A stretch of 64,000 bases of DNA from Eledone cirrhosa. Lineage: Eukaryota. Below the pieces are notes generated by a model. The model was not told where the DNA came from. It made no database searches and was given only the letters and a program-made list of their open reading frames with translations. The position numbers and the translations under genes were made by a program. Where the stretch lies: contig OZ024742.1 of NCBI GenBank assembly GCA_964016885.1, positions 89,404,001 through 89,468,000 on the forward strand, read 5' to 3'. Positions 1 through 64,000 of the stretch are shown here, piece after piece; position 1 is the first letter of the stretch, and every line of letters starts with the position of its first letter.

Positions 1-2
1 TA

Positions 3-385
3 TCTATCTTAAAAGAGAAAGACTAAGAGTTATATAGAGAGATCGCTAAATCACCTAATGCGATCCCTAGGGCATTGAAAAGACTAAATATATATAAACC
101 CGTAGAGCAAATATTTATTATAAGAAGAGATTAATGTTTAAGCAAACATCGCCGCTTCCCCCCTTAACGGGATCTTCTGAAACTAAAATAAATCAATGTG
201 TGGACGCGGAAGTAAATATTTCGAAAAACGTCACAACCAAAGGAAAACAGGAAAACAGCGAGGATAATTACGTCATTATGTGGAGCGTGAGAACAATTTC
301 ACTCAAAGATAAAAACACTTTTATGGTATAAATGGTGTCATTAGACTAACTAGCAGAAAAACCGCACCGGGCTGCTGTCTGCTAG
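3..385 (+). mobile_element. Possible non-autonomous Helitron
   Basis: Starts A|TCTATCTTAAAA and ends ...CCGCACCGGG...GCTAG|T, resembling Helitron TC/CTRR termini; no coding sequence. Confidence 0.3.
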
Positions 386-529
386 TATATGTAGTGTGTA
401 TATCGGTATTATACGCAAATATATATGCATATATATATATATATTTAAATTGAAAAGTAAATGTAAATATCTTCTTCTTCGTCCACTTATTTCTGAGAGG
501 GTCGTGAGGGTAGAGTCCTTCTCAAACAA

Positions 530-1030
530 TCCTTCCAGCGAGCCTGTCAGAAACAAACATCTCTAACTGATCCAGCTGGATCCCAAATCGTGAGCAGCCA
601 AACTCATGGATGTTGTCCAACTATGTTGCTCAGAGTCTACTATCTGGGTCTCTTGCAGGTTGGTTTTGCCTGTAAAATCTGTCCAGCGATTCTCTACTGA
701 GACATTCTAACCCCATGCTCATAATATCGAAGTTGTGATCTCACAATTCGGAGAAGTAGCGGCTCTACCAGGAGTGTATTTATTGATCATTGCTAGGAAT
801 ACCAGGAAGACAGCGAATTTGACTTTTTAACCTACCCGCTTCTTCTGATTGCTGAATGCTGAGGCTGGCACATTACTGCATCAGCTTTTGCAATTCTTGC
901 ACTTAATTCAGCCTCTTGCATTCCATCACTCATGAACACGGCCCCAGATACTTGAACTTCTGAAACTGCTTCAGTAGAATTCCATTCACATGTATATAAA
1001 TTTAAGGGACTTCTGTCCACCCGTCTGTCA
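530..1030 (-). mobile_element. Decayed RTE-clade (Expander/Rex3-like) LINE fragment, post-RT region
   Basis: Minus frames give VFMSDGMQEAELSARIAKADAVM and VEPLLLRIVRSQLRYYEHGVRM, typical RTE C-terminal motifs; frameshifted. Confidence 0.7.
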
Positions 1031-1229
1031 CACAATGCGTATGTATGTATGATTGTGTGAATGCATATGTTTTTGTGTGAATGTATGTGTGTGTAAAAGG
1101 AAGGAAAGGGATACGCACATATTTATGTCTCTAACTTAAAAACGGTGACACACATACACACATACGTCTCTAATTTAAGAACGGCGATTAACACACGCGC
1201 GACCACATACACACACTGTCTTATTACCA

Positions 1230-1650
1230 CTTAAGGGCTTTGGCACGGGCAAACATCCCATCAAGTTTGGAACCGTCTGGGTTGTACAGAATTGATGGTA
1301 AAAGACTTGACGGTCTACTCTGTGCTCCTGGTCAAGAGGTAGATGCCTTATCTGGGACGTCACAGTTAGTGACTCTTTTGCTTCTTCCCACATCCTGAAT
1401 GCAATGGTAAGGATGAGAGCTACAGCATCTGCAGTTGAACGGAACAAAATCCTAAAATACCGTGTTCTGTCAGCTAATTATCCATCCTGTGGCGTTCGAG
1501 ACGTTTGGGGAAGTCGGGCTACTGACAACGAGGTTCTCATCTTCACTGTCGGCTTGTAAATCAGAGGTAACTGGTGATACTTGTGACGGCACTTGGTTGT
1601 TCCAGCACCTCAGCTTCGCCATCACCCCAGGTAACGCTGCGAGCAAAAGT
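1230..1650 (+). mobile_element. CRE-clade non-LTR retrotransposon 3' fragment (REL endonuclease)
   Basis: ALARANIPSSLEPSGLYRIDGKRLDG, then LIWDVTVSDSFA, HPVAFETFG and LFQHLSFAITPGNAAS, the CRE C-terminal motif series. Confidence 0.75.
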
Positions 1651-2059
1651 TATACTTCATTTTGCTCTCGAACGCTGCTATCATGTGTGTGTGACTGTAT
1701 GTGTGTATTTGTGTAAATGTATATGTGTGAATATGTCCTTGAGCGTGTATTTTTGTAAGTTTGTATTTGCGCAATTATAGTTATATACTCATACATATAG
1801 ATGTATGTATATGCACATACAGACATGCACACACATGCGTCAGCGTATTGAAAAAAGTCGTAATCTCTTCATCTATCTCTTTCACTCATTCTCTCAAATT
1901 ATTTATATTTAATCAAGAGTTACGAAATTTAGTATAAATTATGTAATATTCATTCATTATTTATTCAAAGTAATCCAACTTATTTCAATAACTCGATTAA
2001 AAGAAAGAAATCGGATGCTGTCCCGCACTTCTCCCTTTATTATAGTATAGATGTACTAT

Positions 2060-3400
2060 TTAGAATAACCGAATGATTCTCAGCTCTGGAGTTTAAGAAT
2101 GATGTCATATTCCACGCTAGGAAGACCGCCTTGCTCTTTGAAAACTCCACTTGGTTAAATAGAGCTCCAGACTCTCATTTCGACGTCAGTATGGGATCGA
2201 CTGACTCGGTCATGGTGACCGACCTTATAGGACTATACATACTCCATAAACACATCGAAAAGTTTCGTGTGTTCGGCGGTGGTCTGTATCGAGATTACGG
2301 GCTTCTTACCCTCACAGGGTACAACCCCAGTACACGGACCGGGTCCGTAAACACCACATGAAATTATTCCGGGATTTGGGTTTCAAAATCAGCCTACAGT
2401 CGTCCCTTACCCGCATCAATTTTCTGGATGTTACATACAACCTGGAGAATCATTTGTACTACCCACATAGGAAACCTAATGCGAATTTACACTCTATCCA
2501 GCAGAGTTCTAACCATCCAAGGGACATTACCAATAACTTAGTAAACAAATCTCGTTCCGCATACCTCGCTTGTCCGCAAGCGAGCAAATCTTCAACGAAC
2601 ACGTGCCATATTACAACTAGGCCTTCAAAAGAAGCGGAGTCCTATTATCCAGGCCCTTCTAGCGGATCCAGCAGGTGACGCCGCCACCCACGCCACGTAA
2701 CGTGGTTCAACCCTCACCACTATGCCGAGGATGCAACACCAATTGGCAAGATCTTCTTCAGACTTCTCGATAAACAATTCTCACCCAACCCCGCTACCAC
2801 AATATCATCAACAAAAACACTGTTAAACTTTCCTACAGCACTACACCCAACTTTGCACAAAACATTTCTTCATCTAACAATAAAAAACTCCTCTCTAGCA
2901 GAATAAATAACAACGATATTAGGAGTGATCAAACTAGGAGGTGCAACTGTCCGGATCGTGCCCCCATCGTGCCCCCACAACAATAGATGCCGAGCACAAA
3001 ACGTCGTCTACCAGTGCAATATGAGGATGGAAAACTCCAACAGGCCTACATCGGATTAACCGCCTCCGATTTTAAGACCCGGTATTATTAACACCAACAC
3101 CAACACATATTTAGAAACCCGGCCCGGCGATACGCGGCAGCATTTTCTGGTCATATATTGGGACCACCAAGACAACAATATTACCTACCATCTAAGTTGG
3201 AACATACCTTCCAAGACAAAATCTTACTCGGGTGGACGCCGTCCGTGCAATCTATGCTCGGAGAAAACAATCCAGATGCTGTTTGCAAAGGCCCGACTTT
3301 TAAACAAAAATGATGAACTCGTTCCCTCGTGTAAATACAGAATACATAGGACATATCGTATCTTCAAACCCTCTCACGACCCAGGTGGGTAGACCTCGGT
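2060..3400 (+). mobile_element. Decayed Penelope-like element (YRDD/WFNPP type, Nematis-like): RT plus C-terminal GIY-YIG
   Basis: FDVSMGS, GLYRDYGLL, INFLDVTYNL, SNHP, WFNP, KLSYS, CNC, VYQC and YIG across broken frames. Confidence 0.8.
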
Positions 3401-3746
3401 TGTATCTCCTTCCTAATTACAAAGTAAGTATGAATAAATATATATATGAAACCATGTTAGAGGTAACTAAATATGTTCACATTTCTCCTAGTTTATTTTA
3501 CACCTAATTCTGTTTAGTTGACTGTATATCTGGTCAATTTATACACGCTGTCGAAATACTCGATAAATACTCCGTCACAACCGCCGCGAAGGGCTGCTTT
3601 CGGTTATTTGTCGGAGATTTCTTCATAGAAGCCTTTATTCGTATAGCTTGGTCTAATCGATTTTTTATACGGTTAATTATGCTAATTGGGAGACGAAACG
3701 GTATATATTTCGAGTGAGTTAATCGGCCGGGCGCACCGAAAACGAT

Positions 3747-4025
3747 AAATGGAAAAAATGAAACGAAATTTCATTTCTCACTCTTAGTACGGCTGTTACT
3801 TACATATAAGTATGTATACGTACATACATATATGTATACAGACGTAGAGTAGTATGTATATATATACATACATGCACACATATATATATATGTACGTATG
3901 GATTTACCGAACATTTATTATAATGCTCGGTTTGATTGTAAACAAACAAACATCCCAAATTAAGCCGTACAGTGTTTAGTAACAGCCGTACTAAGGGTGA
4001 GAAATGAAATTTCGTTTCATGTTTT

Positions 4026-4030
<5 letters not shown>
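3747..4030. repeat. ~54-bp inverted repeat pair (PLE pLTR tails) next to (TA)n
   Basis: 3747-3801 (ATGAAACGAAATTTCATTTCTCACTCTTAGTACGGCTGTTACT) is the reverse complement of 3978-4030. Confidence 0.7.
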
Positions 4031-4088
<58 letters not shown>

Positions 4089-4089
<1 letters not shown>

Positions 4090-4650
4090 CGTCCGAACCG
4101 TTAAGACCCTCTTCCCGCTATATCAAGCGTTAACCTAATATATACCTTCCATATACTGTACCGATTGTGTTGTTAATTCCGTTTACCTTTTATATACACA
4201 TATGTATATCAACGCCTACGTGGACCTCTCAAAATTCGTTGCATTTTCTGATTGGACTTTCACCTCGAAACTGGATACCAACCAGGAGTACACCTGAACT
4301 TCCACCAGAAAATCTTTCGTATCTTTGAAATTTTCTTTGCTTCTTGCATTTAAATATTCCACGTCTCTCTACCACCTTTCCTTTACTACATTCTTCTCAG
4401 CCGTCTATTTTTCACTCCCACCCAATTACCTTCGATATCCTGAATCTCAAATCTTTTCTATTTGTATCTAAAGACATTGTTTCTAATTCCATCCCGCCCG
4501 TCCCCTTAATCTATTTTATTTCTCATTCTTTCTCCTGATGAAGGACTAGGGTCCGAAACGTTAAGACCTTCTTCCTGCTATATCAAGCGTTAACCTAATA
4601 TATACCTTCCTTATACTGTACAGATTGCGTTGTTATTTCTGTTAACTTTT
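4089..4650 (+). mobile_element. Non-coding PLE pLTR element with partial tandem (~460-bp period)
   Basis: 4091-4190 is directly repeated at 4551-4650; HHR motif at the junction; flanked by (TA)n and (CA)n. Confidence 0.7.
4531..4568 (+). ncRNA. Minimal type-I hammerhead ribozyme motif (weak stem I)
   Basis: CUGAUGA-A-GGAC(UAGG)GUCC-GAA-ACGU-UA. Confidence 0.65.
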
Positions 4651-4679
<29 letters not shown>

Positions 4680-4681
<2 letters not shown>

Positions 4682-5030
4682 AGAACGTAGATTTTATATG
4701 TGGCAGATGCTCAGGTGCAATAGGTAGCAAGTGCCCACAGCTTATTAGCTCCTTCTATTGCCCAGATTGTTCTATAGAAATAGTGGACGCCTTCCGTTAC
4801 CTGGGTGACAAAATCAACAATATATGTATTCTGAAAGTACAGTAGCCAGAGTCAGAATGGGATGGAAAAAGTTCAGAGAGCTTATACCACGATTGGCCAC
4901 TACAGATTTCTCTCTACAAATGAAAGGCAGACTGTATGATGCCTGCATACGAACAGCAATGTTACATGGCTGTGAATCATAGGCATTGTGTTCGCTACTG
5001 CTGCACTTAGGTTACCTTCGTAACATGCTG
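4680..5030 (+). mobile_element. RTE-clade LINE fragment
   Basis: FICGRCSG..IEIVDAFRYLGD, ARVRMGWKKFREL, KGRLYDACIRTAMLHGCE. Confidence 0.75.
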
Positions 5031-5690
5031 TGGGCTCATCCGGGATCCTAAATAGGGCCTTTGGACCCCTGGCTATGCAATATCTGCTCCTTATCCTAGA
5101 TGTGGAAGACGGGACGGGACGTTTGGCACCACACAGTGATGTTCTGTTCGGGAGTTGGTCCAGTTCCCAATGCCAAAGTTCGGTAATAGTCCTTCCAGGA
5201 TTTTCCCTATGTATAGCACTGCGTATCTCTCCCTTCTTCGTTCCAAGGAATAGAGGTTTAGTTCTTTTAGCCTCTCCCAGTAGCTTATCTCCTTCATCGT
5301 CGCAACCCTCTTGTTGTAGCTTCGCCGGATTGCCTCAAGCTCCCTGGTTAGTTTGACACTATGGGGTGACCACAGCTGGGAGCCATCGACCAGGAGGCTT
5401 AGGAAAAATGTCCTCCATACTATCAACATGATGTCTCGGTCTCTTGTCCAGAAACTCCTCAAGATCCAGCCAGCGAGTCATCTGCACATTGTCGCCATTT
5501 CCATGATGTGGGAAGAAAAAGATGCATTGTCGCTCATGTCTATTCTCAGGACTCGTATCGATTTCGAGCGGAATTTCGATCCCTTCTGGTCCGGTGTATC
5601 TGTGTTGTATTGTCTCTGTATTTGCAGGTTTGTATTGTAGACCTTGAAATTTTCCAGCATTAAACTGGATATTGTAGTCCTCAGCCCATT
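5030..5690 (-). mobile_element. CR1-clade LINE 3' fragment
   Basis: KWAEDYNIQFNAGKFQ, then QLWSPH..ELEAIRRSY..SYWERLKELNLYSLERRRERY. Confidence 0.8.
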
Positions 5691-5995
5691 TGTAACATGT
5701 AAATAAACAAATAAATAAACGAATACAAACACACACAGACACCCGGATGTGGCGCATCCGCAGACTGAGCACAGGCACAAAAACAAAGAAAAGAATCTCC
5801 AGTCACTGAAGAGGTCACAGAATGTGTGACGAAAGAACTTTGACAATATATAAACAACTATCTGGTTGTGGAACCAACCAACCAACCAGAAATTTATAAA
5901 TTCCCAAATTTATAAATTTATTATAATAAATTGAAGTGAAAGCATCTGGTGCGTGTGCTTCTTATTGGCAACATGACCCTCCCAAAGCATAACAA
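5690..5995 (+). mobile_element. Solo pLTR of the Penelope family found at 61773-64000
   Basis: Near-identical to the reverse complement of 61773-62100; contains an HHR. Confidence 0.85.
5801..5845 (+). ncRNA. Minimal hammerhead ribozyme
   Basis: GUCA-CUGAAGA-G-GUCAC..GUGAC-GAA-AGAACU-U-UGAC; stem I GUCA/UGAC. Confidence 0.8.
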
Positions 5996-6052
5996 TTTCG
6001 GTTTCAACGCACGTTTTCAGATAAAGAATCTTGCTAAACAAATTCAGAAACG

Positions 6053-6153
<101 letters not shown>

Positions 6154-6252
6154 GAGAGAGAGAGAGATACATCAAGTGTAAATGTGTATCAACTTTACTT
6201 ATATAGTTGCCAAATTTAAACAATATTAATATTCGCTTTTTTATTATTTTAG

Positions 6253-6899
6253 GTTATGGTTACTGTGGTACCCAGGTGTATAACCCTGCGACTCAAATTT
6301 GCTGTGAATCTCAGGTTTTATCCAAAAATGGATTGAAGAGGCCTGCTTGCTGTGGAAGTGTAGTATTTGATGGGGAAGATAAATTATGTTGCGCTGGTAC
6401 TTTAATAAATAAGGCACCAACCGTGAATGCATGTTGTGGCAACGCGGGGATAGATGCATCTCTTAAAGTCTGTTGTGGGGGGAAAGATAAAGTCAGGCTC
6501 ACCGAAGTATGTTGTGGTGGGGTAGCAGTTTATAGAGTAACTGTAGTTGATAGTTGTTGCGGGACAGTTCTTATCAATACATACAAAGAACTTTGCTGTG
6601 GTGGGGTTAAAAAGGTGATCGCAACCAGCTTTCCCGGAGGTTCTAATGTCATAGAAAACACATACGCTTGTTGTGGATCCAACATTTACAAAACAACTGT
6701 AAACGAATGTGTCGCTGGAAATATCAGGTCAAAGCATGTCCATTATCCACATCCACCAATGCTACCACCCAGAATACCAATACCACCACCCCAACTACCA
6801 ATACCGCATCCCCATCTACCAATACCACATCCCCAACTACCAATACCACCACCCCAACTACCACTATATCCATGGTGGACACGGCCGGGGTGGCAATAA
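6253..6899 (+). CDS. Galaxin-like protein, terminal exon (dicysteine CCG repeats plus Pro/His/Gln-rich tail)
   Basis: Open frame with repeated CC(G) motifs (YNPATQICCESQVL..ACCGSVVFDGEDKLCCAG..ACCGSNIY); pyrimidine tract and AG acceptor at 6251-6252; TAA at 6897; AATAAA at 6915 and 6928. Upstream exon(s) not located. Confidence 0.8.
6779..6862 (+). repeat. 4 x 21-bp coding minisatellite (IP[P/H]P[Q/H]LP)
   Basis: AATACCACCACCCCAACTACC-type units in tandem. Confidence 0.9.
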
Positions 6900-7429
6900 G
6901 CTTTGCTTGATATCAATAAATGCATTCAATAAACATATATGAATCCATGTTTTGTCTGTTTATTTTGTTTTATATATAACATATATTTGTCTGGAATTTT
7001 AGATAGTATTTCAACCTCTTTAGTTATGGAGGAGAAAAATATCAAACGTATTCTAGCGGCAAAGATCACTTCAAATATATTCTCAAAAAACAGTATTTCA
7101 AGAGCCATGTTTTCCATTAATTATCCGTGATTCAAACTTTCCAATCATAAAAAAATATTTAAAAGGTAAATAAACAAGGTGAAATTGTAAACGAGAGGGT
7201 TGCTTGAACCAGAAATGTAGTGTGTCGAGAGTGAAAACGTTAAATGGTTATTGAAAGGTTTTGCTCGCACAACTGACTAGTTAACATTTCCACACAGACG
7301 AGTGGGAGCTCTGTCAGCTTGACATCGTAATTTATTTGTCTTAGAAGGTTGACTTCTAAGACTAATGAACATCATATTCCCACAAATCTTGAACCTGTTG
7401 TTGGCTTTTCGTTCATCAATCAAGTATTC

Positions 7430-9250
7430 TCAGTATACTACCCAATGCTCATTTGCATGATATTCCATTGCTTTATTATTATTGCCGCATCTTGAAACAA
7501 TTAGTTTAAGAAAGGAAAAGATAATGGTTTGATGATCATTCGAAAATCCAATCGCATAGACCAAATATAATTCATCTTAACCAGTCAAAGACAAATAATT
7601 CAAAACTGTGGATTTATGAATAGAGTAAACATTGGGAAAGATCGTAGAATAGTTAGGACAAAATTTAGAATAAACCAAAATTAGCAAGACTTCAAATTAT
7701 AAATAAAGAAACTAAAAATTATAAATAGCGTCGAAAAGATTTCTAAATAGAGCTAAGTATATTATTAGTGTCAAAATAGAGAATTAATGGAAGTAATTTG
7801 TCAGCATTCTTTAAAACGAAATATGAAACGCTGCAATGATAATAGAAGTTGGCATCATTTTCAACAAATAGATTTAGTAGTTAAGATGGAAATAGATGGA
7901 AAATAGCATAGCTAGACAGTAGAAGAAATAAAGCTGAATAGAAACTGTACAGAATTATATTCTGGAAAAGTAGAATATTCGGAAAAAGCGTTTTGAAAGA
8001 TGAGATTTATTCGTACCTACCAAATCTTTCATGTAACAGGCATAAAAATAGAGACAGAAAATCAATATGGTTAAGCTCTCCCTAGTACATAAGCGTAAAG
8101 GTAAACGTAGATAAGAAGTTCTTAGAAAATGAGAAAACTTGGACGAAAAAGACGGAGACCATCAGACGCCCCCAAAAAGGGAAAATTTAGAAACGATTTT
8201 GGAGAGCGGAGTAAGCATAAATAAAATAGAAAATGAAAAGTACAAAAGTAGAATAAAAATTTGAGGAAAAGAAATAAATATTTAAAGTAGTCTATAATCG
8301 AGATATTAAATACATCTTTAAAACTTATATCAGATACTACATAGTTTGCCATTAAATGACATATCTGTCAACCACAAGGAACTACCATTACACATTTATT
8401 CTGTAGAGACTAAAGACAATATAGATGTAACCATCTCAATAGACATAATAAAAATACGATGACACCTATAATAATATATACCAAAATACAACAGCCAAGA
8501 TACACCTGGGTGGTGACTGCTCAAAGACGTTCCTTATACAACGTAGTTTCATCTAACCGCAAAGTGGAATATTGTTAACTGGAGAGCACTCAAGAGATTT
8601 AAGTTTTGTAGATGACAGGAATCCTCACAAATACAGCTATGAGATTTAAATGACGTCTATACCAAATGTATAGAAAAAAATAAACATTTTCGGTTTGAAC
8701 ATTCAGAATGAGAAACCAGGTACAAAACAATGCAGCAACACACAGTAAGAGATTAAAAGAAAAGACACTTTAATAAAGAATGTAAATAATTACGAATATC
8801 TAGGTCAGAATTATCAGACAAACAAAGAAATAAATTTGAGAACAAGAACAATGGTGAGATAAATTTGTTTAAGAAGGAACGATAATATATACGGCGATAA
8901 AATTACCTATGTTGGTGAAAAGGAATGTGTTCAATCACTAATGTTTGCACTGTTGTATATGCAAGGAGAATGTGGAAGACATACCAGAGTTATGTGCTTG
9001 TGTGTGAAGAAAGGGATGAGAAAGAGAACAGTAATTAGAAATATACTTAAGGAAATAACAATGAAAAACAAAGTAAAGGTCGGCAGTAAGTTTTAAACAA
9101 AACGGCAGACGATAGGTGGACAAAGAGAACCACTGACTGGATTACAGGAGAGAGATGGAAATAGAGCAGTAAACAGAAATTCATGAAGACGAACAGGAGA
9201 AGTACAAGACAAATTTGAACAAGAATAGCGTTGAACATAAAGTATGTGAG
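7430..9250 (+). mobile_element. Old, heavily decayed RTE-clade LINE
   Basis: Scattered remnants in the expected order: FVDD (~8604), YEYLGQ (~8791), RWTKRTTDW (~9115). Confidence 0.55.
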
Positions 9251-10059
9251 GGGCGTCAAAAGGGATACGTTCAGGAATGAAATGCCAAGCCCTAAAGAAG
9301 TGCGCGGCTATCTCTGGCAACAACATATATACGGCCGAGACAAAAGAGTGCAAGATATATAGCTAAGGGCTCTGTGATTCATATCGTTCCAGTGATGTTT
9401 CCTGAGACCATATGTAATGTACGTAACTCTCATTAGCTGAGACTACAAAGATTGAAGTGTGTAATTGACTAGAGAGAAAATGAGCACAATTCCATTAGAT
9501 TGTGTTTGGCTATAGGGGTTAATCTATCGCGAAGTTTAAAACCATCACCGCTGGCATGATTTCTTTTTGTGATGAGCCTGGAGATTTAGAATAATATTAT
9601 TGGTTTTTTTTAAATGCTTCAAACTATCAATCGTATTAGATGCAAATATGTCAGTGGTGAATTTCCTATGTATAATTCTAAATCGGTCCAATGGCTTGAT
9701 TTTTCTGTATAGATTTACCAGCGTAATTTGAGTTACATCTTAATTGCCTACCAGCACGAGCGCTTATTATATATAAATTAGAATGTCCATTTTCAGACGG
9801 CAAAAAACAAAGAAAAGACGTCGCTCCTATGGCACTACGAAAAAGTTGACATTTCTATCACGTAGAACTAGACATCACACAGATCTTAAATCTTTCATTA
9901 TATTTATTTTGCTGTATAACAATTCTATACAGATTTTAATTATGATAATCTTAACTACACTAGCAATGGCGGCGCTGGGTTACGCAGTAATAATCATAAC
10001 TACTGCTGCTGCCCACCAAATGTAAGAAGAAAAAGTTAAAGAGAAGAGAAAAATTAAAC

Positions 10060-11930
10060 AATAATTCCAACCTATCGCACTGAGCAAAGTCCTCCGACAT
10101 CTTGTAGCCAAGATAGCTTGTAAGTCAGTCAAATATGACCTGGGCGAGGCGCTAAGATCTGTTCAGCTCGGAGTGAGAGCTGTGTGGATGTAAGGTGGCA
10201 GCACATGCAGCTAGATACTTCTTGGACACATGCCTCTTTCGACATTCTACCTCCTAAAGAAGTAGAAAACGAGAAACGCTTTCAACAGCGGAAGGCGAGA
10301 TCACGTCTTAGACGAGCCCCTTTGATATTCCCTCATGTTCACCTCTCGTACGGGACACCAAACATACTCATTGCCGCTGACAACAAGGTCACTTCTGCTA
10401 CAGATATCCAGCATGAAGACAAAGTTGTTCCGCTCCTCTTTGTGCTGGCAGGCGTAAGGTTTCCCACTCGGCCGGTCGCCCTTCATTGGCTTGTACCTGG
10501 ACTACGTGACCCCTAGGAGCTCAGTTGAGTCGGCAGTTAGGTACCTCCGGGTAATCATACAGCTTCGGACTTGAGATAAACCCATCCAAGTCCGAGTTGA
10601 TAAACGTAAGCTACAGTGAGGCCACTTCTACGACGCCATACACAGCATCCACCCCGTATTGTCCGGAGCTCGGCCTATCCCCAAAGACTATGTCTGCTTT
10701 CACGGCTCTCCAATTCTCTTGACAACCATACTAGAGTGCCTGGAGACCAAGCACGCAGACCTGTTTAGGATGATGGAGAGGCGTTTTTCCTCCAGAGGAA
10801 CTGCCTTCCCGTTTCTAACTTCTTGTTAACACACTCGTCTCTCTCTCGTAGATCACCTCGGTGAACTTGATGCCACTATGCCACGCTGTGTGGAACTCAT
10901 CCGTAACGTTAGTTTCGACAGTGCCGGCTGGCAAAAGGCGAGACTCCCTGTGGGGTTTAGTGGCCTCGGCCTCCATCTGCACCAAATCTGGCCTGCTTCT
11001 CCTCAAATCTACCTTCATAGGGCTCGATTCAGGCTTAATGCAATACAGCCTCGCCTGCCTCTGTCCCGCTTCGCAGTCAAACAGCGGCACGTGCATCAAT
11101 TCAGTGCCCCCTTCATCAACCGGTAGCTTTCTTGATGATGTGTGCACTCGAATCGGAATGGCCCAACGCCTCGGCTTCCGCATGTGTGGACCACACTCAT
11201 GCCGTTGTGGAGCTGTCATCGATTAATTCGACCTGCACCTACAATAATTGTTTCTACTTTAGGCACAAGGCCAGCAATTACCCAGTGCATTACTGGTACT
11301 TTATTTTATCGACCCCGTAAGGATGAAAGGCAAAGTCAACCTCGGCTGGATTTGAACTCAGATCGTAAAGGGACGTAACTATGCTGGAAAGCATGACGTC
11401 CGACCCTCTACCGATACTGCCAATCCACCGCCCTGCACCTACAATAATGCCACCACAATGCAAGCCAGTTTCCCCGAGATACCGCTGTCAACGACATAAT
11501 GAGAAGAAGCTTAGAGGCAGCCGGTTTCCCATTACAACTGGAGCCAGTAGACGTCGACCATGGAGACGGCAAGAGACACGGCGGAATTACCTTCTTTCCA
11601 TTAGAGAGAGGTAAATCTGGAACGCGACACACTGCGATACGTTCTCCACATTGAAATCAGTCGCTTCGACCAAAAATCTTGCATGCTATGCAGAGGATAG
11701 AAAGCCAAGCAAATACACGAGCTGGACCACCCGGTTCCTCCTTGCACCGGTCGTCATCGAAACTTCAGGCGTCCTCCGATTCCATACAGCTGACTTCCTC
11801 TGTAGAATCGCAGATATAACATTACCGTGCACGTGGGCTGCTCAGCACACTTCAAGATGTATATCTTAATTAACTACCAGCACGAACGCTAATTATATGC
11901 GGACTAGTACGTTCATTTTCGGAATTTTCA
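10060..11930 (+). mobile_element. Decayed CRE-clade retrotransposon interrupted by a SINE
   Basis: PIALSKVLRHLVAK, VQLGV, IQHEDKVVPLLF (QGD equivalent), YLDY, LPVGFSGLG, RLG..CGPHSCRCG, PVVIETSG; its 3' end is directly repeated at ~9730-9797. Confidence 0.75.
11249..11431 (-). mobile_element. tRNA-derived SINE, octopus OK type, with 17-bp TSD
   Basis: A box TGGCAGTATCGG, B box GAGTTCAAATC, body GAGGTTGACTTTGCCTTTCATCC..GGGGTCGATAAAATAAAGTACCAG; TSD CCTGCACCTACAATAAT at 11232-11248 and 11432-11448. Confidence 0.9.
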
Positions 11931-12309
11931 TAAATTTTTATGAAACTTATCTATAACTGTGAATTTTTAATGAGTTTTTGATCTCTTATTTATAGTATAA
12001 TATAATATAGTATATGCATATATTTCTTTTATATATATTTACTGCACTATAAAATCTAAAATTTAAGACAGATTCAAACTTATATATAAATGTGAATTTT
12101 TGCTGCGCTTTTGATCTCTTATTTATAATATAATTTATTATAATATGTATGTAGTTATATATTATATTTTATATATTTTTAAATATTTTAAAATATACCT
12201 ACCACATTTCTATATATATGATTCTAATATAGATAAAATATCCAAACTAAAAATTATTATAGACATTATTTTAAACTCTGAATTATCCATACACTCATTA
12301 TTGTTTTTC

Positions 12310-12343
<34 letters not shown>

Positions 12344-13479
12344 ATTTAAACGTAACACGTTGAACTCTACTTTATAAAATTATAACTGTTATCATTTACC
12401 TAAAGTATTAATATATATCTATATATATACCTCTCTGTATCTAATAATATGTTGATATCTTGGTTGAAGAATAATTAGTACATTTACGCCCAGTTATACA
12501 TAGGTATATATTTATCCTTAACATCCTCCAATCTATTATGTTATTTTATTTTTATCTTCGTCGTTATTATTTACCTTAAACATACTGGCTCATTAATATA
12601 TACCTATATACATAATAGTTATTTAAATATTTATAACAATAAGTACGTCAAAAGCTTTACATACCTAATATGTTGGTATCTTTGTTAAAGTTTAAATTTA
12701 GGTAAATGATCAACAGTATAATATTTCATTCTTTATGTGCCAGCTAAATCCTTTAAATGTTACCCTCATAAAATTCAGAAGTTTAGAAATGATAACACAC
12801 TTATCGAATTTATAAAAATAATATATAATAATCAGCAAATAATCCTGAAATCTGGAGTCTTCACCCTAATATTATAAATGAAATATTTTCAAATTTAACC
12901 GTTTAACTTTCGGAAAAAATCTCCTTCTGCATATATCAGCCCCCCCCCCCCCTCCACCATTTATCTTACCCTCTTTGTAAATCCTTTTCCAGTGGCTATC
13001 ACTGGCTGTTATGATTCATGTATATATTCTGTTATGATTCATGTATATATTCTGCCATGTATATGAAGAAATAGAAGGCAATAAATAGAGAATAAATGAA
13101 AAGGTAATGAAAAAGTAATGAAAAATGAAAATGGAAAATGAAAAATGAAAATGAAAAGTGAAAAATAAAAATGAAGATTCAAATAAAATAAGATAAAATG
13201 TGTGTGTGCTATATCCAAGGTCAGAAATATGTTGGATAAAGTTGTAGGAGGAACAAGATAGTAAAAGTATAAAACGAAATAGGATAATCAAATAAAATGT
13301 GTGTATTTTAACCAATCTCAACTTAAATATAAATATAAGGTGATAAAGTGAAGAAAACAGAAAACAAATGACAAATGAATAATGAGAAATCAAAAATGAA
13401 AAATCAAAAATCAAGTAAATTAAAATGTGTGTGTGTTATAAAGATGTTGGCCAAATTATAAAGGCAGTGTCAGAATCAA

Positions 13480-14392
13480 TCTCTAGGCTATCATGGTGTC
13501 TGCTCAGCCTAGGTTGGTCCCTATGGCTTGAGGGGAGTTCCCAACCTATGGTGTTGTTACTGCCCATATAGCTTGAGGGAGGTATGGCCGAGAGGTCTCT
13601 ACATGTTCTGGAGATTCCCTATAGTTTGAGGGGATTTCACATCTTATTGTGTTGCTACTGTCCATATATCTTGAGGAAGGTCTCGACCCTGAGGTGTCTG
13701 CATGTCCTGAAGAAGTCGGTTCTGAGGTTTATCAGGCCGCTTCCACCACTTAATATCTCGAGGGTCTCGTTCAGACATAGTTTGCATATGCAAGATCCCG
13801 CTTTATCGGGTGGTACTTTCCTGATTATGGACCAGGCCAGAAAGTACGGGGTCCTGTCCAGCTTAAGCTTCCAGATCAGGTCGGAGAGAGCCGTACTTTT
13901 CCGTTTGGCCTCCCTATTGAAGGAATGGCGATGGTTATACCAGCGGTCTTTAAAGCTCGTTGATGTGGCTCCTATGTAGAGGTGTTCGAAGTTAGGGGTT
14001 TTAACCCTACAACCGTATACTAGGTCCTTCTTAAGGCATTCATTACCAAGGGATCATGATTCGGGGTTTCTGCAGTGGCAGAGGGTAGTCGATCTCTGCG
14101 TGCCTAGATTGGGGTTCCGTTAGATGTTACATGGTGGTCTTCCCCCAGGCACGGTGGGGGTCCCCGGGTTTGTTTGGGTTTCTTGGGTGGGCACTGGGTC
14201 CCCCTTTCTCTCCTTTCACATGGTTCTGCTGAGTGCTTGTATTGCCATCTTCTGGTTGTGTGTGGTTTTTAAGCCTACTCCTGTTGATGCTAGCTATGTG
14301 TTCGGCCAGATTTCTCGTGGTGGAATACGAGAGCTTCACAGTGTGTCTGTTGAAGATCTTGTGGTATCTATGGTCCCTTGGGAAGCATTTAT
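13480..14392 (-). mobile_element. Penelope-like element 3' fragment (Nematis-like GIY-YIG)
   Basis: FPRDHRYHKIFNRHTVKLSYS followed by CHC, VYGC, YIGATSTSFKDRWYNH, W..K, CKLCLNE and CRH. Confidence 0.8.
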
Positions 14393-15389
14393 AACACACA
14401 CACATTTTATTTGATTATCCTATTTCGTTTTATTCTTTTACCATCTTGTTCCTCCTACCACTTTATCCAACATACTTCTGACCTTGAGATTGGTTATAGC
14501 ACACACACATTTTATCATATTTTATTTGAATCTTCATTTTCATTTTTCATTTTCCATTTTCATTTTTCATTACTTTTTTATTACTTTTTCATTAATTTTT
14601 CATTTATTCTCTGTTTATTATTTATTTTCTGTTTTCTTCATTTTATTGCCTTCTATTTCTTCATATACATGGCAGAACCGCCCCTCCCCCCACACACACA
14701 CCACCACCACCACCACCAGCACCACGGGAGATGGTGGCAGGAGAGATGAAGAAACACACACACAGATACTTCTAAATTGTCAGCAGCAGCAAGACATAAG
14801 CTGACCACAACACCAACAACACTACCAAAATAAGGGTAGAGGTCAGATGTACTTAACAATAGCAAACACAAACACTACAGGGAGCCTCACCACAGAAACA
14901 ATTTCTATAGACTTTGGACTGAGGAATGCTCTCAAAACTGACCAATGGAAAGAGTGACCTTACAAATCTTTATAACATTGAGATGGGTATAACACACACA
15001 CACATTTTATTCGATTATTTTATTTTATTTTGTTCCTTTACCATCTTATTCCTTCTACCACTTTATCATTTTTTTTTAGCTGACTCCAACAACAACACCA
15101 CTACCAACATAAGAATAGTCGTCAGATGTACCTAACAATAACAAGAACAACAGCTACAGATTGGCTTGCCTCAGAACGAATTTCTATAGACTTTTGACTG
15201 AGGAATGTTCTAACAACTGACCAATGAGAAGAGAAGAGGCCCTTTGACGCAGAAATTCGTTTGTTTAAATTCATATGATTCCAGTTCCTCAGTGAAATAA
15301 CAACCCAACCAGGAACTGGGCATATCAGAGTATTGACAAAGTTATACACCTCAACAACATGTGTACTCGTCTCTACCACACTAATTCGG

Positions 15390-15444
15390 ACTGCCTGAAG
15401 AGGTCACAGCCAAAGATGGCTGTCACCGAAATATATATAGCAGT
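15390..15444 (+). ncRNA. Type-I hammerhead ribozyme in a PLE pLTR
   Basis: ACUGC-CUGAAGA-GGU.ACAGCCA(AAGA)UGGCUGU.ACC-GAA-AUAUAUAU-A-GCAGU; canonical core with palindromic stem III. Confidence 0.9.
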
Positions 15445-15970
15445 AATAAACGAAGCCAAATTTTAAACATTTGACTTATTTATTTTATTTTATTTTACAT
15501 TACTCCGGAGTAACCAAACCAACCTGCGCCCTTCGTCGAGTGCTCCAATCTGCATACTGAGGTGTTGGTATACAACCAACATAAACTCAAAAAATATATA
15601 TATATATTCAAAAGATATATTTATAGAGAGAAAAGGAGCCATATATCGTTTGAAAAACACATAGTATATTGTACACATATTTAATTCAAATAATAGTCAG
15701 AAAAATATACATACATAAGGGGGAATAGATCCTTGCAGCACAGTTTCAAAGCTCCAAGAGAACATTAGGCAAGTGAAAATCTATCCAAGTAATCGATTAT
15801 CGATTGCAATAAATGCCAAGGAAAGACAAGGTGCTACTCACCACAGGAATTGTCTACAAAATACCATCATATCTGTTGACAGGTGAAAGTCTGAATGAGC
15901 TTCAAAGTACATGGTACCGATAAACATTTAACGACAAGTGCAGATACATTCCTTAGAATCATTATGTAAC

Positions 15971-16155
15971 ATAATTGTTTCTACTTTAGGCACAAGGCCA
16001 GCAATTATCCAGTGCATTACTGGTACTTTATTTTATCGACCCCGCAAGGATGAAAGGCAAAGTCAACCTCGGCGGGATTTGAACTCAGATCGTAAAGGGA
16101 CGTAACTATGCTGTAAAGCATGGCGTCCGACCCTCTACCGATACTGCCAATCCAC
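15971..16155 (-). mobile_element. OK-type tRNA SINE
   Basis: Near-identical to 11249-11431. Confidence 0.9.
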
Positions 16156-16334
16156 GCTACTTAAACACGGCGTAATAGATTGTTTGCGCCTAAATACACC
16201 GCTTCTATAACTTACCACCGTGTTCATTTTTGTTTTTTGTTTATTTTTGATTTACAGCATGCAGTATAAATACGAAGGCCGTTAGCTATCACAGTGACTA
16301 TAGATTTCTTTTTTTTTCTGCATATGCTGGTTGT

Positions 16335-17507
16335 TTACCGACACCTCAGTATGCAGATTGGAGCACTCGACGAAGTACGCAGGTTGGTTTGTTTACTCCG
16401 GAGTAATGTATAATAATTAAGTCAAATATGTAAAATTTGGCTTCGTTTATTAAAAATTAAAAATTACTGCTATATATATTTCGGTGACAGCCATCCTATA
16501 GGAACACACCCACCTAGCAGCTAAAACCATGCCTCACACCGTTGTTTTCAACCCTTCTCTATCACTTCCTTAACCAGAACTCAAGTTTGCTGACACTAGA
16601 TAATATAAATAGACGAAGTACGTCGATGGAGTCCTATCTTCTGTGCAGATAGGCACCCCAAGTTTACGAACAACAGGCCCCAACGCCAACCCCGCATTGT
16701 GACCCGAATACCCTGGGGATATCCGCCTCGAACCCGTCCCCCCTCGCACGCATGAGTCAGGGATAAATACCACAAGTAAAAATGACGCGCCGATTATTAC
16801 CACTTACCCCTCTCCCCACCTCCAGAGGGGACTTTGACCCTGTGTCCGTGTGAGTGTATCCACATGTGGGCGTATATGGAGCTATGTGTATGTGTACAAG
16901 TATGAGTGTGTGTGACTGTGTAGACGTAATATGGGAATGCACCTGAGCCTGTGTTTGTGCATGTGTGCTTGCAACGGTGTGTGTTGACATACACGCATAT
17001 GTACTTTATGCTGAAATAAGAATTGTAGTCCTTTGCAATTCTGAATTTTGACACATAGGGCTTTGGTATTTTACACTCCACTTTTGCCTCATCTGTTTTT
17101 AAAACGCACCACTCTATCATAAAATAAGAATTATTATTCTTTACACTTCTCGATTCTGACACACAGGTTTTCTATTTCAGTTTATATTTTTCAAAATGTT
17201 TTATATTGGTTGTAGCACATACACATTTTTTATTTTTTGGGATACGAGCTTGTCCTACGACGCTGAAATTCGTTTGTTCTAGCCCATATAAATCCAGTTC
17301 CTCGGAGGAATAACAACACACCCAGGAGCTGGACATATCGATGTATTGACGGAGTAAAACACACTTCAACATAATGTGTACCCTCTTTTCCACACCAATT
17401 CGGACTGCCTGAAGAGGTCACAGCCAATGATGGCTGTCACCGAAATATATATAGCAGTAATTTTTAATTTATAATAAACGAATCCAAATTTTACATTTTG
17501 ACTTAAT

Positions 17508-17512
<5 letters not shown>
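16335..17512 (+). mobile_element. ORF-less PLE-type element: inverted truncated pLTR, body, pLTR with HHR
   Basis: 16335-16495 is an inverted pLTR tail that breaks in the HHR stem II loop; 17255-17512 matches 15245-15490; ends in (TA)n. Confidence 0.8.
17404..17458 (+). ncRNA. Type-I hammerhead ribozyme (second copy of the 15390 family)
   Basis: Same core and stems as 15390-15444. Confidence 0.9.
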
Positions 17513-17585
<73 letters not shown>

Positions 17586-17885
17586 TATGCAAAGCTCGAT
17601 CTCTCGTTGCGGTGAGGGGTTATGAAGTTCATACAGAGATATGAGGTTCGATTGCTCGTAGTGGCCGCTATCAACTTTCTTCCGTCTATAAGGGATCTTT
17701 ACCCGATTTCCTACGCTATCCCTCCAACATCTGACTGTTTTTACATTTATTTTCTGTATTATGCGTCAGGATATACTACATTTATATAAATATATAAAAA
17801 AAAGAACACACGCTCACTCACGGACATACATGCGCGCATACATACATACATACATACATACATACATACATAGACACATACATAC

Positions 17886-18382
17886 ATGATGATGACTGCA
17901 ACTCGATTTCGAATAATGCCATCGCATGATACGCAAGCATGAGCAGTACGGATGTGGCTTTTTAGTTCTGCTAGGGACTTGCTTATGGTCAGCAATACTA
18001 TGCATCGCAAACAAAATGCCACATATCAATCGATGCCTGTGCTTGAAGCTTTTTTTAGTGAGGAAAGGCTTTACCCGGGACCAATCCCATTCTCTGAACA
18101 TCTACCCAATACATTTACCCCAAAAAGAAGAAATGGTCTACATCATGGGATGCAAATGAAGTCGCAGGTTTTATAGAAGAGTTACCTTCTCATAGAGAGA
18201 TGTCTTAATGAAGACTAGAAGTCACTCGTTCCACATAAACAAATTTTTTCATGGCCATTTACTCTCCTTAATTTCTCCGCCCTTTGACGGTTTTTGTTTT
18301 TCATCCCACAGCGTATCTAAAATCACCCTCCTCCCCAAGCAAGCTTGGTGGGGTTGCCGCTTTAGTCGCCGTCGGCCCGACT
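17886..18382 (-). mobile_element. Non-autonomous bipartite RTE derivative, diverged subfamily
   Basis: Colinear with 23321-23931 (shared GGCGACTAAA..GGCAACCCCACCAAG head and LKSH zinc-finger remnant); (TATG)n tail. Confidence 0.7.
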
Positions 18383-18396
18383 ATACATATATACAT

Positions 18397-18877
18397 AGAT
18401 GGCACTAAAGTATACTGGTAGAACCTGAAAATAAAATCTGCCACCAAATTAAAGCACATCCGTCCTGGTATTGTTGTTTGGGACCACACATTGAAAACGT
18501 GCTCTTTTGTAGAGATCAGCAGCCCACTTTATGTCAACGTTGTGAGAAAATACAAGAGAAGGAGGACATCTACGGATTATTGGTGAGGAGTTTGCAGATC
18601 CAGTATCCAAGATACACCTTCAGCTTCATAGCCATCATTATTGGAGCTACAGCTTACATACCAATCCACTTGGACTAAAGTATAACTGAACTTGGATTTG
18701 TGGACAAAGAACGCAGCTCCCTAATTCATAGACAACAAATGGCCGAGATAGCTGGCACCTTCAAGATCTGCAAAACATTCTTGCAATTCAAGTGATGACA
18801 ATTTCTTTTCTTTTACAAACTTGCCAGCAGGAAGGTGGCCGGTCAAAAATGTACTCGAAATTAAGAGAAAGAGAAAC
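18397..18877 (+). mobile_element. R4/Dong-clade 3' fragment (REL domain and 3' UTR)
   Basis: Highly similar to 21494-21976 but with stops and frameshifts; flanked by TACA repeats. Confidence 0.9.
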
Positions 18878-18956
18878 ATACATACATACATACATACATA
18901 CATACATACATACATACATACATACATACATACATACATACATACATACATACATA

Positions 18957-21900
18957 AAGAACCCACTAAATTGGAATTGGAAGCGGTGAACGAAATAGCT
19001 GGCAATTATCTGAAGGCTATACGATCTAAAGGTGTAGAAACGACATTTGAAACGCTCAATGTTTTGTTATATGTTTCAGCTGTCACATTGCTATCATATA
19101 ACACACATCTAAAACCACGCAATCAAGATACAAACAGAAAGCCTGAACCAGCGTGGATGCGAAATTTAAAAACCAAAATTTTGTCCCTGAGACGAAGTAT
19201 CTCACACATCGCAGTTGTTATGAAATGCAACATAGAGAGAAACTTCACACGACACCAGGAAGACCTAAAGAAAAAGTTAGAGAGACGATTTGGAGATACC
19301 AAATTTAAAACTTTGAACTCCAAATTACACCAGTTGAAACAACAACTCACAGCTACAACAGAAAGACTAAAATATAAGTCAACAGCCCATAAACGACAAG
19401 TGCTAAATAGATTGTTTGCCAGAGATCCTAAATCAGTTTATCGCAGCTTCGGTGGCAAAAGCTCAATCCCTGTAAACGACACCCCTTCAAAAGAACAGGT
19501 TGAGAACTACTGGAGATCTGTATGGGAAACGGATGACGGATTCAACAGACAAGCTAATTGGCTAAAACAACTGGAACAGGACTACTGCCAACATGTCCAG
19601 ACAAAACAATATGACATAGATGGGTCAATACTGGAAACAGCTCTACAGAAAATCTCGAATAGGAAATCGCCAGGCCCAGACCTCATTACAGGATACTGGT
19701 TGAAGAATTTCACTTTCTATCGGCAAGATCTCATACGGCTGTTTACAGAAACCATTAAGGGCACACAAGAACTGCCCAGATGGTTATCAACTGCCACTAC
19801 TCTCCTCATTCCCAAAAATAGCCAAACCACCCTTGCTAAAAATTACCGCCCAATTGCCTGCCAAAACATCATGTATAAATTATATACTGGGTGCCTTAAC
19901 CTGTTCTTACAGGATCACTGTGCTACCAACAACATCATAACACCTGAGCAAGCTGGTGGAAAGAGGGAGGTGTGGGGTTGCATAGATCACCTACTAACTA
20001 ACAAAATGATTCAGGAAAAAACAACAAAGAATCGCAGAAACATGACTGTCGTGTGGCTGGACTATCAAAAAGCATTTGATAGTGTACCTCATGGGTGGAT
20101 TATTAAGGCTTTACAGTTAGCTAAAGTCCCACAACCATTAGTAGCTGCTGTTGAACGCCTGACCAAGAACTGGTACACCAATTTGATCCTTAGAGGTGAG
20201 AAGGAGCAGGTTAAGACTGATAGGATACATTACCAGAAGGGCATCTTTCAGGGTGATAGCTTGTCAGTACTACTCTTCGTTCTCTCACTGAATCCACTAT
20301 CTTACCTACTCAGGAAACAAGGTGGACAAAGAAGTGGGCCCAGAAGTATCTCCCATCTTTTCTTTGTTGATGACCTGAAGTTGTATGGGCCAAATATCAA
20401 TGACATCAAGAAACAATTGGACCTCATTACACAATTTTCAACCGACATCAAAATGAAATTTGGTGAGTCCAAGTGTGCATATTTGGCAGTAAAACGTGGA
20501 AGAGCTGTGCCCTCCTCTAGAAATCTAGATATGAACGGCCTGACAATACAACCTCTGCAGTCAGGTGACAACTACAGATATCTTGGACAGGATGAGAATG
20601 TCAGATATGATGGACCCATAAATAAGGAGAGAACCAGAACTGAATACCTCAGAAGAGTAAAAAAAATATGGTCATCAGAACTGTCAGCATACAACAAATA
20701 CATTGCCCACAATACCTATGCTGTGCCAATTCTAACGCCAACATTTGGCCTACTGAACTGGTCATTGCAAGAACTAAGTGAGATGGATGTTAGAACTCGA
20801 AAACTTCTCAGTGTTACTGGGAACTTTAACATCAATGGTGATGTGGATAGGCTATACTTCTCACGCAAGGAAGGTGGCCGGGGTCTAAAATCAATATTAA
20901 CAACATATGAGACCCGGATAGTAACACTGAAGCAACACCTTCAACAGAGGAAAAAGGTTGGCGACCATCTTGCTCAGGTTTATGAGCATGAAAAAAGAAA
21001 TATCATTAGAATAGCGACTGATCTGGAGGAGAGATATGGAATAAAGCCTGATATAAATCTCTCACCCAGAGAAATCGGAAGATCCTATTCAATGTTCAAA
21101 CAAGAAAAGAAAATTGACCAATTTACAGAGAAAGTTGTGCATGGATACTTGAGGCGTAAAACACAGACCATAGAGGGGATAAACCACTCAAAAAGCCTGG
21201 CATGGAGTTCCGACAAGTTTATGACATCACACCTTGAGGGATATCTCTATGCAATACAGGAACAAGAACTCCCTACCAAATATCTGCTGCACAAAAGAGG
21301 AGGGCCAGCAGCTGACAATAAATGTAGGCTATGTAAAACAAAGATCGAGGATGTAAGCCACATTGTTGCCGGCTGCGAAAGAATGTCATCTCGCTACTAC
21401 CTCCCCATGAGACACGATGGGATAGCTAGAACTATCTGGAACGCACTTCGGAAAACAAAATTAACAACAAACGAGGAAGAATATATTGAGACAGATGGCA
21501 CTAAGGAATACTGGTGGAACCTGAAAATAAAAACTGCCACCAAATTAAAGCACAACCGGCCTGATATTGTAGTTTGGGACCACACATTGAAAACGTGTTC
21601 TGTTGTGGAGATCAGCTGCCCACTTGATGTAAACGTTGTCAGAAAAATACAGGAGAAGGAGGACATCTACGGACCATTGATGAGGAGCTTACAAATCCAG
21701 TATCCAAGATACACCTTTAGCTTCATACCCATCATTATTGGTGCTACGGGTTATATACCAACCCGCTTGGACCAAAGTATGACCGAACTTGGATTTGCGG
21801 ACAAAAAGCGCAGCTCCCTAATTCATAGTCTACAAATGGCTGCGATAGCTGGCACCTTCAAAATATGCAAAACATTCTTGCGATTCAAGGGATGACAATT

Positions 21901-21976
21901 TCTTTTCTTTTACAACCTTGCCACCAGGAAGGTGGCCGGTCAAAAAAATATACTCGAAATTAAGAGAAAGAGAAAA
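18957..21976 (+). mobile_element. 5'-truncated R4/Dong-clade non-LTR retrotransposon inserted in (TACA)n
   Basis: Single RT plus REL ORF; short 3' UTR with hairpin GCCACC..GGTGGC; (TACA)n on both sides. Confidence 0.9.
19157..21895 (+). CDS. Reverse transcriptase, CCHC finger and restriction-like endonuclease (R4/Dong clade)
   Basis: KSPGPD, NYRPIAC, WLDYQKAFDSVPH, GIFQGDSLS, FVDDLKLY, YRYLG, GGRGL, CRLC..HIVAGC, RHD, RPDIVV..VEISCP; no stops. First in-element ATG is at 19157; the frame stays open upstream. Confidence 0.93.
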   Translation: MRNLKTKILSLRRSISHIAVVMKCNIERNFTRHQEDLKKKLERRFGDTKFKTLNSKLHQLKQQLTATTERLKYKSTAHKRQVLNRLFARDPKSVYRSFGGKSSIPVNDTPSKEQVENYWRSVWETDDGFNRQANWLKQLEQDYCQHVQTKQYDIDGSILETALQKISNRKSPGPDLITGYWLKNFTFYRQDLIRLFTETIKGTQELPRWLSTATTLLIPKNSQTTLAKNYRPIACQNIMYKLYTGCLNLFLQDHCATNNIITPEQAGGKREVWGCIDHLLTNKMIQEKTTKNRRNMTVVWLDYQKAFDSVPHGWIIKALQLAKVPQPLVAAVERLTKNWYTNLILRGEKEQVKTDRIHYQKGIFQGDSLSVLLFVLSLNPLSYLLRKQGGQRSGPRSISHLFFVDDLKLYGPNINDIKKQLDLITQFSTDIKMKFGESKCAYLAVKRGRAVPSSRNLDMNGLTIQPLQSGDNYRYLGQDENVRYDGPINKERTRTEYLRRVKKIWSSELSAYNKYIAHNTYAVPILTPTFGLLNWSLQELSEMDVRTRKLLSVTGNFNINGDVDRLYFSRKEGGRGLKSILTTYETRIVTLKQHLQQRKKVGDHLAQVYEHEKRNIIRIATDLEERYGIKPDINLSPREIGRSYSMFKQEKKIDQFTEKVVHGYLRRKTQTIEGINHSKSLAWSSDKFMTSHLEGYLYAIQEQELPTKYLLHKRGGPAADNKCRLCKTKIEDVSHIVAGCERMSSRYYLPMRHDGIARTIWNALRKTKLTTNEEEYIETDGTKEYWWNLKIKTATKLKHNRPDIVVWDHTLKTCSVVEISCPLDVNVVRKIQEKEDIYGPLMRSLQIQYPRYTFSFIPIIIGATGYIPTRLDQSMTELGFADKKRSSLIHSLQMAAIAGTFKICKTFLRFKG

Positions 21977-21997
21977 CATACATACATACATACATAA

Positions 21998-22594
21998 ATG
22001 GTGGCTGCCAACTCGTTTTCGAGTACGGCCACTACTTTATATCCATGTAGGAGAACCCCTACCGAAGCGCTCAACGAGTGTGACTTTTTAGTCCAGCCAG
22101 CGACTTGAAAACTCTAGTACAAACACTACACTTATGACAATTATTGACACATAGTGTTGGACCCATGGTACCATGTGACGACAAGTGCAGAGAGATCCCC
22201 AGATATAAAGCAATACCTGTGCCGTGAAGCTTTTATAGTGAGCAAAGGCACTGCACAAAGCCAGTCCCACTCTCTTAACCAAGATGATATTTACCAAAAA
22301 GAAGAACATGTCAACATCATTGGATACCATCAGGGTTGCAGGTGTTATATCAGAGTTTTCTTCTCCTAGAATTCTGCCTTGACAAAGGCTAAGGAGTCAT
22401 CTCTCCCGGTGATTTTGGATGGCCATTGACTATTAAGAGCTCCTTTGCCCTTTGACGGGTTTTGTTTTTAGCCTTGCAGGATGTCCAAAGTCACCCTCCT
22501 CACCAAGAAACCTTGGTCAGGTCACCAGTTGGTGCTACTAGTTACATGTATCCCAGTACAACATGTCCTATGGTCGGGTCGTTGGCGACTAAAC
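21998..22594 (-). mobile_element. Non-autonomous bipartite RTE derivative with inverted 5' end
   Basis: Matches 23321-23931; the 5'-most ~80 nt are inverted at 22514-22594. Confidence 0.85.
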
Positions 22595-22614
22595 ATACAT
22601 ACATACATACATAC

Positions 22615-23025
22615 ATGGTGGCTGCCAACTCGTTTTCGAGTACGGCCACTACTTTATATCCATGTAGGAGAACCCCTACCGATGCGCTGAACGAATGTGA
22701 CTTTAGTCCAGCCAGCGACTTGAAAACTCTGGTACAAAGACTACACTTGTGACCATTATTGACACATAGTGCAGGGCCCATGGTACCATGTGATGACAAG
22801 TGCAGAGAGATCTCCAGATATAAAGCAATGCCTGTGCTGTGAAGCTTTTATAGTGAGCAAAGGCACTGCACAAAGCCAGTCCCACTCTCTTAACCAAGAT
22901 GATATTTACCAAAAAGAAGAACAGGTCAACATCATTGGATACCATCAGGGTTGCAGGTGTTATATCAGAGTTTTCCTTCTCCTAGAATTCTGCCTTGACA
23001 AAGGCTAAGGGGTCATCTCTCCCGG
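22615..23025 (-). mobile_element. Non-autonomous RTE derivative, 5'-truncated
   Basis: Matches 23321-23733; C2H2 remnant CSLCTRVFKSLAGLKSH. Confidence 0.85.
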
Positions 23026-23165
23026 CATATACATGTATATATACATACATGTACATATACATATATATATACATACATGCATATATACACACACATACAT
23101 ACATACATACATACACACATACATACATACATACACATACATACATATATATATACATACATACA

Positions 23166-23197
<32 letters not shown>

Positions 23198-23320
23198 CAT
23201 ATACATACACACACATATACATATACATACATACATATACATACATATATACACATACATACATACATATACATACATATACATATACATACATACACAC
23301 ATACATACATATACATATAC
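23026..23320. repeat. Compound (TACA)n/(TA)n microsatellite
   Basis: Direct reading. Confidence 0.95.
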
Positions 23321-23931
23321 ATGGTGGCTGCCAACTCGTTTTCGAGTACGGCCACTACTTTATATCCATGTAGGAGAACCCCTACCGATGCGCTGAACGA
23401 GTGTGACTTTTTAGTCCAGCCAGCGACTTGAAAACTCTGGTACAAACACTACACTTGTGACAATTACTGACACATAGTGCTGGGCCCATGGTACCATGTG
23501 ACGACAAGTGCAGAGAGATCTCCAGATATAAAGCAATGCCTGTGCCGTGAAGCTTTTATAGTGAGCAAAGGCACTGCACAAAGCCAGTCCCACTCTCTTA
23601 ACCAAGATGATATTTACCAAAAAGAAGAACAAGTCAACATCATTGGATACCATCAGGGTTGCAGGTGTTATATCAGAGTTTTCCTTCTCCTAGAATTCTG
23701 CCTTGACAAAGGCTAAGGGGTCATCTCTCCCGGTGATTTTGGATGGCCATTGACTCTTAAGAGCTCCTTTGCCCTTTGACAGGTTTTGTTTTTAGTCCTG
23801 CAGGATGTCCAAAGTCACCCTCCTCACCAAGAAACCTTGGTGGGGTTGCCAGTTTAGTCGCCAACGACCCGACCATGGGACAGGTTGTACTGGGATACAT
23901 GTTACCAGTAGCACCAACTGGTGACCTGACC
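23321..23931 (-). mobile_element. Full-length ~610-bp non-autonomous bipartite RTE element
   Basis: RTE 5'-UTR motif CTAGGAGAAGGAAAACTCTGA joined to a C-terminal C2H2 remnant and the 3' end CTCGAAAACGAGTTGGCAGCCACCAT-(GTAT)n; no RT. Confidence 0.85.
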
Positions 23932-24039
23932 ATACATACATACATACATACATACATGAATGTCGCATCATATCCCTCCGATAACATCTACGAACCTCGA
24001 AGCGTAGGAGCTCGTCTCTCGAGCAAGTCTATCTGCATG

Positions 24040-25201
24040 AATCAGATAAGATCATGAGAGTTGGGAAGTAACTCCTCGAAAGATTTTCCCTGTGTGATAA
24101 TCAAAAACTCATACCCAGGGAAGTCCCTCAGCAGTATCACAGTGAATCCATGGATGAAAAACTGCATGCTTATTAGCAAAAAATCAGGCATGGATATGTT
24201 GCCAGGAAGCTCCAGTGTGAGAGTAATATAGATAAAGAAAGTAGTATATCTTGGACCAACAACCGCTATATTGGCTCCAACTTTGAAGGATACGCTTTTG
24301 CAATCCAAGAACAGGAAATTAACACGAAATACCTGATTCACAAAAGAGATAGGGATGCAGGCAAACCACCTAGATGTGCTAACAAGTGCATACTCTGCAG
24401 AATTAACATCGAAGATGTCACCCATGTCATAAGCAAAGATGTCATCGTGGTACTATCTACCTATGAGGTATGATGTAGTGGCCAAAACACTGTACAATGC
24501 AATCCGTAGAAAAGATAGCCCCGATAATAAACACATTAAAAGCTATAGCAGCATGGAAGACATACATATACATAATATGAAAGAGTACTGGTGGACTGTT
24601 CCAGTAAAAACCCCAATAAAATACAGGCATAACAGACCAGATATAGTGATATGGGACAGGGAAAAGAAGGCATGCACAGTAGTGAAAGTTAGCTGCCCAG
24701 CAGATGCCAATATAATATCAAAGATTAGCGAAAAGGAGAATATTTATGCAGAACTGATGAGTAATCTGCAGATACTCCACCCTGATTATACCTTCAGATT
24801 TATGCCTGTGGTTATTGGGGCACTGGGATATGTTAGTAATTGCCTCAACACATATCTTGAGAAGCTGGGCTTCACAGGAACAGAAAGAACACTAGTTAGG
24901 AAATTACAAGTACAACCATTACTAGAACAGTAAAAATATGTAAAGCATTCCAAAAAAGTTGCATCTAATAACTGCATATACACATGTACAGATACAAAGC
25001 ATATACACATGCACACATACAACTCAAAACATATACATCCACACATACAATAAAATCCATACCTACACATGTATGCGTGCTGACATGCAAACATATCTAC
25101 CTAGTTGATGTGTAAATTCCGATGAGAGAGTCTTGTATCTATGTTAGAAACCGACTCTCTCTCTATTGGCAAAAATGTGTGAAATTATAAAACCAGAAGA
25201 A
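24040..25201 (+). mobile_element. R4/Dong-clade family 2, 3' fragment
   Basis: FEGYAFAIQEQEI, YYLPMRYDVVAK, EYWW..HNRPDIVIWD..VSCP; 3' UTR hairpin AGAGAGTC..GACTCTCT; ends in TACA repeats. Confidence 0.85.
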
Positions 25202-25242
25202 CATACATACATACATATATACATACATATATATATATACAT

Positions 25243-27698
25243 ACTCCATCAGTTAGCGCGATCAGTCGCATATTTTGCCGTGTGAGACTATTTATTAAAT
25301 TTAAGATGAATACAATCTCCGACAGTAATGCCACAACTACAGCCAGGTTGAATAATTGGTTATTCTTCTAACTATCCCTTCTGAAGACACCTTTTATTCG
25401 AATTCGTAGAGATATCCGACTAAATACATAATTCATTTTACAAGGATTTGCTACAAACAACATGGTTGAACACAAAATCAACAAGAAAATTAAGGAAGTA
25501 TCGAAGACAAATAACAAAGAAGGTAATCAAACTTTATTCAGTTGTAGCTACAGAAGAAACCGAAATTATAAATCGCATTTCTCTTGGAGTTGCGAACTTA
25601 ATAATGATTTATTTAATTGTTATAAAATGGCAAAACACAATCCCTCCATTTGCTATATGAATAGAATGAAGCTACACTGGGACGAAATGCACCCATAACT
25701 AAATTATTTCACAGCGAAACAATTACACCAACAAGCGACGTTTGTTGAACGTAAAAATAAGATAAATATTATTAATTGTAAGTCCCCCACAACAAACCTG
25801 GAATAAACAACATGTGCTACAGATCGCCATGCTACTAGACTTCCTAGCAACCAGGTCGAACAGCGCCTTGAAACAACTATGCCTGTAAGAAACTTGACAC
25901 CACCTGTACCATCTAAGTCTACCTCGAATGCTGGGGAAAACACTATGGTTAATAACAATAATCGAAGAAATAAAAATAATAATCGAATAAATGTGACACC
26001 ACGTATACCATCCGAGTTTACCTCGACTGTTGTCGAAAATACTATCGATTATGATAATCAAAAGTATAAACAATTGAAAAATTCCCTCAACGAAAACTTT
26101 CAGAGAGAAATTAATTTATCTATAAATATCTCTCTGACTGAACGTGTTAAAATGACAATGGTGAATAAAAAACCAAATAATGAAATAGTACGTGTTATTG
26201 ACGAAATAGGGGATGAATATTTACGACGGATAAAAACCCCAACATTTTGGCAAATCAACGCCTGTTTATATGCCTTAGCAATGACAGTGAAGCATTATCT
26301 TGGTGATAGCAGAGATATTAACAAGAACAAAACACCACCAAAAATACCATCATATATAACTAGAATAGAAAAAAAGAGTGCTGACCTACGAAAAAACATA
26401 GGACATGTGACAATGCTCCTTACATGCAAACAAACACACAAAAAACACACTCCTCGCCAACAAAGAGTGAAAAGTAAAATAGAGACGATGTTTGGTAACA
26501 GTAGAACCAGAACTCCCCAATATAAGCTGATCACCCTCAAACAAGAATTGAGAGCTGTTAGCGAAAAACGCCGATACCTGAAGAAGGTAGATGAGAGAAA
26601 AATGCTTAATAAAAGATTCAGACGCAACCAAACATCAGTCTATAGAGATATAAAGGGCAAAATAATAAGCGTCACAGAGGCCCCATCCCAGAAAGACATA
26701 GATTCCTTTTGGAGAAAAATATGGGGTGAAAAGAAGAATTTCAACCAAGATGCAGTGTGGCTAAGAGAAATCCGAAAGAACTATTGCTGCTACACTACAA
26801 CAAAAACATACGAAATAAGTGAGGGTACCCTTGAGACTGTGATAGGAAAACTCCAAGATAAGAAAACACCAGGAAGAGACATGATTGTCGGCTACTGGTA
26901 CAAAAAACTAATATTCTATCGGAGGTATCTTACTGACCTCTACCAACAAGTTCTTAAGAGAGATACACTTATACCAGAATGGTTGACATTAGCACAAACG
27001 TTACTGGTCCCCAAGAACAAAGACACCCACTTGGCAAAAAACTACCGACCCATTGCATGCCAGAACCTGATGTATAAGATGTATACAGCCTGCCTGAACC
27101 TATTTCTCCAAGATCACTGTGAAAATAATAACATCATCACAGATGAACAAGCAGCTGGAAAGAAAAGGGTTTGGAGATGTGCTGAACAACTCCTAATCAA
27201 CAAAACTGCGATGTCGGAGGTGCGACAACTTAGGAGGAATATGATTACAGTCTGGCTGGACTACAAGAAAGCTTTCGATTCTGTTCCCCACTCTTGGATG
27301 ATAGAGGCCCTCCAACTTGCTAAAGTCCCAGCCATTATTGTCAGAGCCATAGAGAGGCTGTCTTCTTCTTGGGCTACTATCCTAAGGTTAAAGACAGAGA
27401 GGGAGGACTCTATTTTCACTGATAAAATAAAATATTGCAGGGGTATATTTCAGGGGGACAGTCTCTCTGTGATATTGTTCATCTTGTCATTAAACCCCTT
27501 GTCCTTTCTGCTCTAGAAATGTGAGGGATACATCATTGGCTCACAGGAGGAGAGAAATACGAACCTAACCCATAACTTCGTTGTGGACGATCTGAAACTC
27601 TATGCCAAGACCATGGATGGGATGAAGAAAAATCTTGACCTGGTTCCAACGTTCTCAAAGGATTTAGGAATGGAGTTTGGCCAAGATAAATGCTCATA
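25243..27698 (+). mobile_element. R4/Dong-clade element, 5' two-thirds (N-terminus and RT), decayed and 3'-deleted
   Basis: ORF 25879-27516 aligns with 19157-21895 (NYRPIACQN, WLDYKKAFDSVPH, GIFQGDSLS); stop at 27514, then FVVDDLKLY; frameshifted N-terminal region upstream. Confidence 0.9.
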
Positions 27699-28046
27699 CA
27701 CTGCACAAAGCCAGTCCCACTCTCTTAACCAAGATGATATTTACCAAAAAGAAGAACAAGTCAACATCATTGGATACCATCAGGGTTGCAGGTGTTATAT
27801 CAGAGTTTTCCTTCTCCTAGAATTCTGCCTTGACAAAGGCTAAGGGGTCATCTCTCCCGGTGATTTTGGATGGTCATTGACTCTTAAGAGCTCCTTTGCC
27901 CTTTGACAGGTTTTGTTTTTAGTCCTGCAGGATGTCCAAAGTCACCCTCCTCACCAAGAAACCTTGGTGGGGTGGCCAGTTTAGTCGCCAACGACCCGAC
28001 CATGAGACAGGTTGTACTGGGATACATGTTACCAGTAGCACCAACT
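27699..28046 (-). mobile_element. Non-autonomous RTE derivative, 5' half
   Basis: Matches 23572-23919. Confidence 0.85.
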
Positions 28047-28239
28047 ATATATACATACATACATACATACATACATACATACATACATACATACATACAT
28101 ACATACATACATACATACATGATGGCTGCCCCCTCGTTATCGAGTATGGCCATTGCACGAGGAGAAAAAAAAAATAAAATAAAAGAAATATATATATATA
28201 TATACATATACATACATATATATATGTATATATGTATAT

Positions 28240-28569
28240 ATGGTGGCTGCCAACTCGTTTTCGAGTACGGCCACTACTTTATATCCATGTAGGAGAACCC
28301 TTACCGATACGCTGAACGAGTGTGACTTTTTAGTCCAGCCAGCGACATGAAAACTCTGGTACAAACACTACACTTATGACAATTATTGACACATAGTGCT
28401 GGGCCGATGGTACCATGTGACGACAAGTCCAGAGAGATCTCCAGATATAAAGCAATGCCTGTGCCGTGAAGCTTTTATAGTGAGCAAAGGCACTGCACAA
28501 AGCCAGTCCCACTCTCTTAACCAAGATGATATTTACCAAAAAGAACAAATCAACATCATTGGATACCAT
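28240..28569 (-). mobile_element. Non-autonomous RTE derivative, 5'-truncated
   Basis: Matches 23321-23653. Confidence 0.85.
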
Positions 28570-28573
28570 ACAT

Positions 28574-28622
<49 letters not shown>

Positions 28623-28755
28623 TTAATAACAACAATAATAATAATAATAATAACAACAATAATAATAACGCAACAACAATAATAATATACATATATATAT
28701 ACACACACACGCACACACATAAGCATATCTATACACACACACACACACACACACG

Positions 28756-29130
28756 ATAGCAACTAACAGCGCTGCGATCGAATGTGGCTTATTAGCCCAG
28801 CCAATTATCTAAAATGTCTTGCACAGAGTCGGAAACCAAAACATTCACTGGGAATAGTCGGCTGTGGTTGGAGTTCTTGTACTCTTGCATGTCGCTTGAG
28901 CCCTCCTGCTGATTTACATTCTCTACCACATGTTTGGCAAGCATGATGAGTAGCATCTCCAACAACAGCCTGGTAGTCAACCACTGGTCTTACTTTATGA
29001 CTGCGAAGATGACTTTCGAGTCCAGCTTTGCTTAGGCAGAGTCTCGCACAGACGCTGCATGTCAAAACCATAGGAGGACCCTCGCCGTCTGGAAGTGCAA
29101 CAGCAATGCCCTTCCTCACATCCCGCTTTA
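28756..29130 (-). mobile_element. RTE-type LINE 3' end with tandem C2H2 fingers
   Basis: CSVCARLCLSKAGLESHLRSH and CQTCGRECKSAGGLKRHARV, ending at a (TG)n tail. Confidence 0.6.
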
Positions 29131-29989
29131 CTTTCTCGTATGCGAGACTAGAAAGGCCAGACTAAAAACAGCCTCCGCCAACGCATGACTGTCCATAGAT
29201 CCCAAATTAAAATACGCTAATACAGAAAAATACCACTGAGTGAACACATTGATATCTGTGCCGCCCAAAATCATCCCAACTTTAGAATCTTTCCTCTCTA
29301 CAAATTTAAAGATAATGCCACCCACACCCAGCGCATCATCAAGGAATCTCACTTTATTAACAAATACGGATCCCGTCTAAACACTTCTCCCTAAGACGAA
29401 GCCACAACATACACACGTCAACATACATACCTACATCAGCATACATCCTACATACATTTCTATCCACATATAAACACAATGACATACGTAAACACACATG
29501 TTCTATGGTGCAACACATATATACACAAATTTGCATACCTTTTGATGTTTATAGATATAAACGTGCTGACACAGAAACATACATATGCGCACACATGCAT
29601 TGCACACTGATGGGCACATACATGTTTGTACACAAGTATTCCCATACGACCGGGCCTAATAGATTTCCCTTGCAGTGCGCAAAATCTGGACACTGACACA
29701 CCCCTTTTATTATTAATGTTTTTGATGTTCTTTTGACAGAATCGTTTTTTGCAAATTACTGAAAATATCGAATAATGTACACCATTTTTACCAGTATCAC
29801 AAAAATACTGGTCCATCCACACACACACACACACACACATAGACACACACACCCACACATACACACATACACATACTCACGCGTACACTAACATACAAAC
29901 AGACACACACACCCTTCTCCGTATAAGACAAGAGATGAAAAATATCTTTCAACATGTTTAAATATCCCCCACACACGTACACACACATT

Positions 29990-32829
29990 CCTACTGACCG
30001 AATTTATTTCCTCTACCACGAACCACTCTGCTACACACACACACACACACACACATATTTGTCTTAATAAACTTATTTTTCAGTGACTTCTCAATCAGGC
30101 GAAAAAGGACACTCTTCGACAAACCTACATTTGGCGCAAAATCAATTTTTAACGTTCCCGTGACCTCTACCGACCAATCAAAATTATTTTGACTACAAGA
30201 ATGTTTGCAACACAAATTGGCGCGATATTTATAGTACTCATTCACGTGACATTCAGCAACCAACCAAATCTTAATACCTCTGGAGCCACTTTTTTCACAT
30301 AAAACAGGAAGAATTTCCAAAACTGATCAGATTAGAGCAAACATCACGAGCGCTCTATCTCAAAATTATTTTTGAAAAGCATTAGAAATACGCAACCGGT
30401 AAAAACTTAAAACTAAAACTGAATACTAACCAATACTTATTCCTAATTAAACTATTTTTCACTGGGAACAATTTTTCAGCATTTTCTTTTCCTTTTACTA
30501 ATATATATATATATACATGTGTTTTCAAATCATAAGTGATATAAACACACCATGGGAAGGGGGGGGTGGATATATTATCTACGTATAGAACAGTTTATAC
30601 AAATTAATTAAAATGATAAATCAAGGTATACAAACCGACCATAACTATTAACACCCTGGCAAGTTCAGAATAAAGCTATGTTTGGCAATTAAGTGAAGAC
30701 ATATAGATCAAGTATTGCTCGTCGTGGATGTCTGTGAAAAATATGCTCATCACAACTAAATAATAATTAGAAGACTAAAAACGCACGTGTGGTAAAAGAG
30801 GAAAGACACACGCGACCATCGTTCAACGCGGCGCAAATAAAGATTGTTCGACTACTAAAAATAGCACCCAGAACCATTCAACATATTACAGCTCTACTAA
30901 ATAACAGGAGCCGAGTATATTAAATTAAAATGTTAAAAACTCGCATGAAGACGAACATCCCTTTTAACCTAGCAAGAAGAATTTGCCCAATTGTCTCCAA
31001 TTTTGAAACGCGAAATAAAAGACTTCAAGAATTAAAGGAAAATCTACTCGAAAGACTACCCACCATTACTAATAAATAATGGAATAGAAAGTGCTAAAGC
31101 AATAAGCATTGATGAATTACGAAAACAAAAACAAATTCAAGGTACGTCCAATATTCTATCATATATCTCAACACACGACCCAAGAAATGCGGAACTTACA
31201 ACATTATTCGCAAGAACATCCCACTATTGAAACAAGACCCAAGAATGAAAAAAGCCCTTGAAACACACAAAATAATCAAAAGCAAAAGACAACCGAAATC
31301 AATAAAAACATTACTCACAAGATGCCAAATTACCCACCACAAACCTACAACCAACTGTCACAAAATGTGGGCACTCTAATTGTGGAACCTGCACTCACCT
31401 CATTGAAGGCAACACGTATACATTTCAATCAGGACAAAATTTTACTGTAAAAAATCACTTCACTTGCCCATCAAAAAATCTACTTTATGCCATTAAATGA
31501 ATGGCATAAACGAAGGATGCTATGACGATTATATAGGACACACTAAACTCACACTAAGAAACAGAATCATAGTTCATCGCCAACAATTACGAGATCCAAG
31601 CACGAGACAGATACCACTAAGTGCATATCTAGACATATGCGCAAGTAATAAGACACCCACATTCCAAGTCTTCCCATTTTACCTTTGCGCTGACAATACA
31701 ACAGAACAAATACGAATAAATAAGGGAAATATGTTTATTCAAAAATATAGACCAGCATTAAATATAGTTTAATAAACATTATGTCAACAACATAACATAC
31801 CAACCATCCAAACAGACACATACATACACACACCTTCTACTTTAGAAAATAAAAACCAAAACTAAATAAACCTTAACATACGTTAATACCCTAAAACCTT
31901 AACATGCTAACCACACCATCCACAAACACACACAAAATATATATTCTCCCACACACACACATAACACCCATACACACACACATACCCCCCCCACACACAC
32001 ACATAACACCCATACACACCCAAACAACTCCCTTCCCTATTTCTACTAATAGAATCATCTTCCCACACACACACACACAGGCACACAAATAAACATACAT
32101 ATCTCTACTTTCTTTATTTCAATAGAAAGTCTGAATTCTGACACACCAGCGAACCAGCCATATTTACTGAACCAGAACAATTCTGCCAATTCCATTTCTC
32201 TTGAACATTATCTTTTGTTTGTCTTAAAATTCTCTAAAAACTACAAAATAAATTCCCAAATACGGGCGCGAAATTTAATGAACTTGTTCACGTGACAGTC
32301 ATAAGTTCATTTATAACCAATCAAATTACATTAATAAAAAAAAGCCTTCGTGAGCCACCTTTTTTAAAGTAAAAAGAAATTCAAACAAACTGGCGCGAAA
32401 GCTGATGACTGCATCAACCAACCAAACTTCACTCATATATGAAAAGACAAGCTGAGCTGTCCTCCTCCTTGGTTTGAAGAACTAAGTAAGGCGAACTGGC
32501 GCGAAATTTATTATACTTAATCACCAACCAATCAAATTACTACTCTAAAAACCTGCCGTTTCAAGCCACTTTTTCCATATAAAACAAGTAACATTCAAAA
32601 ACCAACCAGATGTGAGAAAAACCACAGACCCTCCATCTCAACTCTACTTTTGAAAAGCAGAGGAACTGCGAAACCGGTAAAGGAACCAAATAAATATATA
32701 TATATTTTTTAAAATAAGACTCCAGTTGCATTTCTATTTCATCACTATTCCTTTTATATATATATATATATTGTCCATTATCCATATCACAATGGAAAAA
32801 CAATACTTGGTTTATTCATTATTTTTTTA

Positions 32830-32868
<39 letters not shown>

Positions 32869-33597
32869 AGACCATAGAATCATTAGATAAAATATATACA
32901 GTATTTCTTCTCCCAATCACCATAAATCAACCACATAAAAAATCATTTAAACGAGGCTATAAGTTTAAAATATACTTATGAAGAAACAATAGATAAATGA
33001 TATAGCTTCTTATCCGCAGTTGTAGCTACAAATAATTTACCTAGTATTTCTAATTGCCTGTAAAAATTGACTAGACATATAGGTAACCATACATAATTAT
33101 GTACAAAATCAAAATTAGAAGAAAAAGTGTACATAAACCTTACCAAAATCATCAAAATATCTCTAACCGCGTTGGTGTCATTCCATTTTTGGATATATCC
33201 GATCTTGGATAAATCAACGAGATTTGGAAATCATCAGGAGATAACTCAATTGGACAAAGATTTTTCTTACATGATCTCCGCCAGAAACGAATTCAAAATG
33301 GGTAAGAATTATGACGTGGCTAGTGGTCAAGGTAGAAAGTTTGTGATTGATGCCTGTCGGCGAGTACGATGGTTGCCAGAAAGCGCAGCTGAATACTGCC
33401 TAAAGTGTTACTCACCTTACGGGAGTATATAAAATTTAAAGGGTATATACATATAAACTAGACAAACTATATATATATAAAGAGGAATAAAAGAGGAAAG
33501 ACACACGCGGCCATCGCCCAAGGCGGCGCAAATAGAGATCGTTCGACTACTAAAAATATCACCAGAACCATTCAACATAATACTGCTCTACTTTAAT

Positions 33598-33603
<6 letters not shown>
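29990..33603 (+). mobile_element. Penelope-like element (Neptune-like) in partial tandem: upstream 3' region/pLTR, truncated thumb plus GIY-YIG, long 3' region
   Basis: NIPFNLARRIC, KCGHSNCGTC, YIGHTKLTLRNRIIVHRQQ..FIQKYRPALN; 30794-30906 repeated at 33488-33600; ~30370 is homologous to ~32648. Confidence 0.8.
32264..32540 (+). promoter_or_regulatory. Cluster of E2F sites, E-box and CCAAT boxes in the PLE 3' region
   Basis: GGCGCGAAA at ~32265, ~32392 and ~32498; CACGTGAC at 32289; CCAATCA at ~32317 and ~32528; same arrangement at 30131-30270. Confidence 0.5.
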
Positions 33604-33681
<78 letters not shown>

Positions 33682-33686
<5 letters not shown>

Positions 33687-33896
33687 ATTTAGTAGAGCTG
33701 TATTATGTTGAATGGTTTAGGGTGCTATTTTTAGAAGTCGAACGATCTCTATTTGCGCCGCGTTGGCCATGACCTCGTGTGTCTTTCCTCTTTTATCACA
33801 CGTGCGTTTTTAGTCTTCTAATTATTATTTAGTTGTGATGAGAATATTTTTCAGAGACATCCACCAACGAACAATACCTGATCTATATGTCTTCAT
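33682..33896 (-). mobile_element. Inverted solo pLTR of the 29990-33603 element
   Basis: Reverse complement of 30693-30906; tail-to-tail with 33488-33603 across (TA)n. Confidence 0.85.
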
Positions 33897-33924
33897 AATA
33901 ATTGTTTCTACTTTAGGCATCTTC

Positions 33925-33976
<52 letters not shown>

Positions 33977-33981
<5 letters not shown>

Positions 33982-35065
33982 TTAAAACAATGAAATAAAA
34001 AATCATGTTATTATAGATATACATCACTGCTTTACGAGCGTTTCTAGATGGTCATAATACATTGTATCTATACTTATACACAGTTATTGTTCTATGTAAG
34101 TTTACAAACTATCAGATAGAGAGAATGTTTACTTACATGCATATCACCAGCTGTTTTCAAAAGCAATAATAATTTTATTCAATAATAATTTTACTCAGAA
34201 TTAGTATTATGTCCATATTTGGAGGTAGTTAAAGAACTAACGAATCAAATTGTTTTTTTCATATGGTGTTAAGACGAAAAGTAATACACTTTAGTTGAGG
34301 TCATGACCCTTTGAAAGAAGTGGTTTAAAGGTGTTAGTAGAGATGGCATAAAAATCTATTAGGAAGGAAGTGGATTGTCAAACTGATAGTTGAATGTATC
34401 TTGTATAGTGAATTTAATAGGAATGTCAAAATAATTGGTGATTAGTGTTGAATTGAGTTTTAAGGTGAATATAAATATATTTTGACATTCCTTTTAAATT
34501 CACTATACAAGATACATTCAACTGTCAGTTTGACAATCCCCTTCCTTCCTAATAGATTTTTATGCCATTTCTACTAACACCTTTCAACCATTCCTTTCAA
34601 AGTGTCATGAACGCAACTAAAGTGTATTACTTTTCATCTTAACACCATATGAAAAAAACAATTTGATTCGTTAGTTCTTCAACTACCTCCAAATATGGAC
34701 ATGATACTAATTCTGAGTAAAATTATTATTGAATGAAATTATTATTGCTTTTGAAAACAGCTGGTGATATGCATGTAAGTAAATATTCTCTCTATCTGAT
34801 AGTTTGTAAACTTACATAGATCAATAACTGAGTATAGATACAATGTATTATGACCATCTAGAAACGATCGTAACGCAGTGAAGTATATCTCTAATGAGTT
34901 CATTTTTTATTTCATTGTTTTAACTTATATCATGACTCTGTTTTCCTTTTAATGTGTTAATGTTTTCTGCGATTTATCTTAACCTACAACATTTTCAACA
35001 TATGGATTACATTGAGTTCTTCATACATAATAGACCCCAGAACTTACAGTAGATACCTCTGTGTA
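33977..35065. repeat. Foldback element, ~450-bp inverted arms (PLE-type)
   Basis: 33977-34433 is the reverse complement of 34478-34929; same family at 43770-43945 and 59775-60325. Confidence 0.85.
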
Positions 35066-35139
35066 TGTATATATATATATAATATAATATAATGAAATGA
35101 CAGGAGGCTGGATTTGTGTAAATCCTTGAAAGGTTTATT

Positions 35140-35197
35140 ATACTATGATAATTTCAATGACCGGGTTCCGTATGAATCCGGTGATATCATCAGGTAT
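35140..35197 (-). ncRNA. Hammerhead ribozyme motif (U10.1/U11.1 variant)
   Basis: Reverse complement of AUAC-CUGAUGA-UAUCACCGG..CCGGUCAUU-GAA-AUUAUCAU-A-GUAU. Confidence 0.75.
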
Positions 35198-37244
35198 TCG
35201 AAATATAAAACGTGAATGTAATAGATAAAATCCATGGGGCTCAAAATCGAGGACCTGAGGGCGATCGCTATCCTGTACCTTCTACCTTAGCCGGTCGCCC
35301 TCGAATGACGTGGCTAAAGCTTACAGTGTGCTACTACCGGTCAGATAAAGGAAAACAGAAAGGGATGGGAACATAAGTTAGCGTTAATCTCATGCCACAA
35401 GACAAAAGAAAGAAAGAAAGGAGGGAGAGAGAAGAAGGGGGAAGGAAGAAGAAGAGAAGCTAGGGTTAATGTCAGCTATAAGAAGAAAGACAGAAAGAAA
35501 CGGAGGAAAGGTCGGTATTACAGTTAGGCCAGGATTGTCGCGAAGAAATTGTTTTTTTATTCTACGGGACACGTATCTAAACAACTACTACCGGTCAGAT
35601 ATAGGCAAACAAAAGAGGGGAAGGAAGATAAGTCTGCGGGAGGAAGACAGAAAGAGGGGAGAATAGAAGGTAGAGAATGAAGAAGTAGAAAAGTAAGGGT
35701 TGGTGGCTACAAGAAGGAAGATAGAAAGCAATAGGAAGAAAGGTCGATATTAATGTCAGACTACAGTCAGGCCAGGAGTGGCGCGAGAAAATTTTCACAG
35801 GGACCCGTATCTTAGCAGAGGTGAATATATTGGGGGTCAGTGTGTTATAATGTGTGAGCAGAATATTGGAACGTTACGTTTTTGTTTAGACTTATAGGAT
35901 GAAGTTAAAAATTAATAATTAATATTTAATATTAAAGAAATTAGAAAATTTAAAGTTAAGCAGTTTAACATTTTAAGGTTGATATATCTAATAATTCTGA
36001 TTTGATCTGTAATTTAAAGGTACTATGTGGTGGTTAAAACACCGGCCGCGCTCCGGGCCCCAGGGGAGAATTAAGCCACTCCGAGTAGTTTCATTTACCG
36101 AAAGAAGGGGAAATTTATTTTCCCAAGCACTCGAGGTAGGCCCATGCACCAGGGGGCTGGTCGCGCCGCCATTCAAACCCACCCAACAGTCCGACAGAAA
36201 GTTGGAACTTTAAAATATTGTTTAAATTTATAGGATGAAGTTGAAAAGATTTATAATTAATACTTAATATTAAAGAAATTAGAAAATTTAAAGTTAAACA
36301 GTTTAACATTTTGAAGTTGATATATCTAATAGTTCTGATTTGATCTGTAATTTATAGGTACTATGTGGCGGTTAAAACACCGGCCGCGCTCCGTGCCCCG
36401 GGGGCGAATTAAGCCACTCCGAGTAGTTTCATTTACCGAAAGAAGGGGAAATTTATATTTCCAAGCACTCCAGGTAGGCCCATGCGCCAGGGGGCTTGTT
36501 GCGCCGCCATCAAAACCCACCCAGCAGTCCGACTGAAAATTGGAACTCTAAAATCTTGCTTAAATTTATAGGATGAAGTTGAAAGAATTTAGAATAACAT
36601 TATAAAATTAAAGAGTAAGAAGATTGAGTATTGAACAAACAGAAAAATGAAAATTAAACATTTAAAAAAACTTCTATGAGGTTTTGGGTTGCGGGGTTTA
36701 ATTAAAGAGAGTCTTTTATGAAAAAACGCTAATTGTATTATGTAGATCTATAAGTTATCCTAGTGGGATGTAGAGTACGGGATATAGTCGTGTAATATTT
36801 ATTTTTGTTCTCAGGGGGAGACATTCTAGTGTCGTGTGCTAATGGGTACAAGTGAGCAAAAGTCCCAATAGGAGGAGTAGAAATACATGGATACATAGAA
36901 GTGGAATACGTGGAAGAGCACATTGATAAAGCAAAGGTATAAATATATAAACATATCAATATATAAATATAAATATGTAAATAAAGAAATAAGAGTGGTG
37001 TTGGAGTAAGATGGAGAAATCAAGACATAGGAGAAGTACAATATAGTTCAGGTTGCAGTATTTACCACTTGACAGAGCTGGTCTATTCCGTATTGTCAAT
37101 CGTAATGTAATAATATAGAGAGTACTCAACGTAAAGCAATTCAACCGTCTTTGTTTTTGTAGTTGGTGGTGCTATTACGGAGTTAAATATATTATAATGA
37201 AATGACAGGAGGCTGGATTTGTGTAAATCCTTGAAAGGTTTATT

Positions 37245-37302
37245 ATACTATGATAATTTCAATGACCGGATTCCGTATGAATCCGGTGATATCATCAGGT
37301 AT
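37245..37302 (-). ncRNA. Hammerhead ribozyme motif
   Basis: Same family as 39730. Confidence 0.75.
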
Positions 37303-37628
37303 TGGAAATATAATATGTGAATGTAATAGATAAAATCCATGGGCTGAAAATCGAGGACCCGAGGGCGATCTCTATCCTGTACCTTCTACCTTAGCCGGTC
37401 GCCCTCGAGTGAAGTGGCCAAAGCTTACAGTGTGCTACGACCAGTCAGATAAAGGAAAACAGAAAGGGATGGGAACATAACATGACCGGTAGTAGCACAC
37501 TGTAAGCTTTGGCCACGTCACTCGAGGGCGACCGGCTAAGGTAGAAGGTACATGATAGCGATCGGCCTCGGGTCCTCGATTTTCAGCCCCATGGATTTCA
37601 TCTATTACATTCACGTATTATATTTCGA

Positions 37629-37686
37629 ATACCTGATGATATCACCGGATTCATACGGAACCCGATCATTGAAATGATTATAGTAT
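37629..37686 (+). ncRNA. Hammerhead ribozyme motif
   Basis: Same family as 39730. Confidence 0.75.
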
Positions 37687-39729
37687 AATAAACCTTTCAA
37701 GGATTTACACAAATCCAGCCTCCTGTCATTTCATTATAATATTTAACTCCGTAATAGCACCACCAACTACAAAAACAAAGACGGTTGAACTGCTTTACGT
37801 TGAGTACTCTCTATATTATTACATTACGATTGACAATACGGAATAGACCAGCTCTGTCAAGTGGTAAATACTGCAACCTGAACTATATTGTACTTCTCCT
37901 ATGTCTTGATTTCTCCATCTTACTCCAACACCACTCTTATTGCTTTATTTACATATTTATATCTATATATTGATATGTTTATATATTTATACATTTGCTT
38001 TATCAATGTGCTCTTCCACGTATTCCACTTCTATGTATCCATGTATTTCTACTCCTCCTATTGGGACTTTTGCTCACTTGTACCCATTAGCACACGATAC
38101 TAGAATGTCTCCCCCTGAGAACAAAAATAAATATTACACGACTATATCCCGTACTCTACATCCCACTAGGATAAATTATAGATCTACATAATACAATTAG
38201 CGTTTTTTCATAAAAGACTCTCTTTAATTAAACCCCGCAACCCAAAACCTCATAGAAGTTTTTTTAAATGTTTAATTTTCATTTTTCTGTTTATTCAATT
38301 CTCAATCTTCTTACTCTTTAATTTTATAATGTTATTCTGAATTCTTTCAACTTCATCCTATAAATTTAAGCAATATTTTAGAGTTCCAACTTTCTGTCGG
38401 ACTGCTGGGTGGGTTTTGATGGCGGCGCAACCAGTTCCCTGGCGCATGGGCCTACCTGGATTGCTTGGAAAAATTAATTTCCCCTTGTTTCGGTAAATGA
38501 AACTACTCGGAGTGGCTTAATTCGCCCCGGGGGCCCGGAGCGCGGCTGGTGTTTTAACCGCCACATTGTACCTTTAAATTACAGATCAAATCAGAACTAT
38601 TAGATATATCAACCTTAAAATGTTAAACTGTTTAACTTTAAATTTTCTAATTTCTTTAATATTAAATATTAATTATTAATTTTTTCAACTTCATCCTATA
38701 AATTTAAACAATATTTTAAAGTTCCAACTTTCTGTCGGACTGTTGGGTGGGTTTAATGGCGGCGCGATCAGCCCCGTGACGCATGGGCCTACCTTGAGTG
38801 CTTGGAAAAATAAATTTCCCCTTCTTTCGGTAAATGAAACTACTCGGAGTGGTTTAATTCGCCCGGGGGTCCCGGAGCGGACGGTTTCTTAACCGCCACA
38901 TAGTACCTTTAAATTACAGATCAAATCAGAACTATTAGATATATCAACCTTAAAATGTTAAACACTGTTTAACTTTAAATTTTCTAATTTCTTTAATATT
39001 AAATATTAATTATTAATTTTTTCAACCTCATCCTATAAGTCTAAACAAAAACGTAACGTTCAAATATTCTGATCACACATTATAACACACTGACCCCCAA
39101 TATATTCACCTCTGCTAAGATACGGGTCCCTGTGAAAATTTTCACGCGCCACTCCTGGCCTGACTGTAGTCTGACATTAATATTGACCTTTCTTCCTCTT
39201 TCTTTCTATCTTCCTTCTTGTAGCCACGAAACCTTACTTTTCTACTTCTTCATTCTCTTCCTTCTCTCCTCCCCTCTTTCTGTCTTCCTCCCGCAGACTT
39301 ATCTTCCTTCCCCCTTTTTGTTTGCCTATATCTGACCGGTAGTAGTTGTTTAGATACGGGTCCCGTAGAATAAAAAAAAGATTTCTTCGCGACAATCCTG
39401 GCCTGACTGTAATACCGACCTTTCCTCCTCTTTCTTTCTGTCTTTCTTCTTATAGCTGACTTTAAACTTGGCTTCTCTTTTTCTTCCTTCCCCCTTCTTC
39501 TCTCTCCCTCCTTTCTTTCTTTTGTCTTGTGGCATGAGATTAACGCTAACTTATGTTCCCATCCCTTTCTGTTTTCCTCTATCTGACCGGTAGTAGCACA
39601 CTGTAAGCTTTAGCCACATCACTCGAGGGCGACCGGATAAGGTAGAAGGTAGAGGATAGCGATCGCCCTCGGGTGCTCGATTTTCAGCCCCATGTATTTT
39701 ATCTGTTACATTCACGTATTATATTTCGA

Positions 39730-39787
39730 ATACCTGATGATATCACCGGATTCATACGGAACCCGGTCATTGAAATGATCATAGTAT
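39730..39787 (+). ncRNA. Hammerhead ribozyme motif with palindromic stem III
   Basis: AUAC-CUGAUGA-U..ACCGG..CCGGU..U-GAA-AUGAUCAU-A-GUAU. Confidence 0.8.
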
Positions 39788-40223
39788 AATAAACCTTTCA
39801 AGGATTTACACAAATCCAGCCTCCTGTCATTTCATTATAATATTTGCTCCGTAATAGCACCACCAACTACAAAAACAAAAACGGTTGAACTGCTTTACGT
39901 TGAGTACTCTCCATATTATTACATTACGATTGACCATACGGAATAGACCAGCTCTATCAAGTGGTGAACCTCAAACCTGAATATATATATATATATTTAT
40001 ATATATATATATTATTCAATTCAGGAAAGTTTGTTGATCATTTAATCCGCTGACGTTTTTTGTAAACGGACATAAAGCACTCTATAAAATATCATTTTCG
40101 TTTCTATTTATTCTAACTTTATTTGATTTTGTTTTTTTTATTTTCTAATTTAATTTAATTGTTTGATAATGTAGTTAATATTACAATTGATGTAGAGAAT
40201 ATAAAACACATACAAATGTTCAG

Positions 40224-40430
40224 ATAGATGAGAACCGAACTCACCGAAACTGGAAACTAAAGGAACTAGAATTTATGCTCAGTGCATGGAATTGAGCTAA
40301 TGGCTCCCTTTCAAACAAGCTAATTAAGGATGCCCTACAAAGATGTGGCTTGCTGAGAACTTGGGCACAGCTACAAGTAAAAAAGAACGAATTTATTCGT
40401 GCCTACACGCTTGTTCTGCTACACGTGGAT
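40224..40430 (+). pseudogene. Myb/SANT-like (trihelix) domain remnant, possibly PIF/Harbinger ORF1
   Basis: After a CAG acceptor: RNWKLKELEFMLSAWN*..LIKDALQRCGLLRTWAQLQVKKNEFIRAY, matching W..E...L..W / I...L...G..RT..Q...K......Y; one in-frame TGA. Confidence 0.55.
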
Positions 40431-40999
40431 CAGTTGAGCCACATTTGGTCAGAGGAGACAAAAGAAGAAGGGCAAGAAGTCGAAAACTAAGAAAAACAAA
40501 GTCCCTGGGAAAAAGAAGGCCCAGGTTCTCTGTGAATTCCACAAGAAAGTGACCTGTTAGCATAGGGCGTCTGGGACAAACTGCGGGTTTGCAAGTCGCA
40601 CCCATCCTGCTTATGCCAACTACCCAAGCCAAAACCAACATGTGCAAACAATACAGTGCACAGGGTCACTGTCCAGGATGTATACTGAGGTTGTACGCAC
40701 TCCCCTGATGACGAGAAGGAAGTATACAGAAGCAGTACAGAGTTTTAACTGGATAAAAGGACTTTTTTTTTAATAACGGAAAAGATAGTGAGACAGATGA
40801 CTTAGCTTCGTCAACTACAAAGCCAAATTCAGTTACATCAACACTCGCGACCACCACAAATAAAATAGCTGGTGTGGCCGCTTCTGATACCCACGCAAGT
40901 GCCATATAAGCATCCACCACTGATCCCTAAAGTGTCACACTAGTGCTACTAGTAAATGATCTTCTAACTGACACTCAGTATGGCTTTCGTCCGGGTAGA

Positions 41000-41165
41000 A
41001 ATTGTATATATTGGGAAGGTGATGTTTCAAATGAACACACACGCCGCTGTTGTTTTCACTTCAATTTATTACAAATTACCGGGTGGTTGGTTCAATAACC
41101 CGATGGTTGTTTATTTATCGTCAAAGCTCTTTCGTCACACATTCTGTGACCTCCTCAGTGACTAC
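41000..41165 (-). mobile_element. pLTR fragment with HHR (41120-41163), family of 61773-64000
   Basis: GUCA-CUGAGGA-G-GUCAC..GUGAC-GAA-AGAGCU-U-UGAC. Confidence 0.75.
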
Positions 41166-42269
41166 CCTAATAATTTAGCTCCAATTAGTTGAGCGCTTTA
41201 CGATGTAACCGATATGGTGGAGAAGAGAGGAACCAACCATAAGCTACCCCGGAAATTCCCTCTACTATGGGGATGGAAACCCCCTTACACTGGACGGACA
41301 TACTAGTAACTTTCGGCCGGATAAATACGCGGAAACAAATAATAGGATAAACCCCTATTTTCCTGCACCAAATCGCATTTGAACAGAGGCCCCCTCAATT
41401 CAATCTATACATGGACAGAAGGACAATCATATGGATCATTTTGCATATATGTACTCTGTGTTTTTGCATTTATTCACTATTGGTTCTGTTCTTTTCTTTT
41501 GTGTACTTTATGTCTGTTTTTCTTTGATTTTGTTCCATGTGATGATAATTAAAACTGTGTACCAGATTCACTAATGCCTGGAGCCCTGTAGTTATAATGT
41601 ACGGCACTGTCGTTCAATATGTGGATAGAGTAACTGGGACACTAGAATCCCTCTCAGAACATATTACTTAAACATCTCCCTCCATATTATTTACTCACTT
41701 CAGTCTATATTTTTACTCACCTCATTCCGAATTATCACCCGAAAAGAATTTTTTTTATTCTTTAATTTCTAATTGTTAATTTCTTAATTGTTTAATTTAT
41801 AATTTCTGATATTTGATTTAGGATTTTAATTTTTGTTTCCAACTCTCACTCTTAACTTCCAACGTAAAACCATGATACCTATAATAAGTTTGTTTTCCCT
41901 TATAAGGTGATGGTCAGTCGTACCGTCAATGCTTAGTGAGGGGTAGTATTATGACCTGTAAAAACTAACACTCTCCCATCCCCTCTGGCTCTCGGCTGAC
42001 TGCCGCAGCCGTGATGGGTAGCAGTAAAATATGGTACAGGCAATGGTGGGCCATTGTTTTGGATGATAGGGTGAACTGACTAAGCAAATTTCGCTGAAGT
42101 CTGCGGTGGCGAATGGTCAACTTCCTTCGGACATGCGCTTGCGCAGGCCGGTGGGGGTGAATTGGTATTCACAAGGGAGCGGATGAAAAGCCCCAAAACA
42201 CGCAATTCATCCGTTCCCTTGTCGATCCAATTTGGATTGCCTCGGAAACATAACCTTATTGTGTAACAA

Positions 42270-42344
42270 GCTGTCTGATGATGACACGACACTCGCACAC
42301 AGAACAGTGTGGCCAGTGTCGTCACTGAAATATATATCATAGCA
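42270..42344 (+). ncRNA. Hammerhead ribozyme motif with extended stem II
   Basis: GCUGU-CUGAUGA-U..ACGACACU..AGUGUCGU..U-GAA-AUAUAUAU-C-AUAGC. Confidence 0.75.
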
Positions 42345-42465
42345 TTATTATTAAAGGACTTGAACATCTGAAACTACTTCGCTTTTCCTTATTCGATATT
42401 TACTCCATCACTCCTATGTGGAAAAAGTACGTTGAGTGCTTGAATTGAATTGCATCAATGTTTAC

Positions 42466-43767
<1,302 letters not shown>

Positions 43768-43939
43768 ATAAAACAATCAATTGATTTTTTTATTTCATTG
43801 TTTTAACTGATATCATGACTCTGTTTTCCCTTTAATGTTTTGTTTTCCGGGATTTATCTTAACCTACAACATTTTGAACATATGGATTACATCGAGTTCT
43901 TCATGCAGAATAGACCCCACAAGTTACTGTGGATACCTC

Positions 43940-43992
<53 letters not shown>

Positions 43993-44071
43993 GGAGGCTT
44001 AGTAAAATAGAATCTTTGGCGGTGTGCGAGCACATTCGACCTACTATATGAATGCGTTAGCAAATGGATAT

Positions 44072-44139
<68 letters not shown>

Positions 44140-44930
44140 TGTAAGTATGCATACGTACATATAAATGTATGTATATATATATATATATATCTAAAATCAA
44201 GGGAATGCAAATACTGAAAAAATCTTAAAATAAATTCTAAATAATTCACTGTACTTACTGTATGTGCCCTTACCGCGGTTTCAAATCCCAAATGAATAGA
44301 TAATCCAAGCGGATTTTCATTAAGAAAGAGATTCTAGTCAGAAGGTATTTCTCTCTCGGAGAATATAAAATTCCCGAGTTAAAAATTATAAACTAGCGCT
44401 ATTCAAAACTGCCTCAGAATGAGAGCAAATAAATGAGAAACGAGTTTTGTCATGGTACCGTGTGCAAAAGCAAAAGCAGGGTGGACAGGTCAATCCTGTA
44501 CTGCTAAAAATAGCAGCCATTCAGACGACCAAAGATTTCTCTACCATTGGGGAGAATAATAATAAAAGTATATGTCTCTACATGTAATTAATACACACAA
44601 GGACACAAGCATGGTCCGACCATATATATATACATTCCACACAATACAATTAGTTAGCACCCCGAACGTTTAATTAGGAATATACTCACTTTCCTAATGT
44701 TTGTTGAGTGAGTTGGGAATTTGGCCGGCGTATGGCTATTAGCTTTCTCCGATAATGTATTTATATATATATATAAGCAAGATCTATGGTAGGTCGTACG
44801 TAAATCGCGATGATTACGCCTGATCTAGCAAATATGCGACGGTAGATAGTTAATCTCTATGCGTATAAGCAGAGCAGAAATATTAATGAACAAGAACAAA
44901 GGAACTATTATGACATTATAACAAGTTTAT

Positions 44931-44977
44931 TGCCGACAGCCGTTTCGTCCGACCATATGGTGGGACTTTTCAGGGCA
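44931..44977 (-). ncRNA. Hammerhead-like motif with a G8A change
   Basis: UGCC-CUGAAAA-GUCC.ACCA..UGGU.GGAC-GAA-ACGGCUGU-C-GGCA. Confidence 0.65.
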
Positions 44978-46521
44978 TATAACAGGTGATTGTAAGTTCA
45001 TTATTTACATCAACGTTTCACTCAAGATTAGCAGTTTGAAATCGTGGTATACATCAACAGTTCTGCTTGTAAATTGGGGGTCTATATTCTAAGGGGGCTC
45101 TTTTATATTAGTTGTAGGAGTTGTAAAATGGATGGGTTATAGGGAGTTAAGAGAATTTGAAAAGGGCCTAAGAGTTAGGGATTGAAGGTTAAAAATTAAA
45201 AAATTTATAAGTTACGCATTAAAAGTAAGAGACTTGGGATCTCGTAAAAGCACCATTAAAAATCTCTCAATAAGCGCATAGGAATATCGACAACGACTTT
45301 AGTTTGGTTTTACATTATTTATTAACAGAAGTTGAGCTGGCATGCCAAGAGAAATAAAACAAATCAATTAAGATTACAAGAGAAAATACGGGCGACTGGC
45401 TGAAGGCGTTTGGCCAGGCTCGTAGGTAATGTTTTGTGCTTACGGAGCAAAAGAACAAGCGTGTTTTACCTTAGCATGGTCCAGCTGCGAGTCATAGCGT
45501 CCTCAAATCTTTGCGGGCTATTTCTCCCTCAGAACGCGTAGGGATACATCCTCTTCTCCTGGCGCTGATTGGCTGAGCTGAGCCAAATCACGCACAGAGA
45601 ATGTATATGAGCCCGCAGAATGTAGGTCACTACAAACCTAACAAACCAGAAGAGATTAAGAGAATAAAAAAAATTAAAAAATTAAAATAAAAAGTTTCCT
45701 AAAAAATTCCTCCAAAAACAAACAGAAACATTTTTCTAAGAGATCCCCTTAAAAAGTTTTAGAAAATTTACGAAGATTTAATAATCCCTACGAAAGTTCT
45801 AAACTCAAAAATTAAAAATTAAAAATTAAAAATTAAAAATTAGGGAAAAGAACTTTCAATAAGAATTAAGAGGTTAATAAAGTTAATGATTTAGGGAATC
45901 CATAATATAAAGATTAAGATTTAAGTTAGGATTTGAATTTTAAGAGTTCCAAACCCAGAAATTAAAAAAATTTATGAAGCAATCTTATGAAGCAATTTAT
46001 TAAGCAATCTTATATATCCAAGATTAAAAATTAAAGATTAAGGGGTTGAACATTAAATTTAATTTTAAAAATTAAGAAAAAAATAGTTGAAAGAAATTAA
46101 TCAATTAAAGGTTAATTCAAAAAGCCTTCAAAAAATACCTCAGAAAAGGCCCTTTTAATATTTTTAACAAAAACCTCTTCCGAAAGACCCTTCAAAGAAT
46201 TAAAATTTTAGAGAACCTTTAAAAATATATATAAATGAATTGAGGAAAATTACAAATTAAAAATTAAAAATTACGGGATTTGGGAGATCCGAGGAATTTT
46301 CAAAGGGCTGCTTCAACAGATAGAGCAACTTAGGTATAATAGATAAAGTAATTTAAGTAATTTAAGTAATCTAATTAAGGAGCAATTCAAAGAGCTTATC
46401 AAGTTGGGCAAGATTAAAGAAAATGATAAATAAGAAAATATATAAGCAAAACGACAATAATTATAAAATGTTTTTTTAATAGCTTCAGTAATCTAATAAT
46501 GTACTATCAAAACATTATTAA

Positions 46522-46775
46522 TATAGGATTAACAAAGACATAATAATATATTCCTGCCTAATTAACAAACAATCAATAAACAATTAACAGTCAAGAAAAT
46601 TTACTCAGGGATATCCCACGCACGGATACTTTACACACATACAGCAATATATAGGATTAACAAAGACATAATAGTATATTCCTGCCTAATTAACAAACAA
46701 TCAATAAACAATTAACAGTCAAGCAAATTTACTCAGGGATATCCCACGCACGGATACTTTACACACATACAGCAA
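46522..46775. repeat. Tandem duplication, ~128-bp unit
   Basis: TATAGGATTAACAAAGAC..ACACATACAGCAA occurs twice. Confidence 0.9.
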
Positions 46776-47574
46776 GATGAACAATACAGGTGACCTTGTG
46801 GGTGCGATATCCATTGTGCCATGCAGTCATCTGCATAGCTCCAGGCACAGTTGGTCTTGTTGAAAAGTTCCGAGTTTACGAATCAACTGGGATTCACTAT
46901 CAGCTGTGTGGACTCTCTGGGAAATGTACCTGTGGATCAAATAGCTAGTGGTCACAGGGTGTGGCGCGGTCGATCTTTTCCATGTAGTTTCGGTCGTGCC
47001 AGTTATTAATCCATGCGTGGGATTGCACGCGTTTGCGATAGATCAGCCTGCCGGTTCTAAATCCAAGGTTTTGCTGTATAGGATATATTGGTGTACATGA
47101 TATATTGGTAAAAAAGTTCAGTATGGACTTGACTGGGGTAGTATATTGCGTCTCTCGCTATTATCCCCTCCTCTCAGCAATTCCAAGTTCACACGTGACT
47201 GGTCAAATGCTAAGGGCTGTCTCCTCTTTGCTTGTTGTAGGGGTCGGTTCTAGATTAGATGGTAGTTGTGTTATCCATGTTGCTTCTTTATCCCGTCAGT
47301 CATGCATATTCAAGACAGATCACGGTATATATGCAGATATTTGCGGGTATGGTCCGGCGTCTACGCTATCCAAAGGGTCTCTCTTGTGGTATTTTCAAAT
47401 TCGCATGTCATCTCCCGGTTAAGTCTGCGCATGCTTCGGTGAATCCCGTGCATGGAATCTTGGGGTATCATATTACACGGGGTGACTAGCAGAAAATACA
47501 TACTCCATGCTATCGCGCAGGCGCAGGCCTGTGGCTACGACCATGTCCAGTCTCGGGTAGTAGCAGACAGCATG

Positions 47575-48505
47575 TATAATTCAAAGGGTTATATGTATAT
47601 AATTCGACATAGTCACAGATACATATATGAGTTTGGCTACCTTTCACGGTGTGGCTCAAACTTGCAATTGTTTATATGTAGCACTGATTAATCATTATTT
47701 GCTTAATTAATTCTTCATTGAGCCACACCGTGAATGGTTGCCAAACTCATATATGTATCTGTGACTATGTCTAATTATATACATATATCCCTCTAAATTT
47801 AATATATACTCCCGTAAGGTTGAGTAAAACTTTAGGTAGCATCTGGCTGCGCTTTCTATCAACCAGCCTACTTGCCGACTGGTAACCAATCACTACTCTC
47901 TGCCTTGACCGCTAGTCACGTGATAGTTCTTAGCCATTTTTTAATTCATTTCTGGCGGGGATCACGGTAGAAATTTTAGTCCAGACTCGAGGTGTCTCTT
48001 GAAGAGTTCCAAGCCTTGTGGATAGATCCAAGATTGGGTATATCCGGAGAAAAGGAACAAAACTACCGGTAGTCGAGACTAGAGGAATGTTGGTAAAGTT
48101 TATATGCATTTATACTTCTAACTTCTATTTATACCTAACTCCGTGTAGTTGATTATTTATCTAGTCAATTTCTAAGGGCTAAAAGGAATAACTAACTAAA
48201 TTTTATCTGGCTATCCCTCGAAGAAGATAGTCTGTATCATTTGTCTATTATTTCTTCATAGTTATTTTTTAAACTTATAGCCTCGTTTAAATGATTATTT
48301 ATGTGGTTGATTTCTACGGGCTAGGGAAAGGAAATACTGTATATATTTTATCTAATAGTTCTTCAAACTTGCAATTTTATATATAGCTCTGATTAATGAT
48401 TATTTGCTTAATTAATTCTTCATTGAGCCACACTGTGAAAGGTAGCCAAACTCATATATGTATCTGTGACTAATTATATACATATATCCCTTTGAATTTT
48501 ATATA
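47575..48505 (-). mobile_element. Non-coding PLE-type element with direct and inverted termini
   Basis: 47658-47800 repeated at 48363-48505; 47577-47660 inverted; body homologous (reverse complement) to 32875-33455. Confidence 0.6.
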
Positions 48506-48516
48506 TATATGTATAT

Positions 48517-51390
48517 TAGGGTGTGGCATAAAAGGCAAGGTCACAATACTAACGCTCCCTGTGTATTTTCCCCATTATAAATGCCCCAATTGGTAAAATA
48601 AATCATATTTTGTATAAAATAAATTATTTTGAGACTTGTCTATATCATGGTGATTATAGTAGAGTGTGATTATGTTGTATGAAATCATGAAAATGTGAAA
48701 CCAAATATGACCATACAATAATTGTTTATTTTATTAATCCATTATATTAGTAAATCAGCTACAAGGAAGAAACAAGTTCAGTTAAGTTAACTCCAGTCAT
48801 ATTTTTTTCAGAGTTTCTTTTTTGAAATCAGCGACGACTAGCTTCGACTACTTGAAGAACACACTGATTCTCCTCCTCATTCTTGGTGATGGCAACAAAA
48901 TCAGTCATCAACTTGACTGCTCTCTTCGTCGTTGACTACCTTGATATTGTGAACAACAGCACAGGCATTTTGATATGACGCTTGTGATGACCAAGTTGCA
49001 GGTGACAGCTCAAACCAAACATCGTCGAGATCAAGGAAATCGAACAGAAGCCTTGATTTCTTCCCAACTAGATGAGGCAGCTTCGTGGACGACTTCAACT
49101 CGGGAAATACTGGAGCATCACGATCGAGAGGCCCAGACGTTTTCGTTTTGACAAGACGCTGGGCTATTTGTTTCTTCTCGGACTCTTGGACCCGATTTCA
49201 GAACAGCGCTAGCGGAATGGCTTCCACTGTCATGTACCAAAGATGCCTGCTCAGAGCAGTAGTGGCTGCCTGCGAGAGATCTTTGTCAACCTTACTGTAC
49301 TGTGTCAACTCCACGTAAAATTGGAGGTCATTGGATGGTGTATCAGCACACTTGACTGCTGTCAGCCAGTATCGCACGTAGAACAGAGCATTGAAAATAC
49401 AGATCCGGCGCAACTTTCACCTTTTAGCTTGATCGTAATTGAGTCACTCACCAAATGCATACATCTTTGCACTATAGATGATTGTGGACATCCACCAAGC
49501 GTTATGATGTGCACCAGGCCGCATCCAATGAATTCCACGAGGAGGGGTGACACCAAGCAAGATCAACATCCACTCGGCACATCCTCGGTAGTCGTCAGAT
49601 GTCAGCAAATCTTGGAGGAACTTGATGTTCTCAGAACACAGACGCTTGAGTCTCCGGTCGACAATGTTCAATGTTTTAAAGTTGGTCTTGTCCGTGAGTA
49701 ACACCCAATCTTTTTTGAACTCCTTGAACTCTGGGGTGTCTGGACTGGACATTACTCCGAATAGTTGTTGCCACACTGCACACAAGATACGCTCCATGAA
49801 TGGTGCCGACAAGCAAAATAAAACACCTTTTTGTTGAGCATCTCTTCTAGTTTCACGCAGGCACCATTTTTCCATCCAGAATTCTAAGCAATTGTGTCGA
49901 AGATCAAGCCCACCACAGACCCATCAACATTCCAATCTTTAACAAGATCAAATGATGCTTTGGCTTGGGTGGTTCCAGTGCCATCAGGAATTATGGGAAC
50001 ACCGAGGAGTTTACCTTCTCTGAAGTCCGGAGTTCCAGCAACTAGCACACCTAGCCTCTCGTGGTCACCAGGAATTATTTTGCCATCCCAATGCAAGGTA
50101 ACAAAGTCTGGTACAGCAAATTGTTCCTTTATGTGTTCAGCCCCCACAGTTTGATCTTCTTAGCTGCACGTCTGCTACTATTCTTGGAGAGAGTTGTGGC
50201 GTCTATGTCAGTCCCATCCTCAGAAATAATCGATGCCATAAATGTTGTTTTCTGGCCCAGTGTCAGCTTTAAACGATCTGCCATTAGAGAAATTTTTCGA
50301 CTTTGAAATGGATTCTTTGCGAGTTCCTCGTTTCTTGTCTGACTTTGAACTGTTTCTGGGTGGGTTTGAGGGCTGAAATTCAGGATCCTGTTCATCTTCA
50401 GTTTCATCATTGGTTGAACTTGAATCTCTCAGTTCATTACGTGGACGTTGTGCTGCTACAGGACCTGACAAACGCTTTCTATCGTTCTCTGACTCTCGAC
50501 GAGCCACAGAAACCTGATTACGCTTAAACTTTGAAGATAGCTTTTTCTGGTAACCCTTGTCTTCAGCACCCAGAGATACTTTTTTCTGGCAACGCAGGGC
50601 TTCGAGAAATGTAGCATCTTCCATTTTCTCTTCATTATTACGAAGACGGTCTTTCAAAATTTTCTTTTCTGCATCAGCATGTGCAATGTAGAAATACGAA
50701 TCCAATTCAGAAATAAATAGTGCTTCCTTTTCTTTGTTTGACTTAGAACCTTTGTTTCTTTTGTAAATTTCTATATTCACTGTACATGTTCATAATTTTC
50801 AGTTTCACTTTGTCTGTTCGTTGAGTCGCCACACCAGCTTTTTCCAACTGACTAACTATTTCCATCACATATCTATCCGCAATAGCACCATTGAAGCTCA
50901 CATGCTTTTCGTGTTTCATAGAACCATTTTTCAGGTAGAAGAAATATCTTAGAACATCCCCCTTTGTTGGTATTTTGTTTGGTGATAAGGATGTAACATA
51001 TTGCCCCAGGAGCCATATTTCTCGATTATCACAACGGAGCGAGTAGCTACAACTAGGCCTACTGGTTTCCGAAATTATTCTGCCAATTTGCAACTATTAG
51101 GCAAGGCTTAAATTAGTCTGAAATAATCAAAATTACATTATAAATTGATAATATACAAAATGGCATAAGAAAATGCATAGGGAGCTAAGAAAAAGACACT
51201 TTTGTGTAAAATTATCGACAGCAAATGCCTACAGCAATGGTATGTCCCACTGCGGGCTCTGTAATTTAGAACTGCTGCATATTTTAAGAGACGATAGGAT
51301 GCTGCTTAACATCAAAATAGAAAAATCCATTTTCTGTAGGCATAAAATAGCTACTAGATTTACGAACTTCAAACCACCATGATTTGAACC
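48517..51390 (-). mobile_element. Decayed hATm-type DNA transposon
   Basis: KIPTKGDVLRYF, LHWDGK, FDTIA, DDYR, RPGAHHNAWWM, RHLWY and KVVND in order; terminus TAGGGTG at 48517; second TIR not seen; many frameshifts. Confidence 0.75.
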
Positions 51391-51399
51391 AGCAATCCC

Positions 51400-52301
51400 A
51401 AAATTAGTACTGAACCACTAGATTTTAATATATTGAATACACACTATCGCACCACTATTAGCTATCAAACAGCCAACTGATCACTGGAACATAAATCTCT
51501 GTACACTTCTTCCACCCTCTCTCCATCAACCTCATTAAGATAGAACAACCAGCAAAACATCTACAACAAACGTTTATCAAACCCCCTGTCAGCCCATAAG
51601 TATCATACATTAATTAATCTCTAATTTATTATCTTTCCTTTATCGGACCCTCCACACAAATTTATCTACATCTCAAATCTGGTTTCTCATGTTAGCACCA
51701 AAAAACACTTCCTCAAAAACTACTAAAATCTAATTCTACGTACACTCTCTCATTCTTATTTCTTTTATTTCTTTTATTTCTTTGTATCCTCCATTTCCTC
51801 ATGTTCTTCTTATTATTATTACTTTTTAATGTACTCTATCTTATATTTTACTTTTTTACATCTGTAACATCCCTATTCTATGTACCATACATATTTTACT
51901 ATTGATGTTATTGTTTTATTTAAAATGTTATTATTGATGTTATTGTTTCGCTGTTACGCTACTTTTCTATATAAGTCTTGCCTCGGGTGAACTATTTTCA
52001 TATCTACGTGCTTTTATGTATTGGAGTCGATTGACGCAACCTCAAGCGGTTAGCGAACTCTAGACACACCTGATCAACGAAACAATTGTCAGTACTTTAA
52101 ATAAAGCCCTTATTGTACAGCCAACTATGTTACTCTTCTTTCTTTAACTATTATTACTCCAAGTATAACCTGCATAGAAATTACCGCGAACTCGCTGCAT
52201 AGCTATGAAAACATCTTGTTGAGTCAAACAAAGCCGTACGTTAAAACGATCCACGGCGCGGAGTACTCTAACTGGATTACCTATAACGACTACTTGTTAT
52301 C

Positions 52302-52305
<4 letters not shown>
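51400..52305 (+). mobile_element. Non-coding PLE-type element with a degenerate HHR
   Basis: GAA-ACAAUUGU-C-AGUAC at ~52079 with stems I and II present but the CUGANGA strand damaged; ends in (TA)n. Confidence 0.45.
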
Positions 52306-52400
<95 letters not shown>

Positions 52401-52404
52401 TATA

Positions 52405-52612
52405 TATAAGTTTAAATTTGGTGGTTTACCACTGGATAGAATTGGTCATTCTGCAATTTTAATCATGACGTAATATGGAAAAATCACTCGGAGTTTGCAA
52501 CACATCCATCTTCAATGTTGAATCTTGCTGGTGATGCGGGGATGGAGTAAATGTATTATAAAGTGAAATGACAAGAGGCCAAATATGTTGAATTTCCTTA
52601 ATTTCTTATTAC
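52405..52612 (-). mobile_element. pLTR tail related to the 35088/57559 family
   Basis: Reverse complement GAATGACCAATTCTATCCAGTGGTAAACC matches 59470-59498. Confidence 0.6.
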
Positions 52613-52645
52613 TGTAAACAGTCGTTAAAGCAGCTCCCTCCCCCA

Positions 52646-52869
52646 TCCCACGTAAACTTTGATGGATGAATCTATCGCAATGTTGCTACAACATGAATTC
52701 GCTACTCCTCCTCTAGCAATAAAGCACCAGCGCAACATAATTTAGCATTCCTCTCAAATACTATACTTCCACAGCAAGCAGGACTCGTGAATCCATTTTT
52801 CGATAAAATCTGGGATTCACAGCAAATTTGAGTCACCTTGTTATAAACCTGGGTGTGTTCCACAATAAC
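52646..52869 (-). pseudogene. Galaxin-like paralogue pseudo-exon
   Basis: Reads TQICCESQILSKNGFTSPACCGSIVFERNAKLCCAG..ANSCCSNIAID; intron flank 52870-52960 is homologous to 6167-6252; +4 and -1 frameshifts; 3' part truncated. Confidence 0.88.
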
Positions 52870-52978
52870 CTAAAATAAAAATTAAAATAACGAATGTTAA
52901 TATTGGTTAAATTTAGCAACGATATTAGTAAAATTGACATACATTCACACTTGATGTATATTTATATGTGTATATATA

Positions 52979-55900
52979 TCTATATATATAAATCTGAGGA
53001 TGTGTGTGTTAAGGTCTGTAACGGATTCACGTCCACAACTTCCGACGGATTCTATTCAAAGTCAGGACAATTATTGCTTTTGGTCAGGAAAAGGTCATGA
53101 AGCAAAAGGAAATTCAAATCCATCAACAATAAGGGCAAAAATCGATCATGATCATTCCCCCTCGCTATAATTTAACTGTTTTACTCTCTCTGTCGCTCTT
53201 CACTCCCTAAATAACAACACTGCAGAGAGAGAAACAATGTGTATGATCAAATGGAGCGTTTCGTATATTCCCTCTCTCTATAATTTAACTGCTTTACTCT
53301 CTCTGTCGCTCTTTACTCCCTATATGACAACACTGCGGTGGAGCATTCCGTATTGAGCGTTCCGTATTGACATACGGCTTATATGGTGCATTATATAAAT
53401 CGAAATGTAACCCGTGAACTTTTTCCTGGGCAAAATTATTCGAACAGACATGACCTCATTGCCAGAGTGTTCAGACTGAAACTGGCTAAACTCATGGCTT
53501 TTATCAAAAAGGGTCAGGTACATGGGGCTGCAAAATGTGACATGTTCACCGTCGAATGGCAAAAACGAGGGCTTCCGCATGCTTACATTTTGATTTGGTT
53601 AGCTGATAAAATCAAAACAAATGCCATAGACAGCTGAAATCCCTAACCCAGCAACTGACCAGGAATTACATAATATCAGCAAAGCTAACATGGTCCATGT
53701 GCCTCGGGTCCTAATGAGCATTACGCGTGTCTGAAAGAGGGGTCGTGCAGTAACGGATACCCCAAAAAATGTGTTGACCAGACTCAGACTGGTGGCGACG
53801 GGTACCCCCTGTACAGGCCCGAGACGGCCCGAGAACGGTTGTGGCTTCACCACAACAGTAAAGGCAGGTCAAGTCGACAATAGATGGGTGGTCCCTTACT
53901 GCCCGCTTCTCTTGAAGATGTTCAATGCCCACATCAACGTTGAGATTTGCAACTCCGTCAAGTCGATAAAATACATATACAAATATGTAAATAAGGGCTC
54001 TGATGCCGCAATGTTCGCATTTCAAGCTGAAAATAGCAGGGATGAGATTACAGAATACCTGGCGGGGCGGTACATCAGTAGCAATGAAGCTTTTTGGCGC
54101 CTATTTGGTTTACCCCTACACCAATGGCACCCCGCCATCGTACAGCTTGCGGTACATTTGGAAAATGGGCAAAGGGTTTACTTTACGGACCAAACCGCCG
54201 CCAAGTTGGCCGCCGACCGAAAGAGACCATTCTGACGGGTTTCTTCAAACTTTGCCAGTTCGATGCATTTGCGCAAACAATTGTGTACCCCCAGGTTCTC
54301 TCCTACTTTATATGGCCGAAAAACACGTGAGTGCGAAGAAAGTCAGGTCAGGCTGTTGAAAGACATCCTGGTGTAAAATTTGACAGCTGTCTTGGAAGGG
54401 TTTACACTGTGTCCCCAAGTCAGCATGAGTGCTTTCATCTCCGCCTTCTTGTGCATGAAATTGCAGGCCCACAAAGTTTTCAGGACCTCAAAACTGTTGA
54501 TGAAGAAATATGTGATACGTACTGGGAAGCCTGCTTTAAACGTGGTCTCTTGAAAGGTGATTCGCAATGGGATTCCACTTTAGCATAGGGTGCTTTGTTG
54601 AAATCAACTAAAAGTCTACGAGAACTCTTTGCCATTTTGCTTCAAAAGTGTGAATTGGGTGATCCTAAATCTTTCTGGGTCAAGTACAGAGACTTGATGT
54701 CTGAGGACTTCCTGCGCCTGGCTCATCTGCAGTATCCTTCAGTGGAAGTTGGTTGCAGCGACATTATCTACAACAGGGCACTCATTGATATCGAGGACGC
54801 CCTCCTCGACATTGTAGGGAACGAATTGGCGACGTATGGTTTGCTGTCAACCATCAGAGAGGACGCTAACACGTTGGCCCCGGATTTGTTGCGAGAAACA
54901 GCATATGACATCGATTCTCTTTCCCAATACATAGAGGAAAATGAGCCTAAACTTCTGTCGGACCAAAGGTTGGCTTATTTAACTATCATTGACGCGGTTC
55001 AAAATGAGACTGGGGGTATTTACTATCTCGATGCTCCTGGGGGTAATGGAAAAATCTTGGGAACAAAATTGATTCTCGCTAAGATTCGTCAGGAGAAAAA
55101 AATTGCGTTGGCCGTTGCATCGTCCTGGATCGCTTCTACTTTGCTGCCGGGAGGCAGGACAGCACACTCAACCTTAAACTCCCCTTGGATTTAGTAAAAA
55201 CTGAGACACCAACATACAATATCAGCAAGAGTTCACACGAAGCTCTGGTTCTCAAAAAATGTTACCTCATATTTTGGGATGAGTGCACAATGGCACACAA
55301 GGGTGCGCTTGAGGCATTGGACAGGACTCTGAAAGACATTAGGGATTCTACGACTCCTATGGGTGGCGTAACCCTTCTGCTATCAGTGGATTTTCGGCAA
55401 ACGCTGCCTGTCATCCCCAAAGGGACAAGAACTGATGAAGTGCGTGACTGCCTTTTAAGTTGTCCATGTTTAGCCCCAGGTGAAGAGTTTGTAGCTGAGC
55501 ACAAATGTGAGTGCTCATTTGCATGGTGACAACATGTCTGCAGCATTTTCTAACATTTTAACATTTGGTGTGGGCAATGTCCCTGCGGATGACAAGGGCG
55601 GCATAGCAATCGACTCTCTGTGCAACATTGTGAGCATCCCTTCTGAGCTTTGGGAAGCAGTTTTTCCTAATGTCTTTAATAACTTTAAAAAATTCGATTG
55701 GCTCAGCGAAAGAGCCATCCTTGCTCCGAAAAATCCCATGGTTAATTTTATTAACGAGCAGCTGAAGAAGATTCCCGGTAAAGAGCACATCTTCAAATCT
55801 ATCGACCTGACGTCAGACCCCGACGATATCGTTAATTATCCGGTTGAGTTATTAAATTCCCTTGAGCCCCCAGAGCTCCCACCTCACATTCTTAAGCTTA

Positions 55901-56629
55901 GGGTTGGCCGTCCCATTATGCTAATAAAGAACATGCGTCCACCAAAGCAGTGCAACGGTACTCGCATGGTCGTCAAGTCACTGACGCCCCAATTGGTTGA
56001 GGCCACCATTGTAACAGGGTGCGGGAGAGGGGAGAATGTTCTCATTGCAAGGATGAACCTTTTCCCCTCGGTGTCAGATATCGCGTTCTATTTCCGGCGA
56101 TTCCAAATCCCGGTGAGACCATGTTTTGCCAAGTCACAAGGGCAAACATTGTAGGTGGCGGGCATCCATTTGGGAGAGCCATGCTTCGCCCATGGCCAAA
56201 TTTATGTTGCCTGTTCTCGTGTTCTCGCGTAGGGAGCAGGAATAGATATTTTGCTTACACTCCTCAAGGGATGACACCCAATATCGTCTACAAATAGGTG
56301 TTATAGATGTTGATGCAGGTGTTGGAGGTGTTGGAGCAATGCCGTCTAGAAAACTATTTCCAGGTAGGGTCACGCTTGGCGGACAGATCTGACACCCAGC
56401 GGCATCAGGGCCACCATCTTGCAACTTTGGTCTGCTAAATTCGGTATTGGAAGATTATTAACCCATCATTGATTGTCCAAAATGCTAATTGGTTCGTAAC
56501 TTTTAATAACCGGTTCAGCTGCTTTATGTACTTAATTGATAAGCTTATTTGCTTTCAAGCCACGTTTACCTGTATGTAACTTTTCATAGAAAATGAACAA
56601 ACCTGAACAACGCCGGGCTAAACTGCTAC
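52979..56629 (+). mobile_element. Decayed autonomous Helitron (Rep plus Pif1 helicase)
   Basis: A|TCTATATATATAAA start; EWQKRGLPHAYILIW (HUH), KYIYKYVNKG (Y2), LDAPGGNGK, WDECTM, DFRQTLPV, KSQGQTL; 3' hairpin CCTG..CCGGG then CTAC|T; many stops. Confidence 0.92.
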
Positions 56630-56662
<33 letters not shown>

Positions 56663-57120
56663 AGCTAGAACGAGAGAGAGTGAGAGAGATATTTAATCAA
56701 TTTAAACATCCGTATGTTGTAGCATCCACAACGGTGTTGGGGAGAACAAAGTTCCTGCTTTTCGAGCCAGTTCATCTCATTAACAATCATATCACACCGT
56801 CTATTGATTTGTAATTGGCATCTGGGTTGCTCCATTATTCCTAATAATTTGTTTCGGGCATCAGTATTTAAAGTAAGGCTGGGCAAATGTAGAAAAAAGG
56901 AGAAACTTACTATAATAACGGGTGGAGGGCGGGACTGTGTCTTGTTTATATTTTTTTTATCCGGTTAGTAAAATAAGTTGGATTACTTTGAATAAATAAT
57001 GAATGAATATTATATAATTTATGTACTAAATTTCGTAACGCTTCATTAAACAGAGATCATTTTATTGCTTATTCCATTTTGCTGTAGAGTTAGGTTCGTT
57101 AGTCAGTATGTGTATGTATA

Positions 57121-57302
57121 ATAATTGTTTCTACTTTAGGCACCATGCCAGCAATTACCCAGTACATTCCTAGTACTTTATTTTATCGACCCCGTAAGGA
57201 TGAAAGGCAAAGTCAACCTCGGCGGGGTTTGAACTCAGATCGTAAAGGGACGTAACTATGCTGGAAAACATGGCGTCCGACCCTCTACCGATACTGCCAA
57301 TC
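57121..57302 (-). mobile_element. OK-type tRNA SINE
   Basis: Near-identical to 11249-11431. Confidence 0.9.
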
Positions 57303-57501
57303 GGTATAATAATGAAAATTATTGTGTACAGCGCTCAGGTGCATTATAATTGTTGTTCTTCTTCTTTGATTTTTATAAAATTAGTATCACATATCAACTA
57401 CAACTACAACCACCACCACCATCACCACCGCTTCAACTACCATATATATAGACAGAGCGGGAAAGAAAAAGAGAGACAGATAGATAGAGTGACAATGTGA
57501 C

Positions 57502-57558
<57 letters not shown>

Positions 57559-57564
<6 letters not shown>

Positions 57565-59510
57565 AATGACAGGAGGCTGGACTGGTGTAATTCCTTAAAA
57601 GGTTTATTATACTATGATCATTTCAATGACCGGTTTCAGTACGAATCCGGTGATATCATCAGGTAATCGAAATATAACAAAGGAATATAATAGACAAAAT
57701 CCATGGGGCTGAAAATATTTTCAGGGCTTTTGGGATTCACTTTGGATATTCAGACTCGAACATACACTAGGTATCACCTGATACCATTCCTACTCTTCCA
57801 TCCTGTATATCTATATGTATAACATTGCATTCTCCAACCGTGCTATATATTGCCCATTTACTGCACCTTGATCTGTATTTTATTTCTTCTGTATTGTGAT
57901 TTCTTCTATGTTCTTATATACTTCCTTTTTACTCCCTACATCACCACCCTAGGTATGACTGTATTTTGTATTTTACTTATGGTATTACTTATGCATTTAT
58001 TTACTCCCTTTACTCTCATTATATACGTATCCTTGTACTCATTAGCACACGACCCTATAATATTGCTCTCTGTACCCTTATATCTGTCTATCTTTATTTA
58101 CTCCCCCTACCCACCCAGGTATCATACTACATATAACCGGACTAACTATAGTCTATTTGCACATTTCATCAGATTTTATCACTTTCAACTTCACATCACG
58201 GGTGTGAATAACTAATAATCGTTTGGTACACGCGATGATCCGACTGATGTGGCGGCTTTCCCGACTGCACACCAGTCGCTCGGGTCGATCAGCCTTCCTT
58301 GAGTGCTTGGAAAAATAAATTTCCCCTTCTTTCGGTAAACGAAAATACTCGGAACGGTTGCTTCGCCCTGGGGCCCTGCCGGACTTGGAACCCGCCTCGA
58401 CACCGGTTATTGACTGCCAAACAGTACCTTTAAATTCTAGGCTTAATCATAACTTTTAATTTTATCTAGCCTCCTTCTACTAGCACTTAACTAAATCCCC
58501 CACCAGTGTGAATCACTAGTAGTCGTTTGTTGTATACGATATCCGGCGGACGGTGGCGGACTTCCCGCTGGCACACCCGACGCTTAAGACAGTTAACATT
58601 CCTGGGGTGCGCGGAAAAATAAATGTCCATTTCTTTCGCTATACAATAATACTCGGAACGGCTAACACGCCGTTGGGCCCCGGGCTGGCCGGGGGTACGC
58701 TACGTCGCTAAGCATGGGTTTAATCTTTACTCTGTATTCTACCCTGAAACTTTATCGTGACTATCTATAATACACTGAAACTTTTTCATAACAGCCCCCT
58801 TCTGTAAATTCTTTAACTAAATCTCACAACTTCAAACTTAAACCTTATTTTTCTAATTTCATCTTAAATGGCATCTTCTAACTCTAAACATAAATTTAAC
58901 GTTTCTAATTGTTAATCGAAATTTCTGTCCATACATTATACCATGCAGACGCCCACTATATATTTCTATATATAGTTTTGTTAAGATATATGTTCTTTGA
59001 TAAAATATTTTTCGCGGCACTTCTAGCACGCATGACCAGCTTGATTGTGACCTGACTTCAACGCTGGCCTCTGTCTTTGAAGGGATGGTAGTATTACACT
59101 ATAAGCCTACGCCCCTTCACCAAATAGTCATATGTAGGCTTAATAATGACCACATGAGGGCGACCGACTGGGGTAGAAGCTGGTAAATGTTCGGTCGCCT
59201 TCATGTCCGAGATTTTCAGCCTCATGGATTTTGTCTATTATATTCCTCTGTTATATTTCGATTAGCTGATGATGTCACCGGATTTATTCTGAACCCGGTC
59301 ATTGAAATGATAATAGTATAATAAACCTTTTAATGAATTACACGAGTCCAGCCTCTGTAATTTTATAATAATTAACTCCGTACTCGCAACACCAACTACA
59401 CAAACGAAGACGGGTGAGTTACAATACGTTGAGTGCTCTCCATAATATTACATCGAGGTTGACGATACTGAATGACCAGTTCTATCCAGTGGTGAACCAA
59501 CAAACCTAAA
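57559..59510 (+). mobile_element. ORF-less ~1.9-kb PLE-type element (inverted pLTR, body, pLTR), diverged relative of 35088-39981
   Basis: HHRs at 57609-57665 (-) and 59262-59319 (+); shares the pLTR and the duplicated internal module; (TA)n on both sides. Confidence 0.85.
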
Positions 59511-59619
59511 TATATATATATATATATATAATGGAAACATTTGAACAGGGACAAAACAGAGAGGCAGTACAACGAATGTTTATTAATTTCACGCTCTGGA
59601 GAGTGGGGTGTTGGTGGGG

Positions 59620-59653
59620 GACGACGTTTCGGGCATAAGCCCTTCCTCAGGTG
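59620..59653 (-). ncRNA. Minimal hammerhead ribozyme in a solo pLTR
   Basis: AC-CUGAGGA-A-GGGC(UUAU)GCCC-GAA-ACGU-C-GU. Confidence 0.75.
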
Positions 59654-59744
59654 AGAAGTGTGTGGGAACAGAGTTCAAAGGGTGTGTAGGGGAGTGGTGG
59701 AAAGACATATAGCGAAAGGAAACGGTGCGAATGAAAAAAATAAA

Positions 59745-59777
<33 letters not shown>

Positions 59778-60325
59778 GATACCTCTGTATATATATATAT
59801 ATATATACAGAGGTATCCACTGTAAGTTGTGGGGTCTATTCTGCATGAAGAACTCGATGTAATCCATATGTTGAAAATGTTGTAGGTTAAGATAAATCTC
59901 GAAAAACAATAAACCATTAAAAGGAAAACAGAGTCATGATATAAGTTAAAACAATGAAATAAAAAATCAAGTCATAAGAGATATACTTTCATGCTTTACG
60001 ATCGTTTCTAGATGATGATAATACATTGTAGCTATACTCAGTAATTGATCTATGTAAGGTTATTTACAAACTATCAGATAAAGAGAATATTTACTTACAT
60101 GCATATCACCAACTGATTTCAAAAGCAATAATAATTTTATTCAATAATGATTTTATTCAGAATTAGTAGTATGTTAGTATCATGTCCTTATTTGGAGTTA
60201 GTTGAAGAACTAACGAATCAAATTGTTTTGTTCATATGGTGGTAAGATGAAAAGTAATATACTTTAGTTGAAGAAAAGTAATATACTTTAGTTGATGTCA
60301 AAAGTAATATACTTTAGTTGAGGTC

Positions 60326-61160
60326 AAACTATTGGACAAATCCCCAAAACATTCTTTGAAATTCTACATAAACATTTACCACCAAACCACAGATACCACC
60401 AAATATTTAACAAATATACTGTTAAATTCTCATACTCTACATCAAGCAATCTCAAACAAAAAATAAGCAACTACAACATTTATAAACTTTAAAATAATAT
60501 GAGTACACCACCGCAGCATAAAAAGGCAAATAATACAATCCTTCAACCTAGAAAACACAACCACCCAAATCACCAAAACAAAAACAACAGAACACAAAAT
60601 CACAATACAACCCTAACACCAAACCACCCACAAAGCAACCTTCATTCTCCTGTTATCATTAATTACAATAGAAATAGCTCAAGGATTAAGGAGAATAATA
60701 TAGGCACCCCTAATAACCATCATACGTATGGCTGTAATTGCAGAAATAGAAGCATTTGCCCTTAAATGGAAACTGTTTGATTGATAATGTAAGATATAAA
60801 TGCACTGTGTCTACTACAGACTCCAACAAAACATATATAGGATCTACATCAAACACATTTATGAAAAGATTTTACGCACACTCTAGTAGTTTCAACAATA
60901 CTAAACTAGCTAACACCACATCTTTAGCTGAAGCGGTAAATAATTATAAAAAGAAAAAATTAGATTTCAAGTTATCGTGGAACACCAATCTACAAAGAAC
61001 TCCATATCTTGGGAACAGGAGGGAATGCAGATTATGTTTAGGGGATATCTTGGAAATTACTAAATCTAAGGACGATTTATTAAATAAAAGACAGGAATTG
61101 ATCATAGTTTGTAATCACCGTATACGAAAAACATTTAAATACTATAAACCTAATTAAATA
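60326..61160 (+). mobile_element. Penelope-like element 3' fragment (Nematis-like GIY-YIG)
   Basis: RYHQIFNKYTVKFSYS, CNCRNRSICPLNGNCL, YKC..TYIGSTSNTF, CRLCL, LLNKRQELIIVCNH. Confidence 0.85.
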
Positions 61161-61688
61161 TTCTAAATAACAACTCACTATAATTCCATATAGAGTAACA
61201 TGTATTAGTACCTCTTTCCCCTAATTATATGCATTCATGCTTAGCTTTTGCCTTTTAATGTTTTAGCTTCCTTAGATTTATGCGTTAATGACTAATGGCA
61301 ACAAGATACACAACCACCCGTAATTGCATGAGTAAATATATATCTTTGTATGATATGGAAATATATTTATGTGTGGGAATGTATATATATGTATATGTTT
61401 GTATATGTATTTATGTATGTGTATATGTGTATATATATATACTTGTATGTTTGTGTATGTATGTATGTGTATGTATGTATATATATATACATGTGTGAAT
61501 ATATATATATATATATGTATATATATATGTGTGTGTTTGTATGTGTGTATGTGTGAGTATAGGTGTATGAGTGTTTATGTGTGAGTATGTGCACATGTAT
61601 GAGGAGTGTACATATACTCACACATGTATATATGTATATATATGTGTATGGGTGGGTGTGTCTATGTATATATATGTGTATGTATATG

Positions 61689-61772
<84 letters not shown>

Positions 61773-61777
<5 letters not shown>

Positions 61778-64000
61778 ATACTTTGGGAGGGTCATGTTGC
61801 CTATAAGAAACATACGCACCAGTGCTTTCACTTCAATTTATTATATATTTATAAATTTCTGGTTGGTTGGTTGGTTCCACAACCAGATAGTTGTTTATAT
61901 ATAGTCATAGTTCTTTCGTCACACACTCTGTGACCTCTTCAGTGACTGGGGATTCCTTTCTTTGTTTCTGTGCCTCTCCTTTGATCTGTCCTACGCCATT
62001 TTGTTTCTGTGTGTGTGTTGTGTGCTCAGTCTGCGCATGCGCCACATCCGGGTGTCTGTGTGTGTTTGTATTCATTTATCTATTTGTTTATTTACATGTT
62101 ACTGGTTGGTTGTTTGTTCTATGTGTGTGTGTGTTTTCATTTTGTCCTTAATTGTAAGTTGTGATGTTGCTGTTCCACTCATATTTTCTATTTAATTTTG
62201 GTTGTAATTCTTTTATGATTATTGCCTCTGTAATTTGTCTAAACATTGCGTCTTTTCTGTGTGTAGATTCTATTTTTATTTCTATGTTCTCTAATTCACT
62301 CTTGTGTTCTATCTTAGCATGTTGGTAGAGTACAGATGATTCTTTATTATCTTGAAGGTCTCGCCAGTGTTCATTTATCCGTTCCCCTACACTACGAGCT
62401 GTCTCACCTATGTACACTATATTTTTGTCTCTACATTGTCCTTCAGTACATCTTATGCTATACACTACATTTCTAGTTTTACAGTTAATATGGGGGCTTA
62501 TTTTACAGGTTACACATTTCTTATCTATACATAAGTTCTTTGAAAAGGGTATGTCTTGCTAATAAGTGTTTTTACGGAGGTACCTGGTCTTTCTACTATC
62601 TTAATATTGAGTTTATGTTTATTTAGGGCCCTTCTAAAGTTGTAAGCTAGTTCACCTCTAGGGGTTGTATCGATGAACATTACACTCTGGTATTTATTGC
62701 TATAATACCATGAGTTTATTCTATTAGCCTTGTTCCTAGTTCTTTCTATTCTATTCCAAAATTTGCTCCTATACAAGGGTCAGGTCCCATTTATGTCATT
62801 ATTTACCATTTTCTCCCATTTGGTTCTGGCTCCTCTATACACTCTGATTCTATCTCTCTGATTATAGCCAGAGAACTGCATACGGTGGATGGAGTATTGT
62901 ATGTGTCTCTCTAGTTCTTCGGTGTTGCACATGCGGGACACATTTCTCATCACCCGTACCAAATCCTCAATCAGTATGTTGATTTTGGTATGGTCCGAAA
63001 TGACCGAGTTTCGGTGGATCAGATGTTTGGAAGTCATGGGTTTGGCATAATGTGAATGGAGTATTTGTGTTTTGTTGTTAATGGTATCTAACCAGAGCTC
63101 TGTGTCTAGTACAGGTAATCGATGGTTGGGGTGTTTACTTGGGTAGTCTATAGTAACTCTAATGCTCTGGTGGATGGAGTTTGCTATTTGCTGGATGCTT
63201 TCCATTGTGTTTTTCTCTAGTTCCTGACTGTTCTCTAGTGGGGGTGTCTTAACTACGATGTTTATATCATCTACGTAGCGGGAGTACATTATCAGGGTTA
63301 AGGGGTCTTCTAATTGTTCTTTAAGTTTAAGTTTAAGTCTACTGTCCCACCATACCATGAATAAGTTAGCTATGTCGCCTGCAATGCTAACACCAATGGC
63401 TGCTCCTTCCTCTTGGGCATATGTTTTCCATTAAATTTGAACATATGTTCCTTAAGGGTTAGTTTTATGCTGGCCCCTACCGCATGTGCAATCATTTTCT
63501 TCAGTTCATCGTGGTTTTCGGGTGTCCGTATGGCTCTGGTCCACCCGTTCCATCTATCTGTGTGGGTTTTCTTGGCCATTGAGGTAATGGTAGGTGGTCT
63601 GCCTCTTGCTGGTCTTGTAGGGCACAGGTTGCTAAGGTCTTAAGTGTCTAGGTAACTATTACTATAGGTAAGCTTAAGTAGGAGTCCCAGCTCACTGGTA
63701 TCAATCCCACGGAACTCAACCTTGCTCTCACTGATCATATCTACGCATTTCTCCACAGCAAAATCCACGTCAATAGATGGATACAGGGACACAACATCCA
63801 TACTGCCTATTATGCAGTTTGTTAGCTCCCCAGATCAGTTACTCACGCCGATTCTGCTGAGGAGGTCCTCCGTGCTGTCACATACATCTGGGGACATTTC
63901 AATGATGGGGCGTATGATCAGGGAGAGGAAGTAGGACAGTCTGTAGTTACTAGCAATGTTAGCTCCACAGACTGGCCGTGTTGGTGGTCCAGCGACAGGG
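61773..64000 (-). mobile_element. Penelope-like element: RT, GIY-YIG and pLTR; frameshifted; runs off the window
   Basis: GSMDVVSLYPSID, AIGVSIAGDIANLFMVWWD, YSRYVDDI, LPVLDTEL, VYIGETARSVGERINEH, RQITEAIII..LN. Confidence 0.92.
61903..61947 (-). ncRNA. Minimal hammerhead ribozyme in the Penelope pLTR
   Basis: AGUCA-CUGAAGA-G-GUCAC..GUGAC-GAA-AGAACU-A-UGACU; perfect 5-bp stem I. Confidence 0.88.

Follow-up and report, generated by a model that had tools for sequence, protein, structure and literature searches.

Does a non-coding stretch bounded by two same-strand hammerhead-like motifs mark a giant self-excising circular RNA, or the scar of another kind of insertion? The question is raised by a 64,000-nt stretch of Eledone cirrhosa DNA (contig OZ024742.1, positions 89,404,001 to 89,468,000), here called the window, in whose coordinates all positions below are given. 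The original prediction was that double self-cleavage would release an internally structured 2101-nt monomer, retrozyme-like and mobilised by the reverse transcriptases (RTs) of Penelope-like elements (PLEs).

The structure is a 4.9-kb head-to-head palindrome at window positions 35088-39981 (Table 1). Its inverted arms are 93-97% identical (e.g. 36175-37190 versus 37739-38754, and 35084-35447 versus 39480-39843) and meet in direct contact at 37480/37483, without a loop, where the left arm extends ~37 nt further into the unit than the right. Each arm carries two same-strand hammerhead-like motifs, spaced 2101 nt apart on the right and 2105 nt on the left. This spacing and the positions of the predicted cuts, after 37682 and 39783, were confirmed by the descriptor scan and by direct repeats at an offset of 2101 nt in the right arm (37483-37744 versus 39584-39845, 95% identity) and of 2105/2104 nt in the left (35081-35238 versus 37186-37343, and 35237-35376 versus 37341-37480). 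Both arms exceed one unit, at 2,393 and 2,499 nt against 2,101 nt.

Table 1. Features of the head-to-head insertion and its flanks, in window coordinates
Feature	Position	Strand	Basis
Left flank, TA-rich microsatellite (target)	35040-35087	.	Read directly; flank common to paralogous loci
Left arm, inverted copy, ~1.14 units	35088-37480	- (sense on minus)	Inverted repeats
Left arm outer end, the 'no-tail' end	35088 side	-	Mirrors 39843, the fixed no-tail end in 14/36 sampled arms
Hammerhead-like motif, outer left; helix III AUUAUCAU, imperfect palindrome	35193-35144	-	Descriptor scan
Z-less junction, left arm; tail joined straight to body start	37051-37068	-	18-mer/26-mer junction patterns
Hammerhead-like motif, inner left; perfect 9-bp distal helix II, helix III AUUAUCAU	37298-37249	-	Descriptor scan
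Right arm, direct copy, ~1.19 units	37483-39981	+	Repeat search and family alignments
Right-arm upstream partial copy (pseudo-LTR)	37483-37868	+	95% direct repeat of 39584-39968
Hammerhead-like motif, inner right; helix II G>A change, helix III AUGAUUAU	37633-37682	+	Descriptor scan; compared with outer right copy by alignment
Z-less junction, right arm	37861-37878	+	Canonical copies hold ~525 nt (Z) at the same point
Three internal ~338-nt tandem repeats of body	38289-39071	+	Direct repeats; mirror set 35859-36585
3' module (downstream pseudo-LTR copy)	39584-39981	+	Alignments, block-wise identity
3' module order: subfamily-specific upstream part, hammerhead-like motif, conserved 3' region	39584-39981	+	
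Hammerhead-like motif, outer right; identical to family 53-nt motif, predicted cut after 39783	39734-39783	+	Descriptor scan
'Tail', ~138 nt, right arm only; spans between the two fixed copy ends	39844-39981	+	Left arm stops at mirror of 39843
Right arm 3' end, the family's constant end (…AACCTGAA) at (TA)n	39981	+	Same end in 20/36 sampled arms, then (TA)n
Right flank, (TA)n microsatellite	39982-40012	.	Read directly

As originally stated, no credible open reading frame (ORF) lies between the motifs: the longest stop-to-stop frame in the element is 119 aa and of low complexity, Pfam returned nothing for eight element frames and one frame of a relative, and tblastn of 14 translations from the same genome (six RT or long ORFs and eight ORFs from PLE endonuclease loci) against the element gave nothing below E 0.3. 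Having no ORF for a telomerase-like RT or a GIY-YIG endonuclease, the element is non-autonomous at best.

The window copy is a single old insertion, and the retroelement family to which it belongs has no ORF and is present at high copy number in this genome. We found 1,888 exact genome matches to its 53-nt motif (963 and 925; control matches, 0), which bears out the predicted membership in a mobile family, along with 2,326 first-look candidates for the 385-nt 3' piece and 491 for the 5' piece of the body. The canonical unit consists of a region Z (~525 nt), the body and the 3' module, and measures ~2.2-2.65 kb depending on the count of internal 338-nt repeats. Z was present in all 20 sampled full-length copies and is missing from both arms of the window copy, so the 2101-nt hammerhead-to-hammerhead monomer is not the unit of the family, and the 2.1-kb stretch is not a free-standing ribozyme-to-ribozyme replicon. 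The longer copies found, with Z, are likewise non-coding, rather than revealing the unit as the 3' UTR of a coding PLE. In 8 of the 20 a same-strand upstream copy ending at the tail, a pseudo-LTR, precedes the body, by 520-529 nt in six and by 700-750 nt in two more. Patterns for the Z-less junction (18-mer and 26-mer) gave six genome matches, none of them outside this locus and its two segmental duplicates; the Z-less locus was later copied twice, with flanks shared at 97-98.6%. One of the paralogs gained an additional 2.1-kb unit in its left arm, and in another most of the palindrome is missing.

To see how copies begin and end we used an unbiased sample of 23 independent motif loci, comprising 36 arms. 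The 3' ends of family copies are fixed at two sites (window equivalents 39843 and 39981), with scattered 5' or inner ends; 20 sampled arms end with the tail, 14 without it and 2 are unclear. The predicted cleavage site was a copy end in 0/36 sampled arms, contrary to what a ribozyme-to-ribozyme unit implied; the two fixed ends are found 60 and 198 nt beyond it in the 3' direction. A linear monomer cut at both motifs would therefore end too early to template a full copy, and cleaved monomers are an unlikely template. Head-to-head (-,+) pairs occur at 12 of the 23 independent loci and combine a tail arm with a no-tail arm in 11, the twelfth being unclear. The first 100 motif sites listed include 21 pairs in (-,+) orientation at a distance of up to 5.1 kb and none in (+,-) orientation. 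TA-type repeats adjoin 13/16 tail ends and 11/12 no-tail ends, and (TA)n stands on both flanks of the window copy.

We therefore conclude, with good confidence, that window positions 35088-39981 represent one head-to-head insertion of this high-copy family into (TA)n, that the family lacks ORFs and has a hammerhead-like motif in its 3' module, and that the insertion was most likely written in trans by a PLE reverse transcriptase/endonuclease. Mobilisation by a PLE enzyme is the best reading because the insertion scars match those published for endonuclease-bearing PLEs (Craig et al. 2021, PMC8557442; Frangieh et al. 2024, PMC11167929): 5' truncation, a partial-tandem pseudo-LTR, an inverted 5'-truncated copy at the 5' end, a one-sided tail, an AT-rich or (TA)n target, and a pseudo-LTR hammerhead motif located shortly before the RT start sites. 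A distance of 60 nt separates the motif from the first start site downstream of it, an arrangement also seen in the anole Poseidon element, for which a two-strand, two-start-site insertion mechanism has been described (PMC11167929). By analogy with that element in vitro, the endonuclease would cut the AT-rich target on both strands and leave 3'-OH ends, each of which would prime reverse transcription at one of the two internal UA-rich sites on a transcript longer than one unit; the two cDNAs would join 5' end to 5' end.

The family unit differs from endonuclease-bearing PLEs in having no RT or GIY-YIG ORF. Several features count against mobilisation by a PLE enzyme: the tail is ~138 nt, whereas PLE tail extensions are reported as 30-40 bp, and both UA-rich start sites would allow pairing with a (TA)n primer, whereas reverse transcription of the anole element starts without homology (PMC11167929). 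The identical Z-less junction stands in both arms, yet there is no Z-less source locus elsewhere in the assembly. In favour of such mobilisation, the genome is rich in PLEs, with at least 10,597 first-look GIY-YIG candidates. PLE endonuclease fragments are also present within the 64-kb window itself. On the other side, the 3' module or this hammerhead type was found in 0 of 30 GIY-YIG loci sampled from those candidates, each with 1.5 kb flanks, and in none of the PLE fragments adjoining sampled family copies, leaving the predicted Penelope mobilisation with matching scars and no coding partner among the 30 loci. A comparable arrangement is described for the non-autonomous Chlamys PLEs of Chlamydomonas, e.g. 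MRC1, which are ORF-less, insert head to tail with pseudo-LTRs, and presumably rely on a PLE enzyme by means of a shared 3' end (PMC8557442). Those elements belong to green algae, are without canonical hammerheads, and have partners known by 3'-end similarity, whereas this family has an animal host and a hammerhead-like motif.

What, then, does the motif do? The descriptor scan (CUGAUGA - long helix II - GAAA - AUGAUCAU - A) found four matches in the element and ten in the whole window; 100 dinucleotide shuffles gave 0.18 on average and at most 2. The core is complete (C3 U4 G5 A6 N7 G8 A9 / G12 A13 A14 / A15.1-U16.1 / H17, with helices I and II), the cleavage-site triplet is of NUH type (AUA), and helix III is palindromic, although only the outer right copy equals the family 53-nt motif, the other three being altered in helix III (AUGAUUAU, AUUAUCAU). 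Self-cleavage is predicted. The minimal PLE hammerheads (Cervera and de la Pena 2014, PMC4209133) similarly combine 4 bp of helix I with a long helix II and a palindromic helix III, and occur as opposite-strand pairs 100-700 bp apart and same-strand pairs a few kb apart; the published same-strand pairs ~3 kb apart flank an RT ORF, whereas those in the window flank non-coding sequence.

A tentative alternative, which we consider possible though somewhat doubtful, is that the block is no working ribozyme but has been conserved for a structure that the mobilising enzyme recognises, or else for a promoter or RNA-processing role, with self-cleavage weak or absent. Helix II reads as U-U at 10.1/11.1, then A-U, U-A and C-C, then 5 bp, so that the proximal helix contains two mismatches, and the G10.1-C11.1 closing pair, described as highly conserved among PLE hammerheads, and the unpaired base between 9 and 10.1 are both absent (feature list of PMC4209133); the U-U in place of G10.1-C11.1 also counts against a PLE origin. 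Rfam hammerhead models gave no match to the motif at the gathering score or even at E<=10, a result that likewise counts against a PLE origin. Such a role would agree with the poor cleavage of PLE hammerheads in vitro (PMC4209133) and with the anole hammerhead, which cleaves only with protein present and whose cleavage is dispensable for insertion (PMC11167929). Across three diverged relatives the motif is the best-conserved block: the 53-mer is 100%, 98% and 91% identical, downstream parts 73-79% and upstream parts 27-62%. The conserved block runs on downstream into the region with both start sites, as a recognition element might; however, the 53-mer is more conserved than that adjoining 3' region, the invariant core nucleotides, the NUH site and the palindromic helix III are all kept, and the one helix II substitution in a diverged relative (A-U to G-U) preserves the pair. 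On the favoured reading, the motif has probably been retained because the mobilising enzyme, or processing of the element RNA, needs it.

It is improbable that a hammerhead-released monomer (2.1 kb here, ~2.65 kb in canonical copies) is ligated into a circular RNA that a PLE RT copies repeatedly, yielding arms longer than one unit. We likewise think it quite unlikely that the family is a kilobase-scale retrozyme, its 2.2-2.65-kb ORF-less unit cut out by a hammerhead dimer, circularised and reverse transcribed in rolling-circle fashion by a PLE enzyme that starts at the two ends of a broken (TA)n tract; if true, the RNA circle would exceed every described retrozyme in size several times over, and its copying would explain the length of both arms. 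With start sites downstream of the predicted cut, the template of a full copy must be uncleaved or re-circularised RNA, and the palindromic helix III (AUGAUCAU) suits dimeric activation, as for PLE and retrozyme hammerheads (PMC4209133, PMC7229834). Partial tandems are also dispersed, with 52 genome occurrences of a 24-mer spanning the tail-to-Z junction, but no array longer than ~1.6 units was found in ~70 sampled loci, and same-strand motif pairs spaced by one unit are rare, the first 100 sites listed yielding 2 of them. Where no pseudo-LTR lies upstream, several copies start in the initial ~80 nt of Z, two of them at one and the same base (L072 and L076) and three close by (L077, L079 and L084); a circular template would account for this less well than an RNA with a defined 5' end. 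The cut-to-cut monomer, predicted to be internally structured, has ordinary self-pairing, unlike published retrozyme circles (minimum free energy -396.2 versus -393.4 +/- 10.8 in 12 shuffles, z -0.26, 51% paired). Hammerhead cleavage and ligation are scarless and cannot create the Z-less junction, and the only PLE tested in vitro inserts without need for cleavage, with no RNA-seq reads ending at the site (PMC11167929).

The metazoan non-LTR retrozymes (Cervera and de la Pena 2020, PMC7229834; Li, Clavereau and Pollet 2026, bioRxiv 10.64898/2026.07.22.740005) resemble the family in being non-coding, with a type I hammerhead and a short palindromic helix III; they co-occur with PLEs, are presumably mobilised by them, and have a layout like that of PLE pseudo-LTRs. 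Their units, however, are 170-400 nt (PMC7229834), or 51-972 bp as consensus sequences (bioRxiv 10.64898/2026.07.22.740005), against 2.1-2.65 kb here; they form multi-copy arrays of these short (<1 kb) units, whereas the family forms partial tandems of ~1.1-1.6 units; and their monomer is highly self-paired, whereas the predicted monomer here is not. Nothing at the locus demonstrates a giant circular RNA.

Origin at the DNA level, by fold-back or palindrome amplification, satellite expansion or assembly artefact, is very unlikely: DNA-level change does act here, as the segmental duplication and the two rearranged paralogs attest, but the tail/no-tail head-to-head layout recurs at 11 of the 12 independent loci with paired arms, which differ in their inner junctions and lie in different (TA)n sites, 5'-truncated copies form a series with constant 3' ends, and the palindrome is found in three assembled paralogs.

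A head-to-head insertion most likely written in trans by a PLE enzyme carries a caution for similar predictions, as paired hammerheads around an ORF-less stretch are expected of any pseudo-LTR element and are alone no sign of circular RNA. For the family, the finding means that protein-less passengers of Penelope-like machinery extend beyond sub-kilobase retrozymes, to a 2.2-2.65-kb non-coding element at thousands of copies in which only a ~300-nt 3' module, with the hammerhead-like motif and two copy-start sites, is conserved. Its regular ends, with a tail on one arm, none on the other and both in (TA)n, make these copies a large natural data set on two-strand copy initiation by PLE enzymes.

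The repeat comparison, a descriptor scan and ORF, Pfam and tblastn checks together confirmed the original observation of an ORF-less, hammerhead-bounded palindrome in the window. Its arms are 93-97% complementary. At the centre, the left arm extends ~37 nt deeper into the unit than the right arm, and the outer end of the left arm is 138 nt short, leaving the tail without a mirror. The accompanying claim that no RT, endonuclease or credible ORF lies within was also borne out: the longest stop-to-stop frame is a low-complexity one of 119 aa, Pfam found no domain in 8 frames of the element, and in tblastn 14 query proteins translated from RT, endonuclease and neighbouring ORFs of this genome gave nothing below E 0.3. 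Pfam likewise found no domain in a 213-aa frame of a relative.

Features of the palindromic element and of other parts of the window (PLE, Penelope-like element)
Feature	Position	Strand	Remarks
Palindrome, head-to-head	35088-39981		near-perfect; (TA)n on either side
Left arm	35088-37480		mirror image of right arm
Right arm	37483-39981	+	sense on plus; 1.19 tandem units of 2,101 nt
Partial upstream copy, right arm	37483-37868	+	
Right-arm body, between upstream copy and 3' module		+	three ~338-nt internal repeats and GA-rich repeats
Second copy of 3' module, right arm	39584-39981	+	
Tail	39844-39981	+	between the no-tail end (39843) and the tail end (39981)
Hammerhead-like motifs	37633-37682, 39734-39783	+	descriptor scan
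Hammerhead-like motifs	37298-37249, 35193-35144	-	descriptor scan
Minimal hammerheads, other type	15395-15439, 17409-17453	+	2,014 nt apart; just upstream of LINE-like RT ORF (18752-21895)
Further descriptor hits	5806-5840, 42275-42338	+	
Further descriptor hits	41158-41124, 61942-61908	-	
PLE linker + GIY-YIG fragments	2691-3371, 51212-51376, 60340-61154	+	
PLE linker + GIY-YIG fragment	13658-14390	-	
Diverged family member	57556-59540		80-88%; inverted no-tail piece and direct copy ending in (TA)n
Distant relative of 3' module alone	52400-52612	-	~65%; ends in long (TA)n
Frame with galaxin-like repeats	6207-6899	+	unrelated to palindromic element
PIF1-helicase frames (Helitron-like)	53735-56154	+	unrelated to palindromic element

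The four hammerhead-like motifs of the element lie exactly where they had been predicted. The descriptor asked for CUGANGA followed by a helix II able to fold, then GAAA and a short helix III with A15.1-U16.1 as its closing pair, any base but G at position 17 and a helix I of at least 4 bp; it gave 10 hits in the whole window compared with a mean of 0.18 in 100 dinucleotide shuffles, so the motifs are not due to chance. The outer right motif has a palindromic helix III (AUGAUCAU), and the other three carry one helix III change each, with one more in helix II of the 37633 copy. Two observations count against naming the motif a ribozyme: the Rfam hammerhead was not found at gathering score or at E<=10 (the sole Rfam matches being chance miRNA-like ones at the palindrome centre and (TA)n), and positions 10.1/11.1 are U-U, whereas passages of Cervera and de la Pena (PMC4209133) describe G-C there as highly conserved in PLE hammerheads. 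Elsewhere in the window, the two minimal hammerheads of another type are well formed, with G10.1-C11.1, a 10-bp helix II, helix III AUAUAUAU and a 5-bp helix I. The four further hits represent two additional types, one with helix II GGUCACAG…GUGUGAC and one with a 45-nt helix II and AUAUAUAU; the former was also found after long weak-RVT_1 or GIY-YIG ORFs at two compared loci (L038 and L090).

The element has many relatives in the 3.0-Gb host genome. A pseudo-LTR search had been proposed as a route to both copy number and an autonomous PLE partner, and the 385-nt 3' piece supplied the former, with 2,326 first-look candidates (40 of them scored, at 93-100% identity); the latter was not found in the sampled loci. 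A search with the body's first 301 nt gave 491 candidates genome-wide, and the 53-nt hammerhead motif had 963 + 925 exact matches, compared with 0 for the reversed control. Because motif matches were listed in genome order, the first 30 of these loci, from 23 independent places and with 36 arms, served as an unbiased sample of ends. The tail end terminates 20 of the 36 arms and the no-tail site 14, the other 2 being unclear, and inner (5') ends are scattered. Head-to-head (-,+) pairs occur at 12 of the 23 places, the tail being on one arm alone in 11 of these 12. Among the first 100 listed motif sites, 42 form 21 (-,+) pairs within 5.1 kb, no (+,-) pair was found within that distance, and unit spacing was seen in only two same-strand pairs (2,230 and 2,362 nt). 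TA-type repeats directly abut 13/16 tail ends and 11/12 no-tail ends, and both fixed end sites are UA-rich (…UUAUAAUA and …CCUGAAUA). In the same unbiased sample (loci L041-L070), the inner ends of paired arms were often near-coincident (1, 5, 7 and 16 nt apart in 4 of 11 pairs). Inner ends also form clusters that precede the predicted cut by ~80-100 and ~140-160 nt, and such ends could mark RNA 5' ends or switch points. In three contig runs (one sample from one study, taken as DNA), words of the hammerhead/3' module were ~20-100x as deep as those of the body, which fits many short truncated copies and has no bearing on expression, cleavage or circles.

All 20 sampled copies that have a body 5' end diverge from the window at one common point, upstream of which lie ~525 nt (region Z) that are absent in the window and are in part a diverged duplicate of the body start. 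Eight of the 20 are preceded by a same-strand copy that stops at the tail and adjoins Z directly, giving a partial-tandem pseudo-LTR; 52 such tail-to-Z junctions are spread over many contigs. RNA 5' ends probably lie close to where Z begins and ~200-240 nt before the predicted cut. Searches with a 26-mer and an 18-mer placed the window's tail-to-body junction at 6 places, all within the window locus and two loci further along its contig (89.88 and 90.33 Mb), which are segmental duplicates, as their flanks are shared with the window locus at 97-98.6%. The 90.33 Mb duplicate (L106, C3:90.33 Mb) has an additional 2.1-kb unit in its left arm, and at a fourth paralog (L107, C3:89.57 Mb) the last ~560 nt of the palindrome alone remain. 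Since Z is present in every sampled copy and the Z-less junction is confined to the window locus and its duplicates, the family hammerhead-to-hammerhead distance is ~2.2-2.65 kb, depending on how many 338-nt repeats are present. The 2,101-nt monomer of the original prediction has therefore not spread as such, and the 2.1-kb unit is a local variant of three paralogous loci. Both arms have the identical Z-less junction, and apart from the duplicates the assembly contains no Z-less locus that could have been its source. Region Z was rejected as coding: in one subfamily (4 of 9 full-length-aligned copies) an early stop and an 11-nt deletion disrupt its 69-codon frame directly after the tail, as do three in-frame stops in a fifth copy and a frame-shifting 1-nt gap in a sixth.

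The fixed ends have the same layout as in Poseidon, whose enzyme, assayed in vitro, cleaves an AT-rich target on both strands and extends each of them, with reverse transcription initiated at two neighbouring positions inside the RNA, the tail being the stretch between these positions (Frangieh et al., PMC11167929). The Poseidon cut site is ~85-92 nt upstream of these starts; here the predicted cut at 39783 is 60 nt upstream of 39843 and 198 nt upstream of 39981. Insertion by the Poseidon enzyme in vitro has no need for cleavage, and no RNA-seq reads were found to end at its cut (PMC11167929). A re-circularised RNA could still have been the template, and would account for arms longer than one unit. 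Both start sites lie downstream of the predicted cut, and a doubly cleaved linear monomer would have them at its 5' end, so it could template 60-200 nt only; none of the 36 sampled inner ends falls within 5 nt of the cut. The cut-to-cut monomer, supposedly internally structured, is no more stable than its shuffles (-396.2 vs -393.4 +/- 10.8 kcal/mol for 12 shuffles, z -0.26, 51% paired); high self-pairing is described for published retrozyme circles (PMC7229834). At 2.2-2.65 kb, the family unit also exceeds the retrozyme sizes described, 170-400 nt (PMC7229834) and, in a preprint (10.64898/2026.07.22.740005), 51-972 bp. A giant retrozyme circle is neither shown nor favoured.

In three diverged relatives (window 59110-59540 and two arms near C1:36.55 Mb), the 53-mer is 91%, 100% and 98% identical, with one helix II difference, A-U to G-U. 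Because the region downstream of the motif is 73-79% identical in these relatives and that upstream 27-62%, the hammerhead-like block and the next ~200 nt are, as judged by identity, a functional module common to several subfamilies; the block may be kept for cleavage or for recognition. RNAalifold on five diverged modules predicted a 6-bp hairpin, its loop being ACAC, that falls after the cut and before the first start site (39802-39817), and a longer imperfect stem in the tail (39847-39910), with compensatory changes in 1 of 21 pairs. The hammerhead block is also the best-conserved part of the diverged family member within the window, and the distant module-only relative on the minus strand has no hammerhead motif upstream.

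PLEs abound in the genome, where a first look gave 10,597 GIY-YIG candidates; these PLEs carry several other hammerhead types, and PLE endonuclease fragments occur at four places within the window. The window fragments belong to several families and share 24-88% amino-acid identity with fragments at other genomic sites. Endonuclease fragments beside family copies (L017/L040, L027/L039, L028/L038, L036 and L059/L091) were rejected as partners, being separate insertions in shared (TA)n tracts with other hammerhead types; at L059, where the motif might have been linked to the adjacent fragment, the alignment runs to a normal 3' end, beyond which the sequence is unrelated. A search with the sequence upstream of a diverged copy matched an unrelated small repeat. 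Across all loci compared, the 3' module searched as an nhmmer profile matched family members, three distant module-only relatives (window 52400-52600, L038 595-805 and L072 5507-5558), none adjoined by a coding ORF, and nothing else. The module or motif was present in 0 of 30 GIY-YIG loci drawn from the first-look candidates. In this small sample of copies, nhmmer loci and GIY-YIG loci, we found no coding element with the motif or 3' module.

Passages of Craig et al. (PMC8557442) describe as marks of PLE insertion strong 5' truncation, partial tandems that form pseudo-LTRs and contain hammerheads, a 5'-truncated copy in inverted orientation against the 5' end, a short tail confined to one end and a (TA)n bias; non-autonomous PLEs in Chlamydomonas are also mentioned there. 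Compared with the PLE insertions in those passages and in PMC11167929, all the architectural marks are present here, whereas an ORF and an identified partner are missing. The original prediction of a giant retrozyme-like RNA mobilised by PLEs has partial support: it loses its 2,101-nt structured monomer and keeps, on the insertion architecture, its link to PLEs. By analogy with these insertions, we regard the element as an unusually large non-coding passenger of PLE machinery, of a kind already known.

What the first reader, a model, noticed from the sequence alone, without database searches (positions are those of the whole stretch)
38383..38915. Unrecognised multibranch RNA module, tandemly duplicated and conserved across diverged ORF-less HHR elements
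Seen: a GC-rich ~145-170-nt island in AT-rich spacer occurs six times: 38420-38563 and 38757-38898 (338-bp period), their inverted partners at ~36025-36520, and 58250-58419 and 58554-58710 in a relative whose surrounding body is unalignable by eye. On the HHR strand the stems persist through substitutions. Outer stem: UGGCGG with CCGCCA, CUGCCA or UCGCUA. Inner stem: GAGUG or GGGUG with UACUC, extended by UUCC/GGAA and CAGCC/GGUUG. It closes a junction with hairpins GGAAA(AAUAAA)UUUCC and UUUCG(GUAAA)UGAAA or CGAAA. A conserved CGCC..GGGCCC block follows. The G-U pairs favour this strand, and no reading frame is kept open in all copies. Inference: a selected cis-acting RNA I cannot assign to a known family (new ribozyme, RT-recruitment element, or sequestered poly(A) signal). 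A TATAAA lies ~24 nt before each module in the first family.
Basis: partly seen in the sequence, partly recalled or inferred. Interest (0 to 1): 0.8.

Follow-up and report, generated by a model that had tools for sequence, protein, structure and literature searches.

The report
Y-capped RNA rod in Penelope parasites
A large family of protein-less jumping elements in this animal genome keeps, besides its self-cutting ribozyme, an unclassified sequence that is predicted to fold into a long RNA rod with a Y-shaped tip and is likely a protein-docking signal the element needs in order to be copied.

Summary
Confirmed, with corrections. The six copies lie in ~2-kb ORF-less Penelope-like elements (hammerhead in the pseudo-LTR, TA-repeat flanks, 5' truncation and inversion). 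The genome holds 951 exact copies of a 24-nt core. All 43 full monomers recovered carry the module, 42 of them at least twice, and it aligns across the deepest subfamilies where, in several copies, only it and the hammerhead still align. It is predicted to be a ~200-nt rod capped by a near-invariant three-way junction: arm pairing beats shuffles in 17 of 17 groups, better on the hammerhead strand in 16. Column covariation is mixed: not significant on sequence-only alignments of the cap, positive on a model-fitted one (108), partly positive for the proximal helix (112). No Rfam match. Best reading: a selected cis-acting RNA that docks protein for mobilisation in trans; whether helper protein or host export factor is untested, and no helper element or RNA data were found.

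The parts
37483..39986 (+). Family-A ORF-less Penelope-like element (pLTR part, body, two modules, pLTR), ending in a TA repeat; lacks ~330 nt of the usual 5' body
35081..37480 (-). Inverted partner copy of the family-A element (95% identical palindrome 35084-39843)
38396..38575 (+). Module copy 1 (M1 type), predicted rod; Y cap 38459-38508
38734..38910 (+). Module copy 2 (local 338-bp re-duplication of M1); Y cap 38796-38845
36350..36530 (-). Module copy 3 (inverted partner of copy 1)
36012..36195 (-). Module copy 4 (inverted partner of copy 2)
58221..58423 (+). Module M1 of the family-B element, predicted rod; Y cap 58301-58350
   Evidence: z -2.74, 1 of 200 shuffles
58523..58712 (+). Module M2 of the family-B element (old paralogue, 73% to M1); Y cap 58605-58654
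57556..59511 (+). Family-B ORF-less Penelope-like element, with a short inverted 5' piece (57556-57716, minus-strand hammerhead core at 57662) and TA repeats on both sides
39730..39787 (+). Minimal type I hammerhead: AUAC/GUAU stem I, CUGAUGA, long stem II, GAAA, palindromic stem III AUGAUCAU (predicted to need a dimer); other copies have the core at 37633 +, 59266 +, 35193 -, 37298 -, 57662 -
   Evidence: sequence, core scan; not the minimum-energy fold as a monomer; type as in PMC4209133
39623..39672 (+). GC-rich hairpin just upstream of the hammerhead, at whose 5' arm 5' truncations cluster

Best explanation
The module is a conserved non-coding segment of ~2-kb ORF-less Penelope-like elements that is predicted to fold into an imperfect ~200-nt RNA rod capped by a Y-shaped three-way junction and likely serves as the docking site that loads the element's RNA onto the protein of an autonomous Penelope-like helper. 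Shown: the host architecture, copy number, lack of a shared ORF, retention of at least one module in every full monomer examined, a two-module layout in both the B/C and the older Y/W lineages, loss of M2 and re-duplication of M1 in family A, near-invariant cap sequence with changing arms. Inferred: transcription from the pseudo-LTR; folding in vivo; the rod presenting the cap to a protein that reads the invariant GAGUG/UACUC and GGAAA/UUUCC helices and junction bases; copies with a working cap being reverse-transcribed more often, which would explain why the cap is kept like the ribozyme although the inserted copies themselves decay neutrally. That the protein is the helper's RT rather than a host factor is the weakest step.
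For: Retention: 43 of 43 full monomers have a module, 42 two or more (43 of 60 fetched sites gave a monomer); 26 of 30 other start sites show one within 1.5 kb. Depth: against a B monomer, Z copies L334, L335, L350 and L353 align only at the module and (3 of the 4, plus a short hit in L353) the hammerhead (16 of 30 Z loci displayed, some with weak 57-67% body hits); among three closer groups the M1 cap window is 0.93 identical, equal to the hammerhead windows (four other 40-nt windows reach 0.94-0.97, with less of their length aligned). Structure: arm duplex z -2.0 to -4.8 in 17 of 17 groups, sense stronger in 16; own arms pair better than swapped arms, -11.1 kcal/mol against -0.5 +/- 2.7 in neutral simulation, 0 of 160; far W copies fold by themselves into the rod (z -2.2 with the same Y; z -6.5 with an alternative cap), a Z3 copy into the same Y; two-sided changes visible in natural copies: P2 A-U to G-C (Z1), P3 U-A to A-U (Z3, Z4), U-A to C-G (W), G-C to G-U to A-U; 16 of 25 pairs with two-sided change against 7.9 on the model-fitted alignment; proximal helix 71% paired against 63%, 28 two-sided cells against 14 on a sequence-only alignment. 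Neutral mutation in copies is AT-biased, yet the arms stay GC-rich. A Penelope-like protein does recognise a defined RNA stretch of its template (PMC11167929, first two of four parts read).
Against: No significant column covariation on sequence-only alignments: long form 13 pairs against 9.8 (36 of 500), score 121 of 500; cap 500 of 500 and 496 of 500 (loop-length shifts misalign P3); the two robust measures are not significant (92 and 153 of 500) and the register was chosen by eye; leans to the model. Fixed differences kept pairs less often than private ones (0.27 against 0.48; baseline inflated by circularity). Arm co-adaptation is not significant within groups (44, 41, 9 of 160) and some swapped arms pair as well as own arms. 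The Y fold is clearly kept in only 5 of 11 diverged lineages (0-5 of 60 null) and not in M2_C, M2_C2, Z1 or ZM2 representatives. Insertion breakpoints do not cluster in the module's 5' arm (p 0.38, 69 loci) though they do at the 3' hairpin. The one autonomous family tested has no module (0 hits in 11 loci), no helper was found, and the mapped binding site of Poseidon lies at the pLTR-ORF junction, not mid-body (PMC11167929).
Confidence: 0.36

Rival explanations
1. Same RNA fold, but it binds a host factor: a nuclear-export or stability element that lets a non-coding, possibly uncapped or untailed RNA reach the helper protein, like retroviral CTE or direct-repeat elements.
For: All structural evidence above; duplication with retention of at least one copy parallels the avian retroviral 115-nt direct repeats (PMC3856414, passages); absence from the autonomous family tested fits a need peculiar to non-coding passengers.
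Against: No sequence or Rfam likeness to known export elements; no localisation data.
Confidence: 0.26
2. A DNA-level enhancer or promoter: the cap is a cluster of imperfect palindromic factor sites (three TTC-N3-GAA-like 9-mers and a GGAAA..TTTCC site) whose symmetry mimics hairpins.
For: The cap is conserved in sequence and shows no covariation on sequence-only alignments; enhancers often duplicate in tandem (recalled); the site likeness is read from the sequence and recalled consensus, not tested.
Against: Does not explain 60-nt arms that stay complementary with changed sequence and G-U pairs on one strand; loop lengths between the half-sites vary by 1-4 nt; TATAAA is not conserved.
Confidence: 0.12
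3. A hairpin-held poly(A) signal that regulates where the element's transcript ends.
For: AAUAAA sits in the P2 loop in A, B, C, D and E; Z subfamilies have AUUAAA, AGUAAA or a shifted AAUAAA, which are recalled as tolerated variants.
Against: Most M2 subfamilies (AAUUAA, AAUUGA) and W (AAUAGAA) lack it yet keep the cap; ending the RNA mid-body would remove the downstream pLTR where reverse transcription starts (PMC11167929); full monomers read through both modules.
Confidence: 0.08
4. A decayed coding remnant or neutral passenger whose fold is inherited by chance.
For: Weak folding z of single copies; negative column tests.
Against: No shared ORF in 43 monomers (longest ATG frame 105 aa sense); the one 205-aa frame among 14 monomers is not shared by its relatives; indels of 1, 2 and 4 nt inside the cap between subfamilies; conservation like the hammerhead's. 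A protein search of the bodies against PLE proteins was planned but not run.
Confidence: 0.08
5. A new self-cleaving or ligating ribozyme.
For: Three-way junction inside an element that already uses a ribozyme.
Against: Few invariant unpaired bases (C-U in J1/2, one bulge U, one or two loop bases); no fixed breakpoint in the module; monomers span it intact; no Rfam ribozyme match.
Confidence: 0.05

Closest known systems
Non-autonomous Penelope-like elements (e.g. MRC1 and other nonautonomous Chlamys; PMC8557442 section 10)
   Same: Pseudo-LTRs, partial tandems, inverted 5'-truncated copies, no ORF, TA-repeat targets as in Hydra/Neptune/Naiad
   Different: About 2 kb with a conserved internal structured module in one to four copies; no autonomous partner identified here
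Animal non-LTR retrozymes (PMC7229834 passages; bioRxiv 10.64898/2026.07.22.740005 part 1 of 5)
   Same: Non-coding, type I hammerhead, derived from or related to Penelope-like pLTRs
   Different: Retrozyme monomers are 150-450 bp tandem arrays; these are ~2 kb, dispersed, mostly 5'-truncated; circular RNA not tested
Telomerase RNA CR4/5 (PMC4993307 passages)
   Same: Three-helix junction at the end of a long interrupted helix, one short hairpin with a ~5-nt loop; partner enzyme would be a TERT sister
   Different: No invariant A between the two hairpins, stem 3-5 bp and loop 3-5 nt variable, no template or pseudoknot seen, no Rfam match
Retroviral cis RNA elements: MPMV CTE, RSV direct repeats (PMC3856414 passages)
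   Same: Internal structured element of 100-200 nt, duplicated, at least one copy retained
   Different: No sequence likeness; host is a non-coding Penelope-like element; export not tested
Alu SRP-derived arms (recalled)
   Same: Two related structured arms in a non-autonomous retroelement that help it capture a helper's RT
   Different: No 7SL or tRNA origin detected; element is 2 kb and not Pol III-like

Membership tests
Penelope-like element, non-autonomous | Pseudo-LTR direct repeats with partial tandem and inverted 5'-truncated copies | tested here: met
Penelope-like element, non-autonomous | Minimal type I hammerhead in the pLTR with long stem II and palindromic stem III | tested here: met
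   sequence 39730-39787; 6304 exact core matches; definition PMC4209133; cleavage not tested; Rfam does not score it
Penelope-like element, non-autonomous | No RT/GIY-YIG ORF | tested here: met
Penelope-like element, non-autonomous | Shares terminal sequence with an autonomous partner | tested here: inconclusive
   no PLE protein directly upstream of the hammerhead in 60 loci; 30 further loci showed none in 3 read; search not exhaustive
Non-LTR retrozyme | 150-450 bp tandem monomers | tested here: not met
   hammerhead-to-hammerhead 1958-2405 nt in 14 monomers
Non-LTR retrozyme | Expressed as linear and circular RNA | not testable with these tools
   no RNA holder listed
Telomerase CR4/5 | Three-way junction of three short helices | tested here: met
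   predicted only
Telomerase CR4/5 | P6.1 of 4 bp with 5-nt loop, extremely conserved | tested here: inconclusive
   P3 has 3-5 bp and a 3-5-nt loop depending on subfamily
Telomerase CR4/5 | Invariant A between P6 and P6.1 | tested here: not met
   junction is CCUUC, AUUUC, CUUUU or CUAU
Telomerase CR4/5 | Binds and stimulates the RT | not testable with these tools
   needs biochemistry
Any Rfam family (ribozymes, SRP, telomerase, SECIS, IRES) | Score at gathering threshold, or any hit over the module | tested here: not met
   0 at gathering in the window; none of 6 weak hits or 60 weak hits in 6 loci lies over a module
Poly(A) signal hairpin | Conserved AAUAAA or AUUAAA hexamer | tested here: not met
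   absent from M2_C, D, E, F and W; present or near-variant in M1 and Z
Retroviral CTE / direct-repeat export element | Promotes export of unspliced RNA | not testable with these tools
   needs a reporter assay

The most novel reading that the evidence does not exclude
The Y-capped rod is a Penelope counterpart of telomerase RNA's CR4/5: a dedicated RNA domain that binds and activates a telomerase-like reverse transcriptase, carried in tandem by a 2-kb parasite RNA to outcompete the helper's own message. It would be the first defined RT-capture RNA for Penelope-like elements and a handle on how telomerase RNA arose.
Probability: 0.12. Interest if true: 0.9.

Novelty: new variant of a known kind. 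Interest (0 to 1): 0.6.

Why it matters
How Penelope-like elements, the sister group of telomerase, choose their RNA is barely known, and how their non-coding passengers are mobilised is not known. Here a compact, 50-nt near-invariant junction with many natural variants sits in an abundant passenger family and is conserved like its ribozyme, so the question becomes directly testable with a short RNA. If it is only an export or stability element it is still an RNA motif without an Rfam family, present in about a thousand or more copies.

Tried and rejected
Rfam at gathering and E-value level: nothing over the module. tRNA origin: none in the window. Exact 24-nt pattern in metagenome and viral contigs: 0 and 0, which says little for an animal repeat. 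Expression: no RNA holder listed; the two contig sets laid are one sample of unrecorded kind and give no evidence on RNA. ADAR editing as the force that keeps the rod GC-rich: no A>G excess over T>C among private variants in arms, cap, flanks or whole element (p 0.17-0.35). Breakpoint clustering in the module's 5' arm: none (7 of 37 breaks, p 0.38). Pair-keeping of fixed against private changes: not supportive and biased by design. Module in an autonomous C-terminal-EN family with an 1167-aa frame: 0 hits in 11 loci. Search for the helper through hammerhead and start patterns: all loci read were ORF-less or truncated. The 205-aa frame in L012 is a chance hydrophobic frame. Model R2 was built with a one-column error in my structure string and was not used. 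A planned protein search of the bodies, a per-subfamily helix table, stop counts per frame and a genome-sample scan for hyper-edited copies were not run. Literature: seven full-text searches showed no paper describing such a module; Repbase and Dfam could not be searched, subscription papers are missing, and supplements of PMC13282606 and PMC8557442 were not opened, so the host family may be catalogued there.

Full report
Observation. The window holds six copies of the module at the stated places, four in one 4.8-kb palindrome with a 338-bp local duplication and two in a second element. Its outer stem is an artefact of the chosen boundaries: with 30 nt of flank the segment folds as a ~200-nt interrupted rod in which UGGCGG pairs internally and the 3' CCGCCA pairs further upstream. 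TATAAA and AAUAAA are not general.

Host. The genome is 3.0 Gb in 1796 contigs; its repeats look octopus-like to me by recall, which I did not test. The elements have pseudo-LTRs with a minimal type I hammerhead, end in TA repeats and are mostly 5'-truncated, often with an inverted piece: the architecture of Penelope-like elements (PMC8557442, passages and section 10; PMC4209133, part 1 of 4). There are 6304 exact matches to a 19-nt hammerhead pattern, 951 to a 24-nt module pattern (reversed controls 0) and 130 to the pLTR-body junction. Of 60 junction sites fetched, 43 gave a monomer; none has a long frame (at most 105 aa from ATG on the sense strand), all 43 have a module, 42 have two or more. 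Monomers measure 1958-2405 nt (14 copies). Two paralogues, M1 and M2, about 300 nt apart, are the rule; family A lost M2 and re-duplicated M1 with periods of 338 and about 504 bp. A hammerhead-anchored locus led to older subfamilies Z, Y and W, which also carry one or two modules.

Selection. Among three closer groups the whole body aligns at about 0.7-0.9, and the M1 cap window (0.93) equals the hammerhead windows. Against Z, several copies align with a B monomer only at the module and the hammerhead. Private variants in inserted copies are AT-biased and strand-symmetric, so copies decay neutrally and the conservation must come from the source elements.

Structure, for. Cap: P1 GAGUG/UACUC, junction CUY, P2 GGAAA(U)/(A)UUUCC with an A-rich 6-9-nt loop, pyrimidine junction, P3 of 3-5 bp with a 3-5-nt loop, on P0 UUCC/GGAA. 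Arm pairing beats dinucleotide shuffles in all 17 groups (mean z -3.2 sense, -2.0 antisense; sense stronger in 16; 3-5 copies per group). Own arms pair better than swapped arms (71 of 78 pairs; -11.1 against -0.5 +/- 2.7, 0 of 160 simulations; 68 of 78). W copies, whose arms share little sequence with B, fold unprompted into the rod, one with the same Y and one with an alternative cap, and their alignment folds into rod plus Y under ribosum scoring but into the arm helix alone under default scoring. Two-sided changes can be read in natural copies of P2 and P3. The pair closing P1 is G-U, G-C or A-C by subfamily. On the alignment fitted to model R1, 16 of 25 pairs change on both sides against 7.9 +/- 1.6 (39 rows). 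On a sequence-only alignment the proximal 13-bp helix is 71% paired against 63%, with 28 two-sided cells against 14 (21 rows).

Structure, against. On sequence-only alignments the long form gives 13 two-sided pairs against 9.8 (36 of 500) and a score reached by 121 of 500 shuffles; the cap gives nothing, partly because P3 loops differ in length. In one search the pair and type counts, which the tool marks as the reliable measures, are not significant (92 and 153 of 500). One search found fixed differences less pair-keeping than private ones, though its baseline is circular. The arm signal rests mainly on the M1/M2 and long/short splits (within groups 44, 41, 9 of 160); the energy drop in that simulation is partly GC loss. 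The Y is retained beyond random mutagenesis in 5 of 11 diverged representatives and not in four. Short M1 forms have an alternative cruciform-like consensus fold. Breakpoints cluster at the 5' arm of the strong hairpin before the hammerhead (16 of 43 at risk in one 30-nt bin; 59 of 60 loci, L284 left out as another family) but not in the module (69 loci, p 0.38). I put a selected RNA structure at about 0.75.

Mechanism. A non-coding passenger must be transcribed, survive, and meet a helper's RT-endonuclease. An invariant cap on a rod of changing sequence is what a protein-binding site looks like, and duplication with retention of at least one copy suggests a dose-sensitive cis signal. I commit to helper docking (0.36) ahead of host export or stability (0.26), DNA enhancer (0.12), poly(A) signal (0.08), decayed remnant (0.08) and ribozyme (0.05). 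The Poseidon protein needs the first 172 nt of its ORF RNA and starts reverse transcription in a stem-loop past the hammerhead (PMC11167929, parts 1-2 of 4), so a mid-body site would be an addition, not the known site. The only autonomous family tested lacks the module and has a different pLTR.

Comparison and novelty. The host is a non-autonomous Penelope-like element; it fails the size test for retrozymes (PMC7229834, passages; bioRxiv 10.64898/2026.07.22.740005, part 1 of 5). The module resembles telomerase CR4/5 in outline but lacks its invariant junction A (PMC4993307, passages), and resembles retroviral direct repeats in behaviour only (PMC3856414, passages). No Rfam family matches; seven searches and the passages of an octopus repeat annotation (PMC13282606) showed no description; Repbase, Dfam and supplements were not seen. 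The scan's index has no look-alike and two unrelated notes. Verdict: a real, previously unclassified motif, new variant of a known kind (cis RNA signal of a non-autonomous retroelement), function untested; interest 0.6.

Noticed in passing
L296:1640-2110 and 2290-2530 (minus strand; G000:C1 near 27.33 Mb): Two segments of an inverted family-A2 copy carry dense A-to-G changes on the element's sense strand, loops included (10 A>G against 3 other private changes in the first 100 columns). This looks like an ADAR-hyper-edited transcript that was reverse-transcribed and inserted, a genomic fossil of editing and indirect evidence that the family moves through RNA.
   Followed up: partly
window 39623-39672 and relatives: 5' truncations cluster 90-130 nt upstream of the hammerhead, at the 5' arm of a GC hairpin of up to ~19 bp whose sequence differs between subfamilies; a likely template-jump hot spot.
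   Followed up: partly
L284 (G000:C1:21383362-21386362), 1100-870 nt upstream of the hammerhead: About five tandem ~52-nt GC-rich units with internal hairpins directly upstream of a Z-type module.
   Followed up: no
window 62148-63430 (-), hammerhead cores at 61942 (-), 5806 (+), 41158 (-): Remnant of an abundant autonomous Penelope-like family (RT, cysteine linker, GIY-YIG); copies elsewhere have open frames up to 1167 aa.
   Followed up: partly
G000:C3:89.3-90.4 Mb: The window's elements recur at 96-99% identity at six or more places in this megabase: a large segmental or tandem duplication.
   Followed up: no
window 6207-6899 (+): 230-aa cysteine-rich open frame (CCG repeats, galaxin-like by recall) with a proline-rich tail, probably a host exon.
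   Followed up: no
window 53735-56154 (+); 18752-21895 and 25807-27516 (+); 49444-51093 (-): Helitron-like helicase fragments, two non-LTR RT frames (1047 and 569 aa) and DNA-transposase-like fragments (names by recall).
   Followed up: no
window 4535, 15395, 17409, 42275, 43406 (+), 59650 (-): Further hammerhead cores of at least four other Penelope-like families in the same 64 kb.
   Followed up: no
start of the body, e.g. L151-L180: Every full monomer begins with the same TAAATAATG junction followed by a frame closed within a few to 70 codons, and a conserved TGTCGG..CCGACA hairpin ~150 nt in; possibly a vestige of the helper's ORF start.
   Followed up: no
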